Assembly (NCBI GenBank): GCA_016186645.1
Contig: JACPLF010000005.1
Span: 33,257 to 97,256 of the forward strand
Source: Candidatus Levyibacteriota bacterium
GTDB taxonomy: Bacteria > Patescibacteriota > Microgenomatia > Levybacterales > UBA12049
Direction of reading: 5' to 3'
DNA: 64,000 bases
In this document: positions 1-64,000 of the stretch, piece by piece
Layout: every line of letters begins with the position of its first letter
How positions within the stretch are numbered: position 1 is the stretch's first letter
Program-made: the position numbers and the translations under genes
Notes under the pieces: model-generated
Seen by the model: only the letters and a program-made list of their open reading frames with translations
The model's database searches: none
What the model was told of the DNA's origin: nothing

Positions 1-1343
1 CTGATCAATTAAATTTTCCAGTTCTTTACGCAATTGGACGAGAAGGAAAAGCCGCAGAAAAATTAGAAGACGTGCAGACAAGCACGACTTTGGATGCGAT
101 CATGCAAACAATTGTAGATTATGTTCCCGCTCCGAGAATTAATGATGGGCCTTTCAAAATGCTTGCAACTGCTTTAGATTTTGATACACACAAAGGCAAG
201 CACGTAATCGGGAAAATAAGATCTGGTAGTTTGGAAAAGGGACAAGCTGTTGTTTTAATCAATTCCAAAAACGAAAAAATTGGAGCTCGAATAGAAAATA
301 TTTTTATCAATCGCGGACTTAAAAAAGATGAAATCGAAAAAGTAATGGCTGGAGAAATAGTAGATATAACAGGAATCGATGGGGCAGCAATTGGGGATAC
401 AATTGCAGACCCAAGTAACCCTGTTGCGCTTCCTAGGATTTCCATAGAAGAACCGACAATCAAAATTGCTATTTTTGCAAATACTTCTCCATTTGCAGGA
501 AAGGAAGGAAAATTTTCCAATTCCAGACAAGTTTATGAAAGATTACTTAAGGAATTGGAAACAAATATTAGCATGAAACTTGAAATGTACGATGATAAAT
601 TTATAATTTCAGGACGGGGAGAATTGCATTTGTCAGTTTTGATTGAAACATTAAGACGTGAAGGCTATGAATTCCAGGTTGAGAAGCCAGAAGTTATTAC
701 AAAAATTGTTAATGGTGTGGAAATGGAACCTGTTGAAGATTTAATAATAGATGTTCCGGATGAATTTCAAGGAATTGTATCAAGGGAGTTAGGAGAGAGA
801 AGGGGACAGATGACAAATATGAATGCCGATGGGAAAGGCAACACAAGATTTGAATACAAAATTCCATCGAAAAATCTTTTGGGACTCCGAAACGTTTTAC
901 TAACCAACACGAAGGGAACAGCTGTAATAAATACTATGTTTGACAAATATGAGCCCCTTACCCCTGCGCTTCCTAAGATTAGGAATGGTGTTTTAATTGC
1001 ATCGGAACCGGGCAAGGCATTGACTTTTGGATTGGAAAACGCGCAGGGAAGAGGCATAACTTTCATAGATCCCGGAACCCCTGTCTACGAAGGGATGATT
1101 GTTGGGCTCAATTCAAGAGGGGATGACATAGAAATAAATGTGGCAAAAGGAAAAAAGATGTCCAACATGAGATCTTCAACTTCAGATATTGCTATTGCAT
1201 TAACGCCTCCTTTGAAAATGAGTCTTGAGCAATATCTGGATTTCCTGGAAGATGATGAGCTTTTGGAAGTTACTCCAAAAAATTTAAGACTTCGAAAAAA
1301 ACTTCTTACCAAACTTGATCGCGTCCGCTCCGCAAGAGTATAA
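1..1343 (+). CDS. typA: GTP-binding protein TypA/BipA, 5' truncated by window edge
   Basis: Frame is open from position 3. The sequence NFPVLYAIGREGKAAEKL...IVDYVPAP matches the BipA region after the G domain. EF-G-like domains III-V are present. Confidence 0.8.
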   Translation, partial: DQLNFPVLYAIGREGKAAEKLEDVQTSTTLDAIMQTIVDYVPAPRINDGPFKMLATALDFDTHKGKHVIGKIRSGSLEKGQAVVLINSKNEKIGARIENIFINRGLKKDEIEKVMAGEIVDITGIDGAAIGDTIADPSNPVALPRISIEEPTIKIAIFANTSPFAGKEGKFSNSRQVYERLLKELETNISMKLEMYDDKFIISGRGELHLSVLIETLRREGYEFQVEKPEVITKIVNGVEMEPVEDLIIDVPDEFQGIVSRELGERRGQMTNMNADGKGNTRFEYKIPSKNLLGLRNVLLTNTKGTAVINTMFDKYEPLTPALPKIRNGVLIASEPGKALTFGLENAQGRGITFIDPGTPVYEGMIVGLNSRGDDIEINVAKGKKMSNMRSSTSDIAIALTPPLKMSLEQYLDFLEDDELLEVTPKNLRLRKKLLTKLDRVRSARV

Positions 1344-1352
1344 TAATCCTGC

Positions 1353-2591
1353 ATGAATTTGGCGTATCGGATGAGACCTCAAAAATTGGAAGGATTTTTT
1401 GGACAGGAACATTTGGTTGGTGTTGATAAAATTCTTCGGAAAATGATTGAGCGAAAAACTCTTTTTTCCATGATTTTATGGGGACCTCCAGGGTCCGGCA
1501 AAACTACTTTGGCTTACATAATTTCCAAAAGTACTAATTCTGACTTCTATTCACTTTCCGCCGTTCAAACTGGAAAAGATGATCTCAGGAAAATTGTAGC
1601 CGCCGCACGAGAAAATCTTAAAAAAAACAAAAGGACTATTCTATTTATTGATGAGATTCACAGATGGAATAAGGCTCAGCAAGACGGGCTTTTACCCCAT
1701 GTTGAGTCCGGGTTAATAACCCTAATAGGCGCAACTACAGAAAATCCTTCTTTTGAAGTTATAAGTCCCCTCTTGTCCCGCTGTAGAGTTTTTGTTCTGA
1801 AAGGGCTTGATGAAAAATGTCTTGAGAAAATTTTGGATACTGCTTTGAGCAACAAAGAAAAAGGTCTGGGGAAATACAAAAAGAAAATTAACAAAGACGC
1901 AAAGGAATTACTAATTAGACTAAGCGGCCAGGATGCAAGAATCATGCTCAATGCTTTGGAAATTTCCGTAACAAATTTTAAAGGAAAAAGCCTGCCTGCC
2001 GGCAGGCAGGAAATTACCGCAGACACAATTAAAGAAGTTTTTCAAACTCGCAGCGCAGGCCTTTACGATAAAAAAGCAGATGAACATTACAATATAATCA
2101 GCGCTTACATAAAATCTATGAGAGGATCTGACCCGGATGCGGCTTTATATTATTTGGCCAGAATGTTGGAAAATGGAGAAGATCCGAAATTTATTGCAAG
2201 ACGCATGATAATATTGGCCTCCGAAGATGTCGGACTTGCTGACAGGGGAGCGCTCATTCAGGCAAATGCTGCGTTTGAGGGAGTAACAAAAATTGGCATG
2301 CCGGAGGCCCAACTCATTTTGGCCCATGCAACGCTGTATTTGGCAACAGCCAAAAAATCTAGAGAAGTCGCCAATGCATTAGGAAGGGCTAAAGAAGCAG
2401 TTTATGAATTTCCCAACGAATCCATTCCTCTTCATCTACGAAACGCCCCGACAAAACTTATGAAAGATTTGGGATATGCAAAAAATTATACCTGGAGCGA
2501 TAAATATGTCGGTCCGAAAAGTAATCTAAGTTTTCTTCCCGAAAGATTAAAAGGCAAAAAATTCTTCCACCCTGAGGAAAATAAAAAATAA
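1353..2591 (+). CDS. rarA: Replication-associated recombination protein A (AAA+ ATPase RarA/MgsA)
   Basis: Walker A motif GPPGSGKTT. MgsA-type C-terminal helical domain. 412 aa. Confidence 0.85.
1990..2009. repeat. Perfect 20-bp GC palindrome CCTGCCTGCCGGCAGGCAGG in frame within rarA (read as LPAGRQ)
   Basis: Self-complementary. Member of the CCTGCC...GGCAGG family. Confidence 0.7.
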
Positions 2592-2594
2592 AGT

Positions 2595-2670
2595 TGGGTG
2601 GCATAACGGACTCGAACCGTCAACCCTCAGGTCCACAACCTGATGCTCTAACCATTGAGCTAATGCCACC
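2595..2670 (-). tRNA. tRNA-His (anticodon GTG)
   Basis: Reverse complement folds as a cloverleaf. Anticodon loop TTGTGGA. Extra 5' G typical of tRNA-His. Confidence 0.75.
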
Positions 2671-2685
2671 ATCTCATTATTCTTG

Positions 2686-2758
2686 TGCGCCCAGAGGGAA
2701 TCGAACCCCCAACCTATTCGTTAGAACCGAAGTGCTCTATCCGTTGAGCTATGGGCGC
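2686..2758 (-). tRNA. tRNA-Arg (anticodon TCT), tentative
   Basis: Acceptor GCGCCCA pairs with TGGGCGC. D-arm AGCTCAACGGATAGAGC. T-arm GGGGG-TTCGATT-CCCTC. Anticodon loop GTTCTAA. Confidence 0.6.
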
Positions 2759-2877
2759 CAAGTCTGACTTGACTGGTACGTGGCGTAAGATTTACGTGCC
2801 GCAATAAATGTATTTTACAGCATTTCTCCTCTCTTTGACAATACTACCATCCTTTACGTATACTACAAATATAGATT

Positions 2878-3867
2878 ATGAAAAATCCCATTATTGATTA
2901 CTTAGCCCATAATCAATTTCTTACTACTCTTATTGTTCTTGCTTTAATCTGGCTTGCAGCGGAATTAAGTGGAATACTAATTATAATTTTTATTTCCTAC
3001 ATTATAATGGCAGCTCTATCTCCATTTGCTGATTTTTTAATTAAAAAACGTATTCCTAGGATTTTGTCTGTATTAATTCCCTATACAACAACAATAGCGG
3101 TTTTAGTTTTACTTATTTTTCCATTAGTTCCTTTCTTTGCATCTCAAATAGAGATTCTTTTCAGTAATTTCCCAATATACATCAACCAGATAGCTAAGAC
3201 TTTTAATCTCGATATTAATGTTTCCAATGTCGATAATGTTTTCCAATCGGATATAAATACTATTGGAAAAAATGCCCTGAGCGTTACTGGCAAAATCTTT
3301 AGCGGAGCTTTCTCTATGCTTGCCGTGTTTGTTATAAGTTTTTATCTGATGCTTCAGCGGGAAATGCTGAAAGAGCAATTTATAGCTTTCTTCCCTAAGA
3401 AGTATCAAGAGAAAGTCCTGAAAACCGTAGCTCAAATTGAAAATAAAATTGGGCTATGGTTACGGGGACAGATGATCCTATCATTTACCATTGGCTTTAG
3501 CACTTGGGCTGGACTTACACTCTTAGGCCTTCCTTTTGCCCTGCCTCTTGGCTTATTAGCCGGAATATTGGAAATTGTGCCTACAATCGGACCTATCATT
3601 TCAGCTGTTCCGGCCATTATTGTCGCTCTAACTATCTCTCCTGGAGTTGCCTTATCCGTAGTGATTTTTTATATTTTACTGCAGATGGTGGAAAACAATA
3701 TTTTGGTACCAAAAATAATGCAAAAAGCTGTCGGGCTGAATCCAATCGTTGTAATTATCGGCGTTTTAATAGGGAGTAAATTTTTAGGAGTTCTAGGAGC
3801 TCTTCTGGCAGTTCCATTCATAGCAATGGTTTTAATTATTGCAAAAAGCTTCAAAAGCTCCAATTAA
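2878..3867 (+). CDS. AI-2E family transporter (PerM/UPF0118 membrane protein)
   Basis: 329 aa polytopic membrane protein. Conserved PTIGPIIS-like region typical of AI-2E transporters. Confidence 0.65.
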   Translation: MKNPIIDYLAHNQFLTTLIVLALIWLAAELSGILIIIFISYIIMAALSPFADFLIKKRIPRILSVLIPYTTTIAVLVLLIFPLVPFFASQIEILFSNFPIYINQIAKTFNLDINVSNVDNVFQSDINTIGKNALSVTGKIFSGAFSMLAVFVISFYLMLQREMLKEQFIAFFPKKYQEKVLKTVAQIENKIGLWLRGQMILSFTIGFSTWAGLTLLGLPFALPLGLLAGILEIVPTIGPIISAVPAIIVALTISPGVALSVVIFYILLQMVENNILVPKIMQKAVGLNPIVVIIGVLIGSKFLGVLGALLAVPFIAMVLIIAKSFKSSN

Positions 3868-3890
3868 ATAGCTTCGAATTGTTCTAAAAA

Positions 3891-3906
3891 ATGCATAAGT
3901 ATGCAT
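3891..3906. promoter_or_regulatory. Perfect dyad ATGCATA-AG-TATGCAT, candidate operator about 90 bp upstream of the arsR-family gene
   Basis: 16-bp inverted repeat. Near-identical copies at 9183-9198 and 16985-17000. Confidence 0.4.
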
Positions 3907-3994
3907 AATAGCAAAAAGAGAATTCGGTAAATAGAGTATAGCATAAACTTTCTGTTAATCTCCCCTTGACTTTAAAATATAAAATGTTTATTAT

Positions 3995-4321
3995 TTGAAC
4001 AGTCCTTCAAATACCATGAGTCAATATAAAAAAATTAAGAAAGAATTAAAAAATAAGAAAGAGCTGGTTGCTTGCGCACAACAACTGGGAGTTGTTGGTG
4101 ATACAACAAGACTCAAGATTTGTTACCTCCTTTGTCATTATCCCGAAGTTTCTGTTGGTGAAATGGCAGAAATCTTGGATACTTCTGTCTCCGTTGTTTC
4201 CCATAGCGTAAAAAAGCTTTTAGAGCTTGAGCTTGTTACTAGAAGAAAAGAGGCACAAACAGTTTATTACTCACTTACCGATAACAACTTTGTCAAAACC
4301 TTGAAAGGTTTTATTGTCTAG
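3995..4321 (+). CDS. ArsR/SmtB family metalloregulator (likely regulator of the downstream mer-like genes)
   Basis: Winged HTH region TRLKICYLL...VGEMAEILDTSVSVVSHSVKKL typical of ArsR family. Confidence 0.8.
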   Translation: MNSPSNTMSQYKKIKKELKNKKELVACAQQLGVVGDTTRLKICYLLCHYPEVSVGEMAEILDTSVSVVSHSVKKLLELELVTRRKEAQTVYYSLTDNNFVKTLKGFIV

Positions 4322-4327
4322 TTAAAT

Positions 4328-4888
4328 ATGAGATATAAAGAATTTTTAATTATAGGTTCAGTTTTACTCGTTGGCTTTGCCTTCTTTTTAAGCAGTAAAT
4401 CAGGTCTAGTATCAAACAATAAACAAGAATCCTCACAGGTTCTTTCTCAAGCTAACCCTTTACCGGCAACGCTTCTTGGCAAACAAGCTACAGACTTTAA
4501 ATTAACTACTCTTGATAATCAAGAATTTAAGTTAAACGATAAGAGGGGTAAAACAATTATTTTATTTGGGATGGCTGGGTGGTGCGGAACCTGCATACCC
4601 GAAGGAAGGGCTTTAACTCAAGTGCGTAAGGTTTATGCAGGTAGAGGAGTAGAAGTTATCGGGGTGGCATTTACCAAAGGAGACAATGAGGATTTCTTAA
4701 AAGAATTTAGGAATCTTGGAACGATTGACATTCCCTTAGCTTTAGACACAGATAACGTTGCTTCTAAATATCAGCTTGTTAAGTTGGAAACAACTTATAT
4801 CATAAATAAGGATGGTGTAATTGTTTACAAAGATGAAGGATTCACCAGTTATGAAGATTACAAAAGAGAATTGGATAAAATCATATGA
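4328..4888 (+). CDS. TlpA/ResA-like thiol-disulfide oxidoreductase (thioredoxin fold, N-terminal membrane anchor)
   Basis: WCGTC active-site motif. N-terminal TM helix. Redoxin fold length. Confidence 0.7.
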   Translation: MRYKEFLIIGSVLLVGFAFFLSSKSGLVSNNKQESSQVLSQANPLPATLLGKQATDFKLTTLDNQEFKLNDKRGKTIILFGMAGWCGTCIPEGRALTQVRKVYAGRGVEVIGVAFTKGDNEDFLKEFRNLGTIDIPLALDTDNVASKYQLVKLETTYIINKDGVIVYKDEGFTSYEDYKRELDKII

Positions 4889-5304
4889 AAGATAAAAAAG
4901 AACATTTAACAGGGATATCAGCAATTTGGGCAGTAATACTAGGGGTACTTTGTCCTTTATGTTTTATAGCACCATTACTTATCGCAGCTGGTTTGGGTTC
5001 AGTATTAGCTTTGGCAGTTCCTTGGTTTAAGCCTCTTCTTATTGTTTCATTAGTTATCGCAGTGGTAGCATTTGTCATTTCATTTAGATTACACAAAAAC
5101 GTATTGCCTCTAATTTCTGCTATTTTAGGCGGAGGTTTAATGTATTATGGTGGATATATCAGATTTGAGCAGAATTTAATTTATCTGGGAGGAATTTTAC
5201 TAATAGCTTCCGTTGGTTTAGATTGGTGGTTTAGAAGGCAAGTCAGAAATTGTTTGACTTGCAGAGTTAATCCCGGACATCATAAAGCAGTCAAGATATT
5301 ATGA
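4885..5304 (+). CDS. Small polytopic membrane protein with CPLC in TM1 and a C-terminal CLTC; MerT-like heavy-metal transporter candidate
   Basis: GVLCPLCFIAPLLIAAGLG resembles the MerT TM1 cysteine-pair region. Paralog follows immediately. 4-bp overlap with flanking genes. Confidence 0.4.
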   Translation: MKDKKEHLTGISAIWAVILGVLCPLCFIAPLLIAAGLGSVLALAVPWFKPLLIVSLVIAVVAFVISFRLHKNVLPLISAILGGGLMYYGGYIRFEQNLIYLGGILLIASVGLDWWFRRQVRNCLTCRVNPGHHKAVKIL

Positions 5305-5687
5305 AATTACTAACTAGGATACAGACAATTCTTTTACCAATACTCGGAGCGGGTGCAGTTGGGGTGTGTCCCTTATGTTGGATAGGTTCTGCCTCACTCT
5401 TAACTTACTTGGGACTCGGAGCAGTTATTCCAATTTGGAGGCAGCTTGCCTTTGGAATGTTATTTATAGCTGGGATAGGTTTTCTTCTAGACTTCCGTAG
5501 CCACAGAAACGTTATACCCCTAACCCTTCTCTTACTCGGCGGAATTCTTCTCTATGTTGGCCGATACATATTCCTAAGCACATGGGGAGCATGGCCAATT
5601 TGGGGAACAGGTGGATTGTTAATCCTTATAGCGGTAATCTACAACAAACAACTATTTAGGAGACAGAAAGATCATGGAACAATATGA
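5301..5687 (+). CDS. Paralogous CPLC membrane protein (MerT-like candidate)
   Basis: GVCPLCWIGSASLL motif in TM1. Same architecture as the preceding ORF. Confidence 0.4.
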   Translation: MKLLTRIQTILLPILGAGAVGVCPLCWIGSASLLTYLGLGAVIPIWRQLAFGMLFIAGIGFLLDFRSHRNVIPLTLLLLGGILLYVGRYIFLSTWGAWPIWGTGGLLILIAVIYNKQLFRRQKDHGTI

Positions 5688-5741
5688 TTTAACCATAATC
5701 GGCGGTGGAGCTGGGGCATTTGCTGTTGTAAATAGTATCGT

Positions 5742-6005
5742 TTGTCAAAGGCACAAAATATTATGATTAAACTAACTATTGTTCATATTAAAGATTGCAC
5801 TTGTTGCGAAAGCGTAATTAAAATCGCAAAGGAGCTCGCAAAGGAAATAAGCATTAAATTACAATTACAGGATTGGAATCAGTCCAAAAATTTAATAGAG
5901 AAAAACAAAATTGTTTCTTCGCCAGCGATTTTTATCAATGATAAGTTCGTTCACGCAGGAGAGCTTAGCAAAGAGGAGTTAAAAGATTTAATTAAAAAAA
6001 CATGA
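5742..6005 (+). CDS. Small thioredoxin-fold protein (Thioredoxin_3 / redox-active disulfide protein 2-like)
   Basis: 87 aa with a CTCC cysteine cluster. Conserved SSPAIFINDKFV...G C-terminal topology. Confidence 0.5.
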   Translation: MSKAQNIMIKLTIVHIKDCTCCESVIKIAKELAKEISIKLQLQDWNQSKNLIEKNKIVSSPAIFINDKFVHAGELSKEELKDLIKKT

Positions 6006-6040
6006 ACCCCGTTAGAAATTAAAAACGGGGCAATAAAATT

Positions 6041-6424
6041 ATGACTATACAAAATAAAATTTCTAACGGGGTGAATAAAACTCAAATTCAAATTTTATAT
6101 TTCCCAGATTGCCCAATTTATAAGGAACTGGAAAAACTTGTTCAAGAAACAATCAAAGAGCTTAAGATTAAAGCAAGTTTAGAATTGGTTAATATTCAGA
6201 CAAAAGAAGATGCCGAAAAATATCACTTTACAGGATCACCAGGACTTCTTATCAATGGAAAGAATATTGACTCATTAGCAAAAGATGCGCCGGTAGTCCT
6301 GAGAAGTTGCAAGATCTACCGAACAGAAGAAGGAATGAAGATGATGCCGACAAAAAAGATGGTTATAGAAGCACTCTTGGAGACAAGGAACAAAAATAAG
6401 TCTGTAGTTAAGGACTGTTGTTAA
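6041..6424 (+). CDS. Thioredoxin-fold protein, single-Cys CPIY variant
   Basis: FPDCPIYKELEKLV...TGSPGLLINGK resembles the preceding small thioredoxin-like protein. Confidence 0.4.
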   Translation: MTIQNKISNGVNKTQIQILYFPDCPIYKELEKLVQETIKELKIKASLELVNIQTKEDAEKYHFTGSPGLLINGKNIDSLAKDAPVVLRSCKIYRTEEGMKMMPTKKMVIEALLETRNKNKSVVKDCC

Positions 6425-6425
6425 T

Positions 6426-7565
6426 ATGGATAATGCAATTAAAAAAGATCGTTTTGGCCCTGAGTATGTGGTTAAAGTATATGATCCAAAGCTGGGGATG
6501 GAAGGGTTTTTGGTCATTGATAATACTGCTTTGGGTTCTGGTAAAGGCGGGATTAGGATGACTACCAATGTAAACGAAAAAGAGGTGAGACGACTTGCTC
6601 GTACAATGACTTGGAAAAATGCCCTAGCGGATATTCCTTTTGGTGGGGCAAAAGCGGGAATTATTTGGCCCGGAGGATCGGAAGAATTAAAAAAGCAATA
6701 CATTCAAAGTTTTGCTCGGTTAATCAAGATATTTACTCCTAAAAAATACATTGCCGGACCTGATGTCAATACCGGCGAGAAAGAAATGGCTTGGTTTGTG
6801 GAAGCAACAGGCGACTGGCGTTCGGCAACGGGGAAGCCTGCTGATTTGTGCATGAAAATTTTTGGCAAGCTCGGTGAGAAATGTGGCATTCCTCACGAAT
6901 TTGGCAGTACCGGATTTGGGGTGGCACATGCAGCAGTCGTTGCCCTACAGCTGCTTAATCTCGATATTAAAAAGTCTACTGTTGCTATTCATGGTTTTGG
7001 AAATGTGGGAACTTTCACCTATAAGTATTTGGCCTCAATGGGCGCTCGGATTGTGGCTCTTACCGATAGTAGTGGAGCAATTTACGACAAGGGTGGTTTT
7101 GAAAATAAAACAGTTGAGCGGTGGATTGAGGAGAGAAGGAAGCTTAAAGATTACCCATCGGGTGATAAAATTGATCCTTTGGATTTTTGGGGCTTGCCGG
7201 TGGATGTTCTAATCCCTGCCTCTGTGACAGATGTCATCAACAAGAGTAATAAAGATAGCATCAAAGCAAAAATAATTGTAGAGGCAGCCAATATTCCAAT
7301 GAGCGAAGACATTGAAAACGAACTTTTCAAAAGAGGGATTCTAATTATCCCCGACTTTATCGCCAATGCAGGCGGTGTTATCTCCTCATATGCAGAGTAT
7401 CGGGGATACAATCCAAAAAAGATGTTTGAACTGGTTGAGAAAAAGATCAAAAGAAATGTTAAACTGGTTTTAGAAGAAAGTATAAAAAAACATCGGAATT
7501 CTCGTGTCGTCGCGTTAGCATTAGCAAAATCAAGGATTATAAAAGAAATGAATAGGTCAAGGTAA
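6426..7565 (+). CDS. Glu/Leu/Phe/Val dehydrogenase family protein (size suggests Leu/Val-type)
   Basis: GGAKAG motif. GFGNVG NAD-binding motif. 379 aa. Confidence 0.75.
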   Translation: MDNAIKKDRFGPEYVVKVYDPKLGMEGFLVIDNTALGSGKGGIRMTTNVNEKEVRRLARTMTWKNALADIPFGGAKAGIIWPGGSEELKKQYIQSFARLIKIFTPKKYIAGPDVNTGEKEMAWFVEATGDWRSATGKPADLCMKIFGKLGEKCGIPHEFGSTGFGVAHAAVVALQLLNLDIKKSTVAIHGFGNVGTFTYKYLASMGARIVALTDSSGAIYDKGGFENKTVERWIEERRKLKDYPSGDKIDPLDFWGLPVDVLIPASVTDVINKSNKDSIKAKIIVEAANIPMSEDIENELFKRGILIIPDFIANAGGVISSYAEYRGYNPKKMFELVEKKIKRNVKLVLEESIKKHRNSRVVALALAKSRIIKEMNRSR

Positions 7566-7569
7566 AAAT

Positions 7570-9000
7570 ATGGAAGAATATGACTTGATTATTATCGGTG
7601 GAGGAGCGGGATCGTTTGCGGCTGCTATCAAGGCTAATGAGCTTGGCGCTAAAACCTTACTAATTAACAAAGTGTTACCGCTAGGCGGAACTTGCGTTAA
7701 TGTTGGCTGTGTTCCTTCTAAAACGCTTTTGTGGGCAGGAGAAGTGATGCACCTTGCCAAAAACCATAATATTCCGGGGATTGATATAGAAGTTAAAAAC
7801 TTTAATTTTGGCCAAGTCGTTCAGCATGAACTTGATCTAGTAGCAAAGTTAAGAGCTGAAAAATATGAGAAAGTCTTAAATGGTTTAGAAAATGTTACCC
7901 ACATAGAAGGTAGAGCTAGTTTTGTTTCCCCTAATGAAATTGAGGTTAATCCTTCGGCAAACTCAGGACAGGGTGGACAGAAATACACTTCTAAGAAATT
8001 TGTTATTGCCGCCGGATCAACAACTACAGTTCCACCGATTGAAGGTATTAAAGAGGTAGGATTTATAACTCATATTGAAGCCTTAAAATTTAAAGAACAG
8101 CCAAAAGAACTTATTATAGTTGGTGCAGGCCCTTTAGGCTTGGAATTTGCTCAAATGTATTCCAGATTTGGAACTAAAGTAACTATACTGCATAGAGGAT
8201 CATCTATTTTTCGGGGAGAAGAAGAACTAATCGCAAGACTTGCAGAAATACTAACACAAGAGGGAATTACTATTAAATTGAATGCTCGGGTAAAAAAGGC
8301 TTACAAAGAGGGAAATAAGAAAGTCTTAGTTTATAAGGAAGGAGACTTGTCCGCCGAAGCTTTAGCGAAGGCGGATGAAATACTACTCGCAACAGGTAAA
8401 ACTCCAAATACTCAAGAACTTAATCTTAACAAAGCAGGAGTAAATGTTGACGAAAAGCAAGCTATTAAAGTGACTTCGCAACTTCAAACTTCTCAACCAC
8501 ACATTTATGCAGTAGGTGATGTAATAAACTTACCTATAAGACAAGAACCAACAGCAGGCAGAGAAGGAACACTTGCTACAGAGAACGCCTTAAGTAATGC
8601 GCAAAATAGCATTGACTATAATACTGTTCCCTGGACTATCTTTACTGACCCGCAGCTTGCAGGAGTAGGGTTTACTGAAGAAGAGCAAATGAAAAGGTTC
8701 GACACTTGTATGTGTAAAACAGTATCGTTTAAAGATATTCCCAAAGCCATAATCATCAATCGAACCGAAGGACTGATTAAAATGGCAATTCATCCTGAAA
8801 CTAAACAGATTATGGGAGTGCATATCTTAGCTCCCAATGCAGGGGAACTAATTGCTCAAGCGATGGTACTTGTTAAAAATAAGAACACCATTGATGACGT
8901 CATAAATTCCTTACCGATGTTTCCCACACTCTCAGAAGCAATAAAAATTGTGGCCTTATCCTTCACTAAAGATATATCCAAGTTGAGCTGTTGTGTATAA
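7570..9000 (+). CDS. merA: Mercuric reductase MerA core (no NmerA domain)
   Basis: FAD site GGGAGS. Redox-active GGTCVNVGCVPSK. C-terminal vicinal cysteines ...KLSCCV, characteristic of MerA and distinguishing it from Lpd and glutathione reductase. Confidence 0.8.
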   Translation: MEEYDLIIIGGGAGSFAAAIKANELGAKTLLINKVLPLGGTCVNVGCVPSKTLLWAGEVMHLAKNHNIPGIDIEVKNFNFGQVVQHELDLVAKLRAEKYEKVLNGLENVTHIEGRASFVSPNEIEVNPSANSGQGGQKYTSKKFVIAAGSTTTVPPIEGIKEVGFITHIEALKFKEQPKELIIVGAGPLGLEFAQMYSRFGTKVTILHRGSSIFRGEEELIARLAEILTQEGITIKLNARVKKAYKEGNKKVLVYKEGDLSAEALAKADEILLATGKTPNTQELNLNKAGVNVDEKQAIKVTSQLQTSQPHIYAVGDVINLPIRQEPTAGREGTLATENALSNAQNSIDYNTVPWTIFTDPQLAGVGFTEEEQMKRFDTCMCKTVSFKDIPKAIIINRTEGLIKMAIHPETKQIMGVHILAPNAGELIAQAMVLVKNKNTIDDVINSLPMFPTLSEAIKIVALSFTKDISKLSCCV

Positions 9001-9215
9001 AAAATGACCTGTTCGTAACCTGTGTCGTAACCTGGAAGGTTGAACAGCTTCGCATCCTCCATATCCTCAAGAAAATCTGTATGGAGCTCCTGACGTGATC
9101 TTAGCCAGACTGCCAGAATTTTTCAAATTGTTCCATGAGAACGCTCTAACCTCTGATTTTATCTACTGTCTAGGCCTAAAAAATGTATAAGTATGCATAT
9201 CAGATTTTGGAACTT

Positions 9216-9674
9216 TTAGCTACCGAATTCACCCCTAGTTAAAATTATACCTTCAACAGTTTTTATTCTGTTAAAATCAGCTAACGGTAAAGTTTTTATC
9301 CATTTTCTACTAAAACCAAACTCTCTAAAGGTCGCGTCTGAGCCAATATGGATTTTTTGATCAGAATTAAGATCGTGAACGTATATCCAATCTAAATTAT
9401 CACTTGAATTAATTAACTTAAAGTTTTTATCATGGAAGGTTGGATCATAAATAGATTTCCAGTGTCTTATTTTTCTCTCATATTGTAATTTTCTGGCATA
9501 CTCAGATAGAATCTTAATTCCTCCAATTCCTGCAAGAATCGCACCAATACCAAGGCTAAAATTATAAAAAATTTGAGAGTAATTTATAATATTTTGAGAA
9601 GAAAATATTTGCATAATAAGTATTAAAATTAATAGATATAGCAATATTATTTCAATGACTGCTCTATATGTCAT
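9216..9674 (-). CDS. Hypothetical membrane-anchored protein
   Basis: N-terminal TM helices. No recognisable motif. Confidence 0.3.
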   Translation of the reverse strand: MTYRAVIEIILLYLLILILIMQIFSSQNIINYSQIFYNFSLGIGAILAGIGGIKILSEYARKLQYERKIRHWKSIYDPTFHDKNFKLINSSDNLDWIYVHDLNSDQKIHIGSDATFREFGFSRKWIKTLPLADFNRIKTVEGIILTRGEFGS

Positions 9675-9708
9675 GCATGCACAAGTCTATTTTAAGTTGC
9701 ATTTTTGC

Positions 9709-10323
9709 CTATAGATCCCATGGATTAATTGGTTGTCTGTGCGAATCTCTCTGAATTACAATTCCCGCTAATCCTTTTTGAGTGAAAGTTAATTGGTTAT
9801 CTTCAGTAATTTTTTCTCGCCATAAACAGTCGGTAATATCTCCTTCGAGTAAAGTAAATTCATATCTTTTATTGCCTTCCGCATATTCTTTTGGTCCTCT
9901 AAACGGCATTTCAGGAGTAACTTGTCTTAAAGCTGTCTTTAAGAATTCGTAGGTCTGCTTTGCTTTGTCTTCGTAACCTTCCGTTTGCCCATGCCCACCA
10001 TATTGCATAGTCCAAGCTGGTTGACCTTTGTAATAGACAGTAGTCATACCAGGCGCTCTAAAATAACCAGTGTAACTATCTCTTAAAAGCCAATCTTCCC
10101 AGCCTTTGTATGCTTTAGAATCTTCCTCTGTCATATTTGGATATGGCCACTGTAATTCCTTGTATCCCGGTCTTTGAGGATCAACTTCTGCGCCATCAGA
10201 AGCCCATGTTTTCCCATTAGCAATGACGATAAAATCAGCAAGATTTTTTAGCCAAGCTTCTTTTTTAGCTTCTTGTTCTGGTGTTAATTGTACTTCTTTA
10301 CTCATAGTATTTACATCTTCCAT
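9709..10323 (-). CDS. Hypothetical protein
   Basis: 204 aa ORF, Trp/Tyr-rich. No motif recognised. Confidence 0.3.
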   Translation of the reverse strand: MEDVNTMSKEVQLTPEQEAKKEAWLKNLADFIVIANGKTWASDGAEVDPQRPGYKELQWPYPNMTEEDSKAYKGWEDWLLRDSYTGYFRAPGMTTVYYKGQPAWTMQYGGHGQTEGYEDKAKQTYEFLKTALRQVTPEMPFRGPKEYAEGNKRYEFTLLEGDITDCLWREKITEDNQLTFTQKGLAGIVIQRDSHRQPINPWDL

Positions 10324-10357
10324 AGTTCATTCTGGTTTACGCACGTATGGTTAGGTC

Positions 10358-10431
10358 TGGAGCGGGATAGGGGAGTCGAACCCCTCTTTTTTGCTTGGAA
10401 AGCAAATGTTGAACCGATCAACTAATCCCGC
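10358..10431 (-). tRNA. tRNA-Gly (anticodon TCC)
   Basis: Cloverleaf on minus strand. Anticodon loop TTTCCAA. 3' CCA encoded. Confidence 0.75.
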
Positions 10432-10445
10432 CTTTAATCATTTTA

Positions 10446-11609
10446 TCACCTTATTCTCCTCATCTCAACTCTATAAAAAAGAATAAAACCTACCAAAAGC
10501 ACCACTACTGTTACCCAAAACGGAAAAGAATACCCAAGTCTTCCGATTGTAAATCCGGCAATAACAGGACCAAATATCCTGCCCATACTTTCAAAAGAAA
10601 AAGCCAAACCCATTGTAGTCCCCTGACCTTCTTTTGTAGCTTTGGACAAAACCGCATTAACTGTTGGTCTTTTAAATCCGCTTCCAATAATTGAAAATAT
10701 AAAGAATACATAAAAAAGCGTTAACGACAAAGTCAAAGGAGCTAACAACTGCCCAAAAACCATAAGACCGATTCCCAACAGAATTGTTTTTAATTCTCCG
10801 ATTTTTCTGATAACAATAGGCAGCAAAAACCACTGGGCAATTGCTGATGCCAGACCTGTCATTGAGAAAAATATTCCAATGTCCATTTGCTTCATGGCGA
10901 ATTTGGCCTCGGTTAAAAGCGGGATGGCTACTTGAAAATTAGAAATATAAAAAGACCAAGCAAAAAGAAGATAGAATAATACTCCAAAATCCCCTCTTAG
11001 TCCTGAGTAAATTGCTTTAAGATTCAGAAAACCTTCCCGAAGCACGAAATGTTTTGCTTTCTTCGTGAGCGATTCCGGAAGAAATATCCAGACCAACACC
11101 AAATTTACCAAAGTAATTAATGCCGCTGCTATAAAAGCCAACGAAAATCCCAAGCTTCCCAGAAATCCTCCAATAGCCGGACCGAATACAAACCCCAGCG
11201 CAAAAAGGGCAGCTACTTTACCCATATACTCAGTTCTTTTTTCTTTGGAGACAATATCTGCGATATACGCTTGGGCTATAGGAAAATTTCCAGCTGTTGC
11301 TACACCATGCAATACCCTGGACAGAAAAATAAGAGTTAAGTTATTAGCAAATCCAATCAAGAAAAATGCCAGAGCAGATCCGATAATTGAAGCTGCCAAT
11401 ATGGGTTTCCTGCCATATTTATCAGACAAACGGCCGAAAATCGGAGCCGCAACAAACTGCCCTACCGAAAAACTCGCAGCCAAAATGCCTATGTCAAATG
11501 GGGTTGCTTTAAAAGTTTCAGCAAATAACGGAAGGAGCGGAAAAACCATTCCAAACCCTGTTATATTGACAAAAACAGTGATATAAAGCCAAAAAATCTT
11601 TTTCTGCAT
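10446..11609 (-). CDS. MFS transporter
   Basis: 12-TM protein with MFS signature GRLSDKYGRKP. Confidence 0.75.
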   Translation of the reverse strand: MQKKIFWLYITVFVNITGFGMVFPLLPLFAETFKATPFDIGILAASFSVGQFVAAPIFGRLSDKYGRKPILAASIIGSALAFFLIGFANNLTLIFLSRVLHGVATAGNFPIAQAYIADIVSKEKRTEYMGKVAALFALGFVFGPAIGGFLGSLGFSLAFIAAALITLVNLVLVWIFLPESLTKKAKHFVLREGFLNLKAIYSGLRGDFGVLFYLLFAWSFYISNFQVAIPLLTEAKFAMKQMDIGIFFSMTGLASAIAQWFLLPIVIRKIGELKTILLGIGLMVFGQLLAPLTLSLTLFYVFFIFSIIGSGFKRPTVNAVLSKATKEGQGTTMGLAFSFESMGRIFGPVIAGFTIGRLGYSFPFWVTVVVLLVGFILFYRVEMRRIR

Positions 11610-11702
11610 AAGTACAAAAATAAATTATAACAAGTTTTGTAAAAAGTTGTTTTAGTATTTCACTATCCTAGCTTCATGTGTTACAATATCTTCAATATTC
11701 AA

Positions 11703-11785
11703 GCTGCGGTGGTGGAATGGTATACACGGAGGCCTTAAGAGCCTCTATCCGTAAGGGTGTGTGGGTTCGACTCCCTCCCGCAGCA
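11703..11785 (+). tRNA. tRNA-Leu (anticodon TAA), class II long variable arm
   Basis: Acceptor GCTGCGG pairs with CCGCAGC. Anticodon loop CTTAAGA. Long variable arm. Confidence 0.65.
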
Positions 11786-11787
11786 CT

Positions 11788-11861
11788 CGGGGGTTAGCTC
11801 AGCTGGCTAGAGCGCGCGGTTTGGGACCGTGAGGTCGGAGGTTCAAATCCTCTACCCCCGA
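11788..11861 (+). tRNA. tRNA-Pro (anticodon TGG)
   Basis: Acceptor CGGGGGT pairs with ACCCCCG. D-arm GCTCAGCTGGCTAGAGC. Anticodon loop TTTGGGA. Confidence 0.8.
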
Positions 11862-11888
11862 CAAACGATCTTGTATATAATTGAATCG

Positions 11889-12851
11889 CTATTGGTGGGG
11901 AGGAGGAGTGATACCTTGAATTTTCAAACCATAATCTAGCAAATCTTTCATTTCCTGCCTTCTATTGTCACTTCCCAAAAGAATACCAATAATTTCGTGA
12001 CCCTTGTAATTGAGATAAGTAACTAAGCAAAGTCCTGCTTCTGGAGTGTATCCATCTTTTACGCCAAAAACTCCGGGATAACTAGAAATAAGATTAGTTT
12101 GGTTTTCCAAATAAAATGCTTTGTGATTTTGCGAATAGGGAATATTGTGAATAAAAGTTCCCGCAACTTTTTTAAAAATAGGGAACTGCAAAGCATATTT
12201 TGTTATTACCAATAAATCATATGCAGTTGCATATTGTCTTCCTTCTCCTTCAAGGCCTGTTGGATTTGTAAAATGAGTATTCTTAAGTCCCAGGGATTTT
12301 GCTTTATTATTCATAGCCTCAATAAATTTATCTCGTCCCTCAGGAAAATTTCCTGCCAGTGTTTCCGCCGCATCGTTGCCGGAAGTCAGAATCAAACCAT
12401 AAAGCAATTCTTTCAATGTTAATTTTTCACCTACTGAAAGCCCCATTGAATTTTCACCAACAAGGTCTTGCGGAAAAACTAAATACTTGTCATCCGGAGT
12501 TGCCGACTCTATTGCCACAATTGCAGTCATTATTTTTGTAAGAGAAGCCATTGGAAGCTTTTTAGATGCATCTTTTGAAAACAAAATCTTGTTATCGGTT
12601 AGGTCATAAACCAAAGCAGATTTTGCGCTTAGACTTGGAATTTTATTTTTATCCTCTTCGAACATTTCAAAAAAAGGCGACCACAAATTAAGAGTAGACA
12701 CCTGGTTATTTGCGAAAGATGTTAGAAAATTTGGAAGAGGAGAAACAATAATTTGTTTAAATTTAAAGATTTTCTGATACGCAAAAACGCAGATCCCCAA
12801 AAATAAAACGATCAATAACAAAATATAAATCCTGTAAATGTTTTTATTCAC
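11889..12851 (-). CDS. D-alanyl-D-alanine carboxypeptidase (PBP5/6 family, S11 peptidase)
   Basis: SLTKIMT (SxxK), SGND (SxN) and KTG motifs. N-terminal TM helix. Confidence 0.8.
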   Translation of the reverse strand: MNKNIYRIYILLLIVLFLGICVFAYQKIFKFKQIIVSPLPNFLTSFANNQVSTLNLWSPFFEMFEEDKNKIPSLSAKSALVYDLTDNKILFSKDASKKLPMASLTKIMTAIVAIESATPDDKYLVFPQDLVGENSMGLSVGEKLTLKELLYGLILTSGNDAAETLAGNFPEGRDKFIEAMNNKAKSLGLKNTHFTNPTGLEGEGRQYATAYDLLVITKYALQFPIFKKVAGTFIHNIPYSQNHKAFYLENQTNLISSYPGVFGVKDGYTPEAGLCLVTYLNYKGHEIIGILLGSDNRRQEMKDLLDYGLKIQGITPPPHQ

Positions 12852-12973
12852 TCAAATTATTTTATCATAGAAGGGTATTGACATACTTTTGGATATATGT
12901 CTATACTAGTTTAGAGACCCGCCTTCGTCCGCCTCTGGCGGACTTCGGCGAGGCGAAGAAGGAGGTGATATAA

Positions 12974-13162
12974 ATGAAAGGACTTCAACAAGCAGCAAAC
13001 GTTCTCGTAATCGTTGGTGCACTTAACTGGGGATTGGTCGGACTTCTCGACCTTAACGTTGTAAATATGGTCTTGGGTTCAATGGCCGGACTTGAAAAAA
13101 TTGTATATATCTTGGTCGGTTTGTCCGGAGTATTGGCACTGACTAACATGAACAAGAAATAA
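12974..13162 (+). CDS. DUF378 family small membrane protein
   Basis: 62 aa with LVIVGALNWGLVGL motif. Strong RBS GAAGGAGG. GC-rich hairpin in the 5' UTR. Confidence 0.55.
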   Translation: MKGLQQAANVLVIVGALNWGLVGLLDLNVVNMVLGSMAGLEKIVYILVGLSGVLALTNMNKK

Positions 13163-13240
13163 TCTTTGTTCTGCAATGCAGAACTGGATAGGTTTTATAT
13201 TCATCCCGGGATGAGCTAGTAGCATTAAACAGGAAAAGGG

Positions 13241-13249
13241 TGGTATAAT
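13241..13249 (+). promoter_or_regulatory. Extended -10 promoter element TGGTATAAT
   Basis: TGnTATAAT consensus about 60 bp upstream of the 13311 ORF. Confidence 0.35.
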
Positions 13250-13310
13250 ATAAAAAAGACGGATTTCTTTTGTCTTTTTTTTTGTTTCTAGGGGTAAAAA
13301 AGACGACAGA

Positions 13311-14282
13311 ATGATTGAACAAGTTATGATTAAGGATAATGGCATGAAAATCTCTGCTGAGAATATTCCAAATCTTGATCAAACAGTAATGCAGGCTTTG
13401 GTTTTTTTTATCGAAAATCCGCCTCCCCGCATTGATATTTCTCAATTCAAATCTCCATTTGTATTTGGATCTGGGAATGCTATAAATGCAGGACTTATTA
13501 TTTTCTCAGACACAGGTGCCACTTTTGGGGACGAAAGTAATTACAAGTCTGTATTCTCATCTTCAAACAAAAAGACTCAGCAAGGGGAATTAAGGGATGT
13601 CATTGTCATATCTGCTTCCGGAGCTAAGGATGCGCCTTCAGAAATTGAGTTTGCAAAACAAAACGGACTTAAAACCACGCTTTTAACAACTAAATCAGAA
13701 TCTGATGCTGCAAAGATTGCAGATAAAGTTATAACCTATAAATCGATTGCAGAACCATACACCTACAATACTTCAACATACATGGGAATGATTCTGTCGG
13801 CAACGGGAGAAAATCCAGCTAGAATCAAACAGCTTATAGAAGGCCTTAAGCTACCTGAAAATTTCGCAGAGCATAAGTATTTTGCTTTTGTTGTGCCGGA
13901 TGAATTTATGCAGATTTGCCCAATGCTTGATATTAAAGACAATGAGCTGTTCGGACCTCACAGTACTATTAGAGCCTACAGCCAAGGTCACGCAAGACAT
14001 GCTAAATTTGTTATAAGAGACGAAAACGAGCTGGTTATGACGGTGGGGAGCAAGAATGAACATTTTGGCGATCCTAATCATAGATGGGACATAGATATTC
14101 CCAATGATATTAAGTACGGTGGTATTATGGCTTTAACTTATTATATTGTCGGCAAAATTCAGGCTTCAAAGCCTCCGTATTTTAAAGAAAATATAGCCAG
14201 ATACGCAAAAGAGGATGGTCCTGCTGCATATGGAGAGGGAACAAAACCTTTTGAAGTGATAGTTCCGGGATCTGAAGACTAA
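13311..14282 (+). CDS. Hypothetical protein with possible SIS-like phosphosugar-binding region
   Basis: DVIVISASGAKD...LKTTLLTTKSES...KIADKVI pattern resembles a SIS domain. Confidence 0.3.
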   Translation: MIEQVMIKDNGMKISAENIPNLDQTVMQALVFFIENPPPRIDISQFKSPFVFGSGNAINAGLIIFSDTGATFGDESNYKSVFSSSNKKTQQGELRDVIVISASGAKDAPSEIEFAKQNGLKTTLLTTKSESDAAKIADKVITYKSIAEPYTYNTSTYMGMILSATGENPARIKQLIEGLKLPENFAEHKYFAFVVPDEFMQICPMLDIKDNELFGPHSTIRAYSQGHARHAKFVIRDENELVMTVGSKNEHFGDPNHRWDIDIPNDIKYGGIMALTYYIVGKIQASKPPYFKENIARYAKEDGPAAYGEGTKPFEVIVPGSED

Positions 14283-14611
14283 CGCAGAATCTTTTTCTTA
14301 TTTAGCCTCATTTTGGTCTTAATACGAGCTTTTTTCGCTGAATCCTGTTCTTTTTGGAGTTTGATTCTGGCTTTGGTTCTTTTGTCGATTCCTGCCTGGC
14401 ACTCTTTATCAGGACATCTGTAAATTGTGGTAATTATCTTGGAAAAGCTGTCTTTTGTTTCGGTTTTACCCACGAAGATAAGCTTTCTTCCACACTGGCT
14501 ACACTGGGGCTGTTTTGTTGTTGGGTTAGATATTATCAAAGAACTGCTATTATACCATATTTGTGCATATTTTGCTTTTTGTTTTAATGGTCTATAGATA
14601 AAACATTGCAA
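14279..14611 (-). CDS. Topoisomerase-type C4 zinc-ribbon protein with Lys-rich tail
   Basis: CSQCGRKLIF...YRCPDKECQ, then a KARIKLQKEQDSAKKARIKTKMRLNKKK tail. Confidence 0.4.
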   Translation of the reverse strand: MQCFIYRPLKQKAKYAQIWYNSSSLIISNPTTKQPQCSQCGRKLIFVGKTETKDSFSKIITTIYRCPDKECQAGIDKRTKARIKLQKEQDSAKKARIKTKMRLNKKKILR

Positions 14612-15218
14612 AAAAGTGGCAAATACTACCCCCTAGAACAAACAGATGCCATACTGCGTGATTGAAGTAAATTTGCTTCAGGGAATAAAAAATTATCCCG
14701 CTTGTATACAGTATCCCTCCCAACGTCAAAAGATATATCGCATTAATAGATAAAGACTCCAAAAGTGGTTTTATACCAATAATGGCAAACCAACCCATGA
14801 AAATATAAAGAATTAGAGATAATTTCTTAAACTTATGCACATAGAATATCTTGAGAAATATACCTACAATCGTGATAATCCATATTAAGGTCAATAGTGT
14901 TAATCCGAATTGCCCTTTTAAGGCTACCAGCATAAAAGGAGTATATGTGCCTGCAATTAACAAAAATATACAGGAATGGTCCAAAATTCTAAGTACTTTT
15001 TGGGCTTTAGTAAAACTCAAACTATGATAAAGAGTAGAAACTAAGTAGGAAAATATAATTACAATGCCAAAGGCACTAAAACCAATGATTTTATTTTTAT
15101 TCTCTCCGGCTAAGTTTAAAAGTATCAGCCAGCCAACAATGCTCAAAACTATTCCCAATCCATGAGTAACTGCATTAAAAATTTCTTCTATTATGGATGT
15201 GTTATTGTGACGGACCAT
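14592..15218 (-). CDS. Hemolysin III / PAQR family channel protein
   Basis: 7-TM protein. Conserved C-terminal HxxxH region NHAVWHLFVLGGSICHF. Confidence 0.8.
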   Translation of the reverse strand: MVRHNNTSIIEEIFNAVTHGLGIVLSIVGWLILLNLAGENKNKIIGFSAFGIVIIFSYLVSTLYHSLSFTKAQKVLRILDHSCIFLLIAGTYTPFMLVALKGQFGLTLLTLIWIITIVGIFLKIFYVHKFKKLSLILYIFMGWFAIIGIKPLLESLSINAIYLLTLGGILYTSGIIFYSLKQIYFNHAVWHLFVLGGSICHFFAMFYL

Positions 15219-15292
15219 AGACTTAAAACATTATATAATAAAAAAGTGATAACGCTTGACTTCTTTCCCGTAAAAAGGCTATTATTTAACTT

Positions 15293-15826
15293 ATGGCAAC
15301 AGACGTCTGTCCTAAATGCGGGAGTTCACTTTCCGATATCACAACCACAAAAACAGGCAAAAAATTGCAAAGATGCTCAACTGGCTCATGGGATCCGGAA
15401 ACAAGGTCTAATGTTGGATGCGACTTCGTAAAATGGATTGAAGTAGAACCCCAAACATTGGACGAGAAATGCCCAAAATGCGGCGCTAATCTTATTCTTG
15501 CAGTGACCAGATTTGGAAAGAAGATGAAAAAATGCTCAAAGGGATCTTGGGATAAAGAGGCCAAAAAAGCAATCGGGTGTGATTATGTTGAATGGATCAA
15601 TGGCACAAAAGAACCGCTTGATGAAGACTGTCCGCAGTGCGGAAGTAAACTCGTGCTATTCACGACAAATGCGGGGAAGAAAATGAAAAAATGCTCAACG
15701 AGTGGATGGGATCCAAAAGAGAGGGCTGCGACCGGATGCACGTATATTCAATGGCTCAAGCCAAGCGATTATCCAACTGCGGAAAATACCGGAGAGGAAT
15801 TCCTCCCGCCAGAACCCCAGAATTAG
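15293..15826 (+). CDS. Protein of three tandem topoisomerase-I-type C4 zinc ribbons
   Basis: Three repeats of CPKCG-x(n)-KKxxKCS-x-GSWD-x(n)-GCD(Y/F)(V/I)xW. Confidence 0.6.
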   Translation: MATDVCPKCGSSLSDITTTKTGKKLQRCSTGSWDPETRSNVGCDFVKWIEVEPQTLDEKCPKCGANLILAVTRFGKKMKKCSKGSWDKEAKKAIGCDYVEWINGTKEPLDEDCPQCGSKLVLFTTNAGKKMKKCSTSGWDPKERAATGCTYIQWLKPSDYPTAENTGEEFLPPEPQN

Positions 15827-15938
15827 ATCTCCGTCAAGTTCACGTTTGTGATATAATTTTGTAGATTGCGGCACGTAAAGTTTCGATGTCTCAATACCAC
15901 GTGCCAGCAACGTGATTTGCCAGACGCAAATTTTACGT

Positions 15939-16009
15939 TGCGGGATCGTTTAATGGTAGGACGGAGGACTTTGGATCCTCTAATCTAGGTCCGATTCCTA
16001 GTCCCGCAG
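15939..16009 (+). tRNA. tRNA-Gln (anticodon TTG), U1-A72 pair
   Basis: Acceptor TGCGGGA pairs with TCCCGCA. Anticodon arm GAGGA-CTTTGGA-TCCTC. T-arm CTAGG-TCCGATT-CCTAG. Confidence 0.6.
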
Positions 16010-16282
16010 CTCTGAATACTAATATTATTGAATAGAATAGGATATCCTTCGGTTTGAACCTAAACAACCCCGGGATTGATTAGCTTTGAGCATCTTTCTC
16101 TGTCTTTGCTTAATAATTGGATTAAGCAGACAAATTTATCCGATCGGCAAATTTTGTCAAGAGATTCTAATTAATTTTACCATCCGCAGCTGAATCTACT
16201 ACCAAACAGCTTGCTCTTTTCGTTCTTTATTTAACTAAATATTTTGTAATCCACCTTACAGAGAAAACTATAGGTGAGAAAA

Positions 16283-16438
16283 ATGATACAGCAACAATGG
16301 GATCAACATGTAGACCATTTAAGGGATCACATTAGTTGGCCCGCAAGCAAAGCGCAAATCATGGCAGCGTGCATGGGGGAGGATGTTGAAAAGAGCTATC
16401 GAAATGAAGGGGAAATAAAAAAAGCCCTGGTGAATTAA
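16283..16438 (+). CDS. Small DUF2795-like protein (52 aa), below the ORF-track cutoff
   Basis: ATG start. Motif HISWPASKAQIMAAC typical of DUF2795 (YPAxK). Confidence 0.45.
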   Translation: MIQQQWDQHVDHLRDHISWPASKAQIMAACMGEDVEKSYRNEGEIKKALVN

Positions 16439-16442
16439 GTTT

Positions 16443-16928
16443 TCAATCACTTTCTCCGTACAAACCAATTAATTGTGTTTTATCTATTATATGACCCTGC
16501 ATTACTTCCCCAATCTGAGTTTTTGTTGATTCTTGGGGCAAATCTAACAAACTATCCAAAGCATACAATTTGAAAAAGTAGCGATGGACTCCACTTGGAG
16601 GACAAGGTCCGCCGTAACCCGGCTTTCCAAAATCTGTAATGCCTAAAACAGCACCTTTTGGAACGCTGTTTTCTAAAATTTCCTTTGTTTTTGGATCAAT
16701 ATTGTAAACAACCCAATGAACCCAGGTTTTGGAAGGCGCATCCGGATCATCCATAATTAAAACTAAACTTTTTGCATCCCGAGGAACATCGAAGAAAGAA
16801 AGTGGAGGATTGATATTCTCTCCATCGCAAGTATATTTAGCCGGAATTTTTGCATTATTCTCAAAAGCAGAACTGACAATTTTCATGTGAGCTCCTGACG
16901 TACTGTTACACAGACTGCCAGGATTCAT
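16443..16928 (-). CDS. YbhB/YbcL family PEBP (Raf kinase inhibitor-like) protein
   Basis: GPCPPSGVHRYFFKLYALD PEBP signature. The real start may be the second Met at 16886, which is preceded by AGGAG. Confidence 0.8.
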   Translation of the reverse strand: MNPGSLCNSTSGAHMKIVSSAFENNAKIPAKYTCDGENINPPLSFFDVPRDAKSLVLIMDDPDAPSKTWVHWVVYNIDPKTKEILENSVPKGAVLGITDFGKPGYGGPCPPSGVHRYFFKLYALDSLLDLPQESTKTQIGEVMQGHIIDKTQLIGLYGESD

Positions 16929-17183
16929 CAGATTGTTTCTATCTGACGGTCTTTTACCTAATTTAGTCTATGCTTTAGGTTAAAAATGTATAAGTATGCA
17001 TATTAGGAACTCGATCCTAGTGACAGAGATGAATTATCAATTATGATATCAATATTCGCCCCCTAACGGTAAGGCCTGTCCCGCCGAAGCCGTAAGGCGA
17101 AGGAGGATACTGTGAAAAGATTATAGCACAAATTTTCTGTTAATTTATGTTGTATAATCAAAGCAGTCAAAAGTTAAAACATT

Positions 17184-17579
17184 ATGATATATAAGGGCGT
17201 TATTATTGAAGAAAGTCTAAGCAATACTCCTATCTTAAAGGACGTTAGTATTTTAGAAACTAAAGTTGAAACGGTCACTCCTGAACATCAAACTCCTTGG
17301 TTGAAGCAATGGACTCTTCATACAGTGGAAGTACCAGAAGATAAAGCAGAGGATATAGCTGAAAAATTAAGTAAGTCCTTGGATTATTCCCACAATAGTA
17401 GCTGGTATGCTGATTTTAAAAATGATGAGTACCACTTTATTATTTTTAAGGATAAAATTTTTAAGGTCGGACTTGATGACGCTGAAGGGTTTAAAGAAGA
17501 AAAACAATATGGTATTTCTTTAGGAATTCCAGAGTACCAAGTTGATTTTGCACCAGAAGATAAAGTTTGGGAGCGATAA
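17184..17579 (+). CDS. Hypothetical protein
   Basis: 131 aa ORF. Overlaps the start of cdd by 13 nt. Confidence 0.3.
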   Translation: MIYKGVIIEESLSNTPILKDVSILETKVETVTPEHQTPWLKQWTLHTVEVPEDKAEDIAEKLSKSLDYSHNSSWYADFKNDEYHFIIFKDKIFKVGLDDAEGFKEEKQYGISLGIPEYQVDFAPEDKVWER

Positions 17580-18016
17580 ATATGGATATGACAGACCAGC
17601 AACAGAAAAACTTAATAACAGCAGCGCTAGAAGGAATGAAAAATGCTTTTACTGGTACTAATAAACCAGAAGACATGAGATTTGGCGCAGCAGTTTTAAC
17701 AAAGAAAGGCAACATTTATTCTTCTGGACAATATTATTCTGACACTTATTCTTTGACGCTACACGCGGAACAATCGGCCTTAGCTCACGCAGCTGCTCAC
17801 GGAGAGTACGACATTGTCGCTATTGCCATTACTGGAAATGAACCGGTGGGTCCGAATGATTCAATTTATCCATGCCATATGTGTAAACAGCTTCTTTGGG
17901 AAAATCACTTGCGTTCAAAAGAAAACACAGAGCTCATTTTATTGAATGAGAAGGGCAAAATATTAGAAAAATTGAAACTGCTCGATATTATAAATTATCC
18001 TTGGCCTAAAGGATGA
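17567..18016 (+). CDS. cdd: Cytidine deaminase
   Basis: Zinc-binding HAEQSA and PCHMCKQ motifs of the homotetrameric CDA family. Confidence 0.7.
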   Translation: MGAINMDMTDQQQKNLITAALEGMKNAFTGTNKPEDMRFGAAVLTKKGNIYSSGQYYSDTYSLTLHAEQSALAHAAAHGEYDIVAIAITGNEPVGPNDSIYPCHMCKQLLWENHLRSKENTELILLNEKGKILEKLKLLDIINYPWPKG

Positions 18017-18810
18017 TGATTATGTATGAAGATAATCCATTTATGTTAAAAAGCAAAGGTCATTCCTTAGAATCAAGTGAAAATCAAGTATTGAAGCAAT
18101 TACAACTTATGTTTAGGGAAAGAAATGATATCGCAGCCGTCATTATTGAACCAGTTATGGTGAATGCGGGCGGTTTTATTTTTAGCAAAAGGTTCCTGAA
18201 GGAATTAAGAAATATATGCTCGAAATACAATGTATCATTAATTTTTGATGAAATTCAAACAGCGTTTGGTTGGCTTGGAACTTTTTTTGCTTCTGATTTC
18301 TTTGGTGTCACTCCGGATATTGTTACTCTCGGTAAAGGTTTAAGTAGTGGTTTTCCGCTCGCAGCGATCATCATGAAAGAGGAGTACGACGTAATTAACT
18401 ATGGTGAAGATGAGTACACATACGGTGGTCATCCCATTTCCTGCGCAGTTGCACTAGAAACTATCAGGTTTCTGGAAAATTCAAACATTTTTTCTGAAGT
18501 TATGGAAAGAAGTAATTTACTTAAAAAACTATTGCTAGAAATGGCAAAAACAAATAAAGAATATATTAAAGAGGTAAGAATATGCGGTCTTATCGCCTCT
18601 TTAGAATTTTACCAAAATAAACACAAAGATTTTGCAAATTATGTATATAAAACCGCATTATATAATGGGCTAGTGTTAAGAAAGTCATCTAACGGTTTTA
18701 GGCCGAGCCTCGTATTAAAACCTCCTCTCATTGTTTCAATAACAGAGACTGAGAGAGCCATGGATTTATTATCAGAAAGTATTCATGAGGCAGCTGAAGC
18801 ATTGCGGTAA
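18013..18810 (+). pseudogene. Class III (acetylornithine/GABA-type) aminotransferase, N-terminally truncated by about 150 aa
   Basis: Retains DEIQTAFGWLG and TLGKGLSSG (PLP lysine) but lacks the N-terminal substrate-binding domain. Preceded by cdd in another frame. Confidence 0.5.
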
Positions 18811-18815
18811 AAACA

Positions 18816-19472
18816 ATGATCAAACTCATCATTTTCGATTACGATGGTCTTCTTGTTGAAAGCGAGAAATTGGCATTTCGTGCAGAGGAAAAGATTTTAC
18901 GGAGATATGGAAAACCACTAACGAAAGATTTGTTCGATAAATATTTAGGTTATTCTGTAATTGATACGCTGAAAGGATATATTGGATATCATAATTTATC
19001 TATTTCTATTGATGACTTTTATGCACAGAGAGAGGCTACGATAAATACTTCTTTGGAAACAAACCTTATATTAAAGCGCGGAGCAAAGATACTACTAGAG
19101 TATCTGCATAAAAAAAGGATAACAATGGTTATTGGCTCTTCAGGGGAGCGTTCATATATTGAAACCGGGTTGAAGATTTTAGGTGTTGAAAAATATTTCA
19201 AAAATATTACTTGCGTCAGCGAAGTCAAAAGAGGAAAACCAAACCCTGATTTATTCCTTGAAGCTTTAAGGAAAAATAATACAAAGGCAAAAGAAGCAAT
19301 TGTTCTTGAAGATGCTATCTCAGGAATTAAAGCAGCAAAAGCTGCCAATATATTTTGCATCACCGTTCCACCGCTTGATATGAATATACAAGGCCATAGA
19401 ATCGCTGATATTGTTGTTGATAATTTAGAAAAAGTAAAAGATATATTTGAAAATTTTCAAACATTCTCGTAA
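18816..19472 (+). CDS. HAD-IA family hydrolase (beta-phosphoglucomutase-like)
   Basis: DxD motif IIFDYDGLLVESE. SGIKAAKAA motif IV. Confidence 0.75.
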   Translation: MIKLIIFDYDGLLVESEKLAFRAEEKILRRYGKPLTKDLFDKYLGYSVIDTLKGYIGYHNLSISIDDFYAQREATINTSLETNLILKRGAKILLEYLHKKRITMVIGSSGERSYIETGLKILGVEKYFKNITCVSEVKRGKPNPDLFLEALRKNNTKAKEAIVLEDAISGIKAAKAANIFCITVPPLDMNIQGHRIADIVVDNLEKVKDIFENFQTFS

Positions 19473-20280
19473 CTTTTGCCTGATGTGTATGCTATTGAGA
19501 GAAATTGAAGAGTACAGCAAACAACAAGAGAGTTTATTACCGAGACATAACCCTGAAGTATTAATATTTGATACACCAGAAACAGTTGACACTTTTGCAG
19601 CATTGAGGGTTATTGAGCAAGTTCGGACAAAACCAGACTCCATTTTAACCCTTCCTACTGGTAATACGCCTATTGCTATGCATCAACATATCGTAGAAAG
19701 TCACAAGCAAGGTAGAGTAGATTTTAGTAGAGTAACAATATTTAATCTGGATGAATATTGTCCAATTCAACAGACCCATCCAAGCAGTTATACAGCATTT
19801 ATGAGAAGATGCCTTATTGATCATGTGCCGGTATTAGCTCGGCATATTCCAAACGGTGAAGCACCCGGTCTTGAAGCGGAAACAGAACGATACAGATATC
19901 TTTTAGAACAACATCAGCCAATCGACCTTGCGATATTGGGAATTGGTCCATCAACAACATGCCACATAGGTTTTAACGAAAGGGGTTCTGCAATTGACTC
20001 TGTAGTAAGATACGTATCCTTGCATCCAGAGACTAAGCAGGAAAATGCAAAGGCTTTTGCCAATCCTGAAGAAATTCCAAAGGGGGCTCTAACGCGGGAA
20101 TTGCAGATATATTGAGAGCAGAAAACATTCTTGTTATTGCTAAGGGTATGTCAAAAGCATGGGGCATAAATAGAACATTAAGAGGAATAATCTCTTCTGG
20201 AGCACCATCTTCATTTTTACGTCTTCATCCAAATGTAACATTTGCTCTCGATCAAGAAGCAGCAATGTATATAAAATAAT
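19447..20280 (+). pseudogene. Glucosamine-6-P deaminase / 6-phosphogluconolactonase family gene with a +1 frameshift near 20100
   Basis: N-terminal LTLPTGNTP...DEYCPI ends at 20115. The C-terminal GIADILRAENILVIAKG...LRLHPNVTFALDQEA continues in the +1 frame to 20280. Confidence 0.5.
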
Positions 20281-20373
20281 AATGGGTCAAAGCGGATGGG
20301 AGATTTTGAAGAAATAGATTTTGATGAGAAATAACAAACTTAAGGCTAGTTCAATTCCCCTTAGGGTATTAGA

Positions 20374-20664
20374 TTATAGGATTATTTTAGATAGAATTTT
20401 CCTTAACTGTCTACGTCCCCAGGCAGTTTTGAAATGTTGTTCGCGTTTGAAAGCCTCATACTTATCCACGTATTCTTCTTTATACCAAAGCACAAATGGA
20501 ATCCTGCCTTTTGTAGATTTCACTTCGCCTGTGTTATGTTCTTTAATCCTGTTTTCTAACTCCTTAGTGCAACCAATATATGTCCTGCCATCTTTTAAAC
20601 TTTTAAGAACATAAACTACATGCATTATTACTGTTTTAATGCGCCCGCCTCTTTTGTGAAACAA
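20374..20664 (-). CDS. GIY-YIG nuclease family protein
   Basis: VYVLKS...GRTYIGCT...ENRIKEHN GIY-YIG core motifs. Confidence 0.75.
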   Translation of the reverse strand: MFHKRGGRIKTVIMHVVYVLKSLKDGRTYIGCTKELENRIKEHNTGEVKSTKGRIPFVLWYKEEYVDKYEAFKREQHFKTAWGRRQLRKILSKIIL

Positions 20665-20679
20665 AAGGGCGAGGCGATG

Positions 20680-20750
20680 AGCGGGGTACGAGAATTGAAC
20701 TCGCTTCTCTACCTTGGCAAGGTAGCATACTACCGGTGTACTAACCCCGC
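20680..20750 (-). tRNA. tRNA-Gly (anticodon GCC)
   Basis: Acceptor GCGGGGT pairs with ACCCCGC. Anticodon loop TTGCCAA. Confidence 0.8.
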
Positions 20751-20768
20751 GCTGAGCTTGCTGAAGGG

Positions 20769-20841
20769 TGCCGAGAGCAGGAATCGAACCCGCATAACGT
20801 GTTCTTCAGACACGCGCCATGACCGCCTAGGCTATCTCGGC
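20769..20841 (-). tRNA. tRNA-Phe (anticodon GAA)
   Basis: Acceptor GCCGAGA pairs with TCTCGGC. Anticodon loop CTGAAGA. Confidence 0.8.
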
Positions 20842-21004
20842 AGATTACGTATTGAATGATAACAATTTAAATATTCTTTGTCAAAGCGAATGTGCATCCT
20901 GATGTTTAAAGTCAAACAACACCAAGCGTTACTTACATTCTCGTACATTGCTACGCTATAGCGTAAGGTTGTACGGGAAACAAGAGGTAAATAAAGCAAG
21001 AGAC

Positions 21005-21430
21005 TTATAAAGCTTTGATGTTTGATAGAAAGTATAATTTTGTCAGGAGGTTTTTAAGATTTTCGCGGGTTTTTTCCGCTAAATATTTGGAAATCGACTT
21101 TTTGGGATCAGCTTTTAATGCGTCTAAATTTAGACCTGCGGCTGCTCGTTCAAGAAGTGCTAGGTTTAAAAGTTTTTTATCTGAGTCGGTTTTTGCCAAG
21201 CTATTTATTTTCGAAAGCCAAAGATTTCTTTGTTCTTCAATAAGTTCAATCGTTGGATTTTTCAGTCGGTCGCGGGCAAGTTGATAAATAAACCAATGGT
21301 ATCCAAAAATTGCATCATAAAAAGGAGACTTCCAAAACTCCTTTTTCCCGATCATGCAAATCAGAACCAGACAGAAAGAGGTATGAAATTTTATTTTGAC
21401 CGAGTTCGACTCGGTTTTGACTTTGCACAA
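21005..21430 (-). CDS. Hypothetical protein
   Basis: 141 aa ORF with no motif. Confidence 0.3.
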   Translation of the reverse strand: MCKVKTESNSVKIKFHTSFCLVLICMIGKKEFWKSPFYDAIFGYHWFIYQLARDRLKNPTIELIEEQRNLWLSKINSLAKTDSDKKLLNLALLERAAAGLNLDALKADPKKSISKYLAEKTRENLKNLLTKLYFLSNIKAL

Positions 21431-22033
21431 TCCTATTATACAATAGAAAATGTGGAGATTTTCTTATACAATTTCAACTTTATCTGGTTCAATACATTCT
21501 TGGCTTTGATTGCAGTATTCTTTGGATGGCGTATGTTAAAAGCCCGTTCCAAATTTGCGATATACGTGCATGGATTTATCTGGTTTATCTTTCTTCCTAA
21601 TACTATTTATATATTGACTGATATCGCACATCTTTTTGAAGATTGGACAAAAGTAAATGATTTTTTCAGAACGATACTTGTAGCCCAGTACACGCTTTTT
21701 GCTATTGTGGGGATCATCTCTTTTACTGTTGCCGTTAATTATTTTCGAAAACTACTTGACCGGAATAGCAAAAAAATGAAAATCTCTACCATACTTACGA
21801 TATGTCTTTTGAATTTCATAGTGGGTTTCGGGGTTGTTTTAGGCGGGATCGAGAGAACCAATTCCTGGTATGTTATCACAGATCCGTCAAGAGTCTTGGA
21901 GGATGCGCTAGATCTAATTTATACTGAAGAATTATTAATGCTCTCTATAGGAGTCGGACTTTTCAATAACGCTGTGTACTTTATTATGACTGAAACTGTT
22001 GCAACGTGGGATAAAAAATTCTTCAAAAAGTAA
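21230..22033 (+). CDS. Hypothetical polytopic membrane protein (start probably downstream, about 21381)
   Basis: Multiple TM helices. The 5' part overlaps the minus-strand ORF. Confidence 0.4.
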   Translation: MFFNKFNRWIFQSVAGKLINKPMVSKNCIIKRRLPKLLFPDHANQNQTERGMKFYFDRVRLGFDFAQSYYTIENVEIFLYNFNFIWFNTFLALIAVFFGWRMLKARSKFAIYVHGFIWFIFLPNTIYILTDIAHLFEDWTKVNDFFRTILVAQYTLFAIVGIISFTVAVNYFRKLLDRNSKKMKISTILTICLLNFIVGFGVVLGGIERTNSWYVITDPSRVLEDALDLIYTEELLMLSIGVGLFNNAVYFIMTETVATWDKKFFKK

Positions 22034-22085
22034 GCTAATTTTCTTGTCAAGCTCTCCACCTTCTGGTAGAATCAAGAAGGCAAAT

Positions 22086-22168
22086 GCCCAGGTGATGAAA
22101 TGGTAGACATGCAGTGTTCAGAACGCTGTGTCCGCAAGGATTTGGGAGTTCGAGTCTCCCCCTGGGCA
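22086..22168 (+). tRNA. tRNA-Leu (anticodon CAG)
   Basis: Class II tRNA. Acceptor GCCCAGG pairs with CCTGGGC. Anticodon loop TTCAGAA. Confidence 0.8.
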
Positions 22169-22193
22169 CACATATGCTAGAATAGGTAAGTTT

Positions 22194-22275
22194 GGGCTCG
22201 TGGCGGAACTGGTATACGCGTACGCTTGAGGTGCGTATTCCGCAAGGAGTGGAGGTTCAAGTCCTCTCGAGCCCA
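22194..22275 (+). tRNA. tRNA-Leu (anticodon GAG)
   Basis: Acceptor GGGCTCG pairs with CGAGCCC. Anticodon loop TTGAGGT. Long variable arm. Confidence 0.8.
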
Positions 22276-22279
22276 CCCT

Positions 22280-22352
22280 GGACTCTTGGCTCAGCTGGTA
22301 GAGCGTCTCATTTACACTGAGAAGGTCAGAGGTTCGAATCCTCTAGAGTCAC
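22280..22352 (+). tRNA. tRNA-Val (anticodon TAC) with apparent G1-A72 mismatch
   Basis: D-arm GCTCAGCTGGTAGAGC. Anticodon arm TCTCA-TTTACAC-TGAGA. T-arm AGAGG-TTCGAAT-CCTCT. Confidence 0.6.
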
Positions 22353-22418
22353 AGCGCAATTACGCACACTTCCGATAACAGAGTCGCATTTGCCGCACTT
22401 CCATCAAGTGAAAATGTA

Positions 22419-22823
22419 TTGGGAGACAATATTTTCTTCAAAGACGCCAGAATTGAAATAGTCAGACAGTTTTTCGAGAAATACAAATCGCCACTCGTTC
22501 CTTTTGCTGAAAATATCGTCGAGGATGCGGATAAATACGGTCTTGATTACAAGCTTCTTCCCGCTATTGCGATGCAAGAATCAAATCTGTGCCAGAAAAT
22601 CATAACTGACTCCTACAACTGCTGGGGATTTGGAATATATGGAAAAAAAGTCACCAGATTTGAAAGCTATCCTGAGGCTATTGATACTGTAACCAGAACC
22701 CTTGTTAATAACTATGTTGCCGGAGGATTGACTACTCCGCAGGAAATTATGAAAAAGTACACTCCCTCCAACAATGGATCCTGGGCGTACAGCGTAAGTT
22801 ACTTCATGAACCTCCTTCAATAA
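22419..22823 (+). CDS. Glucosaminidase (GH73/FlgJ-like) domain protein, TTG start, no signal peptide
   Basis: PAIAMQESNLCQK...NCWGFGIYG resembles the glucosaminidase motif. Paralog of the 23046 ORF. Confidence 0.4.
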   Translation: MGDNIFFKDARIEIVRQFFEKYKSPLVPFAENIVEDADKYGLDYKLLPAIAMQESNLCQKIITDSYNCWGFGIYGKKVTRFESYPEAIDTVTRTLVNNYVAGGLTTPQEIMKKYTPSNNGSWAYSVSYFMNLLQ

Positions 22824-22912
22824 ACCTATAAGAAAGTACCCGCCCGACTTCGCCTGCGACACCCGCTCGTTTCGATGACCTAATCGATTGGACAAAGTCA
22901 CTGGCGGGCGGG

Positions 22913-22941
22913 CTTGACAAACCTATAGTTCTGTGGTATAA
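22913..22941 (+). promoter_or_regulatory. Consensus sigma70-type promoter TTGACA-17 bp-TATAAT
   Basis: Perfect -35 and -10 hexamers with 17-bp spacing, upstream of the 23046 ORF. Confidence 0.55.
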
Positions 22942-23045
22942 TGTAAGTTAGATCCTAAGGTATGCCTTTCCAAATGCATACGTTAGGATTTTTTTATTGT
23001 GTCGCAACACAATAACCCGCCGATTCAGCGCTCTTTGCAGCGTGT

Positions 23046-23645
23046 ATGAATAATACTGAAAAGCTACAAAGTAAGCTTAGGCGGGTAATCATTATGAAGA
23101 ATTTATTTTATCTAATAATTTTTATAATTACTATAACCGCTATAAACGTTAAACCTTCTTATGCTGCGGAAATTTCTGCAGGGTCTTCTGCCGCGCTCTT
23201 AAAACCTGTTGCGAAAGAACCCGATAGTCGTGTAAAAATTCTTAGGGAATATCTTGGCCAATATGATTCCCCGCTGCAGCCTTATGCGCAGGATTTTGTG
23301 GAGATTGCTGACAAATATGGGCTGGACTGGAAACTTGTTGCTGCTATTTCAGGCGTGGAATCTACTTTTGGGAAGCAAATCCCATATCAATCATTTAACG
23401 GATGGGGATGGGGAATTTATGGCACCAATATGATCAGATTTTCATCTTGGACACAGGGTATTGAAACCGTGTCCGAAGGATTGAGAACTAATTATCTTAA
23501 TAAGTGGGAAGCAAGAGATGTTTATGAAATCGGAAGATTTTATGCTGCTTCTCCAACATGGGCACAAAGGGTTGATTATTTTATGAGAAAAATTGATGAG
23601 CTTAAAAATCAAAAACTAGCCCAAAACCTATCTATTTCGCTGTAA
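23046..23645 (+). CDS. Secreted glucosaminidase (GH73-like) domain protein
   Basis: N-terminal signal/TM. AAISGVESTFGKQIPYQSFNGWGWGIYG motif. Confidence 0.45.
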   Translation: MNNTEKLQSKLRRVIIMKNLFYLIIFIITITAINVKPSYAAEISAGSSAALLKPVAKEPDSRVKILREYLGQYDSPLQPYAQDFVEIADKYGLDWKLVAAISGVESTFGKQIPYQSFNGWGWGIYGTNMIRFSSWTQGIETVSEGLRTNYLNKWEARDVYEIGRFYAASPTWAQRVDYFMRKIDELKNQKLAQNLSISL

Positions 23646-23772
23646 CTTGTGTATAATAATCTTCAATCACCAGCGGACGTTACACGCGGACGTAGCGAAA
23701 ATGCCCGCCCGCAACGACTTCGCAAGCTCGTCTTGCGTGTCGGGCGGGGCAGACCTGCCCGACAGTGCCAAT

Positions 23773-23853
23773 GCCAGGGTGGCGAAATGGTAGACGCGCA
23801 TGGTTTAGGACCATGTGGGGAAACCTTTGGAGGTTCGAGTCCTCTCCCTGGCA
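23773..23853 (+). tRNA. tRNA-Leu (anticodon TAG)
   Basis: Acceptor GCCAGGG pairs with CCCTGGC. Anticodon arm CATGG-TTTAGGA-CCATG. Long variable arm. Confidence 0.8.
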
Positions 23854-23860
23854 CAGTCTT

Positions 23861-23930
23861 TGGCAGGCGGGCGCGCATGGTTTAGGACCATGTCCTTAAA
23901 GGGATGGAGGTTCAACTCCTCTCCGACCCA
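23861..23930 (+). pseudogene. Degenerate tRNA-Leu(TAG) copy: identical anticodon arm, D-loop deleted, 5' half replaced by GC-rich repeat sequence
   Basis: GCGCATGGTTTAGGACCATG is identical to the upstream tRNA. T-arm GGAGG-TTCAACT-CCTCT is present. No matching 5' acceptor strand. Confidence 0.4.
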
Positions 23931-23958
23931 CTATAGTTCTAATTTGAATAATATACGT

Positions 23959-24471
23959 ATGAACCAAAAAGGAAATGTAAATAACGCACTAATTATCACA
24001 ATAGTTATTCTGTTAATCGGTATTGGCGTATATTTTGCGTTCTTCAAAAAACAAAATTCCTTTCCGCCGTATTCCGTTACTGCCAATAATACTCTTTCGA
24101 CCAATATTGATGGCTATTTTGAGACTTGCATGAATAATACATCTGTCTATAAAAAGAAAAATAGTTCATGGGAAAAAGTTTCGAATGAATTACCAAGAAA
24201 AGGACTTTACTACTTGGATGACAAATTTTTCGGGTATGGGATGTGCGATGTTGTTTATTGCGACAAGCTGCCAATGCCCTACACAATGAAACTTGTTGAA
24301 TACAAAAAAGTAGGTGAAAAAACTCCACCTCCAGATAGCGGTAGCAGCGCAAATGTTTTACCCATGTATCAAACTGTTTCATTGAATGATGATATTAAAA
24401 TTAATATAGAATACTTCAGCGACAATAATTGTCAAAACAAAAAAACAATCTCTACTGTCATAAAAAAATAA
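23959..24471 (+). CDS. Secreted/membrane-anchored hypothetical protein (paralog A)
   Basis: ATG at 23959. N-terminus MNQKGNVNNALIITIVILLIG shared with the next gene, including a 20-bp leader. Confidence 0.45.
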   Translation: MNQKGNVNNALIITIVILLIGIGVYFAFFKKQNSFPPYSVTANNTLSTNIDGYFETCMNNTSVYKKKNSSWEKVSNELPRKGLYYLDDKFFGYGMCDVVYCDKLPMPYTMKLVEYKKVGEKTPPPDSGSSANVLPMYQTVSLNDDIKINIEYFSDNNCQNKKTISTVIKK

Positions 24472-24487
24472 TTTGAATAATATACGC

Positions 24488-25549
24488 ATGAACCAAAAAG
24501 GAAATGTAAATATCATACTGGTTATAATTATTGTCGCACTCGTTGGCGCAGGGGCTTATTTTATTTTGAATCGTCAAGCTCAACCAACACCTAGACTAAT
24601 TACGGTCAGCGGTGAAATTACATGCTTGCCTAAAAAAGGGCAAGGTGGAAGCGAGGAATGCGCCATAGGACTTAGGGGAACAAATGGTCAACATTATGGC
24701 TTGAAAAACGTCTTCAAGCTTGACCCAGAAAATAAATTTTCTGTAACAGGATTGCGTGTCGAAATCTCTGGTACATTTAACCCTGAAGAAATGAAAGGAC
24801 CTTATGGCAGTAAATATGATGCGGTAGGCACAATTGACGTCATTTCAATAAAAAAAGTTGAAGGAAGTACCCAATCCAATTTTGAAAAAATAATTAGAAC
24901 AGTGGGTGAAAAAGAAAGTTCTTTCTTAATTCAAAAAATCAATCCTAATAACGTTGATGGCCGTTGGTATGAAATATATCCAATTGAGATACCGAATGAT
25001 CCTGGCATTCCAAAAACTTTGCATATCGGGGATGACATAGGTTATGTCTGCGAAGGCGTATCAGAAAAACTTACAAGCATTAATTTTTCTGGTCAGACAA
25101 TAACTTTTACTAAAGCTAAAGTCATTCCATCCTACGGCGGATGTCCGATTTGTCTTGACGGTAACACGCTGATAGACACGCCTTCAGGATTAGTACCAGT
25201 AAAAAATTTACAAGTTGGCATGTCGGTTTGGACAACGGACAAAACTGGTCAACGTGTATCCGGTGTTATAACCAAAACTTCAAAAGTACCGGTACCGTTA
25301 ACCCACCAGATGATCCATTTGGTTCTTGCCAACGGACGAGGACTATTTGTTTCTCCTGGACATCCAACCATTGATGAACGTATCGTTTGGGATCTTTCAG
25401 TTGGTGACATCTACGATGGCTCTACTGTTGCGAGCGTAGAACGTGTTTCTTACGATCAAGAAGCAACGTACGATATATTGCCATCAGGTGAGACCGGATT
25501 CTATTGGGCTAATGGCATACTACTTAACAGTACACTTAACTATGAATAA
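24488..25549 (+). CDS. Secreted protein with C-terminal Hint (Hedgehog/intein-like, BIL-type) domain (paralog B)
   Basis: Shared signal-anchor N-terminus. C-terminal GG|CPICLDGNTLIDTPSG...VWTTD...HLVLANGRGLFVSPGHP matches Hint domain blocks. Confidence 0.55.
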   Translation: MNQKGNVNIILVIIIVALVGAGAYFILNRQAQPTPRLITVSGEITCLPKKGQGGSEECAIGLRGTNGQHYGLKNVFKLDPENKFSVTGLRVEISGTFNPEEMKGPYGSKYDAVGTIDVISIKKVEGSTQSNFEKIIRTVGEKESSFLIQKINPNNVDGRWYEIYPIEIPNDPGIPKTLHIGDDIGYVCEGVSEKLTSINFSGQTITFTKAKVIPSYGGCPICLDGNTLIDTPSGLVPVKNLQVGMSVWTTDKTGQRVSGVITKTSKVPVPLTHQMIHLVLANGRGLFVSPGHPTIDERIVWDLSVGDIYDGSTVASVERVSYDQEATYDILPSGETGFYWANGILLNSTLNYE

Positions 25550-26399
25550 AAATATCGCTGCTTTACAAAAAGAGCCAAACGGAACAATCAGACTTACAGT
25601 CACAATTCCCTCTTCCGATGTTAAAAAAACATGGGAGGAAGTTTTCGCGGATGCTGTAAAAAATATAGAAGTTCCCGGATTTCGAAAAGGCAAAGCTCCA
25701 AGAAACTTGACTGAGGGAAAAATTGATAAAGAAAAAATCCGTGAAGAAGTTCTGAAAAAGCTTTTGCCAATAGCGTACACGCAGGCAATAAAAACCCACG
25801 GAATAAAACCAATTATAAATCCCAAGATTCATGTAGAAAAATTGGAAGACCCTTCGACAAGCTCAGGGCAAGTCCGGGACTGGCAATTCACTGCATTAAC
25901 TTGCGAAGCGCCAATTGTTAACCTAAATAATTATAAAGATAATATAAAAAGTTTAACTGCAAAAGCAAAAATAGTTATTCCCGGCAAAGACAAACAGGAA
26001 GTAAAGTTTGAGGAAATTGTAAAAGCCTTACTTGAAAGTGTGAAAGCTGAAATTCCGACAATTTTAATTGACAATGAAACAGATAGGCTTTTGTCCCAGA
26101 CTCTTGAAGATGTTAAAAAATTGGGGCTGACGCTCGATCAATATTTATCTTCCACTGGGAAAAAGCCCGAAGATTTAAGAGCGGAGTATAGAGCAAAAGC
26201 GGAAAACGATATCAAGCTTGAGTTCGCGCTTTTGAAAATTGCAGAGGAGGAAAAGATTGTGGTTGAAGAAAAAGAAATTAACGAAGCTATACTGGCTGCC
26301 AAAACTGAAGATGAGAAAAAGAACCTGGAAGCCAACCGTTATCTTCTGGCAAGTATTTTGAGGCAGCAAAAAACCCTTGATTTTCTCAAGAATTTGTGA
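25542..26399 (+). CDS. tig: Trigger factor (short form)
   Basis: N-terminal ribosome-binding signature VPGFRKGKAP. C-terminal helical arm domain. Confidence 0.65.
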   Translation: MNKNIAALQKEPNGTIRLTVTIPSSDVKKTWEEVFADAVKNIEVPGFRKGKAPRNLTEGKIDKEKIREEVLKKLLPIAYTQAIKTHGIKPIINPKIHVEKLEDPSTSSGQVRDWQFTALTCEAPIVNLNNYKDNIKSLTAKAKIVIPGKDKQEVKFEEIVKALLESVKAEIPTILIDNETDRLLSQTLEDVKKLGLTLDQYLSSTGKKPEDLRAEYRAKAENDIKLEFALLKIAEEEKIVVEEKEINEAILAAKTEDEKKNLEANRYLLASILRQQKTLDFLKNL

Positions 26400-26414
26400 T
26401 AATGTGAGTGCGCT

Positions 26415-27014
26415 ATGACAAAAATAAAAACTAAAACAAAACAATTTGTCAATAATAAAAACCCCATTGAGCAGTTTCTTGGCATTGGAGGAGGCGCAGT
26501 TCAATCCGGCGCAGATTTGGCAGAAAGGCAAGAGAAACAAAAAAAGCATCAAGCTAGCGGAGATCTTCATGAAGGAGAGGAATTAAACCTTGAAGATTTG
26601 AAAAAAGAAAATAAAGAAAAACTTCATATCGAAGGCGGAATTGATTATGCCAGAGAAATAGTTCATGTTGGAGAAAAAGCTGTTAATCGCGAAAATAGAG
26701 AATTGGAAAACCAGCTTAGAGAAATAATGGCTGAGATCAAAAAATTGGCAGACAGTTCCAGGGAATTGCAAACTCAATTCAAAGAAATCGCTGTTGAGCA
26801 GCATATTGCAAAACCAGGAAAATATCACAAGTCATTTTTCACCTGGATGCTTTCTATGATTTCTGCAGCACGTCAAAAGGTCGAAGATTCAGGCGCATGG
26901 TTAACTGCTATGCAAAGCAAGAAAAAATCAAGAGAATATGGCGCGATGGCGAAAAAGCATGGCACTACATTCAGTCTTTCCAACGAGCGCGTTGTCGCCA
27001 CCCAAGTCGGATAA
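26415..27014 (+). CDS. Hypothetical charged protein
   Basis: 199 aa ORF with no motif. Confidence 0.3.
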   Translation: MTKIKTKTKQFVNNKNPIEQFLGIGGGAVQSGADLAERQEKQKKHQASGDLHEGEELNLEDLKKENKEKLHIEGGIDYAREIVHVGEKAVNRENRELENQLREIMAEIKKLADSSRELQTQFKEIAVEQHIAKPGKYHKSFFTWMLSMISAARQKVEDSGAWLTAMQSKKKSREYGAMAKKHGTTFSLSNERVVATQVG

Positions 27015-27085
27015 TTCCTCATTTACCTTATTCAAACCTAGATAGAGTCCAAATTGTAAATACATATGCTATAATTTATGGACGT

Positions 27086-27162
27086 GGGCTCATAGCTCAG
27101 TTGGTTAGAGCGTTACATTGACATTGTAAAGGTCAGAGGTTCGACTCCTCTTGGGCCCACCA
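27086..27162 (+). tRNA. tRNA-Val (anticodon GAC), CCA encoded
   Basis: Acceptor GGGCTCA pairs with TGGGCCC. Anticodon arm TTACA-TTGACAT-TGTAA. Confidence 0.85.
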
Positions 27163-27234
27163 AACTTAAACTAGAGTCATAGAAAGATCCAGTTGACAAA
27201 TGCGATATTGTCTTTGCTATACTAATTATCCTTC

Positions 27235-27579
27235 ATGAAAAAAACTACGAAACAAAAACCACAAGAAGAAAAATCCGTAGATATCCTTAATAAGGTTGCT
27301 AAAAGAATTGAGGAAGCGACAATTGATATTCACGACATCAGATTTGATTTAAAGTCAGTAAAGCTTAGATTAAGCAATGTTGAACATAACACTGAAATCA
27401 TGAAGATTGATATCGAAAAGATGAAGAATGAAATAGGAGATATGAAAAAAGATATTAAGGAAGTTAAGAGAAATACTGAGGGCATTATAGAAACAACAGG
27501 TCACATTCTTAAAGAAGCAGTTACTCATGACGAATACAATGCTCTTTCCCAACGTGTCACCGTCCTTGAACAAAGCTGA
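27235..27579 (+). CDS. Hypothetical coiled-coil protein
   Basis: Heptad-rich 114 aa ORF. Confidence 0.3.
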   Translation: MKKTTKQKPQEEKSVDILNKVAKRIEEATIDIHDIRFDLKSVKLRLSNVEHNTEIMKIDIEKMKNEIGDMKKDIKEVKRNTEGIIETTGHILKEAVTHDEYNALSQRVTVLEQS

Positions 27580-27601
27580 ACCACCTGCTAGAATAATTTA
27601 A

Positions 27602-28813
27602 ATGGATAAAGCAAATTTAAAAGACCACCGCCAGATAGGTCAAGAGCTTGAAATATTCATGGTTAATGAATTAGCCCCAGGAACCATCTTTTGGCTACCA
27701 AAAGGCATGACAATAGTCAAGCAACTCGAAAAGTTCATTCGTAGTCAAAATGAAATTCATGGCTTTCAAGAAGTACAAACTCCAATATTAGTAAAAAGCG
27801 ATATTTTCCAACAATCAGGTCACTTTAAATATTATGAACACAGCATGTACAACATGGAAATTGAACATGAAAGGTATAGTCTAAAACCCATGAATTGTCC
27901 AGAAACAGCACTAATTTATAAATCCAAAACACGGAGCTACAAAGATTTACCTTTAAGATATTCTGAATATGGAAGGTTACATCGACGAGAACTTTCTGGA
28001 GTGGTTGGCGGTTTACTACGAGTAATTGAATTCACACAAGATGATGGACATGTTTTTTTGAAAAGTGATCAACTGGAAAATGAGGTTTTAAGTATTCTAA
28101 AATGGGTAAGTCAATTCCACGCTTTAATGGGTTTCCCATCAAAATTTTATCTAGGAACAAAACCTGATAAAGCTCTTGGAGATGCTAAAATCTGGCAAAT
28201 GGCAGAAGCATCTCTTAAAAATGCGCTCAAGAAAAGTGGTGTTAATTTTGAAATTCGCGAAAAAGATGGCGTTTTCTATGGACCGAAGATCGACATTGAT
28301 ATTACCGACATTCAAAATCGAACATGGACAGTATCTACAATCCAAACTGATTTTAATATTCCTAAACAATTCGATCTTGAATATGTAGATGAAGATGGTA
28401 AGTCGCAAAAACCTGTTATGATACACAGATCAATTATCGGTAGCTTTGAACGCTTTATAGGAATTCTACTAGAGCATTATCAGGGGGCGTTTCCGGTGTG
28501 GCTTGCTCCAGTTCAAGTTGTAATAATGCCGATTACCGACAGGCAAGAAGAACATGCAAAAAAAATTGTAGAAGAATTGAAAGAAAATGGAATTCGGGCG
28601 GAATTGGATAATCGGGCGGAAAGACTTCAGGCAAAAATAAGAGATGGCTCTTTACAAAAAGTGCCGTATTTGGGTATAATAGGAGACAAGGAAGTTCAAA
28701 GTTACGAAGAAAGTTTAATTTCAGTAAGAAAAAGAAATGGAGAAGATCTTGGGCAATTAAAATTGTCTGATTTTATAAAAAGGTTAAAAGAAGAAATTGA
28801 TAAGAAGATTTAG
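27602..28813 (+). CDS. thrS: Threonyl-tRNA synthetase, catalytic core plus anticodon-binding domain only (no TGS or editing domain)
   Basis: Starts at the DHRQIGQELEIF motif. Class II motifs and HRSIIGSFERFIGIL are present. 403 aa versus about 640 aa typical. Confidence 0.85.
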   Translation: MDKANLKDHRQIGQELEIFMVNELAPGTIFWLPKGMTIVKQLEKFIRSQNEIHGFQEVQTPILVKSDIFQQSGHFKYYEHSMYNMEIEHERYSLKPMNCPETALIYKSKTRSYKDLPLRYSEYGRLHRRELSGVVGGLLRVIEFTQDDGHVFLKSDQLENEVLSILKWVSQFHALMGFPSKFYLGTKPDKALGDAKIWQMAEASLKNALKKSGVNFEIREKDGVFYGPKIDIDITDIQNRTWTVSTIQTDFNIPKQFDLEYVDEDGKSQKPVMIHRSIIGSFERFIGILLEHYQGAFPVWLAPVQVVIMPITDRQEEHAKKIVEELKENGIRAELDNRAERLQAKIRDGSLQKVPYLGIIGDKEVQSYEESLISVRKRNGEDLGQLKLSDFIKRLKEEIDKKI

Positions 28814-29396
28814 CAAAAAAAGACAAGACACGAGGCGCTTTTACCGGATCAATGAGCGTATTTTTGCAAGCAACCTTCGCGTTTTGGATCAAGAAGGAAA
28901 GCAAATTGGAGTATTAACCCGATTTGAAGCTTTGCAAAAAGCAAAAGACTTAGGAGTTGATTTGGTTGAAATTGCGCCAATGGCAAGCCCTCCTGTTGTT
29001 AAAATAATTGATTTTAAGAAATTTTTATATCAGGAGTCCAAGAAGAAAAACGAAGAAAAGAAAAGAAGTAAGGTCTCGGAAACAAAGGAAATTAGGCTTG
29101 GGCCTTTCATGAACGACCACGACCTGAATACGATGATACGACGGGGAACCGGGTTTTTGCAAGACAATGACAAAGTAAGATTGATAGTCAAATTCATGGG
29201 ACGCCAGATTGCGCATCCGGAGTTTGGACAGCAAATAATGCAAAAGGTGATTAGTGCGTTATCTGATATTTCCAAGCCTGAAAGAGAACCGCATTTTGAA
29301 GGAAAACAATTAATAGCGATTTTATCGCCGGAAAGGAAAGGAAGTTTGACTTCCAAAAAAATAAATGAAAAAGAAGATAAAAAACTCAGTAAGTAA
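28797..29396 (+). CDS. infC: Translation initiation factor IF-3
   Basis: RINERI...VLDQEGKQIGVL...DLVEIAPMASPPVVKIIDFKKF matches IF3. The true start may be a non-ATG codon slightly downstream. Confidence 0.8.
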   Translation: MIRRFSKKRQDTRRFYRINERIFASNLRVLDQEGKQIGVLTRFEALQKAKDLGVDLVEIAPMASPPVVKIIDFKKFLYQESKKKNEEKKRSKVSETKEIRLGPFMNDHDLNTMIRRGTGFLQDNDKVRLIVKFMGRQIAHPEFGQQIMQKVISALSDISKPEREPHFEGKQLIAILSPERKGSLTSKKINEKEDKKLSK

Positions 29397-29559
29397 AAGG
29401 TTTAAAGTCACCAAAAATGGTAAAGTGATGTTTTCTCATCAATATAAGTCCCATTTGAAAATAAATAAGTCGGGGAGTAGACTTCGAAGACAAAAAGAGC
29501 CGGGTGTTTTAAGAGGAAAATTCGCTCACAAAATTAAACAAATGTTAGGAGCAGCATAA
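29365..29559 (+). CDS. rpmI: 50S ribosomal protein L35
   Basis: MKKKIKNSVSKRFKVTKNGKV... with conserved synteny to infC and rplT. Confidence 0.85.
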   Translation: MKKKIKNSVSKRFKVTKNGKVMFSHQYKSHLKINKSGSRLRRQKEPGVLRGKFAHKIKQMLGAA

Positions 29560-29560
29560 T

Positions 29561-29908
29561 ATGAGAATTAAACGCGGGATGGTATCCCGAAGAAAACATA
29601 GAAAACTTCTAGGCCTTGCGAAAGGATACCGCCAGAATAGAAGCAGAAACGTAAAGCAAGCAAAAGAAGCGGTTCTCCATGCCGGCTCTTACGCTTTCCA
29701 TGGCAGAAAACTCAAAAAAAGAGATTTTAGAGCACTCTGGAATATAAGAATTGGCGAAGCTGCAAAATTGAATGGCTTGTCCTACAGCATTTTTATGCAC
29801 AAATTAAAAAAAACCAATATTGAGCTAGATAGAAAAACACTTAGTGAAATTGCAGTTAATGATGCTGCAGTCTTTAAGTCTATTGTCGATAGCGTGAAAA
29901 ATGCTTAA
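29561..29908 (+). CDS. rplT: 50S ribosomal protein L20
   Basis: MRIKRGMVSRRKHRKLL...DFRALWNIRI matches L20. Confidence 0.9.
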   Translation: MRIKRGMVSRRKHRKLLGLAKGYRQNRSRNVKQAKEAVLHAGSYAFHGRKLKKRDFRALWNIRIGEAAKLNGLSYSIFMHKLKKTNIELDRKTLSEIAVNDAAVFKSIVDSVKNA

Positions 29909-29947
29909 TACCTTTCCCCAAAAACCCCAATATGTTATTCTTAAACT

Positions 29948-31006
29948 ATGGAAGAAGAGTTGATGCAGATTAAAAATTCAGCGGTTTCAATGATAATTGA
30001 GGCCACGGATCAAAAAGAACTGGAAGAAATAAAACTTCAATTTTTGGGAAGATCAGGAAAATTAACTTCACTGTTTAAAGAAATTACGAAAGTTCCCATA
30101 GAAAGAAGGCGAGAAGTTGGTCAACTCGCCAATGACGTTAAAAATATAATTGAAGAAACCCTTCGGCTAGCTCAGGACAAGGTATCTGATCAAGAATCAC
30201 AATCCCGAAAAGAAAGTATAGACGTAACAGCGCCGGGAATAAAACCTCCAATCGGACACATACACCCTATGACACAAGTACTCTATGATGTGGTTGACAT
30301 ATTCAAAAAGATAGGATTCCAAGTCGCAGACGGACCCGAAATAGAAAGTGACTATTACAATTTTGAAGCACTTAATATCGCAAAAGATCATCCTGCCCGG
30401 GATACTCAACAAACTCTTTATTTAGATACAAGAAATAGTAAAATAAATCCTGGCGAAATAATTTTGAGGACTCAGACTTCTGCAATGCAAGGACGCGTAA
30501 TGGAAAAAGTAAAACCTCCGGTTCGTGTGATTGTTCCCGGAAAAAATTTTAGATATGAACAAGTCGATGCTTCTCATGGATTTGAATTTTGGCAGGTTGA
30601 AGGATTTATGGTTGACGAAAACGTAAGACTAACAGATTTATTCGGAACAATTGATTATGTTCTGAAGAAGTTGATGGGAGAAAGTACCAAATTAAAATTT
30701 GCAACAACTAACTTTCCTTTTGTTGAGCCGGGAGTTGATACATATATTGAGTGTACTGTTTGTAAGGGTAAAGCCCGCCTGCCGGACGGGCAGGGGTGCA
30801 GTTTCTGCAAACATAGCGGATGGAGCGAAATCATGCCGGCTGGAATGATTCATCCAAATGTCTTAAAAGCTGTTGGGTATGATAGTCAAAAAGTTTCAGG
30901 ATTTGCTTTCGCAATAGGCCTTTCCCGTCTCGTAACACTTCGCTATCAAATGGACGATTTGCGTTTGCTTACAAACCCGGATTTAAGAATCCTAAATCAA
31001 TTTTAA
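29948..31006 (+). CDS. pheS: Phenylalanyl-tRNA synthetase alpha subunit
   Basis: Class II motifs. FPFVEPG and GFAFAIGLSRL. Located upstream of pheT. Confidence 0.9.
   Translation: MEEELMQIKNSAVSMIIEATDQKELEEIKLQFLGRSGKLTSLFKEITKVPIERRREVGQLANDVKNIIEETLRLAQDKVSDQESQSRKESIDVTAPGIKPPIGHIHPMTQVLYDVVDIFKKIGFQVADGPEIESDYYNFEALNIAKDHPARDTQQTLYLDTRNSKINPGEIILRTQTSAMQGRVMEKVKPPVRVIVPGKNFRYEQVDASHGFEFWQVEGFMVDENVRLTDLFGTIDYVLKKLMGESTKLKFATTNFPFVEPGVDTYIECTVCKGKARLPDGQGCSFCKHSGWSEIMPAGMIHPNVLKAVGYDSQKVSGFAFAIGLSRLVTLRYQMDDLRLLTNPDLRILNQF
30778..30794. repeat. Palindrome CCTGCC-GGACG-GGCAGG in frame within pheS (read as LPDGQG)
   Basis: 6-bp arms with a 5-nt spacer. Same family. Confidence 0.65.
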
Positions 31007-31093
31007 ATTGAAAAAGGTAAATTGTAAAAACACATTGTAAATTTCAAATTTAATATGAATATTTACTATTTAATATTTACTATTTAATATTTT

Positions 31094-33019
31094 ATGCTGG
31101 CACCTTTGTCTTGGTTAAAAGAATATGTAGACATAAAATTAACTCCCAAAGAATTGGGAGAAAAACTTACCGAAGTTGGACTTGGCGTTGAAAAAATTAC
31201 CAAAACTTCAGATGACACTATTTTTGAATTGGAAATAACTCCAAACCGCCCTGACTTACTTTCAATTATTGGAATTACTCGCGAAATTGCAGCAATTGAA
31301 AACCAGCCTGCCGGCAAGGCAGGTAAAAATATTAAATATCCCAAATTCAAAACCCAACTCAAACCAACTGCAAAAGTACTTCCACTAACTATCAAAACTG
31401 ATTCAAAAATTAACCCAAGATTTACAGGAATTATTATTTCGGGAGTAAAAGTAGGGGAATCCCCAAAATGGCTAAAAGACCGCTTAGAAAAAATGGGGCA
31501 GAGACCCATCAATAATATTGTTGATATTACCAATTATGTAATGCTGGAATTGGGCAATCCTATTCATGCTTTTGATTACGACAAAATTGCTGAACATATA
31601 ATGATAGTTTCTCAAACAAAAGGCGGGGAAAAATTTGAAAGCGTAGACGGAGTAACTTATCACCTTCCCAAAGATACGGTCGTAATATCTGACAAAGAAA
31701 AAATTATAGATCTTTGCGGGATAAAAGGGGGAAGAAATACAGGAACTTATGAGGATACAAAAACTATTTTTATCCGTGTTCCTGTTGAAATCTCAAATTT
31801 AATAAGAAGAACATCTCTATCTCTTGGATTGAGAAGTGAGGCATCAAGTATTTTTGAGAGAGGAGTTAATGCCGGCGGTACAATTGATGCTTTGAAAAGA
31901 ACAGTTGATTTGGTTTTGGAATTGGCAGGCGGAGAAGTCGCAAGCGAACTTTATGATATAAAAAAAGAATATTTTAAACCTTGGAAATTAGAACTAAGAG
32001 TAAAAAGATTAAACCAAATTTTAGGCATTGAAATTCCAACAAAAAAAATTCTGGAGATTTTAGGATCACTCAATCTTTCACCCATACACCTTCCAGGTGA
32101 ACGGAAACGACACCTGGAAGGTGAAACGGTTATTGAATGTGCCATTCCAACCTACAGAAATGATTTAAAAATCGAAGAAGATTTGATTGAAGAAATTGCC
32201 CGAATTTATGGTTATAATAATTTTCCCAAAACAATGCCGGGAGGTACAATCCCAACAAAACAAATTCCATATTTCAAAGATTACAGACTTGATGAGAAAG
32301 TAAAAAATATTTTAAAAGCAAGCGGTTTTTCAGAAATTTATACCTACAGCTTGATAAGCGAAAAAGATTTAATAGAGGCGGGCATTAATTCTCAAAATGT
32401 TCTCCGCGTTGATAATCCGGTAAGTCGTGACTTCGAATATCTGCGTCCAACACTTAAAACTAATTTATTGAAAGCTCTGTCTCAAAATAAGTCTAACTTT
32501 GAAAAAATTAATCTTTTTGAATTAGGAAAAGTTTACAACGGAAAAAATTTAGATGAGGCAGAAGAAAATTATTTTCTCTCTGGGATTTCAAACTCTAAAT
32601 CATATTTTGAAGTTAAAGGAATGCTTGAAAAAATCTTTGAAGACTTAGGAATCAAAGAAGATCCAACAAGATATATTGAGATCTTGAACGAAAGAATTTT
32701 CTTTGAATTAAATTATTCAGAGCTTATTAAGAAAATAAATCCTGATAAAAAATTTATTCCTCTACCAAAATATCCGCCTATCGTAGAAGATTTATCAATA
32801 ATTTCAGACGCAAAAACTAGTGAGATTATTGATGAAATAAAAAAACAAAGTTCTATTATTGTTAATGTTTCACTTTTGGATCAGTTTGAAGATTCAAGAA
32901 CTTTTCATATTGTCTACCAAGATGAAAATAAAAACTTAACAGGAGAAGAAGTTGCTAAAATCCGCGAAAAACTCCTCAAGAGTCTTAAAGAAAAGTTCAC
33001 CGCCAGACTAAGGGAATAG
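31094..33019 (+). CDS. pheT: Phenylalanyl-tRNA synthetase beta subunit (short form)
   Basis: B3/B4 and B5 domain region. C-terminal FDV-like domain. Synteny with pheS. Confidence 0.85.
   Translation: MLAPLSWLKEYVDIKLTPKELGEKLTEVGLGVEKITKTSDDTIFELEITPNRPDLLSIIGITREIAAIENQPAGKAGKNIKYPKFKTQLKPTAKVLPLTIKTDSKINPRFTGIIISGVKVGESPKWLKDRLEKMGQRPINNIVDITNYVMLELGNPIHAFDYDKIAEHIMIVSQTKGGEKFESVDGVTYHLPKDTVVISDKEKIIDLCGIKGGRNTGTYEDTKTIFIRVPVEISNLIRRTSLSLGLRSEASSIFERGVNAGGTIDALKRTVDLVLELAGGEVASELYDIKKEYFKPWKLELRVKRLNQILGIEIPTKKILEILGSLNLSPIHLPGERKRHLEGETVIECAIPTYRNDLKIEEDLIEEIARIYGYNNFPKTMPGGTIPTKQIPYFKDYRLDEKVKNILKASGFSEIYTYSLISEKDLIEAGINSQNVLRVDNPVSRDFEYLRPTLKTNLLKALSQNKSNFEKINLFELGKVYNGKNLDEAEENYFLSGISNSKSYFEVKGMLEKIFEDLGIKEDPTRYIEILNERIFFELNYSELIKKINPDKKFIPLPKYPPIVEDLSIISDAKTSEIIDEIKKQSSIIVNVSLLDQFEDSRTFHIVYQDENKNLTGEEVAKIREKLLKSLKEKFTARLRE
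31307..31323. repeat. Palindrome CCTGCC-GGCAA-GGCAGG in frame within pheT (read as PAGKAG)
   Basis: Same family. Confidence 0.7.
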
Positions 33020-33099
33020 GCAAGAGATAATTTCCTCTAATTTAAGACGTAGAGATTACATTTCTCATGAGATGAGTGCTTGAAATTAAACTTTGGAAT

Positions 33100-33606
33100 C
33101 TAGCTTGATTTACCTTGCCATTTATCTAAGAAACCTATGGTCTGCTCTATGGTTATTTCACGTCTAGCCCTATTTTCTCTTAAATTCAAGATACTGCGAC
33201 TTATTCCTACAATTCTTCTTGTATTTTCAACGTTTACGGGAAATTCAGGATTAACATTTAAAGCGGGTAATAATGATAATGGTACAGCATAAAATTTCAG
33301 CAACCTGTTATCTTTCGCTCCCGCACGCCTAACAATCAACAGTAATTTATCATCTGCGTCCCATCCCCTAAATATAGGCCATACTGTAACAACTTCCAAC
33401 TGTCCTTCATCGGAATCAACTGTTCCAAAAGACAAAACAGCCCTTTTTTCTTTATTCTCTCCTAAAGTATTTATTAGATATTCAGCATGTGTTCTACCAT
33501 AAAAATTCCTCACGTCTTCAAATAAACCCATCAAATTCTCCCTGGCTTCCTCAATGATTTTTTCCTTTTCATCTGGAGAAAGACTTTGCCCTATGTATTC
33601 GTTCAT
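33100..33606 (-). CDS. Hypothetical protein
   Basis: 168 aa ORF adjacent to the RAYT element. Confidence 0.3.
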   Translation of the reverse strand: MNEYIGQSLSPDEKEKIIEEARENLMGLFEDVRNFYGRTHAEYLINTLGENKEKRAVLSFGTVDSDEGQLEVVTVWPIFRGWDADDKLLLIVRRAGAKDNRLLKFYAVPLSLLPALNVNPEFPVNVENTRRIVGISRSILNLRENRARREITIEQTIGFLDKWQGKSS

Positions 33607-33651
33607 TTAAGCGATTTTAACACACGGAAAAATCAATTGCAAAAATTTATA

Positions 33652-34439
33652 CCCCCCGATTACACCCCGCCCTCCGATTACACCCCGAGGGTGTTTGCCG
33701 TTGACACCTGAGGAAATTTGTGATTTACTGACCATATGCCTTCAAGAATAATTCCTTTTGTAAACGGTGAATATTACCACATTTTTAATAGAGGCGTAGC
33801 CAAAATGCAGATATTTAATAATTTCTATGATTACAATCGTTTCGTAAAAACGATGATTTATTATTCAATTGAAGGACCCAAGCCAAGATTTTCAGTTTTC
33901 ACCCCAACCATATCAATATTGAACATAAATAAGAAAATCGTCGATATTATTTGTTATTGCCTCATGCCTAATCATTTCCATTTCCTCTTGCGTCAGGTCA
34001 AAAAAGGCGGCATTACAGAATTCGTAAGCAGACTCAGTAATAGTTATACAAAATATATCAACATTAAAAATAAAAGAGTTGGTCCTTTATTGCAAGGGAA
34101 TTTTAAGGCTGTTCACGTAGAGACAAACGAACAGCTCCTGCATCTTTCACGATATATTCATCTAAACCCTCTTGTAAGCTATGTCGTAAAAGATTTAGAT
34201 ATCTATAAATGGTCATCCTATCTTGAATATATCGATCTAATTAATAATGGGATCTGCGATAAAAAAATAATACTGGATCAATTTAAGTCTCCTAAAGAAT
34301 ATAGGCAATTCGTTTTAGATCAAGAGAGTTATGGAAAAAAACTAGAAGCGATAAAGCATCAGCTTTTGGATTTGGAGGCGTAATTCCTATGTGCAATCGT
34401 AAGACACCCCGAGGGTGTAAACGGAAGGTGTAAACGGAA
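33652..34439 (+). mobile_element. REP-associated tyrosine transposase (RAYT/IS200-like) unit with flanking hairpin and tandem terminal repeats
   Basis: Identical 15-mer hairpin ACACCCCGAGGGTGT at 33680-33694 and 34404-34418. Tandem CCGATTACACCCC x2 on the left. Tandem GGTGTAAACGGAA x2 on the right, an imperfect inverse of the left repeats. Confidence 0.55.
33736..34383 (+). CDS. REP-associated tyrosine transposase (Y1 HUH transposase, IS200-like)
   Basis: HUH motif MPNHFHFLL. RYIHLNPL...YKWSSY resembles the RayT YIHxNPV...YPWSS catalytic Tyr region. Confidence 0.7.
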   Translation: MPSRIIPFVNGEYYHIFNRGVAKMQIFNNFYDYNRFVKTMIYYSIEGPKPRFSVFTPTISILNINKKIVDIICYCLMPNHFHFLLRQVKKGGITEFVSRLSNSYTKYINIKNKRVGPLLQGNFKAVHVETNEQLLHLSRYIHLNPLVSYVVKDLDIYKWSSYLEYIDLINNGICDKKIILDQFKSPKEYRQFVLDQESYGKKLEAIKHQLLDLEA

Positions 34440-34442
34440 AAT

Positions 34443-36830
34443 TTAAGGTGTAGGCGTGATTGTTAACGTAGGCATTGGGGTAGGAATAGGTGTTTGAGTT
34501 GGAGTCGGAGTGTCGGTTACAATTCTAGTTGACAGCTCAGTTGGCGGATGGTACGAAGGATCGTCTTTATAAGTTTCGTTTACCCACTTATCAATTCCCT
34601 CTTGCCAGCGATTTTTTCCATCCCCTGATGTCGGATCGTCTTCGCGAAACACAATAAATTTACGGGTATCATATTCATTTTTATCAAGCTCGGATGCACT
34701 TGCAATTTTATTGCCATCTGCCTTTGAAACTTTGATTGTTTTGTAAATTGGGCTTGGCCCCTGCGGTTCGGTTCCTTTTATAAAATACTCAGAACGAGTT
34801 GATTGTCCGTCTACTGGCAGCCCTCCGCCCAAAGAATCAATTGTAACGGCAATAACATTGTCAGGTTTTATAAATTCTTCAGATGGTTTATTTTTCAAAG
34901 CCTCCAAAATGATTCTTCTCCAAATCGGCGTTGCTCCTGTCACTCCGGACGCAACATTACCCATAGGTGAATTGTCGTTATTTCCAACCCATGTCGCAAC
35001 CAAAATACTCGGCGTCCAGCCGATTGTCCAGTTATCTCTTTTATCATCTGTTGTTCCTGTTTTTACAGCAATCGCTCGGCTGCCCATATTCAAATAGCTA
35101 TTTACTCCGAAAGTAATAAGTCTCGCATTATTGTCCAAGAGTATATGGGAAATTATGAATGCCACTTCCGGACTTAACACTCTTTTCTTATCTGTTTCTT
35201 TTTGCTCAAACAAAACCTTACCTTTTGGATCTGTAACTTTGAGAATTGCAATTGGATCAGATCTATATCCCTCATTTGCGAATGCTGTATATGCAGCAGC
35301 CAGCTCAAGAGGCTTTACGTCTCCTCCTCCCAATGTCAGAGACAGCCCAAAACGATTTACATTATCCTGAGTCGGCGCAAACGTGCTAATTCCCATATTG
35401 TATGCTGTTGACAGCATGTTTTTAACTCCGACCAAAGCCAAAAGTTTTACAGCAGGAATATTAATTGATGAACCTAAAGCGAATCTTAGCTGGAGAGGTC
35501 CGTGGAATTTACCGTCGTAATTTTTCGGCTCATAATCTTTTTCTTCTCCGGGATTTGGAAAAACTGTTGGCGTATCCATTATTAAAGATGCCGCTGTATA
35601 TCCTCTTTCCAAAGCCGTAGCATATGCAACTGGTTTTATGGAAGAACCGGGCTGGCGAAGTGCCTGGGTTATTACATTAAATTGCCCGCCCTTTGAGGGA
35701 GTATCTTTTTCATCCTCGCCCTCAGCAGATTCATCGAAAAAATCTCTGCTTCCAACCATTGCCAGGATTTCTCCGTTTTTTGAATCCAAGACAATACTTG
35801 CCCCATTTCCAACATTTAGACTCTCTGCATTCTCTACTTCTTCTTTCACAATTTCTTCCGCTTTTTCTTGTAATTTATAATCCAAAGTCGTTGTAACCTG
35901 CAGTCCGCCTTGCTCAACAACATTTTCTCCAAATTGCTTAATCAACAAATCTTTAACATAAAAAGAGAAATGGGGAGCTTTTATCGCGTGCGTTTCTTTG
36001 AGAAACTCGACATTGGGTAATTTTTTTATCGTATCTAATTCCTGCTTTTTAGTAATGTAATTGTCTTCCTGCATTCTTCGCAATACCTCTTTGCCTCTAT
36101 CTATATATGCTTTTGGATTCTGCCCGTAAGGAGAAAAAAAGGAAGGTCTTTGGGGAAGTCCTGCTAAAATTACTGACTCTGTCAGATCCAGATCTTTGGC
36201 TTTTTTTCCAAAATATCTTTCTGATGCTGCTTCAATTCCAACTGTTGTTCCGCCATAGGGAGTGGCATTAAAGTAGAGCTCCAAAACTTGGTCCTTTGTG
36301 TATTTTCTGTCAACCTGAATTGCCAGAATAAATTCTTTGATTTTACGAGTTACTGTCTGTTCGGATGTTAATAGGGTATTTTTAACTAATTGCTGTGTAA
36401 TGGTAGAACCTCCTCCTGATATCCTTCCTCGTAAAATTGCGTTTCTAAACGCTCTGAGATAACCTGTTATTGAAAATCCCTGGTTCTGATAAAAATCTTT
36501 ATCTTCTATGGCAAGTGTTGCCTGCTGTAAAATTTTGGGAATTTGATCTAAAGTTATGTACGTACGATTTTCATCCCGATATATATCGTAAAGAAGAAGT
36601 TCCTGCCTATCGAAAATTTTTGTGGACTGAGGAAAATTGCTGGCAGAGAGTTTTTCAGGAGTAGGTAGCTCCCGGCTAAACCACACAAACATTACAAACA
36701 TGATTACAAAAAGACCAATTAGTCCAAAAAAGGCAAGTTTTGCAATTTTGCTATAAAGAAAAATGCTTGAGGAATGTCGTTGCAATCTGCTGCGTCTGCC
36801 AAACAAAGCCATAAAAACATTATATACCAC
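34443..36830 (-). CDS. Class A penicillin-binding protein (PBP1A: transglycosylase plus transpeptidase) with Pro/Thr-rich C-terminal tail
   Basis: GT51 motifs EDKDFY and GGSTITQQ. Transpeptidase SxxK and KTGT. C-terminal TPTPTQTPIPTPMPT tail. Confidence 0.85.
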   Translation of the reverse strand: MVYNVFMALFGRRSRLQRHSSSIFLYSKIAKLAFFGLIGLFVIMFVMFVWFSRELPTPEKLSASNFPQSTKIFDRQELLLYDIYRDENRTYITLDQIPKILQQATLAIEDKDFYQNQGFSITGYLRAFRNAILRGRISGGGSTITQQLVKNTLLTSEQTVTRKIKEFILAIQVDRKYTKDQVLELYFNATPYGGTTVGIEAASERYFGKKAKDLDLTESVILAGLPQRPSFFSPYGQNPKAYIDRGKEVLRRMQEDNYITKKQELDTIKKLPNVEFLKETHAIKAPHFSFYVKDLLIKQFGENVVEQGGLQVTTTLDYKLQEKAEEIVKEEVENAESLNVGNGASIVLDSKNGEILAMVGSRDFFDESAEGEDEKDTPSKGGQFNVITQALRQPGSSIKPVAYATALERGYTAASLIMDTPTVFPNPGEEKDYEPKNYDGKFHGPLQLRFALGSSINIPAVKLLALVGVKNMLSTAYNMGISTFAPTQDNVNRFGLSLTLGGGDVKPLELAAAYTAFANEGYRSDPIAILKVTDPKGKVLFEQKETDKKRVLSPEVAFIISHILLDNNARLITFGVNSYLNMGSRAIAVKTGTTDDKRDNWTIGWTPSILVATWVGNNDNSPMGNVASGVTGATPIWRRIILEALKNKPSEEFIKPDNVIAVTIDSLGGGLPVDGQSTRSEYFIKGTEPQGPSPIYKTIKVSKADGNKIASASELDKNEYDTRKFIVFREDDPTSGDGKNRWQEGIDKWVNETYKDDPSYHPPTELSTRIVTDTPTPTQTPIPTPMPTLTITPTP

Positions 36831-36970
36831 TCCGCTTTAAGTTTGCAAAAGCTGGTATATGCCTCCGTAGCTTTCAACAAACCCTTGTGTTTTAATATTG
36901 AGCAAAAACTTTAGCTTCGTTAGGTATATGAATTATAAAAAGCGAAGGGGCATACAACTTTTGGCCTCTT

Positions 36971-38173
36971 TTGTGCTATACTTTTGCTATGGACAAGACT
37001 GAGGAATTATTAACAAGGGGAGTGGCAAACATCATTCCAAACAAAGATGAACTAAGGAAGGTTTTGGTATCCGTAAAGAAATTAAACGTTTATCTGGGGA
37101 TTGATCCCACAGCCACAAAAATTCACCTAGGGCATGCTGCAGTTCTCCGAAAACTTAACGAATTCGCTAAATTAGGGCACAACGTAACTTTTCTAATCGG
37201 CGATTTCACAGCATTAATAGGCGACACCTCTGATAAAGATACTGAACGCCCGGTTTTAACTCCGGAACAAATCCAGGAAAATTTCAAAACCTATAAAAAA
37301 CAAGCAGAAAAAATATTAGATTTTTCAAAAATTAAAGTTCGTCATAACAGTGAATGGTTAAATAAATTAACATCTCGCGAGCTTATAAAGCTTGTGCAGC
37401 AATTTTCGTTTGGCGATTTTGGCTCTAGAGAACTTATTAAGAAACGCCTTGAAGAAGGTAAGAGGGTTGGAATGCACGAAGGTTTATATCCTGCTTTACA
37501 AGGATATGACAGCTATTTTCTTGATACGGATATTCAATTGGGCGGAACAGATCAAACATTTAACATGCAGGCAGGCAGGACATTGTTAAAAAGATGGAAG
37601 AATAAAGATTCTTTTGTTTTAGCAACTGAATTTTTGATGGGAACTGACGGAAGAAAAATGAGCAAAAGTTGGGGAAATGCAATTTGGCTTGACGATAATC
37701 CGCAAGATATGTTCACCAAAGTTATGGCAATTCAAGACAATTTGATTGATTCATATTTTATATTAGGGACTAACAAAGATTTAAAAACAATCGAAGAAAT
37801 TAAATCCGGAAAAAGTCCAATGGATGTAAAAAAAGAATTAGCAAAAATTATTGTTACAGAATTACATAATGAAAAAGATGCGATGTCAGCCAAAGGAAAT
37901 TTTGAACAGACAGTTCAGGGAGAAAAATTACCGGATGATATACCTGTTTTCAAATGGGTAAATTCAAATGCATCTGGTCCTTCAATTGCCCATGCTTTAT
38001 TCGATACGGGCTTAGTGAAAACAATATCTGAAGGGAAAAGAGTAACTGTACAGGGTGGCACTGCAATTAATGATACTATTATTAATAACCCTAATAGCCC
38101 TTATATTCCTAATGAAGGAGATATCTTAAGAGTCGGGAAAAGAAAATTTGTAAAAATAAAGATTATTAGATAA
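36971..38173 (+). CDS. tyrS: Tyrosyl-tRNA synthetase
   Basis: HLGH (HIGH) and KMSKS motifs. C-terminal S4-like domain. Confidence 0.85.
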   Translation: MCYTFAMDKTEELLTRGVANIIPNKDELRKVLVSVKKLNVYLGIDPTATKIHLGHAAVLRKLNEFAKLGHNVTFLIGDFTALIGDTSDKDTERPVLTPEQIQENFKTYKKQAEKILDFSKIKVRHNSEWLNKLTSRELIKLVQQFSFGDFGSRELIKKRLEEGKRVGMHEGLYPALQGYDSYFLDTDIQLGGTDQTFNMQAGRTLLKRWKNKDSFVLATEFLMGTDGRKMSKSWGNAIWLDDNPQDMFTKVMAIQDNLIDSYFILGTNKDLKTIEEIKSGKSPMDVKKELAKIIVTELHNEKDAMSAKGNFEQTVQGEKLPDDIPVFKWVNSNASGPSIAHALFDTGLVKTISEGKRVTVQGGTAINDTIINNPNSPYIPNEGDILRVGKRKFVKIKIIR

Positions 38174-38294
38174 GATATATTTTATGGAAACATTTAGAAA
38201 GCATAAATGGATCGCGAAAATTATAGTAGCAATAGCAGCTTTGGGTCTTATTGCGACCTCTGTCCTTCCGTTCTTATCACTTTAGTTATTTTTT

Positions 38295-40334
38295 ATGAAC
38301 CTTCAGATGCCAGTTGAGAAAGCCGGAAGGATATATAAAATGTATGCACGGCGCCTTGAAAAATTGGGCATAAAAACTTTTGAAGATTTCTTGTATCACA
38401 TCCCAAGCCGCTATGATGATTTTTCTTTAATCTCAAAAATCAACAGAGTCCAGCCCGGCGAAGTGGTTACTATTCAGGGTACTGTTTCTGAAATAAATAA
38501 TGAATTTACAAAAAATTTCAAAAAACTGCAAAGAGCAGAGATTGCAGATGACACCGGCACTATCGAAGTTGTGTGGTTTAATCAGCCTTATCTAACAAAA
38601 GTTATTAACAAAAACGACAAAATTTCTCTATCTGGAACTGTAGATTGGTTTTCAAGAAAATTAGTCATGCAGTCTCCGGAATATGAGATATTAAACGACT
38701 CACCAACAATTCACACCGGAAGATTAGTGCCTGTATATCCTGAAACTCGGGGAATAACATCCAAATGGCTTAGAAGACAGGTATATAAATTGATTAAAGA
38801 AAACCTTCAAACATTTGTCGAATATCTTCCCGATCAAATTATTAACGAGCATTCCCTGATAAAATTTGACGCCGCAATTAAACATATTCACTTCCCGCAA
38901 AATAAAGAATTGGCTGAAAAGTCAAAAAAAAGACTGTCATTTGATGAACTTTTCCTTTTACAGCTCTCTAGCCTGGAGAGAAAATTAAACTGGAATAAAA
39001 CTTTGGTGAGCAATCCATTTTCTGTAGATAAATTTAAAAATGAAACTGAAAATTTTTTAAACAGATTACCATTCAAATTAACAAGCGCTCAAAAAAGAGT
39101 AGTTGAAGAAATATTTAAAGATTTATCGAAATCCAAACCTATGAATAGGCTATTGGAAGGAGATGTCGGATCGGGAAAAACAGTTGTATCAGCAATAGGG
39201 ATGTATTTGGCTTTTTTAAACGGCTTTCAATCTGTTCTTATGGCTCCTACAGAAATTCTGGCTCAGCAGCATTACAAAACAATCTCAAAATTACTAGAAC
39301 CTTTTGGAATTAAAATTGGATTTGCAACCGGAAGTACAAAAACTAAATTAAAAAAATTTGATGTCATGGTCGGAACTCATGCTGTTTTAGAAAAGGGAAT
39401 TAACTTTGAAAAATTAGGACTTGTTGTCATTGACGAACAGCAAAGATTTGGGGTCGAGCAAAGAGCGATAATACGAAGCCGAGGTAAAAACCCTCACCTC
39501 CTTACTATGACAGCAACACCAATCCCCCGAACAATTGCATTAACTTTGTATGGAGATTTGGATCTTTCGATTCTGGATGAAATGCCTATTGGAAGAAAAC
39601 AAATCAAAACCTGGCTTGTGCCCCCGGAAAAACGTCTTAATGCTTATGCATGGATTGAAAAAGAAATTAAAACAACAAAAAGCCAGGTATTTATAGTTTG
39701 CCCTTTTATTGAAGAATCGGAAACTATGCAGACTGTGAAAGCGGCAAACAAAGAATTTGAATATTTGCAAAAAAATGTCTTCAAAAACCCGCCTGCCGGC
39801 GAGGCAAGCCTAAAACTTGGACTTTTGCACGGAAAAATGAAAGCAAAAGAAAAAGAAGAGGTTTTGACTAAGTTTAGGGATGGAAAAATTGATATTTTGG
39901 TTGCAACTCCTGTTGTTGAGGTTGGAATTGACATTCCAAATGCAGCAATTATTGTGATTGAAGCAGCAGAGCGTTTTGGTCTTGCGCAATTACATCAACT
40001 TCGAGGAAGAGTAGGAAGAGGAGATAAACAATCTTATTGCCTATTATTTACAGAGTCAAAGAATCCGCAGACTCTTGAACGATTAAAAGCCATGGAAAAG
40101 CATAATTTTGGCGCAGAATTAGCAGAACTGGATTTAAAGCTTAGAGGACCTGGGGAAATTTATGGAACCATGCAGCATGGCCGAAAATTCCTCAAAATCG
40201 CAAGTTTTTACGATCTGGATTTGATAAAGAGAGTTAGATTGGCTGCTGAAAAAATATTTCCAGACCTAAATAGATATCCTAAGCTTTCAGAAAAATTAAA
40301 AACCATAAATCTCAAAAAAGTCTCTCCCGATTAG
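38295..40334 (+). CDS. recG: ATP-dependent DNA helicase RecG
   Basis: Wedge domain. Helicase motifs GDVGSGKT, DEQQRFG and TATPIPRT. Confidence 0.9.
   Translation: MNLQMPVEKAGRIYKMYARRLEKLGIKTFEDFLYHIPSRYDDFSLISKINRVQPGEVVTIQGTVSEINNEFTKNFKKLQRAEIADDTGTIEVVWFNQPYLTKVINKNDKISLSGTVDWFSRKLVMQSPEYEILNDSPTIHTGRLVPVYPETRGITSKWLRRQVYKLIKENLQTFVEYLPDQIINEHSLIKFDAAIKHIHFPQNKELAEKSKKRLSFDELFLLQLSSLERKLNWNKTLVSNPFSVDKFKNETENFLNRLPFKLTSAQKRVVEEIFKDLSKSKPMNRLLEGDVGSGKTVVSAIGMYLAFLNGFQSVLMAPTEILAQQHYKTISKLLEPFGIKIGFATGSTKTKLKKFDVMVGTHAVLEKGINFEKLGLVVIDEQQRFGVEQRAIIRSRGKNPHLLTMTATPIPRTIALTLYGDLDLSILDEMPIGRKQIKTWLVPPEKRLNAYAWIEKEIKTTKSQVFIVCPFIEESETMQTVKAANKEFEYLQKNVFKNPPAGEASLKLGLLHGKMKAKEKEEVLTKFRDGKIDILVATPVVEVGIDIPNAAIIVIEAAERFGLAQLHQLRGRVGRGDKQSYCLLFTESKNPQTLERLKAMEKHNFGAELAELDLKLRGPGEIYGTMQHGRKFLKIASFYDLDLIKRVRLAAEKIFPDLNRYPKLSEKLKTINLKKVSPD
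39792..39808. repeat. Palindrome CCTGCC-GGCGA-GGCAAG (one mismatch) in frame within recG (read as PAGEAS)
   Basis: Same family. Confidence 0.6.
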
Positions 40335-40359
40335 ATTAAAATCCTGGGGTGCAGATACA

Positions 40360-40379
40360 AATCCACCCTAGGGTGGATT
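40360..40379. terminator. Perfect 20-bp palindrome AATCCACCCTAGGGTGGATT after recG, followed by a T-run; REP-like or terminator
   Basis: Perfect dyad. Core CACCCnnGGGTG resembles the RAYT-flanking hairpin. Confidence 0.35.
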
Positions 40380-40597
40380 AGGATTGTTTTTCAAAATGAA
40401 ATTCTAAGACGTTGTAAAAAAAGAGGTGTTGCAATTTGAGGGAAAAGGCGTAAGATAGACAAGAGGGGGTGAGTAATATCATGGGGTGGAATTATGGGGA
40501 TATGATGGGAGGATTTGGTGTAGTCGGAATTATAGTGCTTATTGATTTAATTCTTTTAGGCGTCTGGCTTTGGAAACAAATAACTAAAAAATAAACA

Positions 40598-41062
40598 ATG
40601 AAAATTTATATTTTTCTTCTTCGTATATCATTGGGGATATTATTTTTTTACGCTGGGCTAACAAAAATATTGAATCCTAACTGGTCCGCCTCTGGTTATC
40701 TAAAAGGTGCACAAACATTCTCTGAATTTTACAATTTTCTTTTGCAGCCTGCTATATTGCCAATTATTAATTTTATAAATACATGGGGATTAACTCTTTT
40801 AGGAGTGTCATTATTATTGGGAGTAGCTGTTCGTTTAAGTTCAAGGCTTGGCGCATTACTTATGCTGCTTTATTATATTCCTATCCTAAAATTTCCGTAT
40901 GCAGGAACCAATTCATTTTTGGTTGATCAACATATAATTTATATTATTTCTTTGCTTTTGTTAGGCTCAGCAAAAGCCGGAAGATTCTGGGGTCTTGAAA
41001 AATGGTGTTCAAGTCTTCCAATTTGCTCCAAATATCCAAAACTTCGTGAACTGTTGGGATAG
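40598..41062 (+). CDS. DoxX family membrane protein
   Basis: 154 aa, 4 TM helices. ISLGILFFYAGLTKI DoxX-like N-terminus. Confidence 0.55.
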   Translation: MKIYIFLLRISLGILFFYAGLTKILNPNWSASGYLKGAQTFSEFYNFLLQPAILPIINFINTWGLTLLGVSLLLGVAVRLSSRLGALLMLLYYIPILKFPYAGTNSFLVDQHIIYIISLLLLGSAKAGRFWGLEKWCSSLPICSKYPKLRELLG

Positions 41063-41213
41063 ATACATAATCCCTCAAGATATTTGGAAATCCTTCATCA
41101 TTTGCTGCCTGATGTTAGAATTGAAAAGGATGTAGTCAGAGAACATATCCGCGACAAAGAGACAAACTTGCATTAATTATTTTTCTTTGTAATAATATCC
41201 CTAGGAGGGGGAT

Positions 41214-41486
41214 ATGGCATACAGACCAAAAGACACACAAGAAAGAATTCTCCATAGGCTAAAGATTGCTCATGGGCATCTCAAAAAAGTTATTCAAATG
41301 GTTGAGGAAGATGTATACTGTATTGATGTACTTCATCAATCTCAAGCTGTACAAAAGGCACTTAGGGAAACCGATAACGTTATGCTTGAAAACCACTTAA
41401 AAACTTGCGCAAGCGATGCTATTGGAAAAGGAAAGAAAAAGGAAGCAATAGGAGAAATTATGCAAGTTTTTAGCAAAATGTCCTAA
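41214..41486 (+). CDS. csoR: CsoR/RcnR family metal-sensing transcriptional repressor
   Basis: RLKIAHGHLKKV...YCIDVLHQSQAV...H...C signature of CsoR. Confidence 0.8.
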   Translation: MAYRPKDTQERILHRLKIAHGHLKKVIQMVEEDVYCIDVLHQSQAVQKALRETDNVMLENHLKTCASDAIGKGKKKEAIGEIMQVFSKMS

Positions 41487-41502
41487 GGGAGGTGAGCTAT
41501 AT

Positions 41503-41916
41503 GTGTCCAAATTGTGGTTAGTAATAAATATGACTGTAGATAAAATCATTGTTGCCTTACTCAGTATAGGAGGTATTATTTTCACTTATTGGTTTTTTTT
41601 GATGAAAAAAGAAGATAAAGCGTTTACTGTCAATAAAAATAGCGTAGACATAACAGTAAAAGGCGGATATTCGCCGGAAACTATTTCTATTCCAAAAGGA
41701 AAAACTACAACGTTTCATTTTATCCGCCGCGACTCAAGTTCGTGTCTTGAAGAAGTTATAATTCCAGATTTTAAAATACGCAAATATTTGCCGATGGACA
41801 AAGAAGTTTCGATTCCAATAACTCCTCAAAAAGAAGGAAAGTACGAAATCTCCTGCGGCATGAATATGTTCCATGGAAAGATTATTGTCAAAGATCCTGA
41901 GCAAGTCGAAGGATAA
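41503..41916 (+). CDS. Membrane-anchored cupredoxin-like protein
   Basis: TM helix followed by a beta-rich domain ending ISCGMNMFHGKIIV (Cys/Met/His ligand pattern). Confidence 0.5.
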   Translation: MSKLWLVINMTVDKIIVALLSIGGIIFTYWFFLMKKEDKAFTVNKNSVDITVKGGYSPETISIPKGKTTTFHFIRRDSSSCLEEVIIPDFKIRKYLPMDKEVSIPITPQKEGKYEISCGMNMFHGKIIVKDPEQVEG

Positions 41917-41922
41917 AATAGT

Positions 41923-42438
41923 ATGACAACAGAAAATAAAATATTTATCGGAATTGGTTTAGTAACAGTTCTTATTATGGGGGTAGGAATATTCTTTCTT
42001 TCAAAACAAGATGAACGATTAAATAAACCCCTTATGGGTCAAGAGGTTAAGGTTGAAAACAGTAACCATGTACCAGAAGGAACATCTATTGAATATGAAT
42101 CAAATCCGCCAGCAGCAGGTTCTCATTATGCTAAAACATCGCATGCAGGAATGTATGATAAAGCACCGGCTGATGGAAATCTTGTTCATAGCCTAGAACA
42201 TGGAGCAGTAATACTTTGGTATAGAGAGAATTTACCAAAAGAAGATATTGAAAAATTGAAAAAAATTTTCAGTCAAACACCTGGAAGATCAATTATGACA
42301 CCACGAAAAAGTTTAGATGTACCAGTTGCAGTATCGTCTTGGGGGAGAGTATTGAGACTGCAGGCAATTGATGAGAAGCAAATTAAAGCATTTTTTGAAA
42401 CAAATCATGATCGAGCGCCTGAGCAAGCCCCAATTTAG
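41923..42438 (+). CDS. Membrane-anchored hypothetical protein (DUF3105-like)
   Basis: N-terminal [14 protein letters not shown] motif. Confidence 0.35.
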
Positions 42439-42443
42439 AACGT

Positions 42444-44729
42444 ATGAACGAAGTAAAGAAAACACTCCCGATAAAAGGCATGCATTGTGCGTCCTGTGTC
42501 AGGACGATTGAAAGATCATTAATAAAAATTAAAGGCATAAGAAATGCTGTTGTAAATTTGGCAACTGAAAAAGCAACGGTAACTTACGATTCTGATATTT
42601 GCTCTGAAGATCAGATTGCATCCGCAGTATCAAATGTCGGATACAAAGTAATTATTGAAGATGAGTCCGCCGACGCGCAAGCTATGGCGGATAAAGAGAA
42701 AATCGAAAAGGCAAAAGAACTGAAAGACCTAAAGAATAAAGTATTGGTAAGTTTGTTTTTAGGATTATTAGTTTTGTGGGGAAGTTTTCCGGGTCTTATG
42801 AATACTGCGCCAGCATTTCTACAAAATTTCTTTGTTCAACTCCTTCTTGCGACACCTGTACAATTTTGGGCTGGGAGTATGTTCTATAAAGCAACAATTC
42901 CTGCTTTAAAACATAGGACTGCCAACATGGATACTCTTGTTGCTTTGGGCACAACTGTTGCTTATGCATATTCTGCATTCGTAACAATATTTCCTCAAAT
43001 TCCTAAATCAATTGGCATTGAGCCAGTTCCATATTTTGATGTTGCAACAATTATTATCGGACTTATTCTCTTAGGCCGCTATCTCGAAGCAAAGGCAAAA
43101 GCCGGAACATCAGAGGCGATTAAAAAATTAATTGGTTTACAGGCAAAAACAGCACGAGTTGTAAAAAACAATAAAGAAGTCGATATTCCAGTTGGCGAGG
43201 TCCAAATTGGTGATATTATCCGAGTACGGCCAGGAGAGAAAATTCCTGTTGATGGCGTAATAGCCGAAGGCGAATCTTCAATTGACGAATCAATGGTTAC
43301 CGGAGAAAGTATTCCTGTTGATAAAATAAAAGGAGATACGGTCATTGGGGCGACGATGAATAAATCGGGAACGTTTATGTTTAAAGCAAGCAAAGTTGGA
43401 CAAGATACAATGTTAGCGCAAATTATAAAGCTTGTTGAAGAAGCGCAAGGCTCAAAAGCTCCAATCCAACGGATTGCAGATATTATTTCCTCCTATTTTG
43501 TTCCAATTGTTATCATGCTTGCATTTATAACTTTTGGAATGTGGTATGTTCTTGGACCGCAGCCGGCATTTCTTTTTGCAATGCTGAATACTGTAGCTGT
43601 TTTAATTATTGCTTGTCCTTGCGCAATGGGACTGGCTACTCCGACAGCTATTATGGTTGGTACAGGCATTGGCGCAGAACACGGAATCTTGATCCGCGAT
43701 GCGGAAAGTTTGGAAACTGCTCACAAAATCAACACGGTTATCTTTGACAAAACAGGAACTCTCACTAATGGAAAACCCGAAGTAACAGATATTGTCCCCT
43801 TAAATAACACAAGGAAAGATGAGATATTACGACTTGCTGCTTCGATAGAAAAGGGATCGGAACATTCCTTGGCAGAAGCGATTATTAAAAAGTCTGAACA
43901 AGAAAAAGTAAAGCTAGATTCTACGACTAAATTCAAAGCAGTTGCAGGACATGGGGTGGAAGGAGTAATTAATAATAAAAAGATTGTATTTGGTAATAAA
44001 AAATTAATGGAAAAAGAAGAGATTAATTTTAGTTCAACAGTTCAAACTGCTGAACTACTAGAAAAAGAGGGAAAGACAGTAATGATGTTAGGAGTAGACG
44101 GTAAATTAGCGGGATTCATTGCAGTTGCAGATACTATTAAAGAGTCTGCAAAAGATGGCATAAAAGCGCTTGAAAAAAAAGGAATAGAAGTTATAATGAT
44201 TACAGGTGATAATCAAAGAACAGCGCAGGCGATTGCAAAACAGGTCGGTATTAAGAAAGTTTTTGCTGAAGTATTACCGCAAGAAAAAGAAAAGATTCTG
44301 AAATCCATTCGGCAAGCTCAGGATCCTGAGTTAACCGAAGGACAAGTTCAGAATGACAACCTAGGAGGAAAAGTTGCTATGGTTGGAGACGGAATTAATG
44401 ATGCGCCTGCATTGGCCGCTTCTGATATTGGTATTGCGATGGGAACGGGAACTGATGTGGCAATTGAAGCAGCAGACATAACGTTACTAAATAAAGACTT
44501 GCGATCTGTAGCATCTGCCATAGAGCTTTCCAAAAAAACCATGAGAACAATAAAGCTAAATCTTTTTTGGGCTTTTGGATATAATATAATTCTCATTCCG
44601 GTTGCTATGGGAATTCTTTATCCATTTTTCAATATTCTTTTAAATCCTATTTTTGCATCTGTTGCAATGGCAACAAGCTCAATTTCAGTTGTAATGAACT
44701 CTTTATTATTAAAAAAAACTAAAATATAA
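42444..44729 (+). CDS. copA: Copper-translocating P1B-type ATPase
   Basis: N-terminal HMA domain GMHCASC. Transmembrane CPC. DKTGTLT and GDGINDAP. Confidence 0.9.
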
Positions 44730-44731
44730 TT

Positions 44732-45748
44732 ATGAATTTGTGGGTGGTGTTTATAACCGGATTAACTGTTGGAGGATTGACTTGCCTTGCTGTTCAGGGC
44801 GGGCTTTTGGCTTCAGTTATAGCAGCTAAAGAAGAGGATGAAATTAAAAAAGGAGTTAATCGCAAGAACACAGTTCTTCCAACGCTCGCTTTTCTACTCG
44901 CAAAGCTCATTGCTTATGCAGTATTAGGTTTTATTCTTGGCGCTTTCGGGGGCGCAATCGGCATAAGTCAGGAAGTTCAAATAATAATGCAATTGTTAGC
45001 TGGAATTTATATGGTTGCCGTTGCTTTTGACCTTTTGAATGTGCATCCAATTTTTAGGTACGCGGTTATTCAGCCGCCAAAATTTTTGACAAGGCGGGTC
45101 AGAAATCAATCCAGAAGTAAAGATTTATTCGCACCCGCTTTCTTGGGAGCTATGACTATTTTTATTCCCTGCGGTACGACACTTGCCATGGAAGCTTTGG
45201 CAATTAGTAGTGGTAATGCTTTTGCGGGGGCTGCTATTTTGTCTGTTTTTGTCTTGGGAACAATGCCTTTATTTTTTGGAATAGGAATTATAACAAGTTT
45301 TCTGGGAGACAATTTCAGAGAAAAGTTTTTAAGAATTGCTGCTATAACTGTATTATATCTTGGGTTTTCATCTATAAATGGAGCGCTTGTTGCAGGCGGT
45401 TCACCTATAAGCATACAATCTGTGACAGAAGACGTTTTAATCGCATTTGGTGGCAATAATAGTAAAAAAGAAAATATAGCCATAACTTCCAACCAGCAAA
45501 TTCTTGTTACTTCTTCTGGTTATTCTCCAAATTATATAAAGGTTAAAAAAGGAACTCCCGTAACAATTCAACTTAGAAGTCAAGATGCGTATAGCTGCGC
45601 TTCTGCATTTAGAATTCCATCACTTGGAATAAGCAAAAATCTACAGCCAAATGAAATACAAACCATAACATTTGCTCCAGAAAAAACCGGACAGATTCCA
45701 TTTTCTTGCTCAATGGGAATGTACAGAGGGGTAATTGAAGTTTTATGA
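44732..45748 (+). CDS. Polytopic membrane protein (CcdA/DsbD_2-like) fused to C-terminal cupredoxin-like domain
   Basis: TGLTVGGLTCLAVQGG TM1 motif. C-terminal FSCSMGMYRGVIEV is paralogous to the 41503 protein domain. Confidence 0.5.
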   Translation: MNLWVVFITGLTVGGLTCLAVQGGLLASVIAAKEEDEIKKGVNRKNTVLPTLAFLLAKLIAYAVLGFILGAFGGAIGISQEVQIIMQLLAGIYMVAVAFDLLNVHPIFRYAVIQPPKFLTRRVRNQSRSKDLFAPAFLGAMTIFIPCGTTLAMEALAISSGNAFAGAAILSVFVLGTMPLFFGIGIITSFLGDNFREKFLRIAAITVLYLGFSSINGALVAGGSPISIQSVTEDVLIAFGGNNSKKENIAITSNQQILVTSSGYSPNYIKVKKGTPVTIQLRSQDAYSCASAFRIPSLGISKNLQPNEIQTITFAPEKTGQIPFSCSMGMYRGVIEVL

Positions 45749-45957
45749 TTATTAAGAGAAAATTAAAAATTGAAGGAATGCATTGTACGAGTTGCGCTAT
45801 GAATATTGATTTTGATTTGGAAGACTTAGGAGGAATAAAGTCCGTTAACACCAATTATGCTAAAAGTGAAACCGAAGTGGAATTTGATGAAGAAAAAATA
45901 AGTGTTGAGCAAATTGTTAAATCCATAGAAAACACCGGCTACAAAGCCCAACCATAA
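45745..45957 (+). CDS. copZ: Copper chaperone CopZ (HMA domain)
   Basis: GMHCTSCAMNI metal-binding motif. 70 aa. Confidence 0.8.
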   Translation: MIIKRKLKIEGMHCTSCAMNIDFDLEDLGGIKSVNTNYAKSETEVEFDEEKISVEQIVKSIENTGYKAQP

Positions 45958-46190
45958 GCCTCAAAAAAGTCTCCTAGAACTAAAGCTTTTTATTTGCTTT
46001 TATCCTTGACTTCAAATATAATTATTTCATGCGTTATCCTTGGGTTTGTTTGTCTATCTGTGGAGTGTGGCTTGCGACATTACTAGTAACAGGATTCAAT
46101 ATTGTCGATCCCACAGTTTTGTATATTTATGCCTCTGTTACGGTATTAATTCTTTTCTTCCTGGGCTTTGCCAGAAATTAAGCTTAAATC

Positions 46191-47693
46191 ATGTTTCGAT
46201 TTTTATATATCATCAGTCTCCTGACTAAGTATTTTTTCATCTATTCTTTACTAAGGTTAAACTTATACAAGAAGCCAAAGCAAAAAATCCTTAGAAATTT
46301 TTTTGAAGAAGCAGGAGGATCTTTTATCAAATTCGGTCAGCTTTTAGCCTTGAGAGTCGATGTTTTACCTAAGGAATATGCACTTGAAATGATTGGTCTG
46401 TTTGATAACGTCAAACCTTTCCCCTATGAAGACGTAGAGAGAATTTTTTTGCAGGAATTAGGAGCAACACCGCAAAAGATATTTAAAGATTTCCAAAAAA
46501 TTCCTTTTGCATCAGCTTCTTTTGGCCAAGTTCACGGCGCAAAATTGGAAAATGACCATATAGTTGCGGTGAAGGTTATGCGCCCGGGAATAGAAGAAAA
46601 AGTTCTCGCAGATTTTTTATTGATTGATATTCTTGCATTTTTTGCAGATCTATTTTTCAAAATCGAAGCGCTTCCTTGGATGGAATTTGCCAAAGAATTT
46701 AAAAGGTGGACAAAAATCGAATTAAATTATGAAATAGAAGCGGAAAATATGCGGAGAATGTACAAAAATGCTTCTGTAAATAAGAATATTGTTATTCCAA
46801 AAGTTTACCCTCAAATTTCAACGAAAAAGATTTTGGTTGAAGATTATATTGAAGGCATTCCGTTAAGTAGAGTGTTACTGGGACTTAAAGACGGCAGATT
46901 AACGCCGGAAAAACTTGAAAAAATGGGTATAGACATAAAAAAGGTTCCAAGTGTATTTACACAAGAGTTTCTTAGGGAATTTTTCATGGATGACATATTT
47001 CATGCTGATCCCCATCCCGGTAATATTTTGATCCTGAAAGACAACAAGTTGGCTCTTTTGGACTTTGGAATCATTGGAAAAACCATCACATATAATAAGG
47101 CATCATTTGTAAAATCAATTACAAGCTCTCTTAAAGACAAAGAATTTAGAGACTTACGCGAAACGATATTTCATTTTGCAAATTTTTCCAGCGAAGAATT
47201 AAAAAGTATTATAGGAAGCGCTTTGCCTGCAAATACTTCGCAAAAAAGATTGGAAGAAATTCTCAATTTGCTGTCTGAACATTTCTCTGAAACCGTTTAT
47301 AAGATGAATTCTACTGGCAGAAAAGAACTAGAACTAATGAAAAAAGATTATGCCGTATACTATTTAGAGATTATGAAAGCAGGGCAGAAATACAAAGTTA
47401 AACTTCCTGCAGAATCCGTATTGTTTATTAGAGTATTAAGTATAACAGGATTTTTATCAAAACATCTAAATTATAACTATAAATTAGCCGAGGAAATGAG
47501 AGAGTTTCTTAAAATTCATCCTGAAGAAACGTTATTGGACGAAAATGACTACGCGCCTTTATTTAAAAGAATAAACAGAGAACAAGCCATAGAAAAATTG
47601 AATAATTGGCTGGCATATTTAATCGAGATAGATCCGCCTTTATATAAACTTGTCAAAGAGAAATTTAAGGAATATAATTCAATTGACAGCTAA
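46191..47693 (+). CDS. ABC1/UbiB family atypical kinase
   Basis: ASASFGQVHGAKL, HADPHPGNILI and DFGIIG motifs. Confidence 0.8.
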   Translation: MFRFLYIISLLTKYFFIYSLLRLNLYKKPKQKILRNFFEEAGGSFIKFGQLLALRVDVLPKEYALEMIGLFDNVKPFPYEDVERIFLQELGATPQKIFKDFQKIPFASASFGQVHGAKLENDHIVAVKVMRPGIEEKVLADFLLIDILAFFADLFFKIEALPWMEFAKEFKRWTKIELNYEIEAENMRRMYKNASVNKNIVIPKVYPQISTKKILVEDYIEGIPLSRVLLGLKDGRLTPEKLEKMGIDIKKVPSVFTQEFLREFFMDDIFHADPHPGNILILKDNKLALLDFGIIGKTITYNKASFVKSITSSLKDKEFRDLRETIFHFANFSSEELKSIIGSALPANTSQKRLEEILNLLSEHFSETVYKMNSTGRKELELMKKDYAVYYLEIMKAGQKYKVKLPAESVLFIRVLSITGFLSKHLNYNYKLAEEMREFLKIHPEETLLDENDYAPLFKRINREQAIEKLNNWLAYLIEIDPPLYKLVKEKFKEYNSIDS

Positions 47694-47696
47694 ATT

Positions 47697-47879
47697 ATGG
47701 ATAAGTTTTTAAACTTTTACAGCAAGTATCCGTGGGTGGCAATAGTTATAGTTATTCAGTGGCTGGCAACTGCTTTTGTTATTATTTATTCCGATGTAAA
47801 TGTAACTAATGTGATGGGCACTGCATTTCTTGCAACAGTTATTTTTGCTTATTTTGGCTTCAAAATCCCCAAAGGATAA
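47697..47879 (+). CDS. Small hypothetical membrane protein
   Basis: 60 aa with two TM helices. Confidence 0.3.
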   Translation: MDKFLNFYSKYPWVAIVIVIQWLATAFVIIYSDVNVTNVMGTAFLATVIFAYFGFKIPKG

Positions 47880-47907
47880 AATACGCTTGAGAATACCTCT
47901 GAAAACT

Positions 47908-47916
47908 GGTATAATT
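47908..47916 (+). promoter_or_regulatory. Extended -10 element within conserved AAAACTGGTATAAT upstream of rpmF
   Basis: Same 14-mer occurs upstream of rpsP at 49255-49268. Confidence 0.4.
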
Positions 47917-47940
47917 ATTTGGATTAAGAGCTAAAAAAAT

Positions 47941-48159
47941 ATGCCGCATGAACCGAAAAAAAGACATTCACGGGCAAGACAGGGAAAAAGAAGAGCTTCG
48001 ATCAAACTTGAAGTCCCTGGCTTTACCGTATGTCCAAATTGCAAGGAGATGACTTTACCGCATACTGTTTGTAAAAAATGCGGATTTTATAATGGAAGAC
48101 AAGTTTTGACTATAAAAGCGAAAGAAAAGAATCCCGACGCTTCGGGAAAATCCGCCTAA
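47941..48159 (+). CDS. rpmF: 50S ribosomal protein L32
   Basis: [18 protein letters not shown] zinc ribbon of L32. Confidence 0.85.
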
Positions 48160-48209
48160 TTTATGACCCATTCGACTTTGCTCAGGGTCATAGTGAGTGT
48201 AATCGAACT

Positions 48210-48554
48210 ATGAAGACTCCTTTGGATCCTCGGCACAAAAGACGACAGAAGATTGTCGAAAACCTATTCAAAATAGATTTTCATAAACAAAGAATAGACG
48301 ACAATGCGAAGACGATATTGTCTCATAAAGATTTTATTGATAAAAAGATAGAATCTGCAGCTCCTGAATTTTCAATTGATAAAATCAACAAAGCAGATCT
48401 TGCGATATTAAGACTTGCGGTTTATGAACTTTTGGTTGAAAAGAAACAACCCCCAAAGGTAATCATTGATGAAGCAATTGAACTGGCAAAGGAATACGGA
48501 GGAGATTCCAGTCCCTCTTTTGTTAATGGAGCGCTGGGAAATATTAAGTTATGA
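48210..48554 (+). CDS. nusB: Transcription antitermination factor NusB-like
   Basis: [10 protein letters not shown]...ILRLAVYEL NusB signature. Confidence 0.7.
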
Positions 48555-48581
48555 CCCGTTCGACTAACGCTCAGGGTCATA

Positions 48582-49256
48582 TTGAGTAAAAATCGAAATA
48601 TGAGTTTTCCAAAATTTAAAAATCCTAAACTTTTTGAAGAGGCTTTTACACACAGGTCTTATTTGAATGAAGCAAAACTTAAGGTGACATCCAATGAGCG
48701 TCTTGAATTTTTGGGAGACAGCATTCTTTCTTTTGTAGTTTCTGATCATCTTTTTACTAAATTTCCTGATTTTGAAGAGGGAACTCTTACCAACTTAAGA
48801 TCTCTATTAGTCAATACAAAAAATTTGTCGGAAATCGCAAGAGAACTTAAGATGGGTAAGCTTTTAAAACTCTCCCGCGGAGAAGAAGAATCCAAGGGAC
48901 GGGAAAACGCAACTCTTCTTGAGAATAGCTTTGAAGCCTATATTGGAGCGCTTTTCTTAGATCAAGGAATTGCCTCCGTAGTCAAATTTTTAGAAGATGT
49001 GCTCTTTCCAAGAATACAGAACTTTGTCGCCAAAAAAGCCTTCAAGGATCCTAAAAGCTTGCTTCAGGAAAAAGTGCAAGCTAAAAAACAAAACTCACCC
49101 TTATATAGAGTCTTATGCGAGAGCGGCCCTGCACATGCAAAAACGTTCAAGGTTGGTGTGTACGTTGATGGAAAATTATTGGGAGAAGGATCAGGAAAAT
49201 CCAAACAAATAGCAGAGGAGTCTGCTGCCAGAGTTGCCCTTGAGAGTAAAAGTTAA
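48582..49256 (+). CDS. rnc: Ribonuclease III
   Basis: ERLEFLGDSIL catalytic signature. C-terminal dsRBD. Confidence 0.9.
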   Translation: MSKNRNMSFPKFKNPKLFEEAFTHRSYLNEAKLKVTSNERLEFLGDSILSFVVSDHLFTKFPDFEEGTLTNLRSLLVNTKNLSEIARELKMGKLLKLSRGEEESKGRENATLLENSFEAYIGALFLDQGIASVVKFLEDVLFPRIQNFVAKKAFKDPKSLLQEKVQAKKQNSPLYRVLCESGPAHAKTFKVGVYVDGKLLGEGSGKSKQIAEESAARVALESKS

Positions 49257-49259
49257 AAC

Positions 49260-49268
49260 TGGTATAAT
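49260..49268 (+). promoter_or_regulatory. Extended -10 element TGGTATAAT upstream of rpsP
   Basis: AAAACTGGTATAAT is shared with the rpmF upstream region. Confidence 0.4.
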
Positions 49269-49276
49269 TTAAATCT

Positions 49277-49507
49277 ATGTCAGTTGTAATTAGACTATCA
49301 AAAACGGGAAAACGCGGTGAAGGAAGATATCGTGTCGTTGTAACAGAAAAAAGATATAGACGCGATGGAGAACCAATAGAGACTCTTGGGTGGTACGAAA
49401 AAAGGGAAAAGGAACAGAAAAAGGAAATAGATAAAAAAAGATACGATTATTGGATTTCAAAAGGCGCAAAACCAAGTCCGACCGTTGAAAAAATTATAAA
49501 CCTGTAG
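49277..49507 (+). CDS. rpsP: 30S ribosomal protein S16
   Basis: MSVVIRLSKTGKRGEGRYRVVV matches S16. Confidence 0.85.
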   Translation: MSVVIRLSKTGKRGEGRYRVVVTEKRYRRDGEPIETLGWYEKREKEQKKEIDKKRYDYWISKGAKPSPTVEKIINL

Positions 49508-49544
49508 TGAGCGAAGCCGCGTTTGACGCGGCGAAGCCGAATCT

Positions 49545-49796
49545 ATGAAAAAAGCATTAGAATACATTGTCACTCAAATCGTTGATGACCCCGAGAAGGT
49601 AGAAATTTTTGAAACAGAAGATAACGGCATGATAAATTTCGCTATTTCTGTCGCTCCTTCCGACATGGGTAAGATTATTGGCAAAAATGGTAAGATAATA
49701 AGAGCCATAAGAAATGTTGTTAAAATAGCTGCAATAAAACAAAACAAGAAAATAAATATCGCGCTGACCGAAACCACGTCTTCCCAGCTTCTATGA
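49545..49796 (+). CDS. KH-domain RNA-binding protein (UPF0109)
   Basis: IGKNGKIIRAIRNVV GxxG KH motif. Conserved position between rpsP and trmD. Confidence 0.8.
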   Translation: MKKALEYIVTQIVDDPEKVEIFETEDNGMINFAISVAPSDMGKIIGKNGKIIRAIRNVVKIAAIKQNKKINIALTETTSSQLL

Positions 49797-50566
49797 ATAT
49801 CTCGATCCTGACTCTTTTCCCCGAAATGTTCCAAGGTCCTTTTGACTATTCCATTATAAAAAACGCGAAAGTGCAAAAGAAAGTTGATATTGAATTTATA
49901 AATATTCGGGATTTCGGTATCGGAAAACATAAAGTTGTTGACGATAAACCTTATGGAGGAGGAATTGGTATGATATTAAGAGTTGATGTCCTGGAGAAAG
50001 CAATTTCTGAAACAAAAGACCTGCCCGCCATCAGCTCGCGCCGAAGGCAAGCGCAGGCGGGCAAAAGACCCGCTTCGCCCGCCCAGACCCGGCGAGGCTG
50101 GCCGCGAGGCGAGCTAACGACTAAAGACCAAAGGGTAATTCTTCTAAGTCCCCATGGGAAAACTTTTAATCAGAAAAAAGCCTTGGAGCTTTCCCGCCTC
50201 AAACATCTTATTCTTGTATGCGGACGTTATGAGGGAATTGATGAAAGAGCAAAAGAATTTATAGACGAAGAACTGTCCATTGGAGACTTCGTGGTTACTG
50301 GCGGAGAAATTCCGGCAATGCTGGTCGTAGATGCTGTGGTAAGACTTATTGATGGCGTCCTAAAGAAAGGCGTGACAACTTCGGAGTCTTTTTCGCCAAT
50401 TCTAGAATACCCACAATACACCAAGCCCAATGCTTTCAAAAACTTAGACGTTCCTCCTATTCTCCTCAGCGGAGATCATAAGAAAATAAAAGATTGGAGA
50501 GATAATGAAGCGCTCATTATAACTAATAAACTTCGCCCTGATCTACTTAGCCGGAAAAAATCTTAA
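49793..50566 (+). CDS. trmD: tRNA (guanine37-N1)-methyltransferase TrmD carrying an in-frame GC-rich insertion of about 32 aa
   Basis: FPEMF, DKPYGGG, LVCGRYEGIDER and GGEIPAM motifs. Inserted segment PAISSRRRQAQAGKRPASPAQTRRGWPRGELT is encoded by 50019-50114. Confidence 0.85.
   Translation: MNISILTLFPEMFQGPFDYSIIKNAKVQKKVDIEFINIRDFGIGKHKVVDDKPYGGGIGMILRVDVLEKAISETKDLPAISSRRRQAQAGKRPASPAQTRRGWPRGELTTKDQRVILLSPHGKTFNQKKALELSRLKHLILVCGRYEGIDERAKEFIDEELSIGDFVVTGGEIPAMLVVDAVVRLIDGVLKKGVTTSESFSPILEYPQYTKPNAFKNLDVPPILLSGDHKKIKDWRDNEALIITNKLRPDLLSRKKS
50019..50114. repeat. GC-rich (about 70% GC) palindromic element inserted in frame in trmD
   Basis: Starts ACCTGCCCGCC and contains the inverted repeat TGCCCGCC/GGCGGGCA. 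Related copies at 22838-22912, 23672-23770 and 53704-53777. Confidence 0.6.
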
Positions 50567-51276
50567 AAGGGAGTTGTACTTTCTTGCGCAGAAGAGGTAG
50601 AAATAGGAATTTGTTGGAAAACAGCTACATTCTCAAAGAGACTCAGCTTATTTATTATTTCCAGTCCTTTTTGGGAAATTGGCTGTATAGGTGAATCCTC
50701 TTTGTACTCCGAGGAACCTAAGGGTTTATAGTAAAAAGATATTTTTACACTGGATGCTGCATTTTTTACTTTTATTATGGTTACTTCTGATAGGGGAACT
50801 GTTTTGGCTAAAGTTTCAACAAAACTATTTACTCCTGAAGCATTCGCATTAATCGGTACAAGTAAACTTATTGATGGAAAATCCTCCTGTTTCTTAGTAT
50901 CTTCTAAATCTCCTATTTGGAGCGAAAAATTACCAAGGATGATACCTTTTTTTTGAGATGCAAAGTAAATAGCATTTAAGATTCCGCTAAAATCTTTATT
51001 TAATGGTAACGCAAGGTTCAAAGTCTTAAGTCTTGCATCAAGAGCTTTCTCATCAGTATTTGTAAGCACGTTCAAATTTTCTTTCAATGTTTGGAGCTTC
51101 AAGGATGCTTGTTTGGCTTCTTCCTGCGCTGCTAACAAAAGCCCAAATTGCGGAATCACAAACTGGAAAAAAAGAACAATGCAAGCTAATATAATGACTG
51201 ATGGCAAAATGAAATTTTTGTTGCGTTCAAAAATGAATTTTAAAGATTTAAAATCGGCGTTTATTTTTTCGTTCAT
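50563..51276 (-). CDS. Type IV pilus assembly protein PilO-like
   Basis: N-terminal TM plus coiled-coil. Position after pilM and pilN. Confidence 0.5.
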   Translation of the reverse strand: MNEKINADFKSLKFIFERNKNFILPSVIILACIVLFFQFVIPQFGLLLAAQEEAKQASLKLQTLKENLNVLTNTDEKALDARLKTLNLALPLNKDFSGILNAIYFASQKKGIILGNFSLQIGDLEDTKKQEDFPSISLLVPINANASGVNSFVETLAKTVPLSEVTIIKVKNAASSVKISFYYKPLGSSEYKEDSPIQPISQKGLEIINKLSLFENVAVFQQIPISTSSAQESTTPF

Positions 51277-51278
51277 AT

Positions 51279-51812
51279 TTATAACTCCGCTTCTACTGAA
51301 ACTTGATAAGAATTTTTGCTTTCATCAAAAAGTAAGGTGCTAAGGGTTAAAGATTTTATTATTTCTTTTTTCCTAACCATGTCTGTTAAATTATTTATTA
51401 ATTCCCCAATTGCTGAGAGAGAAGTTGATTGAGCTGTCATAACAACAGCTTTGTCGTCAATTTCCAAATCTTCAATAAATAGTCTGCCGGGTATCTTTGC
51501 CAATAAGGAATTATTCACATAAGACAGATCAATTCTCCTTTGCAGAATCTTTTCAATATTATTTATTCTATTATTCAAAACAAAAAGTTTTGCCTGCCTA
51601 TCCTGAAGCTTCGATATTTTTTCTCTAATTTCATTTTGCTGTGTTCTTACAGAGGAGGGGTTGATAATTTGAATTAGTAAAAACAGGAGAAGAGATAAGC
51701 TGCCAACTCCTATCAAAGACGTGATTGCAATAAAATTAAATCTTTTGACGCGCCTTAATCTTTTTAACGTCTCTTCATCTGCACGCAGTAGAAGGTTTAT
51801 ATTTGTATTCAT
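51279..51812 (-). CDS. Type IV pilus assembly protein PilN-like
   Basis: Short cytoplasmic N-terminus, TM, coiled-coil. Follows pilM with a 4-bp overlap. Confidence 0.55.
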   Translation of the reverse strand: MNTNINLLLRADEETLKRLRRVKRFNFIAITSLIGVGSLSLLLFLLIQIINPSSVRTQQNEIREKISKLQDRQAKLFVLNNRINNIEKILQRRIDLSYVNNSLLAKIPGRLFIEDLEIDDKAVVMTAQSTSLSAIGELINNLTDMVRKKEIIKSLTLSTLLFDESKNSYQVSVEAEL

Positions 51813-52840
51813 ATATCTCTCATTGCTAGCCCTAGTGCAATAGTATAATCAGTTGCGCCGTTGAGTATTTCGGGGGAAATCTGTTGATTTGCAAAAATTT
51901 TCCAAGGATTTGCAATTACTGTCTCTATACCCAAATTCTCTGCGAAAAAAATATCTATGCCTGGAAGCCTTGCGGTCCCTCCGGATAACAACACTTGCTG
52001 AATTATTTCGCCGTCCTTATATTTCTGGGAATAAAAGGCCAGCGCTTTTCTTATTTCCAAAAGAATTGAAGACAGAATTGGCTCTGTAGATTTACCGATT
52101 TTTTTTCCGGCTCCTTCTTTTGTAAAACCGTATGTTTTTTTATACTCTTCTCCTTGAGATGGGGTTAAGCCAAAGTCTGCTTCGATAGATCTACTTATTG
52201 CATTGCCACCTGTTTGTATTGAATAAGTTAAAACCAAAATTCCATCTTTAATTATCGCCAAAGAAGTATTGATTGCGCCAATGCTCACAATTATTGTTGG
52301 GGGGAAATTTGGCGTAACCAAAGCTCGAACAATTGCTAAAGTTTCTGTTTCTATGGAATTTAAATTAAGACCTCCCATCTGAAGTACTTTTTGATATTTG
52401 TTAATAAGATTTGTTGGCGCTCCTACCATCAAAACCTGCATTTTTTCCTCGTTCGTTGGACTTGATGGACGCTTCAAAACGTTCCAGACTAAAGTTATTG
52501 TTGATAGCGCGACTGGAATATGACGCTCTGCTTCCCAATAAATTGCCAAAGATAGCTCTTTGTCCGTGAGGGGCGGCATTTCTATAACCTTTGTATACAC
52601 CTGATTATCAGGGAGAGCAATATTTACACTTTTGCTATTTACTTTCAAATCGTCTACAGTTTTCCCCAAGGCTTGAGCCATTTCACCCTCATCCAGAGGA
52701 GACTCTGAAAGCATGCCCTTTGCAGGCGTCGGTGCAACCTGAAAGGCATCAAGAACGTAGTTATTGTTTTGGCGGGAGAGAGAGATTGCCTTGATTTTTG
52801 TCAAGCCAATATCTAGACCGATAGACTTATTAAATACCAT
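51809..52840 (-). CDS. pilM: Type IV pilus assembly ATPase-fold protein PilM
   Basis: Actin-like ATPase fold GLDIGLTKIKAISL. 343 aa. Confidence 0.8.
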   Translation of the reverse strand: MVFNKSIGLDIGLTKIKAISLSRQNNNYVLDAFQVAPTPAKGMLSESPLDEGEMAQALGKTVDDLKVNSKSVNIALPDNQVYTKVIEMPPLTDKELSLAIYWEAERHIPVALSTITLVWNVLKRPSSPTNEEKMQVLMVGAPTNLINKYQKVLQMGGLNLNSIETETLAIVRALVTPNFPPTIIVSIGAINTSLAIIKDGILVLTYSIQTGGNAISRSIEADFGLTPSQGEEYKKTYGFTKEGAGKKIGKSTEPILSSILLEIRKALAFYSQKYKDGEIIQQVLLSGGTARLPGIDIFFAENLGIETVIANPWKIFANQQISPEILNGATDYTIALGLAMRDI

Positions 52841-52854
52841 ATTTTTTTTGAAAA

Positions 52855-53799
52855 CTAATTGGCCACAAAAAGGCCATACGATAGATAAGGCAGATAAGTC
52901 TGTGAATATCCCTCAAATGCAACTATCTTAATGGTTGACGATCCGGATGTTCCGGTTGAAGTGATCATATATCCCTGAGAAGGCAAAGATGTGCAATTGT
53001 TTCCCGCATGATTACAAGCATATACTCCGACCACAGCGTCTTTATAAATCGGAATCACTCTCATAAAAACAATGTCATTAACTCCTTTTGCAAGATCGCT
53101 GTTTGCTCCTGTTTCCGGTGTCCTATTTCCAAAAGTGAAGTTTGAAATTCCTGTGACGGTAAAACTTCCTGAATCAGCTTGAGTAAAATTGTTTACTGAG
53201 ATTCGTGCGGGACAGCTATCATAGGCATAACGATAAGATTTTATTTCTCCTGTATTTTTATTTCTTAGAATTACTATTGCCTGAATCGCAGCAGGAGCTG
53301 TTGACGTACCGCATGCCTCCTGGGGAGTACCCCAATATAAATGCAGAAAATTGGGAGACAGAGCAGAAGAATAATCCGGGGTACCATCTGCATTATGATT
53401 GACAAACCAAACATCGGCTCCCTCGTCTTTTGGGACAGCATTGCCTCCGTTTATTAAAAAACTGGAGCTTTGAATCTGCGTGAATTGAGTGGCATAACTA
53501 GAGTTATTGCTTGGATTATTTCCCTGTACTGCTATAGGAACAGAACCCTGTATTGCTCGCTCTATTCCTGCTTCTGCGGCAGCCAAAGCTTTTTGAGATT
53601 CTGCTTCTTCGGTTGAAGTCCTAAGGCTCGTAATGCTTCTTGAGGCAAGAGTAAGACCTATAGTTGATGCTATTATAATAACCAGAATAACTATCAAAAG
53701 AATCTGCCCGCCTTGACTCTCGCATCGCGCTCGCCTCGATTCGGCGAAGCGGGGCGAAGCGGGCGGCGAGGCAGGGCTCTTTTCTTTCCGCTCAGACAT
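52855..53799 (-). CDS. Pilin-like secreted protein (divergent N-terminal hydrophobic helix); N-terminus encoded by a GC-rich repeat
   Basis: GQILLIVILVIIIASTIGLTLA helix after a charged leader. No canonical GFTLIE motif. Confidence 0.35.
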   Translation of the reverse strand: MSERKEKSPASPPASPRFAESRRARCESQGGQILLIVILVIIIASTIGLTLASRSITSLRTSTEEAESQKALAAAEAGIERAIQGSVPIAVQGNNPSNNSSYATQFTQIQSSSFLINGGNAVPKDEGADVWFVNHNADGTPDYSSALSPNFLHLYWGTPQEACGTSTAPAAIQAIVILRNKNTGEIKSYRYAYDSCPARISVNNFTQADSGSFTVTGISNFTFGNRTPETGANSDLAKGVNDIVFMRVIPIYKDAVVGVYACNHAGNNCTSLPSQGYMITSTGTSGSSTIKIVAFEGYSQTYLPYLSYGLFVAN

Positions 53800-53908
53800 A
53801 CATATTTAGCATAACAAGTGCTTTATATTATTGTCAACCTCATGGTTCTTGCCCCGTAACATCGCCCTTGCGACGCGTGCACGTAGAGCACGGGAGCAAG
53901 TAAGATTG

Positions 53909-55342
53909 TTATGGGGCTACGTTCTGCCAGGCTCTTGGGATATATCCGGACAAAGAAGGATAATGAAGCATGAAATCAGGTCTTTCAATAAAGCTGACAG
54001 AAGGGTAGGAAGAGTTGTTTGCGCAAAGGGTTCTGTTGTTTATGAAAGTTCCGGTTGGCCCGCCGATTCCTCTTCCCGCATTTGCAACAACTGTACCTGC
54101 AATGTTAAGCCTTAGATCAACAGTCGGACAGGAATTTGCGCCATCAGCTATGAAATTAACATCTGCGGAATAAAGTCCTTGTATTGTTGGGTTTGCTGAA
54201 GAAGCCTGCTCTCCAATACTTCTATCAACAGTTATGTTTCCTTTAGCTGAAAATATAACAGTAGAAGTATTGGGAACTGAAATTTTTTCATTGATATTTA
54301 AATTTCCATTTATTAAAATTACATAGTTTTGGTTTGGGGGAAAGGCATATCCGCTGCCATTAAGATTAAGATCGCTGTTTATCCAATAAACTCCATGTTC
54401 AACATTTGCGTTCCAAGCGCAATTAAAAGCATCTCCATTACTGCAAAGACTCTCTGCTCCTTTTTTGGCAATTGCAGATGCATTCACGGTATCTAGTAAG
54501 AATCTGTAGGAAGTGTAAATCAGATTATGGGTATCTGTAAAAACATCAGGATATGAAAAACTCCCAACTTGCCAGTTAAATGGATTGGGGCTTGCTTGTC
54601 CATTCCCAAAGAAAGGAGCAGTTTTCCCTGAGAATATTACACCTGGCATTCCGCCAGTGCCGGGAATTGAAGCGTATTTCCCTGAAGGCAGAATATTTGT
54701 AAATCCTGCGTCCCATCTCATGTCAGAACCTGCGGACTGGAACCAGGCAGAAGCAAGATTTGTCACTCCGCTATTTAGATTAATAATGTTCCCGCTGGAA
54801 CAGCTTGCCTCACTTGTTATGGGGACAGAACACCCTGCTCCGACATTAACAATAAGGGAGTTTCCTGGAGTTGTCGGATATGTGAAGCTATATCCTGCAG
54901 GCAGTCCTGAATAAGTAATTGCATACTGGCCCGAAGGAAGACTGTTAAAAGAATAATTTCCTGTCCCAACAGGACTTGAATAAGAGCCTGAAGCAGGAAG
55001 CCTGGTTATTGCAATAGCGCCTGTGTAATTGGAGTCTCCAATGCTTTTTGTATCGCTATTGACATCATTGAAAATCTTTCCTGATATGGAATAAGTGGGG
55101 ATAGGGGTTGGAGTGGGAGTTGAGGTTGGAGCCGGGGTGGGAATGGCGCAGGAACAGGAACCTGTGATAATGCAATTAGTATTCTGCATAGAGTTACTGC
55201 CGTTTGGCTGGCAGCTGAGATCTACGCTTGCTGCGCAAAAGGTAGAGGTGTTTGAGAGGGAAAAAACACTACAGGAAGGACCATTATAGAAATTCAGAGT
55301 GCATGAATAACTGTTGCATCCTGCCGCAGGGGGGAAGGACAA
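53909..55342 (-). CDS. Secreted Cys-rich protein with PT linker and SdrD-B/Cna-B-like domain (adhesin-like)
   Basis: PTPAPTSTPTPTPIPT linker. SGKIFNDVNSD motif. Confidence 0.4.
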   Translation of the reverse strand: MSFPPAAGCNSYSCTLNFYNGPSCSVFSLSNTSTFCAASVDLSCQPNGSNSMQNTNCIITGSCSCAIPTPAPTSTPTPTPIPTYSISGKIFNDVNSDTKSIGDSNYTGAIAITRLPASGSYSSPVGTGNYSFNSLPSGQYAITYSGLPAGYSFTYPTTPGNSLIVNVGAGCSVPITSEASCSSGNIINLNSGVTNLASAWFQSAGSDMRWDAGFTNILPSGKYASIPGTGGMPGVIFSGKTAPFFGNGQASPNPFNWQVGSFSYPDVFTDTHNLIYTSYRFLLDTVNASAIAKKGAESLCSNGDAFNCAWNANVEHGVYWINSDLNLNGSGYAFPPNQNYVILINGNLNINEKISVPNTSTVIFSAKGNITVDRSIGEQASSANPTIQGLYSADVNFIADGANSCPTVDLRLNIAGTVVANAGRGIGGPTGTFINNRTLCANNSSYPSVSFIERPDFMLHYPSLSGYIPRAWQNVAP

Positions 55343-56007
55343 TAAATAGAATAGTTAACAGTTGCATCCGAAATCATAAGACGATTGGCAGGATTAGCGC
55401 TGGTAACTGTGCAGCCGGCAGGAGGAGATGTAGTAAGTGTTACATTAACTGAGTGCTGATCCGGCCAGATGCGGGGAGTCTGGTAAACCCCAAATGAATC
55501 TGTAATGTAGGGACCTAAAAGATTGTCTGCAGTTACATCCTTTACTAGAATGTGGGCTCCGCTACCATAGTCATCATCGCCTGCATTCCTATCAAATACA
55601 CCATTATTGTCATTATCGTAATATACAGTGCCCTTTATCAGCCAGAGGGTTGGGGTGGGGGTGGGGGTTGGTGTATTAGTCGGGGTTGGAGTGGGGGTGG
55701 GGAGATTATTGCAACAGCGAAATTCATAAAGGGGAGTAATGCCGCGTGGTCGATTTTCACAATAGTCGTATCCTAATCCTCCTTGAGCAATTGGAGTAGT
55801 GCAACATTGAGTGCCTGTAAATCCACCAGATCCAGTACAGTCTTGCTGAAAGAGATTGCTACTGCAAGAAGGCAGACTAGATTGTGTCGCCCACCAAGAA
55901 GTACAAGTCTGAGCAAATATTTTTTGAGGAATTATTAGAACAAAGATAACTACAGAAAGGAAAATTACAAGCGACTTAACTATAGACGAGAATAAATTCT
56001 TTTGCAC
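55294..56007 (-). CDS. Secreted protein with PT linker and SdrD-B-like calcium-binding domain
   Basis: Signal peptide. PTPTPTNTPTPTPTPT linker. GTVYYDNDNNGVFDRNAGDDD motif. Confidence 0.45.
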   Translation of the reverse strand: MQKNLFSSIVKSLVIFLSVVIFVLIIPQKIFAQTCTSWWATQSSLPSCSSNLFQQDCTGSGGFTGTQCCTTPIAQGGLGYDYCENRPRGITPLYEFRCCNNLPTPTPTPTNTPTPTPTPTLWLIKGTVYYDNDNNGVFDRNAGDDDYGSGAHILVKDVTADNLLGPYITDSFGVYQTPRIWPDQHSVNVTLTTSPPAGCTVTSANPANRLMISDATVNYSIYCPSPLRQDATVIHAL

Positions 56008-56026
56008 TAATTAATTGTAGCATGAT

Positions 56027-57052
56027 TTAATTTTTCTGCAAAAGCATGAAGACATGATCTTGTCCCAGAGAATCTTTGGTTGTAAAGAATTGAGGAGTTA
56101 ATAAATATAAAGCTTTATCAGTTATCGTAGCTTCTGGCCCTATTCTTTCTCCCTCGTATGCCTCCACAGACACTCTTACTTGCTGATTATCGTTCTGAGT
56201 TTGTATAAGGGGGGTAGCCCGATCGATCATTGGAAGATCTTTCCATCCCGTATCTCTAAAGTATTGTTTATCATCAAATCGTGGAATATTTATGATTGGT
56301 TCAAATGGGGTCTGGTCTAAAGAAAATATCTTTATTAAGTAAGTTTTGTTAGCTGACTTATCATGGAAAACAATTGCCGCTCCATATGCCTTAGTTGCAT
56401 CCTGTCCAGACTCGGAAGTCCCAAAACCAATAGCTCCGTTGCCATTTACTGGAGATACTATGACTGTGCCTTTTGGCAAAACGAAATCTATATTGTTCTT
56501 GTCATTTTCTGCTTGTGCCTGTTTCTGTAATTCTTCTGTTGGAAGTCTATCAGACAGACTTTTTATATAGCTTGCTGTCGTTCCCTCTGGAAGAATAAAT
56601 GGCAAAATAAGACTAATCGTATTACCTTTTTCAATAATCTGTTCTGGAAATTGACTTTGAACCTCAGACAAATTACCATGATTAATGTTATTTTCTCCAA
56701 TTAATCCTTCGTCTCTGGTATTATCAAATGTATTTGGTACATCTCTTGCAGATACTATTCCCAATAAATTATTTACAGTTCTGTGGACGGCAGGGACTTC
56801 CAATTGGTAAGCAATGCCTCCCGCACTAGCAAGACCCAGTCCTGCGAGAGTCCACCTTAGAGCAAGGTTATTCAGTAGTCTTTGAATCAATGATCGTTTT
56901 GTTTTTTTGGGTTCAGGTTCACCCGAGGGTTCAAGCACTGGTTGAGGCTTGGGAGGAACAATAACTCCAACTCTCTCTTGTGCAGGAGTTGATCTAAAAA
57001 ATATGCCTCGTCTGTGACCACCTTCTGGACCCACCATATCTTTTGCCTCCAT
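56027..57052 (-). CDS. Hypothetical membrane-anchored protein (Pro-rich N-terminus)
   Basis: 341 aa ORF in the pilus-associated operon. Confidence 0.3.
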   Translation of the reverse strand: MEAKDMVGPEGGHRRGIFFRSTPAQERVGVIVPPKPQPVLEPSGEPEPKKTKRSLIQRLLNNLALRWTLAGLGLASAGGIAYQLEVPAVHRTVNNLLGIVSARDVPNTFDNTRDEGLIGENNINHGNLSEVQSQFPEQIIEKGNTISLILPFILPEGTTASYIKSLSDRLPTEELQKQAQAENDKNNIDFVLPKGTVIVSPVNGNGAIGFGTSESGQDATKAYGAAIVFHDKSANKTYLIKIFSLDQTPFEPIINIPRFDDKQYFRDTGWKDLPMIDRATPLIQTQNDNQQVRVSVEAYEGERIGPEATITDKALYLLTPQFFTTKDSLGQDHVFMLLQKN

Positions 57053-57092
57053 TTAAACCGATTGTAATGCTATGCTGCGGGTTTGTCAAATT

Positions 57093-57869
57093 TTAAATTC
57101 CTGTATCAGCGAATTCGGCCGTACAGCTTTTCCAACTGTAAATAGTTGCAGCGCTTTTACCGTGCTGACAGAAGCTAACAATTGAGCCTGCTGTTCCATT
57201 TAGAATAGTAAATGGTCCATACATACTTATTCCTCTTCTTATTCCATCATTCTCTTCCCAAAAATTTTCACAGTAAGTTCTGTCATAAAGAGGCTTACAT
57301 CCCCATTTTCCATTAGGTTGAATAACAAATAATGAACTGGTTGTTGCTTCAGCAGACTGTATGGAAGGCGAAGAAGCTTGTGTTGTAGGAAGTTGGATAT
57401 TAAGTGATGAGATTTCTTCCGGATTTGCAGGTAATATAAATACTGCGCTTATTGTTCCTTCTTTCTTTTCCCAGGATATAGTAAAACTATCTTTAGTAAT
57501 TTTGTCTTGAGTAACTATCATGTCTGATTTTGAAGGAATTAAGGACGCATTAAGAATTTTTGGCAGAAAGTTTGCTAAAGTGTCTTTTGCATTTTTTTCA
57601 AGGGAGATAACAGGAGTTGGTGAAAATACAATATTCTGCTGGTTTAATGAGATATTTTTTGTTTGAGTTGTTTGTCTTGGCAGCCAGCTGAGATATTTGG
57701 GGAATGCGTCTGAGACAGAAAGAATGTTGAAATAGTTAAGTGTTCCGAAGAGTAAAAAGAGAACAATCCCTACAAAAACAATCTCAAAAACTCCTATTTC
57801 CAAAAAAGCAAGAGCTTTAAGATTCCATTTTCGTTTCTCCATTGGGTATCGCAGAGGAGTTTCTTCCAT
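57093..57869 (-). CDS. Hypothetical protein with pilin-like N-terminal hydrophobic segment
   Basis: LAFLEIGVFEIVFVGIVLFLL segment. First gene of the operon. Confidence 0.3.
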   Translation of the reverse strand: MEETPLRYPMEKRKWNLKALAFLEIGVFEIVFVGIVLFLLFGTLNYFNILSVSDAFPKYLSWLPRQTTQTKNISLNQQNIVFSPTPVISLEKNAKDTLANFLPKILNASLIPSKSDMIVTQDKITKDSFTISWEKKEGTISAVFILPANPEEISSLNIQLPTTQASSPSIQSAEATTSSLFVIQPNGKWGCKPLYDRTYCENFWEENDGIRRGISMYGPFTILNGTAGSIVSFCQHGKSAATIYSWKSCTAEFADTGI

Positions 57870-57913
57870 AGTTTTATATTAAACTCTTATTGAAGATTTA
57901 GTCAAGCAAACGA

Positions 57914-58219
57914 TTATACTGCTTGGGGAGCTTTTTCAAGGATTTTAATTCTCTTCTCGTGGTTTTCAACTTCTTCACGCAGTTGTGAGGTCTGGTGAAT
58001 AGATAAAACTATATCTTGTTGTAAGTCCTCGAGCTGACCCGATATGTCATCAAGTTTGGTCAATACTTCATCCTTGTATTGCTTATGTTCTCCGCGCATT
58101 TCCTGTATTTCTATTTTTAGTTCTCCTTTTAGCTCCTGCATTTCTCCCCTTAAAGATTGCCCTAGAAGTTTTAAGTCCTTTTTCGTGGCAAGTTCTTCTG
58201 CTTTGGTTTTTTGTTTCAC
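57914..58219 (-). CDS. Hypothetical coiled-coil protein
   Basis: 101 aa heptad-rich ORF. Confidence 0.3.
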   Translation of the reverse strand: MKQKTKAEELATKKDLKLLGQSLRGEMQELKGELKIEIQEMRGEHKQYKDEVLTKLDDISGQLEDLQQDIVLSIHQTSQLREEVENHEKRIKILEKAPQAV

Positions 58220-58323
58220 GTTTTAAGTATACTAGAATTTTGAAAAGCAATTCAATAGGACAAAATAGATCAAATAGTTGGAGCGGGAGAGTTGCCGTCT
58301 ATAATTTGTGTTAAAATGTCATT

Positions 58324-59274
58324 GTGAAAAAGCTTATATTAATCGACGGCAACGCTATCTTGCACAGGGCGTATCATGCCCTGCCTCCTTTGACTAACAA
58401 AAATGGAATTGTGGTTAACGCTGTTTATGGGTTTTTCTCAATGTTTCTTAAGATTCTGGAGGATCAAAAGCCTGATTTTATAATAGTCTGTTTTGACAAA
58501 AAAGCCCCGACTTTCCGCAAAGAATTATTTGTCGGTTATCAGGCAAAACGTCCTAAGATGTCAGATGAGCTAATTCCGCAAATCAAATTTGTCCATGATA
58601 TTTTGGAAAGGGCAAAAGTTGAAATTTTTGAAATTGACGGATATGAAGCAGATGACATGATAGGTACGATAGCCTATCAAACTCAAAACTCAAAACTCAA
58701 AACTCAAAACATAGAAACGTTGATTGTTTCAGGAGATCGGGATTTGCTGCAGCTTGTTAATCATCATGTCAAAATGATCGCGCCGATTACAGGTTTGACC
58801 AACATGATTGTTTATGATGAAGCTTTGGTTTTTCAAAAATATGGGATTAAACCTTCCCAAATGGTTGATTACAAAGCGCTGGTTGGAGATCCGTCAGATA
58901 ATTATCCTGGCGTAGCAGGAATTGGTCCCAAAACCGCGTCGACCCTTATTAATCAATACAAAAACCTGGAAAATATATATAAAAATTTGGAAAAAATCAA
59001 AGCCAAAAATCCAAATCTTGCTTTAAAACTTGCAGAAGGTGCGGAAGCTGCAGGACTTGCGCAAAAACTGGCGGGAGTTGTTTTGGACGCCCCGATAACT
59101 TTGGATATTGAAAAATCAAGCATAAAATTTTTTGATAAAGAAGGTCTGAAGAAGGAATTTGAGAAATTCGGCTTCAAAAGCTTGTTAAAGCGATTAAGCG
59201 ACCCGCGACCCGCCTTCGCCAAGGCTTCTGCGGGCAAAGAAAAACCAGAAGCAGAACAGATGGGACTATTATGA
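58324..59274 (+). CDS. 5'-3' exonuclease (Pol I N-terminal FEN-like nuclease domain only)
   Basis: LILIDGNAILHRAYHA and GYEADDMIGT motifs. HhH region GIGPKTA. Confidence 0.85.
   Translation: MKKLILIDGNAILHRAYHALPPLTNKNGIVVNAVYGFFSMFLKILEDQKPDFIIVCFDKKAPTFRKELFVGYQAKRPKMSDELIPQIKFVHDILERAKVEIFEIDGYEADDMIGTIAYQTQNSKLKTQNIETLIVSGDRDLLQLVNHHVKMIAPITGLTNMIVYDEALVFQKYGIKPSQMVDYKALVGDPSDNYPGVAGIGPKTASTLINQYKNLENIYKNLEKIKAKNPNLALKLAEGAEAAGLAQKLAGVVLDAPITLDIEKSSIKFFDKEGLKKEFEKFGFKSLLKRLSDPRPAFAKASAGKEKPEAEQMGLL
58679..58712. repeat. Tandem heptanucleotide repeat (AAACTCA) x4.5 inside the 5'-exonuclease CDS
   Basis: TCAAACTCAAAACTCAAAACTCAAAACTCAAAAC encodes QTQNSKLKTQN in a loop between conserved nuclease blocks. 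Confidence 0.7.
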
Positions 59275-60398
59275 ATATAGCCTTAGCGCATGATTACATC
59301 AAGGAGTATGGTGGTGCCGAGCGTGTTTTGGAAGCGCTGCATGAGATTTGGCCGGACGCGCCAGTTTTTACATCTGTTTATTTACCGGAATTTTTGGGTC
59401 CGCATAAAGAGAGATTTAAAAATTGGAATATCAGAACATCATGGTTACAGTTTTTGCCTTTTAAAAATAAGCTAATAAGCCCGATTCGGCTTATAGCACC
59501 TTTTGTGTTCAAAAGTTTTGATTTTTCTAAATTCGATGTGGTAATTGTTTCCGCCACTGGCGCATATGTTAAGCAATTTAAAATTAAAAATTTAAAATTA
59601 AAAATTGTGGAATATTGCCACACGCCGCCAAGGTATCTTTATGGTTATGCAACTGCAAGAGAATGGAAAAATAATTTAATTTTTAGAGTTTTTGGAGAAA
59701 TTGCGAATCATTTTTTGCGCCTTGTGGATTTTAAGTCTAGCCAAAATGTAGATTTTTTCATCGCAAATTCCCACAATGTAGCGGGAAGAATTAAAAAGTT
59801 TTACAGGAAAGATTCAAGTGTGATTTACCCACCCGCCATGCAAGACAGCTTGCTGGCGTTACGGGCAGGTCCGCCATCTACTCCTTACTTCCTCGCAGGA
59901 GGAAGAATTGCGAGGCCAAAACACATTGATTTGATAATTAAAACTTTTGGAAAATTAGATTTACCACTTAAGGTTTTTGGAAGAGGGTTTGCAGGGGCAG
60001 ATTTAAGTTCCAAAAATTCCAACATAGAATTTCTCGGGGAAGTGAGCGATGAAGAGAAAATAAAGTTAATGAGAAATGCGAAGGCTTTTGTTTTTGCCGC
60101 CGAAGATGAAGATTTTGGAATAACTCCGGTTGAGGCAATGTCAGTTGGCACGCCAGTTATCGCCTTTGCGTCAGGAGGAATTTTGGAAACGATAATTGAC
60201 GGGCAGACGGGAGTTCTTTATTACTTTAATGATTTAAACCTGCCTGCCGGCAAGGCAGGTCATTTAAGTGAAGCAATCCGTAAGTTTGAGAAAATGAAAT
60301 TTGACAGAGAGTTAATAATAAAACACGCGCAAAAATTTTCAAAAGAAAGATTCAGAAATGAGATTTTTGAATTCGTAAACTCAAAGTTTAAAAAGTAA
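59271..60398 (+). CDS. Glycosyltransferase family 4 (GT-B, group 1)
   Basis: C-terminal EDFGITPVEAMSVGTPVIA EX7E-like motif. Confidence 0.8.
   Translation: MNIALAHDYIKEYGGAERVLEALHEIWPDAPVFTSVYLPEFLGPHKERFKNWNIRTSWLQFLPFKNKLISPIRLIAPFVFKSFDFSKFDVVIVSATGAYVKQFKIKNLKLKIVEYCHTPPRYLYGYATAREWKNNLIFRVFGEIANHFLRLVDFKSSQNVDFFIANSHNVAGRIKKFYRKDSSVIYPPAMQDSLLALRAGPPSTPYFLAGGRIARPKHIDLIIKTFGKLDLPLKVFGRGFAGADLSSKNSNIEFLGEVSDEEKIKLMRNAKAFVFAAEDEDFGITPVEAMSVGTPVIAFASGGILETIIDGQTGVLYYFNDLNLPAGKAGHLSEAIRKFEKMKFDRELIIKHAQKFSKERFRNEIFEFVNSKFKK
60239..60259. repeat. Palindrome CCTGCCTGCCGGCAAGGCAGG in frame within the glycosyltransferase (read as LPAGKAG)
   Basis: Same family. Confidence 0.7.
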
Positions 60399-60403
60399 AA
60401 TAT

Positions 60404-60607
60404 ACCAGAATTACCTGAGGCGGAAACAATTCGTCTTGGATTGCAAAAATATATTGTTGGCGTAAAGCCACGTGGTGGCCACGCCACTATACGTGGAAAA
60501 ACAATCGAAGATATTGAGGTAAGACTTAGGAAAATTTTCGAGGGCAATGATAAAAATAACTCTTGGCTGGCCGCGGGCACTTATTTTTGCCCCGCCTTCC
60601 GGAGATA
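60404..60607 (+). pseudogene. Remnant of formamidopyrimidine-DNA glycosylase (Fpg/Nei) N-terminus
   Basis: Frame reads IPELPEAETIRLGLQKYIVG and matches the Fpg N-terminal PELPEVETxRRGL. ATA sits in place of ATG. Stop after about 66 codons. Confidence 0.45.
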
Positions 60608-60682
60608 AAGCTGTTTGTTTCTTCTTGCTTGTTTTTTATTTCTGTGTTACTATTGACAATTAGAAAATAGCAGAGGGAATTT

Positions 60683-61390
60683 ATGGGAAGTGGCTATAAA
60701 GATAAGGTTATTATCTCGGTAGGCGGATCCCTGGTTGTTCCCAACGGAGGGATCGACACTACTTTCCTTTCAAAATTTAATAGCTTTATCAGAAAGCAGC
60801 TGGCGAAAAATCCAAATCGCCAGTTTTTTTTGGTTATAGGAGGCGGAACAACAGCGCGCCACTATAGAGACGCAGGCCGCACAGTTTTGGGCCACGAACT
60901 TACTCATGATGATTTGGACTGGATTGGGATTCATGCAACAAAATTAAATGCCCACTTGGTTAGGACTGTTTTTAGAGACATTGCCCATCCATATATACTC
61001 AAACATTATGAAATTATAAGGAAAGTCACAGAGCCGGTTGTTGTTGCGGCTGGATGGAAGCCGGGATGGTCTACGGATTATGACGCAGTTTTGCTTTGTG
61101 AGGATTATGGGGCAAAAACAGTTATTAATTTGAGTAATATTGACAAAGTTTACAATAAAGATCCAAGAAAATTTAAAGACGCAAAATCTTATGACAAAAT
61201 TTCATGGCCTGATTTTAGAAAAATAGTTGGAGACAAATGGATTCCCGGAATAAATGCGCCTTTTGATCCTGTTGCAGCCAAAAAAGCTCAGGATTTAGGG
61301 GTCAAAGTTATTGTTATGGATGGAGCTCATTTGAAAAATCTGGAAAACTTCCTTAACGGAAAAAAATTTGTCGGCACAGTCATAGGATAA
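60683..61390 (+). CDS. Amino-acid-kinase family protein, likely archaeal-type UMP kinase
   Basis: VIISVGGSLV...FLVIGGG...AAGWKPGWSTD pattern of the aspartokinase/UMPK fold. Confidence 0.55.
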   Translation: MGSGYKDKVIISVGGSLVVPNGGIDTTFLSKFNSFIRKQLAKNPNRQFFLVIGGGTTARHYRDAGRTVLGHELTHDDLDWIGIHATKLNAHLVRTVFRDIAHPYILKHYEIIRKVTEPVVVAAGWKPGWSTDYDAVLLCEDYGAKTVINLSNIDKVYNKDPRKFKDAKSYDKISWPDFRKIVGDKWIPGINAPFDPVAAKKAQDLGVKVIVMDGAHLKNLENFLNGKKFVGTVIG

Positions 61391-61508
61391 TCTCAGAACT
61401 CAAATCGCAAAACTCAAAACCACAACTAAAATCTAAAATCTTTAGATGACGAAGTTTTGAGATTTACAGATGTAGATTTGACATTTGAGATCTAAGATTT
61501 GAGATTTC

Positions 61509-62594
61509 ATGCATTTAAAACACTTGAGCCTTCAAAACTTCAGAAACTACAAAAGAACAAGTTTTAATTTCTCTGAAAATACCACTTTAGTTGTTGGTCC
61601 AAATACGGCTGGTAAATCCAATTTAATTGAAGCTATTTTTTTTATGGCAAGGGGGGGAAGTTTTAGAATTGATAAAGATGAGCAATTGGTAAAATTTGGT
61701 GAAGAAGTTGCCAGAATCAAAGGAAAACTTGGAGATAAAGACTTAGAAGTTCTAATAGCGAAGGAGGGCGTAGGGGGGAGAATTACTCCTTTTAAAAAAT
61801 ATTTGGTCAATGGAGTAAATAAGCGAAAAGTGGATTTTGTCGGAAATTTTTTTGCAGTTCTTTTTGCGCCAAATGATCTTGAAATTATCGTAGGCAGTCC
61901 CGGGGAAAGGCGAGGCTTTATAAACAATATATTAATTCAGACAGATCGCGATTATCGCTTGGCAATGACATTTTATGAAAAGGGATTAAGAATGCGGAAT
62001 GCGCTTTTGCATAGAGCACAAGAAACAGGCGCAAGATCGGAAAAAGAATTTGCGTATTGGGACAATCTCTTGATAGTTCAAGGCCAAAAAATTACAAAAA
62101 AAAGAGAAGAATTTATTGATTATTTAAGAATCTCAAGAAAAGAAATTCTGAATTTTGAAATATTTTATGACAAAAGCATTATTTCAAAAGATCGGCTTTT
62201 GCAATATAAAGATGCGGAAGTTGGAGCCGGTGTAACCTTGGTTGGGCCTCACAGAGACGACCTTATTATACGAATTTATCCAAATAAAATTAATGCGAAT
62301 GAATCCGAATCAGTGGACATTAGGTATTTTGGTTCTAGGGGACAGCAAAGACTTGCGGTTTTACAGTTGAAAATTTTAGAATTGGCTTATGTCGAAAAGA
62401 CAACAGGTGAGCGGCCAGTTCTTCTTTTGGATGATATTTTTTCAGAACTGGATGAAAAGCATATAAGTTTGGTTTTAGACCAGACCCTCCAACGCCTTGG
62501 CTACGGCGGGCAAGCAATTATTACCACAACACACAGGGAATTTGTAGGCAAGGAGCTTCTAAAAGATCTAAATGTGATAGAATTGAAGAAATAA
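61509..62594 (+). CDS. recF: DNA replication and repair protein RecF
   Basis: NFRNY...VGPNTAGKSNLIEAI Walker A. C-terminal LLLDDIFSELD signature. Confidence 0.85.
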   Translation: MHLKHLSLQNFRNYKRTSFNFSENTTLVVGPNTAGKSNLIEAIFFMARGGSFRIDKDEQLVKFGEEVARIKGKLGDKDLEVLIAKEGVGGRITPFKKYLVNGVNKRKVDFVGNFFAVLFAPNDLEIIVGSPGERRGFINNILIQTDRDYRLAMTFYEKGLRMRNALLHRAQETGARSEKEFAYWDNLLIVQGQKITKKREEFIDYLRISRKEILNFEIFYDKSIISKDRLLQYKDAEVGAGVTLVGPHRDDLIIRIYPNKINANESESVDIRYFGSRGQQRLAVLQLKILELAYVEKTTGERPVLLLDDIFSELDEKHISLVLDQTLQRLGYGGQAIITTTHREFVGKELLKDLNVIELKK

Positions 62595-63425
62595 ATGGAG
62601 AAATTTGACCCTGAAATTTTTAAAAAACTTTATATTCCGCCGCCCAATTCGCACAAAGGGCAAAATGGAAAGTTAATGATTATTGGAGGGTCCCAGCTTT
62701 TTCACGCAGCCTCTCTCTGGTCTTTGAAAGTCGCGTCTCGAATTGTTGATATGGTTTTTTATTCCTCGGTTCCGCAAAATAGTCAGATTGTTGCAAAAGC
62801 CAAGCAAGAGTTTAGAGACGGAATTGTGGTGCCAAGAAATAAGATTGGGGATTATATTGTAGAATCCGATTGTATTTTGATCGGTCCCGGTCTGCCGCGA
62901 AAAAATGGAGAAGAGGTCGGAGATGACGACACTAAGGATTTGACGGAAAATTTATTGAAAAAGTATCCGGACAAAAAATGGGTGGTAGATGGAGGTAGTC
63001 TTCAGACCAGTGCCCCATCTTTTATTCCCTCCAACAGCATACTTACGCCCCATGTAAAAGAGTTTGAAAAGATCTTTGATTTAAGATTTAAGATTAAAGA
63101 TTTAAGAATGATTAGGGAAATGGCGAAGAAGTATAATTGCACGATTTTATTAAAAGGGCCGGTGGATGTTGTTTGCTCGCCGCATAAATGCGTAAGGATT
63201 TCGGGGGGAAATGCGGGGATGACCAAAGGCGGGACAGGAGATGTTTTGGCAGGATTAGTTGCTGGGCTTTACTGTAAAAATGACGACCCATTTTTGGTCG
63301 CAAGTGCAGCAAGTTTTATCAATAAGAAAGCAGGAGAAAGTTTATTTGCAAAAGTCGGCTACTACTTCAACGCTTCGGACCTAGCGGATGAGATTCCTAG
63401 GGTGATGAAGGATTTAGTAGTTTAA
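62595..63425 (+). CDS. nnrD: ADP-dependent NAD(P)H-hydrate dehydratase (YjeF C-terminal domain)
   Basis: HKGQNGKLMIIGGS and GGTGDVLAG motifs. Confidence 0.8.
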   Translation: MEKFDPEIFKKLYIPPPNSHKGQNGKLMIIGGSQLFHAASLWSLKVASRIVDMVFYSSVPQNSQIVAKAKQEFRDGIVVPRNKIGDYIVESDCILIGPGLPRKNGEEVGDDDTKDLTENLLKKYPDKKWVVDGGSLQTSAPSFIPSNSILTPHVKEFEKIFDLRFKIKDLRMIREMAKKYNCTILLKGPVDVVCSPHKCVRISGGNAGMTKGGTGDVLAGLVAGLYCKNDDPFLVASAASFINKKAGESLFAKVGYYFNASDLADEIPRVMKDLVV

Positions 63426-63469
63426 CTTTTGAGTTTTTTCTGGTTTTTGTTTATAATGGTTACTCTTAT

Positions 63470-64000
63470 ATGCGGATAAATATTTTAGGTAATGGGGTAT
63501 GGGGTACTGCTTTAAGCAAACTTCTTTCTTCAAATGGTCATGAAGTCAGTTGTTGGGACAAGAAAAGTCAAATAGAGCCTTTAGATTGTGTAGTTATTGC
63601 AATTCCAACACGAGCGATAAGAGGAGTAATGAAGAATTACGGCCGCAATTTGAAAAAAGCAGTAATTGTAAATTCTGCAAAAGGCATAGAAAAGTCTTCT
63701 CAAAAAACTCCATCACAAATAGTAAAAGAGATGTTGGGAACGGAAATTGAATATTTTACTTTGATAGGACCGAGTTTCGCACAAGAAGTAAGTAACAAAT
63801 TGCCGACCCTAGTTAATTTAGGAGGATACAACGGAAAAATACAGGAAATATGCAATCTTTTTGAGACTGATTATTTTAGAGTAAGACCTACGAAATCAGT
63901 TGAAGCACTCGAATTGGCAGGAGCTTTGAAAAATGTATATGCAATTGCATGCGGAATAGCAGATGGCTTAGGATTTAAAGAAAATACCAGAGCAAAATTA
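63470..64000 (+). CDS. gpsA: NAD(P)H-dependent glycerol-3-phosphate dehydrogenase, 3' truncated by window edge
   Basis: ATG at 63470. MRINILGNGVWGTALS Rossmann motif. Conserved NVYAIACGIADGLG. No stop before the window end. Confidence 0.75.
   Translation, partial: MRINILGNGVWGTALSKLLSSNGHEVSCWDKKSQIEPLDCVVIAIPTRAIRGVMKNYGRNLKKAVIVNSAKGIEKSSQKTPSQIVKEMLGTEIEYFTLIGPSFAQEVSNKLPTLVNLGGYNGKIQEICNLFETDYFRVRPTKSVEALELAGALKNVYAIACGIADGLGFKENTRAKL

Follow-up and report, generated by a model that had tools for sequence, protein, structure and literature searches.

A predicted class-2 Y1 HUH endonuclease gene with conserved flanking hairpins in Microgenomates (Patescibacteria)

Described class-2 Y1 systems and the locus

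TIRtrons with their TIRYT proteins, TnpA-Y1 subclass 2.1 and RAYT Group 1 are equivalent names for one branch of Y1 proteins, used by Di Nocera et al. (2013; PMC3733652), Quentin et al. (2018; PMC6006769) and Bertels et al. (2017; PMC5581495), respectively. According to Quentin et al. (2018), the Y motif reads Y---NP in class 2 and Y---Q in class 1, and the signature of subclass 2.1 (their Table 1) consists of NHVH or NH[YF]H, W[EQ] or FQ, YIELNP or Y[IV]HLNP, and SS in the proximal tail; the authors also describe a distal C-terminal helix-turn-helix (Bac_DnaA_C, HTH_23 or HTH_28) and state that REP-like structures were not found near subclass 2.1 genes. REPtrons are exemplified by E. coli YafM (4ER8) and by the group 3 REPtrons Sm and Mb (Corneloup et al., 2021; PMC8266576). 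The subclass 2.1 papers, in the parts considered here, name no host from the candidate phyla radiation (CPR), whereas the family described below occurs in Patescibacteria (Microgenomates), and our search for literature on RAYT or IS200 in Patescibacteria/CPR returned nothing relevant.

The window, by which we mean the whole 64-kb stretch of DNA analysed, carries one copy of a gene for a 215-aa protein between two hairpins. We collected about 140 orthologous loci from Microgenomates (141 proteins, 136 of them full-length; hairpins scored in 135 loci) and found the gene-plus-hairpins package kept in more than 100 of these related ultra-small bacteria, which therefore points to a variant of a known domesticated-transposase system and not to an ordinary jumping gene. 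We regard it as probable that the locus is a unit of the REPtron/TIRtron type, that is, a largely domesticated class-2 Y1 endonuclease gene flanked by hairpins that its enzyme recognises, and the unit shows signs of slow ongoing DNA processing.

The protein, the flanking repeats and the promoter-like box

The first-pass annotation had proposed a RAYT with the motifs NHFHFLL and YIHLNPL...YKWSSY. Both are present in the translated ORF, and the Pfam comparison that it had suggested was positive, Y1_Tnp (PF01797) matching the protein with 30.3 bits (E = 5.1e-7) against a cutoff of 23. Y1_Tnp was matched above the Pfam gathering threshold in 34 of 34 family members tested, and these yielded no further domain at E ≤ 0.01 bar one spurious TEN_TERT match. 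The residues N79-H80-F81-H82, with H80 and H82 forming the HUH motif, are invariant in alignment A1, as is Y140 in YIHLNP, the putative catalytic tyrosine from its motif context. NHxH and Y-x3-N[PS] are intact in all 136 full-length orthologues; the Y motif is YIHLNP in 130 (YIHINP, YVHLNP, YLHLNP or YIHLNS in the remainder), NHFH occurs in 127, the residues before G are LQ in 76 and FQ in 38, and the tail motif [WF]S[SA], mostly WSS, is found in 120. Truncated proteins are rare (5 of 141).

Searches of the PDB were uninformative, since the 215-aa sequence retrieved nothing relevant and the family profile only ISDra2 TnpA, weakly (E about 0.2), and a comparison of folds was therefore needed. 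The AlphaFold (AF2) model (pLDDT 84.9), in which the C-terminal 65 residues are predicted to be helical, had as its top PDB match in Foldseek 4er8_A, the E. coli TnpA-REP (E = 1.7e-6; TM 0.74, target), followed by the TnpA proteins of ISDra2 and IS608 (probability 1.00). Taking motifs, profile and modelled fold together, the protein is, by prediction, a class-2 Y1 HUH endonuclease of the RAYT/TIRYT branch of the IS200 superfamily. Its motif signature appears to fit TnpA-Y1 subclass 2.1 (TIRYT, Bertels Group 1), as compared with Table 1 of PMC6006769 and not with the authors' HMMs: the family has NH[YF]H, [FL]Q in place of WQ, Y[IV]HLNP and the SS tail motif. It departs from that subclass in the length of the window protein (215 aa, versus a median of 238 aa) and in the distal helix-turn-helix, which Pfam detected in 0 of 34 Microgenomates members.

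As to the proposed RAYT identity, the protein is indeed nearer to RAYT/TnpA-REP than to IS200 TnpA, with Y---NP instead of Y---Q, 4ER8 as the best structural match, and a match to NCBIfam REP_Tyr_transpos (NF047646); like a REPtron, the unit consists of a single class-2 gene flanked by cognate palindromes. It is not a canonical RAYT, however, given that the NCBIfam match spans residues 66-160 only and, at 44 bits (E = 2e-11), stays below the equivalog cutoff of 80, that the hairpins are almost devoid of the GT[AG]G foot (see below) and that the motifs fit subclass 2.1. The sole other NCBIfam match was negligible (E = 0.077). With the TnpA proteins of IS200/IS605 elements (IS608, ISDra2, IS200) the Microgenomates protein shares the Y1 HUH fold, the Pfam family, subterminal hairpins beside a small transposase gene and, presumably, by analogy, the single-strand nick-and-join chemistry, but it differs from them in the Y---NP motif and in having about 65 additional residues at its C terminus. 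The unit contains no second ORF and has a host-like GC content, and, as had been noted before, there is no tnpB. An upstream 168-aa ORF (33100-33606) gave no Pfam or NCBIfam match, occurs only in the source genome among the loci compared, and was set aside as a component of the unit.

The 15-mer ACACCCCGAGGGTGT, annotated as an identical hairpin on each side of the ORF, occurs exactly twice in the 64 kb (Table 1), versus 0.33 copies expected by chance with up to 3 mismatches, and the observed count was reached in 0 of 100 shuffles. Its stem, drawn at first as 5 bp with a 5-nt loop, can also be drawn as 6 bp (ACACCC/GGGTGT) with a 3-nt loop; the hairpins lie on the sides initially given, at distances from the ORF that we correct from 42 and 21 bp to gaps of 41 and 20 nt. 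The tandem repeats described outside the hairpins are all present, with a period of 18 nt on the left and, on the right, an imperfect reverse complement of the left repeat, and the two unit ends form an imperfect inverted repeat. The second right repeat stops 3 nt short of 34443-34445, where the PBP1A stop codon lies on the complementary strand; the unit is thus immediately adjacent to PBP1A, without the overlap with its 3' end that was previously claimed. Folding energies of the flanking hairpins (-4.8 to -6.3 kcal/mol as DNA; z about -0.1 to -0.5) are no different from those of shuffled sequences; the significance of the hairpins comes from their exact repetition and their conservation in relatives.

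Table 1. Positions of the gene, hairpins, half-sites and related palindromes in the window.
Feature	Position	Strand	Remarks
Predicted class-2 Y1 HUH endonuclease gene	33736..34383	+	215 aa; evidence from ORF, profile, motif and structure
Left hairpin ACACCC-CGA-GGGTGT	33680..33694	+	Exact repeat; 41-nt gap to ATG
Right hairpin ACACCC-CGA-GGGTGT	34404..34418	+	Exact repeat; 20 nt from stop codon to hairpin
Outer left half-site, copy 1 CCCCCCGATTACACCCCG	33652..33669	+	Outer flank, left arm and two loop bases, without partner arm
Outer left half-site, copy 2 CCCTCCGATTACACCCCG	33670..33687	+	Continues into left hairpin; 94% identical to copy 1
Inner left half-site GCCGTTGACACC	33697..33708	+	Between left hairpin and gene
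Inner left half-site with promoter-like box GCCGTTGACACCTGAGG	33697..33713	+	TTGACA at 33701-33706
-10-like hexamer TTTACT	33724..33729	+	17 nt beyond TTGACA; 6 nt ahead of ATG
Degenerate inner right half-site GTGCAATCG	34391..34399	+	AGGTGTAATCGTAAG at the same spot in relatives
Outer right half-site GGTGTAAACGGAA, two tandem copies	34414..34426, 34427..34439	+	Imperfect reverse complement of left half-site
Possible third, degenerate right half-site GGTGTAGG	34447..34454	+	In last codons of PBP1A; uncertain, may be chance
Hairpin doublet CACCT-TCC-AGGTG ... CACCT-GGA-AGGTG	32087..32123	+	In frame in pheT; each followed by AACGG
Solo palindrome AATCCACCCTAGGGTGGATT = AATCCACCC-TA-GGGTGGATT	40360..40379	.	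26 nt past recG stop; -7.5 kcal/mol

The left hairpin is joined to a promoter-like box. In the alignment of 105 upstream regions, T46, T47, A49, C50 and A51 of TTGACA are at least 90% conserved, as are the first and last T of the -10 hexamer, at fixed spacing, and the spacing of TTGACA and TTTACT relative to the ATG suggests a leaderless mRNA. A promoter scan of the window did not report TTGACA-17-TTTACT because TTTACT lacks A at position 2, and the case for a promoter is thus made by conservation and not by the scan. In the orthologous loci the left hairpin lies about 56 nt or about 30 nt ahead of the ATG and adjoins or lies inside the TTGACA box; this fixed position relative to the start codon and the fusion to a promoter-like box distinguish the family from REPtrons.

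Such an arrangement could mean that the hairpins serve a fully domesticated gene as transcription signals only, the upstream one as operator or insulator and the downstream one as terminator or stabiliser, and that they are never cleaved and are kept similar by gene conversion or by the protein binding them as a regulator. This would accommodate the fixed distance of the left hairpin from the TTGACA box and the ATG, its location between the -35 and -10 boxes in a distant clade, the downstream hairpin in the 3' untranslated region, and stem wobbles that are all T(5')-G(3') on the sense strand and hence compatible with an RNA or top-strand role. We nevertheless consider it unlikely: the HUH motif and the tyrosine are invariant in 136 of 136 proteins, which would not be expected of a pure DNA-binding regulator, cognate hairpins are also found far from the gene, around other genes and in frame in pheT, and recent duplications occur at the outer hairpin borders. 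The scan for intrinsic (T-run) terminators found 0 and Rfam returned no RNA family for 33400-34700, and the terminator reading of the downstream hairpin was dropped.

Covariation and genomic position across relatives

A left hairpin is present at the equivalent position in 103 of the 135 orthologous loci scored, and a downstream hairpin, shortly past the stop codon, in 94. The upstream arm equals the downstream arm in 88 of 90 loci (mean 53 and maximum 64 in permutations), and where the arm is not the majority type both ends still match (22 of 22). The inner 5 bp of the stems are 96-100% paired, with compensatory changes; at one pair, C-G has become U-A in 18 sequences, with a covariation score that was reached by 0 of 500 shuffles. 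Genomes of the family hold few diverged paralogs, 51-66% identical to one another, with hairpins distinguishable between paralogs in about 11 of 13 multi-paralog genomes, that is, in all those with hairpins detected for at least two paralogs. REPtrons similarly have one REP type per enzyme where several coexist, and few diverged paralogs with terminal repeats at a roughly fixed distance are likewise a feature of TIRYT/subclass 2.1; in Microgenomates the position of the hairpin relative to the gene is fixed across 52-83% protein identity.

Half-sites are duplicated outwards in 13 of 102 left ends (0.05 expected) and 13 of 91 right ends (0.15 expected), as against inward duplications in 0 of 102 and 3 of 91, respectively. 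Among three loci that are 85-87% identical (L023, L029 and L031), indels differ exactly at the outer side of both hairpins. The outward-only bias could partly reflect selection against insertions between hairpin and promoter. Template switching can also yield hairpin-adjacent tandem duplications without any enzyme, and the hairpins are short and weak, so that they might be products of replication slippage at palindromes, kept as harmless, with a functionally unrelated Y1 protein alongside. We find this highly improbable, in view of a hairpin type that covaries with the protein paralog within individual genomes, the matching arms of the two ends in nearly all loci, the hairpin position fixed over so wide a range of protein identity, and a bias that is outward-only at both ends.

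The hairpins themselves combine features of several described systems. Of 197 flanking hairpins, one has a 5' GT[AG]G at the stem base or no more than 2 nt away from it when the top strand is read, and none has it when the bottom strand is read, unlike in REPtrons, although the 5-bp stems of REPtron Mb (PMC8266576) are comparable. A GGGGWS core is present in 145 of 197 ends, and this core, together with moderately abundant solo copies elsewhere, resembles TIRtrons; the Microgenomates ends differ in carrying the full GGGGWSAS in only 8 of 197 cases, in being perfect hairpins of 5-12 bp with a 3-nt loop, and in being direct repeats in many lineages, not only inverted ones. Relative end orientation is direct in 27 loci, inverted in 9 and unclear in 54, and loop orientation direct in 52 and inverted in 26; in the window the ends are inverted. 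One fixed two-ended reaction would not easily account for this inconsistency.

The gene is confined to a single syntenic block across Levybacteria and Curtissbacteria. It lies between pheT and PBP1A in the orientation of the window in 12 loci (10 distinct places) and inverted in 3, between PBP1A and tyrS in 3, and directly after recG in 2 (L007 and L100, with the whole unit). With four positions or orientations in the block, it has no single fixed locus in all relatives; such a locus, combined with an absence of further REP-like hairpins from the genome, was what the first-pass annotation had taken to indicate a domesticated single-copy gene. The position changes could be ordinary rearrangements. 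No hairpin remnant was found at the empty PBP1A-tyrS site of the window or at the empty pheT-PBP1A site of two Curtissbacteria loci (L097 and L098). The Y1 protein is 63-83% identical among loci in which pheT is 32-67% and recG 46-78% identical. The earlier description as a mobile unit is accordingly only weakly true, the four positions speaking for it and the lack of near-identical copies, the single syntenic block and conservation at or above housekeeping level against it.

A stronger form of mobility, in which the locus would be a minimal IS200-type insertion sequence, autonomous and active, and its TnpA would excise and reinsert the 0.8-kb unit as single-stranded DNA with the hairpins as left and right ends, seems to us quite unlikely. 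Size and layout match (one Y1 gene, subterminal hairpins and no tnpB, like IS200), the gene has moved about within the block, and a second family member lies within 10 kb in seven of the loci examined. Yet the protein has Y---NP and not the Y---Q of subclass 1.1 IS200 transposases, the unit is host-like in GC content, and no near-identical gene copies were found among the family proteins, paralogs being diverged and each having a distinguishable hairpin, in contrast to IS200/IS605 elements, which have several near-identical copies per genome and often a tnpB. There is one copy in the window, the position is kept across Levybacteria whose PheT proteins are down to 32-36% identical, and ends that are direct or inverted by lineage would not be tolerated by a defined left-end/right-end mechanism.

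Dispersed hairpins, proposed activity and significance

Outside the units, 1.50 Mb of sequence from relatives contains 89 further family-type hairpins versus about 8 in shuffles, an excess of about tenfold. Their density in the sampled flanks, about 1 per 17 kb, differs from the hundreds of copies per genome in REPtrons; as in REPtrons, the repeats seem to cluster near the gene and disperse intergenically, with inverted doublets and in-frame intragenic insertions too. One metagenome-assembled genome (JAUSHL01) has 7 copies of one hairpin type in 55 kb. In the window there are 4 CACCY-NNN-RGGTG sites versus 0.05 expected, and no exact cognate hairpin away from the gene, the three other family hairpins (the pheT doublet and the recG palindrome) being of a slightly different subtype. 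The doublet in pheT has a folding energy of -17.5 kcal/mol (z -6.4) and amounts to an insertion of about 10 aa that is missing from about 14 of 15 aligned PheT orthologues; the PheT of L106 has a larger, unrelated insertion at the same point. The palindrome after recG, which had been suggested to be related, is at the position where two relatives have the whole unit and two others (L003 and L005) a solo end, consisting of a solo hairpin and TTGACACCTGCGG, and from this comparison we read it as a likely leftover or solitary copy of an end unit, at a place that is occupied in relatives.

Cognate hairpins in relatives also lie far from the gene and bracket other genes. In L136 and L157, hairpin pairs spaced by about 720 nt enclose no second Y1 gene but other genes, and in L157 direct-repeat hairpins bracket a toxin-antitoxin pair (17402-18170). 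The idea that the upstream hairpin array of L157 is a cassette array was weakened, as hairpins occupy most intergenic gaps there. One intergenic hairpin of L157 adjoins a DDE transposase.

For the REPtron/TIRtron-type unit that we favour, the following course of events can be proposed. The enzyme would bind its own hairpin in single-stranded form, in the manner of TnpA-REP in 4ER8, and would nick in or next to the loop via Y140, a nick site suggested by the duplication breakpoints alone, and it could then rejoin the cut strand. Occasional nicking, extension and rejoining would give rise to outward tandem duplications, new hairpin copies and local relocations. Enzyme bound at the left hairpin, beside the -35 box, may autoregulate a probably leaderless transcript. 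The gene would be mostly vertically inherited, and strong purifying selection would keep it for a function either at host level or in its own maintenance. Counting against this explanation, the hairpins are thermodynamically weak and without the GT[AG]G guide of characterised REPs.

A broader reading, which we put forward tentatively and, with all its parts taken jointly, consider unlikely, is that Microgenomates (Patescibacteria) harbour a previously undescribed REPtron-like system. In it, a subclass-2.1-like Y1 nuclease would nick the loop of a minimal 5-6-bp hairpin without a GTAG guide; the hairpin unit would at the same time be the promoter and operator of the gene; a genome of about 1 Mb would hold up to three or more orthogonal enzyme-hairpin pairs; and the hairpin units would still be copied, even in frame into essential genes (pheT), and would bracket accessory cassettes (toxin-antitoxin) as direct repeats. 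If this were true, the enzyme could mobilise bracketed cassettes in trans, somewhat like attC sites in integrons.

Subclass 2.1/Group 1 is the largest and least understood RAYT-like Y1 branch, reported without REP-like partners and with no known substrate. The Microgenomates family offers a comparative handle on that substrate, in the form of a minimal hairpin fixed beside the gene and covarying with the enzyme, with several apparently orthogonal enzyme-hairpin pairs per genome and with breakpoints suggesting that the enzyme acts at the loop. Annotators should call the gene a RAYT/TIRYT-like Y1 HUH endonuclease instead of simply a 'transposase'. Streamlined genomes of the candidate phyla radiation maintain populations of REP-like repeats together with a very conserved 'transposase', and this is relevant to how such domesticated enzymes serve their hosts.

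The Y1 unit in the window

The sequence of the region bore out the first-pass description of a Y1 HUH endonuclease gene set between two identical hairpins and tandem half-site repeats (a half-site being the outer flank plus one hairpin arm, with or without loop bases), save that the unit abuts the PBP1A gene and does not overlap it as had been claimed, because the second right repeat stops 3 nt short of the PBP1A stop codon.

Features of the Y1 unit and related hairpin sites (window positions)
Feature	Position	Strand	Remarks
Hairpin doublet CACCTTCCAGGTG-AACGGAAACGA-CACCTGGAAGGTG	32087-32123		In frame in pheT (31094-33019)
168-aa ORF, left neighbour	33100-33606	-	Without known relatives
Left outer repeat, 18-nt unit, tandem x2	33652-33669; 33670-33687		Outer flank, left arm and two loop bases
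Hairpin 15-mer ACACCCCGAGGGTGT, left and right copies	33680-33694; 34404-34418		Exact repeat
Left inner half-site GCCGTTGACACC	33697-33708		Perfect TTGACA within
TTGACA, 17-nt spacer, TTTACT, 6 nt, ATG	33701-33738		Spacing kept in ~100 orthologues
Y1 gene, 215-aa ORF	33736-34383	+	ORF call
Right inner half-site GTGCAATCG	34391-34399		Degenerate
Right outer repeat GGTGTAAACGGAA, x2	34414-34439		Right arm and outer flank
PBP1A gene, right neighbour	34443-36830	-	Convergent
Solo perfect 20-nt palindrome	40360-40379		26 nt past recG stop

The hairpin 15-mer, able to fold as a 6-bp stem with a 3-nt loop, has exactly two copies in the 64-kb window (0.33 expected at up to three mismatches; no shuffle reached the observed count), and a repeat search returned the left and right repeat sides as imperfect reverse complements. 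Single hairpins are energetically ordinary (-4.8 to -6.3 kcal/mol, z about -0.1 to -0.5), and their weight comes from repetition and conservation, not energy. The unit gave no intrinsic terminator in the terminator scan and no match in an Rfam search. The 168-aa ORF between pheT and the unit, with no Pfam or NCBIfam match, occurs among all fetched loci only in the window genome's own contig, relatives having other content or none in its place. On the other side, the Thr/Pro-rich C-terminal tail of PBP1A (…TDTPTPTQTPIPTPMPTLTITPTP, 34446-34530) is GGTGT/AGGNGT-rich on the opposite strand, directly next to the right repeats.

The Y1_Tnp profile proposed as a check in the first pass matched the 215-aa protein in Pfam at 30.3 bits (threshold 23). 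The sole meaningful NCBIfam match was to REP_Tyr_transpos, at 44 bits and well under the cutoff of 80; PDB sequence searches with the protein or the family profile were uninformative. An AlphaFold model built on 34 relatives was confident (pLDDT 84.9, pTM 0.82), and its top Foldseek match was 4er8_A, the E. coli REP-associated tyrosine transposase with bound REP hairpin (E=1.7e-6, TM 0.74 on target), followed by the ISDra2 and IS608 transposases. The alignment of relatives shows no variation at N79-H80-F81-H82 or at Y140-I-H-L-N-P, and NHxH with Y-x3-N[PS] is kept in all 136 full-length orthologues from related loci.

Hairpins and predicted promoter at orthologous loci

A Candidatus Levybacteria MAG carries an identical protein, annotated 'transposase', and run SRR12113384 has one on a short contig. 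Matches to the window protein number more than 7,900 database clusters (the best at 65-89% identity, nearly all 211-220 aa); among 1.84 billion representatives, a limit of E<=1e-3 gave 17,964 clusters and one of E<=1e-30 gave 429, the nearest mostly ~210-230 aa long. The analysis covered 80 metagenomic loci and another 80 from species-representative genomes, whose named hosts are Levybacteria, Curtissbacteria, Daviesbacteria and further Microgenomates/Patescibacteria. Some MAGs (those of loci L090, L099, L100 and others, from binchicken and SRP sets) are titled 'uncultured Gammaproteobacteria bacterium' yet hold the Microgenomates Y1 family, L099 and L100 with the Levybacteria gene order recG-tyrS-PBP1A-Y1-pheT at 62-78% protein identity; these titles are evidently wrong or placeholders.

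Nearly every orthologous locus has a CACC[CT]-NNN-[AG]GGTG hairpin, or a variant with CAACC, CTACC or CACAC arms, upstream of the gene (~-55 to -60 from the ATG, ~-30 in a more distant clade) and a second one 1-55 nt past the stop codon. If only hairpins with a perfect 5-bp stem and a 3-nt loop are counted, the upstream one is present in 103 of 135 unique loci and the downstream one in 94. When 105 upstream regions were aligned with MAFFT, pairing at the five inner stem positions was 96-100%, with compensatory changes at the closing pair (C-G to U-A in 18 sequences) and at the fifth pair (C-G to A-U or U-A in 6); none of 500 shuffles reached the covariation score, and pairing was lost when partner columns were slid. 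The same 5-bp arm stands at both ends in 88 of 90 loci (permutation mean 53, maximum 64), and where the arm is not the majority one the ends agree in 22 of 22. Two or three paralogs, with 51-66% identity between them, are present in each of thirteen MAGs; wherever hairpins were detected for at least two of a MAG's paralogs (about 11 of the 13), the hairpin types are distinguishable and each is found at both ends of its own gene, as with the three types in CAYQAW01 (TTACACCC-CAA, TCCACCC-TTG and CCACCT-CCG). By analogy with REPtrons, RAYT genes flanked by REP palindromes in which cognate enzyme-palindrome pairing is known, such matching is the pattern expected of cognate enzyme-substrate pairs, and on sequence grounds the hairpins can be assigned to the Y1 gene.

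A nearly invariant TTGACA follows the upstream hairpin after ~7 nt in the alignment, and then come a ~17-nt spacer, a T-N4-T hexamer (TTTACT in the window; TATACT, TATGCT or TATATT in relatives) and just 6-9 nt to the ATG. Since no Shine-Dalgarno sequence is evident before the Y1 ATG, the transcript is likely leaderless. A consensus promoter scan did not report the promoter in the window because TTTACT lacks an A at position 2. The distant clade has its hairpin placed between the -35 and -10 boxes, with some bases common to hairpin and TTGACA (e.g. GCTTGACACCTCGAAGGTGTAATCGTAAACT). With the hairpin so positioned at the promoter boxes, Y1 protein bound to it would be placed to regulate its own transcription.

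Variation at the ends and dispersed hairpins

Outer half-sites (flank and adjacent arm) have been tandemly duplicated repeatedly and independently, at 13 of 102 left and 13 of 91 right ends, where 0.05-0.15 would be expected. Inner half-sites are duplicated at only 0 of 102 and 3 of 91 ends, respectively; breakpoints fall in the loop or within ~2 nt of it. Loci L023, L029 and L031 share their neighbours and are 85-87% identical in nucleotides, and the indels between them fall precisely on the outer border of each of the two hairpins. On the left, L023 carries an additional complete end (+31 nt); on its right, 15 nt (AAGGGTGTACATCTA) are duplicated. The three loci form a natural series useful for breakpoint mapping. 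Outward duplications could arise if the hairpin loop were nicked, the 3' end extended briefly with displacement and the enzyme-linked 5' end then rejoined. Selection against insertions between hairpin and promoter could contribute to the outward bias on the left.

The ends also vary in orientation. The window and the rest of the Levybacteria clade have right ends that repeat the left in inverted form (left, CCGATT-hairpin-...TTGACACC; right, AGGTGTAATCGTAAG-hairpin-AATCGG). Many Daviesbacteria repeat the left end directly, TTGACACCTGCGG included, and as many as 18 of 18 bases match beyond the hairpin. A simple flank score placed 27 loci as clearly direct and 9 as clearly inverted and left 54 undecided; by their loops, 52 loci are direct and 26 inverted. 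Loop orientation is uncoupled from that of the flanks: the window itself combines inverted flanks with direct loops. Such variation is not tolerable for a transposon with defined left and right ends, but is tolerable for a gene merely sitting among copies of its REP-like unit.

Copies occur elsewhere: the 1.50 Mb of fetched flanks outside units hold 89 extra hairpins of the family's eight arm types (~8 in shuffles), commonest in MAGs with several paralogs. Within 55 kb of MAG JAUSHL01, seven hairpins are of the type cognate to one paralog and five of that cognate to another. The window has four CACCY-NNN-RGGTG sites against 0.05 expected, two of them at the Y1 gene. The doublet in pheT, each member of which is followed by AACGG like the right end of the Y1 gene, folds as a 13-bp hairpin (-17.5 kcal/mol, z -6.4) and encodes ~10 residues (HLPGERKRHLEGE) that are missing from ~14 of 15 aligned PheT orthologues, so that the insertion arose in the window's lineage; PheT of locus L106 has a larger, unrelated insertion at this point. 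In-frame intragenic REPs and inverted doublets are known in REP families.

Hairpins also bracket other genes. In locus L157, two 48-nt direct repeats (17385-18170), each a hairpin CACCTTAAAGGTG, of the type cognate to another Y1 paralog of that MAG (L139), followed by tandemly duplicated AGGTGTCAAGCTAAA, enclose a Phd/YefM-like antitoxin and a RelE-like toxin (17528-18086). In locus L136, hairpin units of the same type stand on both sides of each of two ORFs, one of 169 aa (P-loop kinase-like) and one of 160 aa (membrane-anchored) (5440-6300 and 19400-20200), the unit at 19400-19480 comprising three tandem left half-sites (TTTAATATCACACCCCAAGGG). The stretch upstream of the L157 Y1 gene (5865-9679), which holds a methyltransferase, a DDE (rve-type) transposase and a 260-aa ORF, has hairpins of one type in nearly all of its intergenic gaps, an array similar to the local REP cluster reported next to the gene in Marinomonas REPtrons. 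In the bracketing regions of both loci, hairpins simply fill most intergenic gaps, and we consider continued activity of several orthogonal enzyme-hairpin pairs, with the ability to mobilise hairpin-bracketed cassettes, unlikely.

Inheritance and relation to known systems

The Y1 gene occupies four arrangements within a block, pheS-pheT-PBP1A(-)-tyrS-recG, common to Levybacteria and Curtissbacteria: in the pheT/PBP1A gap in the window's orientation (12 loci representing 10 distinct places: the window, L002, L004, L011/L084, L016, L019/L093, L087, L096, L105 and L106), inverted in the same gap (L008, L010, L099), between PBP1A and tyrS (L030, L097, L098), or directly after recG (L007, L100). 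The palindrome after recG in the window had been proposed as a relative of the unit's hairpins, and relatives support this: the same site holds the whole unit in L007 and L100 and a solo end copy (hairpin plus TTGACACCTGCGG) in L003 and L005, with degenerate remnants in L082 and L093. Its distance from the recG stop is that of the unit's left hairpin in L007 and, being without the TTGACACC part, it looks like the remnant of an end unit. No hairpin was found in the empty PBP1A/tyrS gap of the window or the empty pheT/PBP1A gap of L097 and L098. The Y1 gene has therefore moved or flipped a few times over a long evolutionary span, and always locally. In block loci its protein is 63-83% identical to that of the window, compared with 32-67% for PheT, 39-76% for TyrS and 46-78% for RecG; only 5 of 141 distinct Y1 proteins are truncated, and GC content is host-like. 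This is the profile of vertical inheritance and strong purifying selection, not of an insertion sequence, and RAYTs are so described by Bertels (PMC5581495).

According to Quentin et al. (PMC6006769), Y---NP marks class 2 (TnpA-REP-like) enzymes, true IS200 transposases having Y---Q, and NH[YF]H, FQ/LQ, Y[IV]HLNP and an SS tail motif in combination mark subclass 2.1, which equals RAYT Group 1 (Bertels, PMC5581495) and most TIRYTs (Di Nocera, PMC3733652). The window protein has this signature, but at 215 aa is shorter than the subclass median given there (238 aa), and the C-terminal HTH domain described for the subclass was detected in none of 34 members of its family. Of the TIRYT repeat motif, the GGGGWS part is found at 145 of 197 ends and the full motif at only 8. 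Quentin et al. (PMC6006769) found no hairpins for subclass 2.1, whereas the present family has clear ones. From canonical RAYT/REP systems it differs in two defining features: the window protein falls below the NCBIfam equivalog threshold and a GT[AG]G foot accompanies just 1 of 197 flanking hairpins. A search of the literature available found no description of RAYT-like systems in Patescibacteria. The likeness to REPtrons lies in a class-2 Y1 nuclease gene set among its putative cognate palindromes, and the unit is predicted, from sequence and fold comparison, to work like a REPtron.

What the first reader, a model, noticed from the sequence alone, without database searches (positions are those of the whole stretch)
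50019..50114. 96-bp GC-rich palindromic element inserted in frame in trmD, with related copies in intergenic DNA and in a pilin-like gene
trmD is otherwise AT-rich and alignable to canonical TrmD. It carries a roughly 70% GC block at 50019-50114 encoding PAISSRRRQAQAGKRPASPAQTRRGWPRGELT, between the conserved DKPYGGG and LLSPHG blocks, where E. coli TrmD has no such loop. The block begins with the same ACCTGCC-CGCC start as the mini-palindromes and contains the inverted repeat TGCCCGCC/GGCGGGCA. Sequence-related GC islands occur at 22838-22912 (CCCGCCCGACTTCGCC...GGCGGGCGGG), at 23672-23770 immediately 5' of tRNA-Leu(TAG), and at 53704-53777, where one provides the N-terminal SPASPPASPRFAESRRARCESQGG of the pilin-like protein. 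Together they look like a larger-form member of the same repeat family, able to sit in coding or noncoding DNA.
Basis: seen in the sequence. Interest (0 to 1): 0.75.

Follow-up and report, generated by a model that had tools for sequence, protein, structure and literature searches.

The report
Hairpin repeat insertions inside trmD
The GC-rich block in this Levybacteria (CPR) trmD gene is two neighbouring copies of a tiny 21-base hairpin repeat that has inserted, in frame and without duplicating its target, into several housekeeping genes; it resembles the "selfish DNA in genes" known from Rickettsia, but is much smaller.

Summary
Window 50020-50113 is 74% GC in a 37.6% GC window. It keeps trmD open and adds about 33 residues in a loop that solved TrmD structures lack.

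It is not one 96-bp element. It is two modules separated by 7 native bases: E1 (50020-50061, 42 nt) and E2 (50069-50113, 45 nt). Each module occurs alone at the same site in other Levybacteria trmD genes, and about 110 of the 120 closest homologues have neither.

Both derive from a 21-nt unit, CCNGCCTGCCGGCRAGGCAGG. This unit also sits in frame in PheS, PheT, RecG and a glycosyltransferase; a 20-nt copy lies in RarA, whose empty site was not checked. The window has 5 matches against 0.04 expected. Filled and empty sites show exact insertion, no target duplication and an A/G-rich 5' flank. The glycosyltransferase copy is unique among 120 homologues.

E1 stems are conserved at synonymous sites (0.85 against 0.41) and show a compensatory change.

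The best reading is a REP/RPE-like mobile hairpin family that enlarges by nesting. The mobilising enzyme is unknown: a RAYT-like gene lies in the window, but a different hairpin flanks it. The pilin-gene island is related. The two tRNA-side islands share only short words with the block.

The parts
49793..50566 (+). trmD (tRNA m1G37 methyltransferase), the host gene, 257 aa
   Evidence: ORF list; PDB phmmer E = 1e-61; NCBIfam TrmD 280 bits
50020..50061 (+). Module E1, a 42-nt insertion. It has unit-like termini CCTGCCCGCC...CAGGCGGG around a 24-nt interior and encodes LPAISSRRRQAQAG.
   Evidence: Found alone at the same site in P0002, P0008, P0021, P0035 and P0086. The empty site reads AAAGA|TAAAAGA. 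8-bp outer stem.
50062..50068 (+). Seven native trmD bases (YAAAAGA, part of codons G-K-R) between the two modules
   Evidence: The same bases are present in orthologues that have neither module or only one.
50069..50113 (+). Module E2, a 45-nt insertion encoding PASPAQTRRGWPRGE. It is the 21-nt form CCCGCTTCG-CAG-CGAGGCGAG with 24 extra bases in the loop.
   Evidence: The 21-nt form occurs alone at the same position in P0004 / L086.
1991..2010 (+). Unit copy (20 nt, perfect palindrome) inside the RarA/MgsA gene, read as LPAGRQ
   Evidence: No close orthologue was checked; the alignment to E. coli RarA is uninformative.
30774..30794 (+). Unit copy (21 nt) in PheS, in a different codon phase, adding ARLPDGQ
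   Evidence: Absent from the syntenic relative L169 (80% identical PheS). Junction TAAAG|unit|GGTG.
31303..31323 (+). Unit copy (21 nt) in PheT, adding QPAGKAG
   Evidence: Absent from L169. Junction GAAAA|unit|TAAAAAT.
39788..39808 (+). Unit copy (21 nt) in RecG, adding PPAGEAS
   Evidence: Present in 14 of 121 RecG sequences and patchy on the tree. The empty site reads TTTAAAAA|TTTAAAA.
60239..60259 (+). Unit copy (21 nt) in a GT4 glycosyltransferase, adding LPAGKAG
   Evidence: The only one of 120 homologues with an insert at this site.
53704..53782 (-). Composite GC-rich island that encodes part of the N-terminal leader of a PilX-like minor pilin. It carries E2-like and unit-like words.
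   Evidence: Relatives have a different hairpin or none at this spot. Similarity to E2. Unit match at 53759-53775. Weak PilX_N hit.
12916..12965 (.). Intergenic GC-rich hairpin island and the best local match to the trmD block (GACCCGCCTTCG...GGCGAGGC)
   Evidence: Local alignment z = 6.4; DNA fold z = -3.8.
22839..22912 (.). Intergenic island with CCCGCCCG/CGGGCGGG termini. Family membership is weak.
23704..23769 (.). GC-rich double hairpin directly 5' of tRNA-Leu(TAG). Family membership is weak.
59196..59239 (+). GC-rich hairpin in the C-terminal tail of a 5'-3' exonuclease gene (PRPAFAKASAGK)
   Evidence: No orthologue check was made.
8347..8376 (+). Hairpin TCCGCC-N14-GGCGGA in a mercuric-reductase-like gene. 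It adds about 6 residues relative to PDB 4ywo.
33680..34418 (+). RAYT-like Y1 (IS200-type) transposase gene (33736-34383) flanked on both sides by ACACCCCGAGGGTGT. It is a candidate mobilising enzyme, not a proven one.
   Evidence: tblastn 65% identity to L087, which has the Pfam Y1_Tnp hit. Flanking hairpins. NCBIfam REP_Tyr_transpos 44 bits, below the cutoff of 80.

Best explanation
The trmD block is selfish repeat DNA. It consists of two adjacent copies of a family of very short (21-nt unit) GC-rich hairpin elements, each copy enlarged internally.

Shown here:
- The unit CCNGCCTGCCGGCRAGGCAGG recurs in unrelated housekeeping genes of this genome.
- Filled and empty orthologous sites show that it enters as an exact block, with no target-site duplication.
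- In 5 of 6 cases the five bases just 5' of the copy (+ strand) are A/G-only and A-rich; for RarA and GT4 no empty-site DNA was compared.
- Occupancy of a given site is patchy among close relatives.
- All intragenic copies with an orthologue comparison are multiples of three bases long.

Inferred:
- The element moves as a single-stranded hairpin by a cut-and-paste or copy mechanism of the HUH/Y1 (IS200/IS605, RAYT) type.
- In essential genes, only in-frame copies in tolerant surface loops survive.
- Larger forms arise when a new copy lands in the loop of a resident hairpin (E1 = 21+21 nt, long E2 = 21+24 nt), or when copies land side by side at a hot spot (E1+E2 in this trmD).
- In TrmD the 33 extra residues are translated as a disordered surface loop between helix 64-75 and the strand that leads into the LLSPHG AdoMet loop.
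- The stems are kept complementary by selection or by intrastrand correction at the nucleic-acid level.
For: The family is real. There are 5 matches to the unit against 0.04 expected. The 21-mer in PheT and the one in GT4 differ at a single base and share an identical 18-nt core.

The copies are insertions and not ancestral sequence.
- TrmD: 6 of 120 homologues have E1 and 2 have E2.
- RecG: 14 of 121.
- PheS and PheT: absent in the syntenic relative L169.
- GT4: 1 of 120.

The junctions are exact, with no duplication and with A/G-rich 5' flanks. The background frequency of such a pentamer is 5.4%.

Occupancy is patchy on trees: E1 appears in at least 4 clades and the RecG insert in at least 8 places.

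The expansion is lineage-specific. In about 294 kb of related Levybacteria loci the unit is found only at the RecG site.

Simpler forms of both modules exist elsewhere (P0002 has E1 only; P0004 has the 21-nt E2).

The stems are conserved. Fourfold-site identity is 0.85 inside the E1 stems and 0.41 in the rest of trmD; GC3 is 0.87 against 0.32. The inner hairpins TCCCGA/TCGGGA and CCCCGA/TCGGGG differ by a compensatory pair.

The insert is modelled as coil with pLDDT below 50 and faces a gap in solved TrmDs.

A RAYT-like Y1 transposase gene is in the window.

Precedents exist: in-frame RPEs in Rickettsia and intragenic REPs (PMC10969869, PMC3733652).
Against: Nothing ties a transposase to the family. 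The RAYT-like gene is flanked by a different hairpin (ACACCCCGAGGGTGT) and scores below the NCBIfam RAYT cutoff.

Movement was not observed. Patchiness on weakly resolved NJ trees could reflect one gain plus repeated precise loss, or recombination between lineages.

Only 64 kb of the genome was available, so the copy number is small.

Stem conservation and compensatory change could instead mean the hairpins have a function.

Large-island folds are only modestly better than shuffles (z = -0.6 to -1.5 for E1 and E2 as DNA).

The A/G-rich target preference was noticed after the fact.

Translation of the insert is inferred from frame and length, not seen.
Confidence: 0.68

Rival explanations
1. 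The hairpins are functional nucleic-acid signals, for example protein-binding or DNA-uptake sequences, or mRNA structures that tune decay or translation. On this view they are retained by selection and are not selfish DNA.
For: Stems are conserved at synonymous sites and show a compensatory change. All unit copies have the loop GGCRA/GGAC on the + strand. Diverged RecG copies still form hairpins. Several hosts are DNA-repair genes (RecG, RarA, 5'-3' exonuclease), as reported for intragenic REPs (PMC3733652).
Against: The copies sit at arbitrary internal positions of unrelated genes and not at gene ends or regulatory sites. Most close relatives do well without them. The density, 5-6 per 64 kb, is low for an uptake signal. 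No Rfam family matches.
Confidence: 0.12
2. The palindromes are made locally by replication template switching or slippage at quasi-palindromes, and nothing moves between sites.
For: A separate 30-nt insert in PheT (32093-32122) builds its 13-bp stem partly from the pre-existing host flank CACCTT. E1 and E2 grow from the inside of the hairpin. Some orthologues carry a hairpin of unchanged length in the same trmD loop (TCCCGA-N4-TCGGGA).
Against: Near-identical 21-mers occur in unrelated genes whose flanks share no homology. The inserted bases are not inverted copies of the local sequence at the RecG, PheS, PheT or TrmD sites.
Confidence: 0.1
3. The segment is a lineage-specific functional loop of TrmD, selected at the protein level.
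For: The frame is kept open. Other CPR TrmDs carry unrelated inserts in the same loop (L008, L010).
Against: It is absent from about 110 of the 120 closest homologues. The encoding DNA is palindromic and is shared with other genes in two different reading frames. It is predicted to be disordered. Conservation is at the nucleotide level, including third codon positions.
Confidence: 0.04
4. The block is an assembly or sequencing artefact.
For: The exact 21-mer also turns up in unrelated viral contigs. A technical contaminant could produce that pattern.
Against: The identical protein appears in several independent assemblies. Orthologous copies have diverged codon by codon. Every intragenic copy with an orthologue comparison keeps the frame.
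Confidence: 0.01

Closest known systems
Rickettsia palindromic elements (RPE; Ogata et al. 2000, 2002; reviewed in PMC10969869)
   Same: A dispersed palindromic repeat family, inserted in frame in unrelated housekeeping genes that stay intact. Copies are absent from orthologues. They are thought to lie in surface loops. No transposase is known.
   Different: RPEs are about 100-150 bp and occur in Rickettsia. Here the unit is 21 nt, GC-rich in an AT-rich CPR genome, and larger forms are nested or adjacent composites. Sequence homology to RPEs was not tested.
REP/REPIN elements with RAYT transposases, including intragenic REPs (Di Nocera et al. 2013, PMC3733652)
   Same: Imperfect palindromes of 20-40 nt. 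Some copies lie inside genes, often repair genes. A RAYT-like Y1 transposase gene with flanking hairpins is present in the window.
   Different: There is no GTAG or CGTC tag. The canonical copies here are mostly intragenic, not extragenic. The RAYT-like gene is flanked by a different hairpin.
IS200/IS605-type single-strand 'peel and paste' transposition (from my own knowledge of the family)
   Same: Hairpin-bearing ends, insertion without target duplication next to a short specific sequence, and precise excision, which would explain patchy occupancy.
   Different: The element carries no gene and is far shorter. Recognition by a Y1 enzyme is untested.
Mobile GC clusters of yeast mitochondrial genomes (from my own knowledge; the topic is covered in PMC8811140, which I listed but did not read)
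   Same: Short GC-rich palindromes spread in a very AT-rich genome. They sometimes sit in frame in a coding gene and sometimes nest in one another.
   Different: That system is organellar and eukaryotic, with unrelated sequences.

Membership tests
RPE-like in-frame palindromic repeats | Dispersed multi-copy family recognisable by nucleotide similarity within one genome | tested here: met
   5 matches against 0.04 expected; copies aligned.
RPE-like in-frame palindromic repeats | Copies lie in frame inside intact protein-coding genes and are absent from orthologues | tested here: met
   TrmD, RecG, PheS, PheT and GT4.
RPE-like in-frame palindromic repeats | Element length of roughly 100-150 bp, encoding a conserved peptide of 30-50 aa | tested here: not met
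   The unit is 21 nt. The largest modules are 42 and 45 nt.
RPE-like in-frame palindromic repeats | Insertion at the protein surface, compatible with the fold | tested here: inconclusive
   The insert faces a gap in solved TrmDs. The AF2 model shows coil with pLDDT below 50, but the model overall is weak (mean 62).
RPE-like in-frame palindromic repeats | Sequence homology to the RPE-1 to RPE-10 consensus sequences | not tested
   No RPE consensus was available in the tools. The host is a Levybacteria (CPR) MAG.
REP / REPtron (RAYT-associated) | Imperfect palindrome of 20-40 nt | tested here: met
REP / REPtron (RAYT-associated) | GTAG or CGTC tetranucleotide tag at one end | tested here: not met
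   The unit and its flanks contain neither. Criterion from PMC3733652.
REP / REPtron (RAYT-associated) | Mostly extragenic, downstream of ORFs | tested here: not met
   All six canonical copies are intragenic. The looser GC islands are partly intergenic.
REP / REPtron (RAYT-associated) | RAYT gene flanked by copies of the same repeat | tested here: not met
   The gene at 33736-34383 is flanked by ACACCCCGAGGGTGT, not by the unit.
REP / REPtron (RAYT-associated) | A RAYT-class Y1 transposase is encoded in the genome | tested here: inconclusive
   The homologue in L087 passes the Pfam Y1_Tnp cutoff. The window protein scores 44 bits against an NCBIfam RAYT cutoff of 80.
MITE | Terminal inverted repeats plus a target-site duplication, length 70-300 bp | tested here: not met
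   No duplication at four filled/empty junctions; units are 21-45 nt.
IS200/IS605-type mobilisation (mechanism, not membership) | Insertion without duplication next to a short preferred sequence | tested here: inconclusive
   No duplication at four filled/empty junctions. 5 of 6 sites follow an A/G-only A-rich pentamer (background 5.4%), but this was noticed after the fact.

The most novel reading that the evidence does not exclude
An undescribed class of ultra-short (21-nt) GC-rich hairpin mobile elements in CPR bacteria and their phages. On this reading they insert precisely and without duplication at A-rich sites, probably as single-stranded DNA through an HUH/Y1 enzyme. They colonise essential genes in frame, reuse the same loops as hot spots, and grow by nesting. 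They would then be a steady source of new protein loops in some of the smallest bacterial genomes.
Probability: 0.3. Interest if true: 0.75.

Novelty: new variant of a known kind. Interest (0 to 1): 0.6.

Why it matters
CPR bacteria are usually described as streamlined and poor in mobile DNA. This window shows housekeeping genes (trmD, pheS, pheT, recG and a glycosyltransferase, with a likely copy in rarA) carrying hairpin insertions only 21 nt long. Surveys of their homologues show many other short hairpin-type inserts across Levybacteria.

There are three practical consequences. First, such inserts inflate and distort protein alignments, so annotation and phylogenomics of CPR genomes are affected. 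Second, they add disordered loops at recurrent sites, which bears on protein evolution. Third, they offer a tractable case for mobile-DNA biology: an exact, duplication-free insertion with empty and filled alleles in public metagenomes, and a candidate Y1 enzyme nearby.

Tried and rejected
- Whole-block local alignment of the 96 bp against each GC island gave only weak scores. The islands at 22830-22920 and 23665-23772 were not significant. Relatedness became clear only after the block was split using orthologues.
Only a handful of Levybacteria loci were useful.
- The AlphaFold model of TrmD was mediocre (mean pLDDT 62), so I did not run a fold search on it.
- The alignment of RarA to E. coli RarA could not decide whether the 1991-2010 copy is an insertion.
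- I tested whether the RAYT-like gene's own hairpins are the GC-rich family. They are not.
- Rfam gave only tRNAs.
- Literature searches for a CPR or Patescibacteria report of in-frame palindromic insertions found none. This library is incomplete, so absence is weak evidence.
- I considered and rejected a conserved TrmD domain, an artefact, a MITE and a CRISPR repeat. There are no arrays and no target duplications.

Full report
**1. The observation**

The window is 37.6% GC. The trmD ORF runs 49793-50566 on the + strand and encodes 257 aa. It is an ordinary TrmD: PDB matches reach E = 1e-61 and NCBIfam TrmD scores 280 bits.

Positions 50018-50119 are 74% GC. They stay in frame and encode DLPAISSRRRQAQAGKRPASPAQTRRGWPRGELT. 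In the alignment to S. aureus TrmD, query residues 72-109 face only five or six residues of the solved chain.

The inverted repeat TGCCCGCC/GGCGGGCA is present. The identical protein is called on 5 contigs, including four separate SRR assemblies and an NCBI MAG contig of 185 kb named Candidatus Levybacteria. The sequence is therefore real.

**2. The block is two modules, not one element**

I collected the 120 closest TrmD homologues. Nearly all are Levybacteria-like, 65-84% identical and typically 225 aa. About 110 have nothing at this site.
- Five carry only the first half: DLPAIGSGRRQVQAGK in P0002, with variants in P0008, P0021, P0035 and P0086.
- One, P0004, carries only a short version of the second half: RPASQRGE.

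DNA from six of these contigs (read) gives exact boundaries.
- The empty site reads AAA GAT AAA AGA CTA.
- E1 (42 nt, window 50020-50061) sits between GA and the next base.
- Seven native bases follow (50062-50068).
- E2 sits between AGA and CTA.
- E2 is 21 nt in P0004 (CCCGCTTCGCAGCGAGGCGAG). It is 45 nt in the window (50069-50113), and the extra 24 nt lie in the hairpin loop.

**3. Both modules derive from a 21-nt unit that has entered other genes**

Their hosts are RarA/MgsA, PheS, PheT, RecG and a GT4 glycosyltransferase. Put in register, the copies read CCNGCCTGCCGGCRAGGCAGG. The window has 5 matches with up to 3 mismatches, against 0.04 expected.

Comparison with orthologues shows that the copies are insertions.
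- RecG: 14 of 121 sequences have the 7-residue insert. The empty DNA reads TTTAAAAA|TTTAAAA and the filled DNA reads AAAAA-CCCGCCTGCCGGCGAGGCAGG-TTTG.
- PheS and PheT: the syntenic relative L169 lacks both. The junctions are TAAAG|unit|GGTG and GAAAA|unit|TAAAAAT.
- GT4: the window protein is the only one of 120 homologues with an insert at that position.

None of the four junctions with a known empty site has a target duplication. Five of six copies follow an A/G-only, A-rich pentamer, which has a background frequency of 5.4%. This preference was noticed after the fact; for RarA and GT4 the boundary comes from the unit consensus, because no empty-site DNA was compared.

The PheS copy is in a different codon phase from the others, yet it is also 21 nt. 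The shared feature is therefore the DNA, not the peptide.

The E1 termini, CCTGCCCGCC...AGGCGGG, are the unit termini with one T-A pair changed to C-G. The 21-nt E2 matches the RecG copy at 15 of 21 positions (my count from the sequences).

**4. Signs of mobility and of hairpin maintenance**

On neighbour-joining trees E1 appears in at least four separate TrmD clades. The RecG insert appears in at least eight places among empty relatives. The trees are weakly resolved, so this could mean repeated gain, repeated precise loss, or exchange between lineages.

In about 294 kb of related Levybacteria loci the unit occurs only at the RecG site, while this window has five or six copies in 64 kb. That points to a lineage-specific expansion.

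Among the six E1-bearing trmD genes, fourfold-degenerate sites are 41% identical across the gene (GC3 0.32). Inside the E1 stems they are 85% identical (GC3 0.87).

The inner part of E1 differs between orthologues, and in five of the six it forms a hairpin of its own (P0035 has none): TCGGC/GCCGA, TCCCGA/TCGGGA or CCCCGA/TCGGGG. The last two differ by a compensatory pair. Diverged RecG copies also keep a stem: TCCCGCC-TGAA-GGCGGGA in L171 and TCCGCC-AGAC-GGCGGA in L169.

**5. The other islands**

The pilin-like ORF (52855-53799, minus strand) has a weak PilX_N hit and lies next to pilM. Its GC island encodes part of the leader that precedes GQILLIV.
- Relatives have a different AT-richer hairpin there (L005), other GC hairpins (L006, L007) or nothing (L010, L012).
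- The island shares CCCGCTTCGCC...CGAGGCGAG with E2 (p = 0.013) and contains a unit-like stretch.

The intergenic island at 12916-12965 is the best match to the block (z = 6.4).

The islands at 22839-22912 and 23704-23769 do not align significantly. They share only CCCGCCCG-type termini and the word ACTTCGC, so I treat their membership as weak.

More hairpins lie in a mercuric-reductase-like gene (8347-8376; about 6 extra residues against PDB 4ywo) and in the tail of a 5'-3' exonuclease gene (59196-59239).

**6. Mechanism**

The best-supported reading is a selfish, non-autonomous hairpin repeat. It inserts precisely at A-rich sites and survives in essential genes only when it is in frame and in a tolerant loop.

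The TrmD insert is modelled as coil with pLDDT below 50, between helix 64-75 and strand 113-118, although the model is weak overall. Other CPR TrmDs carry unrelated inserts in the same loop (L008, L010).

Growth by nesting is inferred from the simple and expanded forms of E1 and E2.

The window holds a RAYT-like Y1 transposase gene (33736-34383). It is 65% identical to a homologue that passes the Pfam Y1_Tnp cutoff. It is flanked on both sides by the hairpin ACACCCCGAGGGTGT. Duplication-free insertion next to a short preferred sequence, and precise loss, are what IS200/IS605-type enzymes produce (my own knowledge). However, the flanking hairpin is not the GC-rich unit, and the NCBIfam RAYT score is below cutoff. 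I give the link to this enzyme only about 0.2.

**7. Rival explanations**

- Functional nucleic-acid signal. Supported by the stem conservation. Weakened by the arbitrary positions and by absence from most relatives.
- Local template switching. This is real for a separate 30-nt PheT insert whose stem uses the host flank. It cannot explain near-identical 21-mers in unrelated genes.
- A protein-level domain or an artefact. Both are very unlikely.

**8. Comparison with known systems**

In-frame palindromic repeats in housekeeping genes are known from Rickettsia (RPEs), and intragenic REPs are known from several bacteria. This case works like those. It fails the size criterion of RPEs, the GTAG/CGTC tag and REPtron criteria of REPs, and the duplication criterion of MITEs. 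My searches found no report of it in CPR bacteria, though that library is incomplete. I class it as a new variant of a known kind.

**9. Wider occurrence**

A scan of IMG/VR found the exact 21-mer pattern in 11 viral contigs, about 7 of them distinct.
- Most are GC-rich.
- Two related contigs carry it as a head-to-head dimer inside a 572-codon open reading frame.
- An AT-rich phage-like contig carries the RecG-type variant just after a stop codon.

Chance could explain a few of the GC-rich hits, by my rough estimate, but not the dimer. I did not test whether these hits are insertions.

Noticed in passing
window 33680-34418: A RAYT-like Y1 (IS200-type) transposase gene (33736-34383) is flanked on both sides by the identical hairpin ACACCCCGAGGGTGT, with a tandem GATTACACCCC repeat upstream. 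A 65%-identical copy in L087 has similar flanking repeats, and a possible third hairpin (CACCCTAGGGTG) lies at 40364 just after recG.
   Followed up: partly
window 32093-32122 (PheT): A 30-nt in-frame insert (PGERKRHLEG) is absent from L169. Its 13-bp stem CACCTTCCAGGTG/CACCTGGAAGGTG is built partly from the pre-existing host flank CACCTT. This looks like a template-switch product and not a family copy.
   Followed up: partly
window 23855-23924: Directly after tRNA-Leu(TAG) there is a GC element (GGCAGGCGGGCGCG), then an 81%-identical second copy of the 3' two-thirds of the tRNA. ARAGORN and Rfam do not call it. It may be a pseudo-tRNA or the remnant of an integration.
   Followed up: no
RecG homologues after window residue 354; GT4 homologues (proteins P0185-P0222, P0272-P0349): A second, AT-rich family of in-frame inserts recurs in about 20 of 120 RecG homologues and in several GT4 homologues. 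Typical peptides are QESRIKN...HNSQFIIHDS and KIRNPKSEIRN. From the peptide symmetry I infer palindromic DNA, but I did not read the DNA. Many further short GC-type inserts (PPDGEAK, PAGG, PAGRQGS, NPSAGSGRQK, VCHPERSEGS) pepper these families.
   Followed up: partly
L177:632-673 and L183:2003-2044; L178:3742-3762 and 4031-4072: The exact 21-mer occurs in IMG/VR viral contigs. One pair of related contigs carries it as a perfect head-to-head dimer inside a 572-codon open reading frame. An AT-rich phage-like contig has the RecG-type variant just 3' of a stop codon, plus another in-frame GC hairpin (QSPASPGGAPSR).
   Followed up: partly
L087, L172 and many 225-aa TrmD homologues (loop NPxxSGQ): In orthologues without extra length, the same trmD loop is often encoded by a hairpin TCCCGA-N4-TCGGGA (NPDESGQ, NPDTSGQ), where others read RLTTKDQ or KLNALKQ. 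A hairpin appears to have replaced sequence without changing the length.
   Followed up: no
L008:2746-3513 and L010:10001-10756: More distant CPR TrmDs carry unrelated 25-35-residue inserts at the same loop, with peptides such as ISHFVRNDK and SGQARMT.
   Followed up: no
window 7951-7974: The mercuric-reductase-like ORF has 8 extra residues (PSANSGQG) relative to PDB 4ywo. The peptide resembles the PSASSGRQ-type inserts seen in GT4 homologues. The DNA fold here is weak.
   Followed up: partly
window 49516-49539: A GC hairpin, GCCGCGT-TTG-ACGCGGC followed by GAAGCC, fills a 37-nt spacer between the S16 and KH-domain genes. Relatives have spacers of only 7-18 nt (L087, L169).
   Followed up: partly
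window 22913-22945 and 53810-53840: Near-consensus sigma-70-type promoters (TTGACA, spacer, TATAAT-like box) lie immediately beside two of the GC islands. The islands therefore sit between a gene end and the next promoter, or inside a 5' leader.
   Followed up: no

Follow-up and report, generated by a model that had tools for sequence, protein, structure and literature searches.

Eight ORFs follow one another on the minus strand of the interval described here (Table 1), which lies within the 64,000-nucleotide stretch of Candidatus Levyibacteriota DNA that was analyzed (the window). All eight were present where a preliminary description had placed them. Its account of minimal spacing with 4-bp overlaps held in part. 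In the order from g258 to pilO, the gaps between the ORFs are 40, 19, −49, 109, 14, −4, and 2 nt. Spacing therefore reaches 109 nt, and the only 4-nt overlap within the set is that of pilM and pilN; a second one joins pilO to trmD, a convergent pair. No homologues of pilB, pilT, pilC, pilD, or pilin genes were detected in the window by tblastn, and a G[FM]TLIE-type pilin motif was absent from all six frames, in agreement with the earlier observation that PilB, PilT, PilC, and a canonical pilin are missing. When all ten upstream proteins of the relative L016 were searched against the window with tblastn, the best E value was 0.07. A complete type IV pilus system (PilB, PilC, PilD, and a major pilin cleaved at G/FTLIE) is thus not encoded within the window.

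Table 1. Genes and sequence elements of the interval, with positions counted from the first nucleotide of the window
Feature	Position	Strand	Basis
g258, first cassette gene, small single-pass membrane protein	57093..57869	-	homologues, cassette position
g341, second cassette gene, N-terminally anchored membrane protein	56027..57052	-	homologues, colinearity
g237, N-terminal part of large secreted-protein gene	55294..56007	-	translation, alignment
g477, C-terminal part of large gene	53909..55342	-	same gene as g237
g314 (pilX), PilX/GspK-like minor pilin	52855..53799	-	pilin-type architecture, pseudopilin fold matches
pilM, cytoplasmic actin-like protein of pilus assembly platform	51809..52840	-	TIGR01175, PF11104
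pilN, bitopic membrane protein	51279..51812	-	family profile and gene order
pilO, bitopic membrane protein	50563..51276	-	family profile and gene order
C6 run, frame break	55329..55334	-	sequence; comparison with L069 and P0057
Promoter of pilX-pilMNO	53808..53837	-	TTGACA-18-TATGCT with TG; −10 box ends 8 nt before ATG
Promoter-like site before g341	57061..57089	-	TTGACA-17-TACAAT, 11/12 matches, ends 8 nt before ATG
Promoter-like site before g258	57876-57905	-	similar geometry to g341 site
Promoter-like site before g237	56014-56042	-	similar geometry to g341 site
GC-rich structured repeat in spacer after large gene	53844..53902	-	GC island, fold

The 314-aa protein g314 had been called pilin-like, and this reading was supported. 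It consists of an expanded leader, a G/QILLIV... junction, a 54-residue N-terminal helix in the structure model, and a beta-rich head. The GC-rich N-terminus reported before corresponds to a 100-nt island at the 5′ end of the gene (53699–53798), through which the leader runs to ~31 aa, compared with 6–10 aa in many relatives. Gly-1 and Gln+1 are nearly invariant in the family. Of the class III pilin signal, Gly-1 and the hydrophobic helix are seen, with Ile or Val rather than Glu at position +5, as in GspK-type tip pilins. PilX_N (PF14341) covered profile positions 2–51 of 51 in g314 at 20.2 bits, below the gathering threshold of 25.5; the family is partly annotated as PilX, and several members carry a precomputed PF14341 match. 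By analogy with GspK and ComZ, the leader would be cut off behind the conserved Gly by prepilin peptidase. Lacking Glu5, g314 would go into the filament ahead of all other subunits and would hence sit at the pilus tip.

Of the three assignments that follow, PilM was solid, while PilN and PilO rest on family profiles and gene order. PilM matched TIGR01175 (E 1.5e-57, 195.2 bits, cut-off 133) and PF11104 (E 3e-48, 164.9 bits, cut-off 27) over residues 5–342, which places it in the family. The single PilN sequence had no match in Pfam or NCBIfam. Its N-terminus, MNTNINLLL, resembles the PilM-binding INLLP motif, the top PDB match of its family profile was M. xanthus PilN (3jc8_Na) at only E 0.022, and the position of pilN right after pilM is kept in all loci compared. 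PilO as a single sequence was likewise not recognized by Pfam or NCBIfam (E 0.11 against PF04350). Its family profile had M. xanthus PilO (3jc8_Oa) as top PDB match (E 2.3e-4, residues 36–172), and this profile, together with a position kept in all loci, assigns it to PilO. In the assembled platform, PilM would clamp the N-terminus of PilN, and PilN and PilO would form the bitopic membrane pair of the alignment platform. Sequence comparison indicates that pilX-pilMNO is under purifying selection. The dN/dS values of g314, pilM, pilN, and pilO were 0.07–0.16, with pilM at 0.07, and are similar to those of the neighbors trmD (0.11) and rnc (0.09).

The 237-aa and 477-aa ORFs had been taken for two adhesin genes. 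Alignment with homologues identifies them instead as one gene, interrupted in the window sequence at a C6 run. Adding one C at this run restored an open frame of 699 aa. At this run the window lacks ~150 nt of PT linker that are present in L069 and in the paralogue P0057. L069, an independent assembly of the same population, is identical to g237 up to the C run, diverges exactly there, and stays in frame through the PT linker, reading ...YCPSPTPTPTPTPTPCPGCIPTNTPTPAPTST. P0057 is also in frame across the break, with ...YCPSP, a PT linker, and then AAGCNSYSCTL...; over its C-terminal 46 aa it is identical to residues 6–51 of g477. In its homologues the large gene is one uninterrupted ORF, at most ~1100 aa long; the full-length homologues carry signal peptides, and the N-termini of two of them (P0011 and P0017) align with that of g237. 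The gene reads as two ORFs because part of the PT linker is missing at the C run: either a repeat was collapsed during assembly, or the strain itself has undergone a deletion.

The PT linkers, Cys-rich stretches, and SdrD-B-like motifs recognized before were all found in the large protein. Its module order is signal peptide, Cys-rich, PT linker, SdrD-B-like, Cys-rich, PT linker, SdrD-B-like, beta-solenoid, and tail. The part up to the first SdrD-B-like domain is encoded by g237, with signal peptide cleavage at about IFA/QT. The part from the second Cys-rich module onward is encoded by g477 and includes the second SdrD-B-like domain (~aa 83–190), the solenoid (~aa 190–465), and a conserved C-terminal tail, ERPDFxLxYP....WQxxAP. 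A signal peptide was present in the 237-aa ORF and absent from the 477-aa ORF, whose TTG start lies inside g237 (the NCBI version has 426 aa and starts at Met52). Matches of the window proteins to SdrD_B fell below Pfam cut-offs (E 0.01 for g237) and were supported at the family level, at which the domain is identified as SdrD B-like (PF17210). LPXTG and a C-terminal TM segment were absent from the large protein, which ends ...FIERPDFMLHYPSLSGYIPRAWQNVAP, and it is not an LPXTG-anchored MSCRAMM. The solenoid resembles those of ice-binding proteins and ComZ about equally, with no detectable sequence similarity to either ice-binding proteins (DUF3494) or ComZ, and it is not placed inside a pilin domain as in ComZ-type tip pilins. 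The product would be a Sec-exported, disulfide-rich, modular protein at the cell surface. Its most likely role is in binding or adhesion.

Two membrane-protein genes precede the large gene. g258 had no match in Pfam or NCBIfam, and its 40 homologues are all annotated as hypothetical. It combines a highly conserved N-terminal TM motif (FLEIGVFEI..LFGTLNYFNILSVSDAFPxYLxWLPRQT) with a variable, Cys-containing outer domain. At the N-terminus it shares 64% identity with the gene in the equivalent cassette position of L010, further homologues occur in the cassettes of L065/L066 (45% identity) and L074, and a paralogue is present in the same MAG (HYW62_00165). g341 carries the conserved motif LPxGTxIxAPxxG, has no Pfam match, and belongs to a family of 69 representatives. 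It is colinear with a 306-aa gene of L065 (26% identity, E 5e-4) and a 271-aa gene of L074. Contact of the family profile with M23 peptidases was weak and not significant (E 0.05–1.5).

Directly upstream of pilX, nearly all of ~45 related loci carry TTGACA-N17/18-TTGTTATGCT at 6–8 nt from the ATG. The element in relatives reads TTGACA-N17/18-cTTGTTATGCT, and it is kept in >40 loci regardless of what stands upstream. pilX-pilMNO would therefore be transcribed from its own conserved sigma-70-type promoter, and given the short distance from this promoter to the ATG, the transcript probably has no 5′ leader or almost none. Equivalents of the promoter-like sites of the window precede the g258 homologue and a 931-aa gene in L065; the total number of matches in a promoter scan of the region was not above the shuffled expectation. 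The GC-rich repeat in the spacer folds at −25.8 kcal/mol (z −2.9), and L030 has the same element in the same place, flanked by the direct repeat ATAACAATCTT. Since no T tract follows this hairpin, transcription may read through from the upstream genes. The conserved internal promoter before pilX, together with the promoter-like sites before three other genes, makes co-transcription of all eight genes as one operon, as originally proposed, unlikely on sequence grounds.

In ~42 related Levybacteria loci (39 of 40 informative metagenome loci, plus L015, L016, and L067), pilX-pilMNO ends a conserved cluster in which five minor-pilin genes stand between pilD and pilX. The canonical order is pilB-pilT-pilC-pilin(s)-pilD-T2SSG-like-mp171-mp154-x195-x199-pilX-pilM-N-O, up against convergent trmD. 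Synteny with pilMNO had been set beforehand as one part of the test of an adhesin–pilus operon, and the outcome went against it: these minor pilins stand upstream in ~42 loci, and a cassette-type gene directly upstream of pilX in 4 of ~46 (the window, L030, L068, and L007). Away from pil genes, the full cassette of g258-like, g341-like, and large genes occurs in L010, L065/L066, and L074, and its large gene in L005 and L073, which makes at least five loci besides the window where the cassette or its large gene stands apart from pil genes.

Based on these results, we favor the view that the interval holds two independent functional units side by side rather than one eight-gene pilus/adhesin operon. 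Unit 1 (53799–50563; 53837–50563 with its promoter) comprises the PilX/GspK-like minor pilin gene with pilM, pilN, and pilO, and is probably a distal operon, the tail end of the conserved Levybacteria type IV pilus gene cluster. Unit 2 (57869–53909; 57905–53909 with its promoter-like site) appears to be a separate three-gene cassette, encoding two single-pass membrane proteins and one large secreted protein. Their adjacency is attributed to a break in gene order within the spacer that bears the pilX promoter, upstream of pilX, a spot occupied in most relatives by the minor-pilin gene x199. Unit 1 presumably works with pilB, pilT, pilC, pilD, and pilins encoded elsewhere in the genome.

Several observations count against two units, among them the possible read-through and the unenriched promoter scan. 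In a tree of g314, PilM, PilO, and TrmD, the four cassette-adjacent loci fall in four different parts, a scatter beyond what a single random rearrangement would produce. L067, moreover, encodes a genuine minor pilin (GFTLIE motif) fused to an SdrD-B/PT module that shares 66% identity with its counterpart in g477, and the C-terminal domain of the large protein is as similar to the solenoid of ComZ, a pilus-tip protein, as to ice-binding proteins. The scattered adjacencies and this fusion make a link between the large protein and the pilus possible but, from sequence, unproven. PilY1 and PilC are non-pilin proteins that dock onto a tip pilin, and the large SdrD-B/beta-solenoid protein could likewise be a Sec-exported non-pilin adhesin docking on the PilX-like tip pilin, its gene recruited for co-expression. 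We consider this unlikely. The window and L030 do have a homologous junction in common, and the strongly conserved C-terminal tail of the family could be a docking peptide. However, such a gene is absent from the pilus cluster in ~42 of 46 loci, the family, with or without its two partner genes, is present at the five or more loci without nearby pil genes, and pilX has its own conserved promoter. The solenoid also fits ice-binding proteins slightly better than ComZ, the large protein lacks a pilin domain, and its gene is frame-broken in the window sequence.

The frame break raises the question of whether the contig is correctly joined. If the MAG contig had been cross-joined or collapsed in a repeat of two paralogous cassettes, g258-g341-g237 and g477-pilX-pilMNO would not be contiguous in the real genome, and the frameshift would be the scar. 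The break sits exactly where the window and the independent assembly L069, which was seen in 3 samples, part ways. A 32-kb contig of the same MAG terminates in the paralogue HYW62_00175, whose final 46 aa are 100% identical to g477 residues 6–51, and PT linkers or GC-rich repeats are where every Logan contig of this population breaks off. The L065 cassette, which has the left-hand neighbors of the window (5′-3′ exonuclease, glycosyltransferase, pyrH, and recF, 74–92% identity), precedes genes other than pil genes. We nevertheless regard a misjoin as quite improbable: a k-mer assembler needs reads that span the C6 junction, which is therefore likely to be real in some genomes at least, and even with a misjoin a cassette-type gene end adjoins pilX in unique sequence, as in L030, L068, and L007. 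That pilX-pilMNO is an orphan remnant building no pilus after loss of pilB...x199 is very unlikely indeed, as the lack of any further pil gene within 64 kb and of the canonical upstream block is set against four intact genes with housekeeping-like dN/dS, no excess of lineage-specific substitutions beyond that of trmD, an intact pilX promoter, and the same arrangement with intact genes in three other divergent lineages.

Compared with known systems, unit 1 has the same three proteins in the same order as the PilM-PilN-PilO alignment subcomplex of M. xanthus (PDB 3JC8) and Thermus thermophilus PilMNO. PilM of the window scores above curated cut-offs, the PilN and PilO family profiles match their counterparts in 3JC8, and PilN likewise has a single TM segment and an INLLP-like N-terminus. 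Among the differences, PilN and PilO have diverged to the point of escaping HMM searches with single sequences. PilP and PilQ are absent, in keeping with a cell envelope that has no outer membrane. In this lineage a minor pilin gene opens the operon, which has a near-leaderless promoter of its own. Type IV pilus locus one of the Saccharibacteria TM7x encodes PilB, PilT, PilC, PilD, PilM/N/O, and several pilins, among them a large minor pilin proposed as tip protein (PMC11623550). Its parts list matches the canonical cluster of the Levybacteria relatives, whereas the window keeps only the last four cluster genes, downstream of genes unrelated to pili. With GspK/PilX-type tip minor (pseudo)pilins (PilX_N; E. 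coli GspK, PDB 3CI0), g314 shares a post-Gly hydrophobic helix without Glu5, a head larger than those of other pilins, and a gene placed last in the minor-pilin block. It differs in its unrelated beta-sandwich head, its Pfam score below cut-off, and a leader inflated by a GC-rich repeat insertion.

The large protein is unlike S. aureus SdrD/MSCRAMM adhesins in having no LPXTG, A-domain, or SD repeats, and in carrying PT linkers, Cys-rich modules, and a C-terminal beta-solenoid. The comparators for this solenoid are the DUF3494/IBP-1 ice-binding fold and Thermus ComZ (PDB 3WP9, 6BG8, and 6QVI). Nothing in the large protein points to ice binding, and where ComZ has its solenoid inserted in a pilin fold, the large protein has a Sec signal peptide instead. 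It is further distinguished from PilY1/PilC of Pseudomonas, Neisseria, and Myxococcus by the absence of a beta-propeller or vWA domain and by a gene that usually lies away from pil genes with two partner membrane-protein genes. It resembles PilY1/PilC in being a large non-pilin with a Sec signal peptide whose gene, in four loci, adjoins pilX.

The eight minus-strand ORFs of the preliminary description were all found at their positions, with spacings of 40, 19, -49, 109, 14, -4, and 2 nt along the series from 5' to 3'. The ORFs of 477 aa and 314 aa are HYW62_01450 and HYW62_01445 of a Candidatus Levybacteria MAG, on a contig of 185 kb. The 4-bp overlaps described among these genes reduce to a single pair, pilM/pilN; the other 4-nt overlap is that of pilO with the convergent trmD. 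The reported absence of PilB, PilT, PilC, and a canonical GFTLIE pilin was borne out. A tblastn search with a close relative's proteins and a reading of all ORFs gave no homologue of pilB, pilT, pilC, pilD, the major pilin, or the usual minor pilins in the window, where the G[FM]TLIE-type motif was also absent from every frame.

Coordinates of genes, promoter-like sites, and repeat elements in the window
Feature	Coordinates	Strand	Remark
101-aa coiled-coil ORF	57914-58219	-	44 nt upstream of g258
g258	57093-57869	-	cassette gene
g341	56027-57052	-	cassette gene
g237	55294-56007	-	part of large gene
g477	53909-55342	-	part of large gene
pilX (g314)	52855-53799	-	minor pilin, PilX/GspK-like
pilM	51809-52840	-	
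pilN	51279-51812	-	
pilO	50563-51276	-	
Promoter-like site	57876-57905		before g258
Promoter-like site	57061-57089		before g341
Promoter-like site	56014-56042		before g237
Promoter	53808-53837		before pilX
C6 run	55329-55334		meeting point of g237 and g477 frames
GC-rich element	60236-60260		glycosyltransferase
GC-rich element	53844-53902		intergenic
GC-rich element	53699-53798		pilX leader
GC-rich element	50013-50130		trmD
GC-rich element	39785-39809		recG
GC-rich element	31300-31324		pheT
GC-rich element	30771-30795		pheS
GC-rich element	1977-2004		rarA-like
GC-rich tandem repeat	33650-33705		
IS200/Y1-type transposase gene	33736-34383	+	
Class A penicillin-binding protein	34443-36830	-	
Repeat family D5 gene	23815-24471		
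Repeat family D5 gene	24473-25549		Hint domain

The last four of the eight genes were assigned to a type IV pilus system. By its profile matches (TIGR01175, 195 bits; PF11104, 165 bits) the identity of PilM is unambiguous. The 177-aa and 237-aa products of pilN and pilO gave no significant matches as single sequences, and family profiles were made from 17 and 19 homologues out of related loci, respectively. In the PDB, the best matches of the two profiles were components of the Myxococcus pilus machine, namely PilN (E 0.022) and PilO (E 2.3e-4). The N-terminus of the PilN candidate, MNTNINLLL, is near INLLP, the PilM-binding motif. The 314-aa protein covered the whole PilX_N profile at E 5.8e-4, with a score that falls short of the cut-off, and its family is large and well conserved in Levybacteria (519 matches, some named PilX or PulG or carrying PF14341). 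Leaders in this family vary from about 6 to about 31 residues and are followed by a nearly invariant G↓QILLIV(I/V)LV, a pattern that fits cleavage of the leader. The pilin N-terminus was correctly attributed earlier to a GC-rich repeat, as a 100-nt GC-rich island encodes the long leader in the window. Position +5 is Ile/Val and not Glu, like GspK, which may be the signature of a filament-capping subunit; ComZ has likewise been noted to be without Glu at +5 (PMC6561018).

Gene order was compared across 46 metagenome loci with the g314 family, together with loci from exact-protein look-ups and a genome scan. The order pilB-pilT-pilC-pilin(s)-pilD-T2SSG-like-mp171-mp154-x195-x199-pilX-like-pilM-pilN-pilO, followed by convergent trmD-KH-S16-rnc, occurred in 39 of the 40 metagenome loci with a visible upstream neighbour and in three further related loci (L015, L016, and L067). 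It is the ordinary pilus cluster of Levybacteria, of which the window retains the last four genes alone. In nearly every locus, regardless of upstream content, the start codon of pilX follows 6-8 nt after the end of a promoter, TTGACA-N17/18-cTTGTTATGCT, which is conserved in more than 40 loci. Its retention directly before pilX suggests that pilX-pilMNO is a transcription unit of its own, whose mRNA is probably leaderless or nearly so. Compared with the closest canonical relatives, dN/dS was 0.08 for the pilX-like gene, 0.07 for pilM, 0.14 for pilN, and 0.16 for pilO, against 0.11 for trmD and 0.09 for rnc, with no excess of lineage-specific changes in pilX-pilMNO. Such values argue that these four genes are being maintained, in which case the remaining pilus machinery would be encoded elsewhere in the genome. 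The 90% clusters of the L016 proteins, consulted for pilB, pilT, pilC, and pilD of this MAG, were all singletons or unnamed.

Promoter-like sites with the -10 end 6-8 nt before the start also precede g258, g341, and g237. Together with the conserved promoter of pilX, these sites speak against the single eight-gene operon proposed earlier. The GC-rich hairpin between the large gene and pilX was rejected as an intrinsic terminator because it has no T tract. Close -10 boxes thus stand before four window genes and also before homologues elsewhere, e.g., in the related locus L065 upstream of 10001 and 11807, which suggests that leaderless mRNAs are common in this lineage.

The two adhesin-like proteins of 237 aa and 477 aa proved to be one large gene, split in the window sequence. 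The 477-aa ORF begins at a TTG within the 237-aa ORF and is without a signal peptide. Among its homologues, which are up to about 1100 aa long, the full-length ones are single proteins: a signal peptide comes first, then Cys-rich modules, PT linkers, SdrD-B/CarboxypepD_reg-type Ig domains, and finally a conserved region of about 400 aa that terminates in ERPDFxLNxP....WQExAP. At its N-terminus, the 237-aa ORF can be aligned with the beginning of these full-length proteins. The two frames meet at the C6 run, where one added C yields a 699-aa ORF with 24 Cys. L069, seen in three samples, is a Logan contig assembled independently from the same population. Between g341 and the C run it does not differ from the window, and it then continues in frame through a PT linker, ...YCPSPTPTPTPTPTPCPGCIPTNTPTPAPTST; this read-through settles that g237 and g477 are one gene. 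L069 came from a look-up with g341; an exact look-up of the 237-aa product gave no match, probably owing to the choice of start codon. The paralogue HYW62_00175 (P0057), at the end of a 32-kb contig in the same MAG, reads ...YCPSP, a PT linker of about 50 aa, and AAGCNSYSCTLNFYNG..., and its C-terminal 46 residues match residues 6-51 of the 477-aa ORF exactly. From both read-throughs, we conclude that about 150 nt of linker are missing in the window, a gap whose length breaks the frame. Programmed -1 frameshifting was dismissed, since no slippery heptamer is present and the gene also occurs with an intact frame. Phase variation of the C6 run was likewise rejected, given that the tract is short and that the frame breaks where the linker segment is missing and not through a simple length change. 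The missing linker is either an assembly repeat collapse or a strain-specific deletion. Since two paralogous cassettes share the linker stretch, the contig could also have been cross-joined at the C6 run. Continuity at 55.33 kb is a main caveat for the putative link of g258-g341-g237 to g477-pilX-pilMNO. The class A penicillin-binding protein of the window also ends in a PT-rich tail, TDTPTPTQTPIPTPMPTLTITPTP, so PT linkers are general to exported proteins of this genome and not specific to the adhesin-like gene.

An AlphaFold2 model of the 477-aa part (pLDDT 78.6) showed two folded regions after 74 disordered residues; the beta-solenoid and the C-terminal tail take up residues 190-477. The family profile of the large protein matched SdrD structures at E 1.3e-17 and had no match to ComZ or ice-binding proteins. 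SdrD_B was matched by 23 of 29 family members and DUF7305 by 8 of 29; the protein carries no LPXTG signal and no pilin domain. As the solenoid of ComZ itself is reported to have an ice-binding protein as its nearest fold (PMC6561018), resemblance to ComZ is a shared fold and not proof of pilus function.

The adhesin-like gene belongs to an uncharacterised cassette of three genes, previously undescribed and defined here. The g258 product bears a very conserved TM motif at its N-terminus, and the g341 product is N-terminally anchored and contains the motif LPxGTxIxAPxxG; neither matched anything in Pfam or NCBIfam. Assignment of g341 as an M23 peptidase was too weak, its family profile touching one short motif in PDB searches (E 0.05-1.5). 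Genes like g258 and g341 precede the large gene in the related loci L010, L065/L066, and L074, and a second cassette copy is present in the same MAG (HYW62_00165 to 00175). For the paralogue P0209, a look-up gave only a contig of 938 nt. In L065, the left neighbours are those of the window (5'-3' exonuclease, glycosyltransferase, pyrH, and recF, 74-92% identity), and promoter-like sites precede the g258 homologue and the large gene. To the right of the L065 cassette lie a 23S-rRNA-IVP gene, cobalamin adenosyltransferase, and ribonucleotide reductase, as in L005 and L073. No pil genes were present in the L010, L065/L066, L074, L005, and L073 loci. The 101-aa coiled-coil ORF of the window has only a sub-threshold PIN_8 match and does not belong to the cassette as found in L065 or L010.

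The end of a cassette-type gene lies immediately before pilX in four loci, namely the window, L030, L068 (GCA_030649355.1), and L007. The contigs of the latter three begin within the large gene. In an NJ tree of g314, PilM, PilO, and TrmD, which follows an earlier tree of g314 and PilM with three adjacency loci, the four occupied four different places, each beside canonical loci. The window and L030 share a homologous junction with the same GC-rich element directly after the stop codon. In L030 (80-165), copies of an 11-nt direct repeat, ATAACAATCTT, stand on both sides of this element. The repeat overlaps the stop codon and resembles a target-site duplication left by the insertion of a mobile element; its second copy is deleted in the window. 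A sliding identity plot showed the window to be like L030 upstream of the ATG and like L015, L016, and L018 downstream, which points to recombination or repeated breakage at the promoter-bearing spacer. In the otherwise canonical cluster of L067, the genuine minor pilin at the GspH-like mp154 position has 670 aa (10001-12013), a GFTLIE signal, and an extension made up of SdrD-B-like domains, PT linkers, and a C-terminal region rich in Cys, part of which is 66% identical to g477 residues 83-195. This fusion indicates that at least one relative presents SdrD-B-type modules on its pili.

The GC-rich elements of the window are short palindromic repeats of 60-68% GC in a 37% GC genome, several in frame within housekeeping genes and encoding peptides such as PAGKAG. 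TrmD has 257 aa in the window versus 225-228 aa in relatives, and the motif CCTGCC[CT]GCC occurs 10 times against 1.04 expected. The elements resemble Rickettsia palindromic elements, and our literature search found no description of in-frame GC-rich palindromic elements for Patescibacteria. The IS200/Y1-type transposase gene (PF01797, E 5e-7, above cut-off) adjoins the GC-rich tandem repeat and may encode a REP-associated tyrosine transposase that mobilises such elements; Y1_Tnp genes also flank the pilus cluster in L015, L016, and L067. The two adjacent D5 genes have the N-terminus NNIRMNQKGNVN in common, with a TM segment after it, and the second carries an intein/hedgehog-type Hint domain (PF13403, E 8e-7).

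CPR/Patescibacteria are thought to contact their hosts mainly through type IV pili, whose tip adhesins are largely unknown. Herein, we define the conserved Levybacteria pilus cluster and the separate promoter of its pilX-pilMNO operon, and correct a two-ORF annotation to one large modular surface-protein gene. Adjacency in four lineages and a relative's pilin fused to the same module make a candidate link between surface protein and pilus, a minority possibility in our view. It is an unlikely reading that, in some Levybacteria, the large Sec-exported SdrD-B/beta-solenoid protein would be a pilus-tip accessory adhesin, docking on the Glu5-less PilX-like pilin through its conserved C-terminal domain or tail, with its gene repeatedly brought beside pilX-pilMNO and the two small membrane proteins as export or anchoring partners. 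A true link would provide a handle on host recognition by these episymbionts; otherwise the locus is an ordinary rearrangement junction and a warning on the collapse of PT linkers and GC-rich repeats in MAGs. As a tip adhesin, the large protein would be a functional analogue of PilY1/ComZ, although PilY1 is structurally unrelated and the large protein is without a pilin domain. The pilus genes represent a known and ordinary type of system at a gene-order break, and locus one of Saccharibacteria TM7x has the same parts list as the canonical Levybacteria cluster (PMC11623550).
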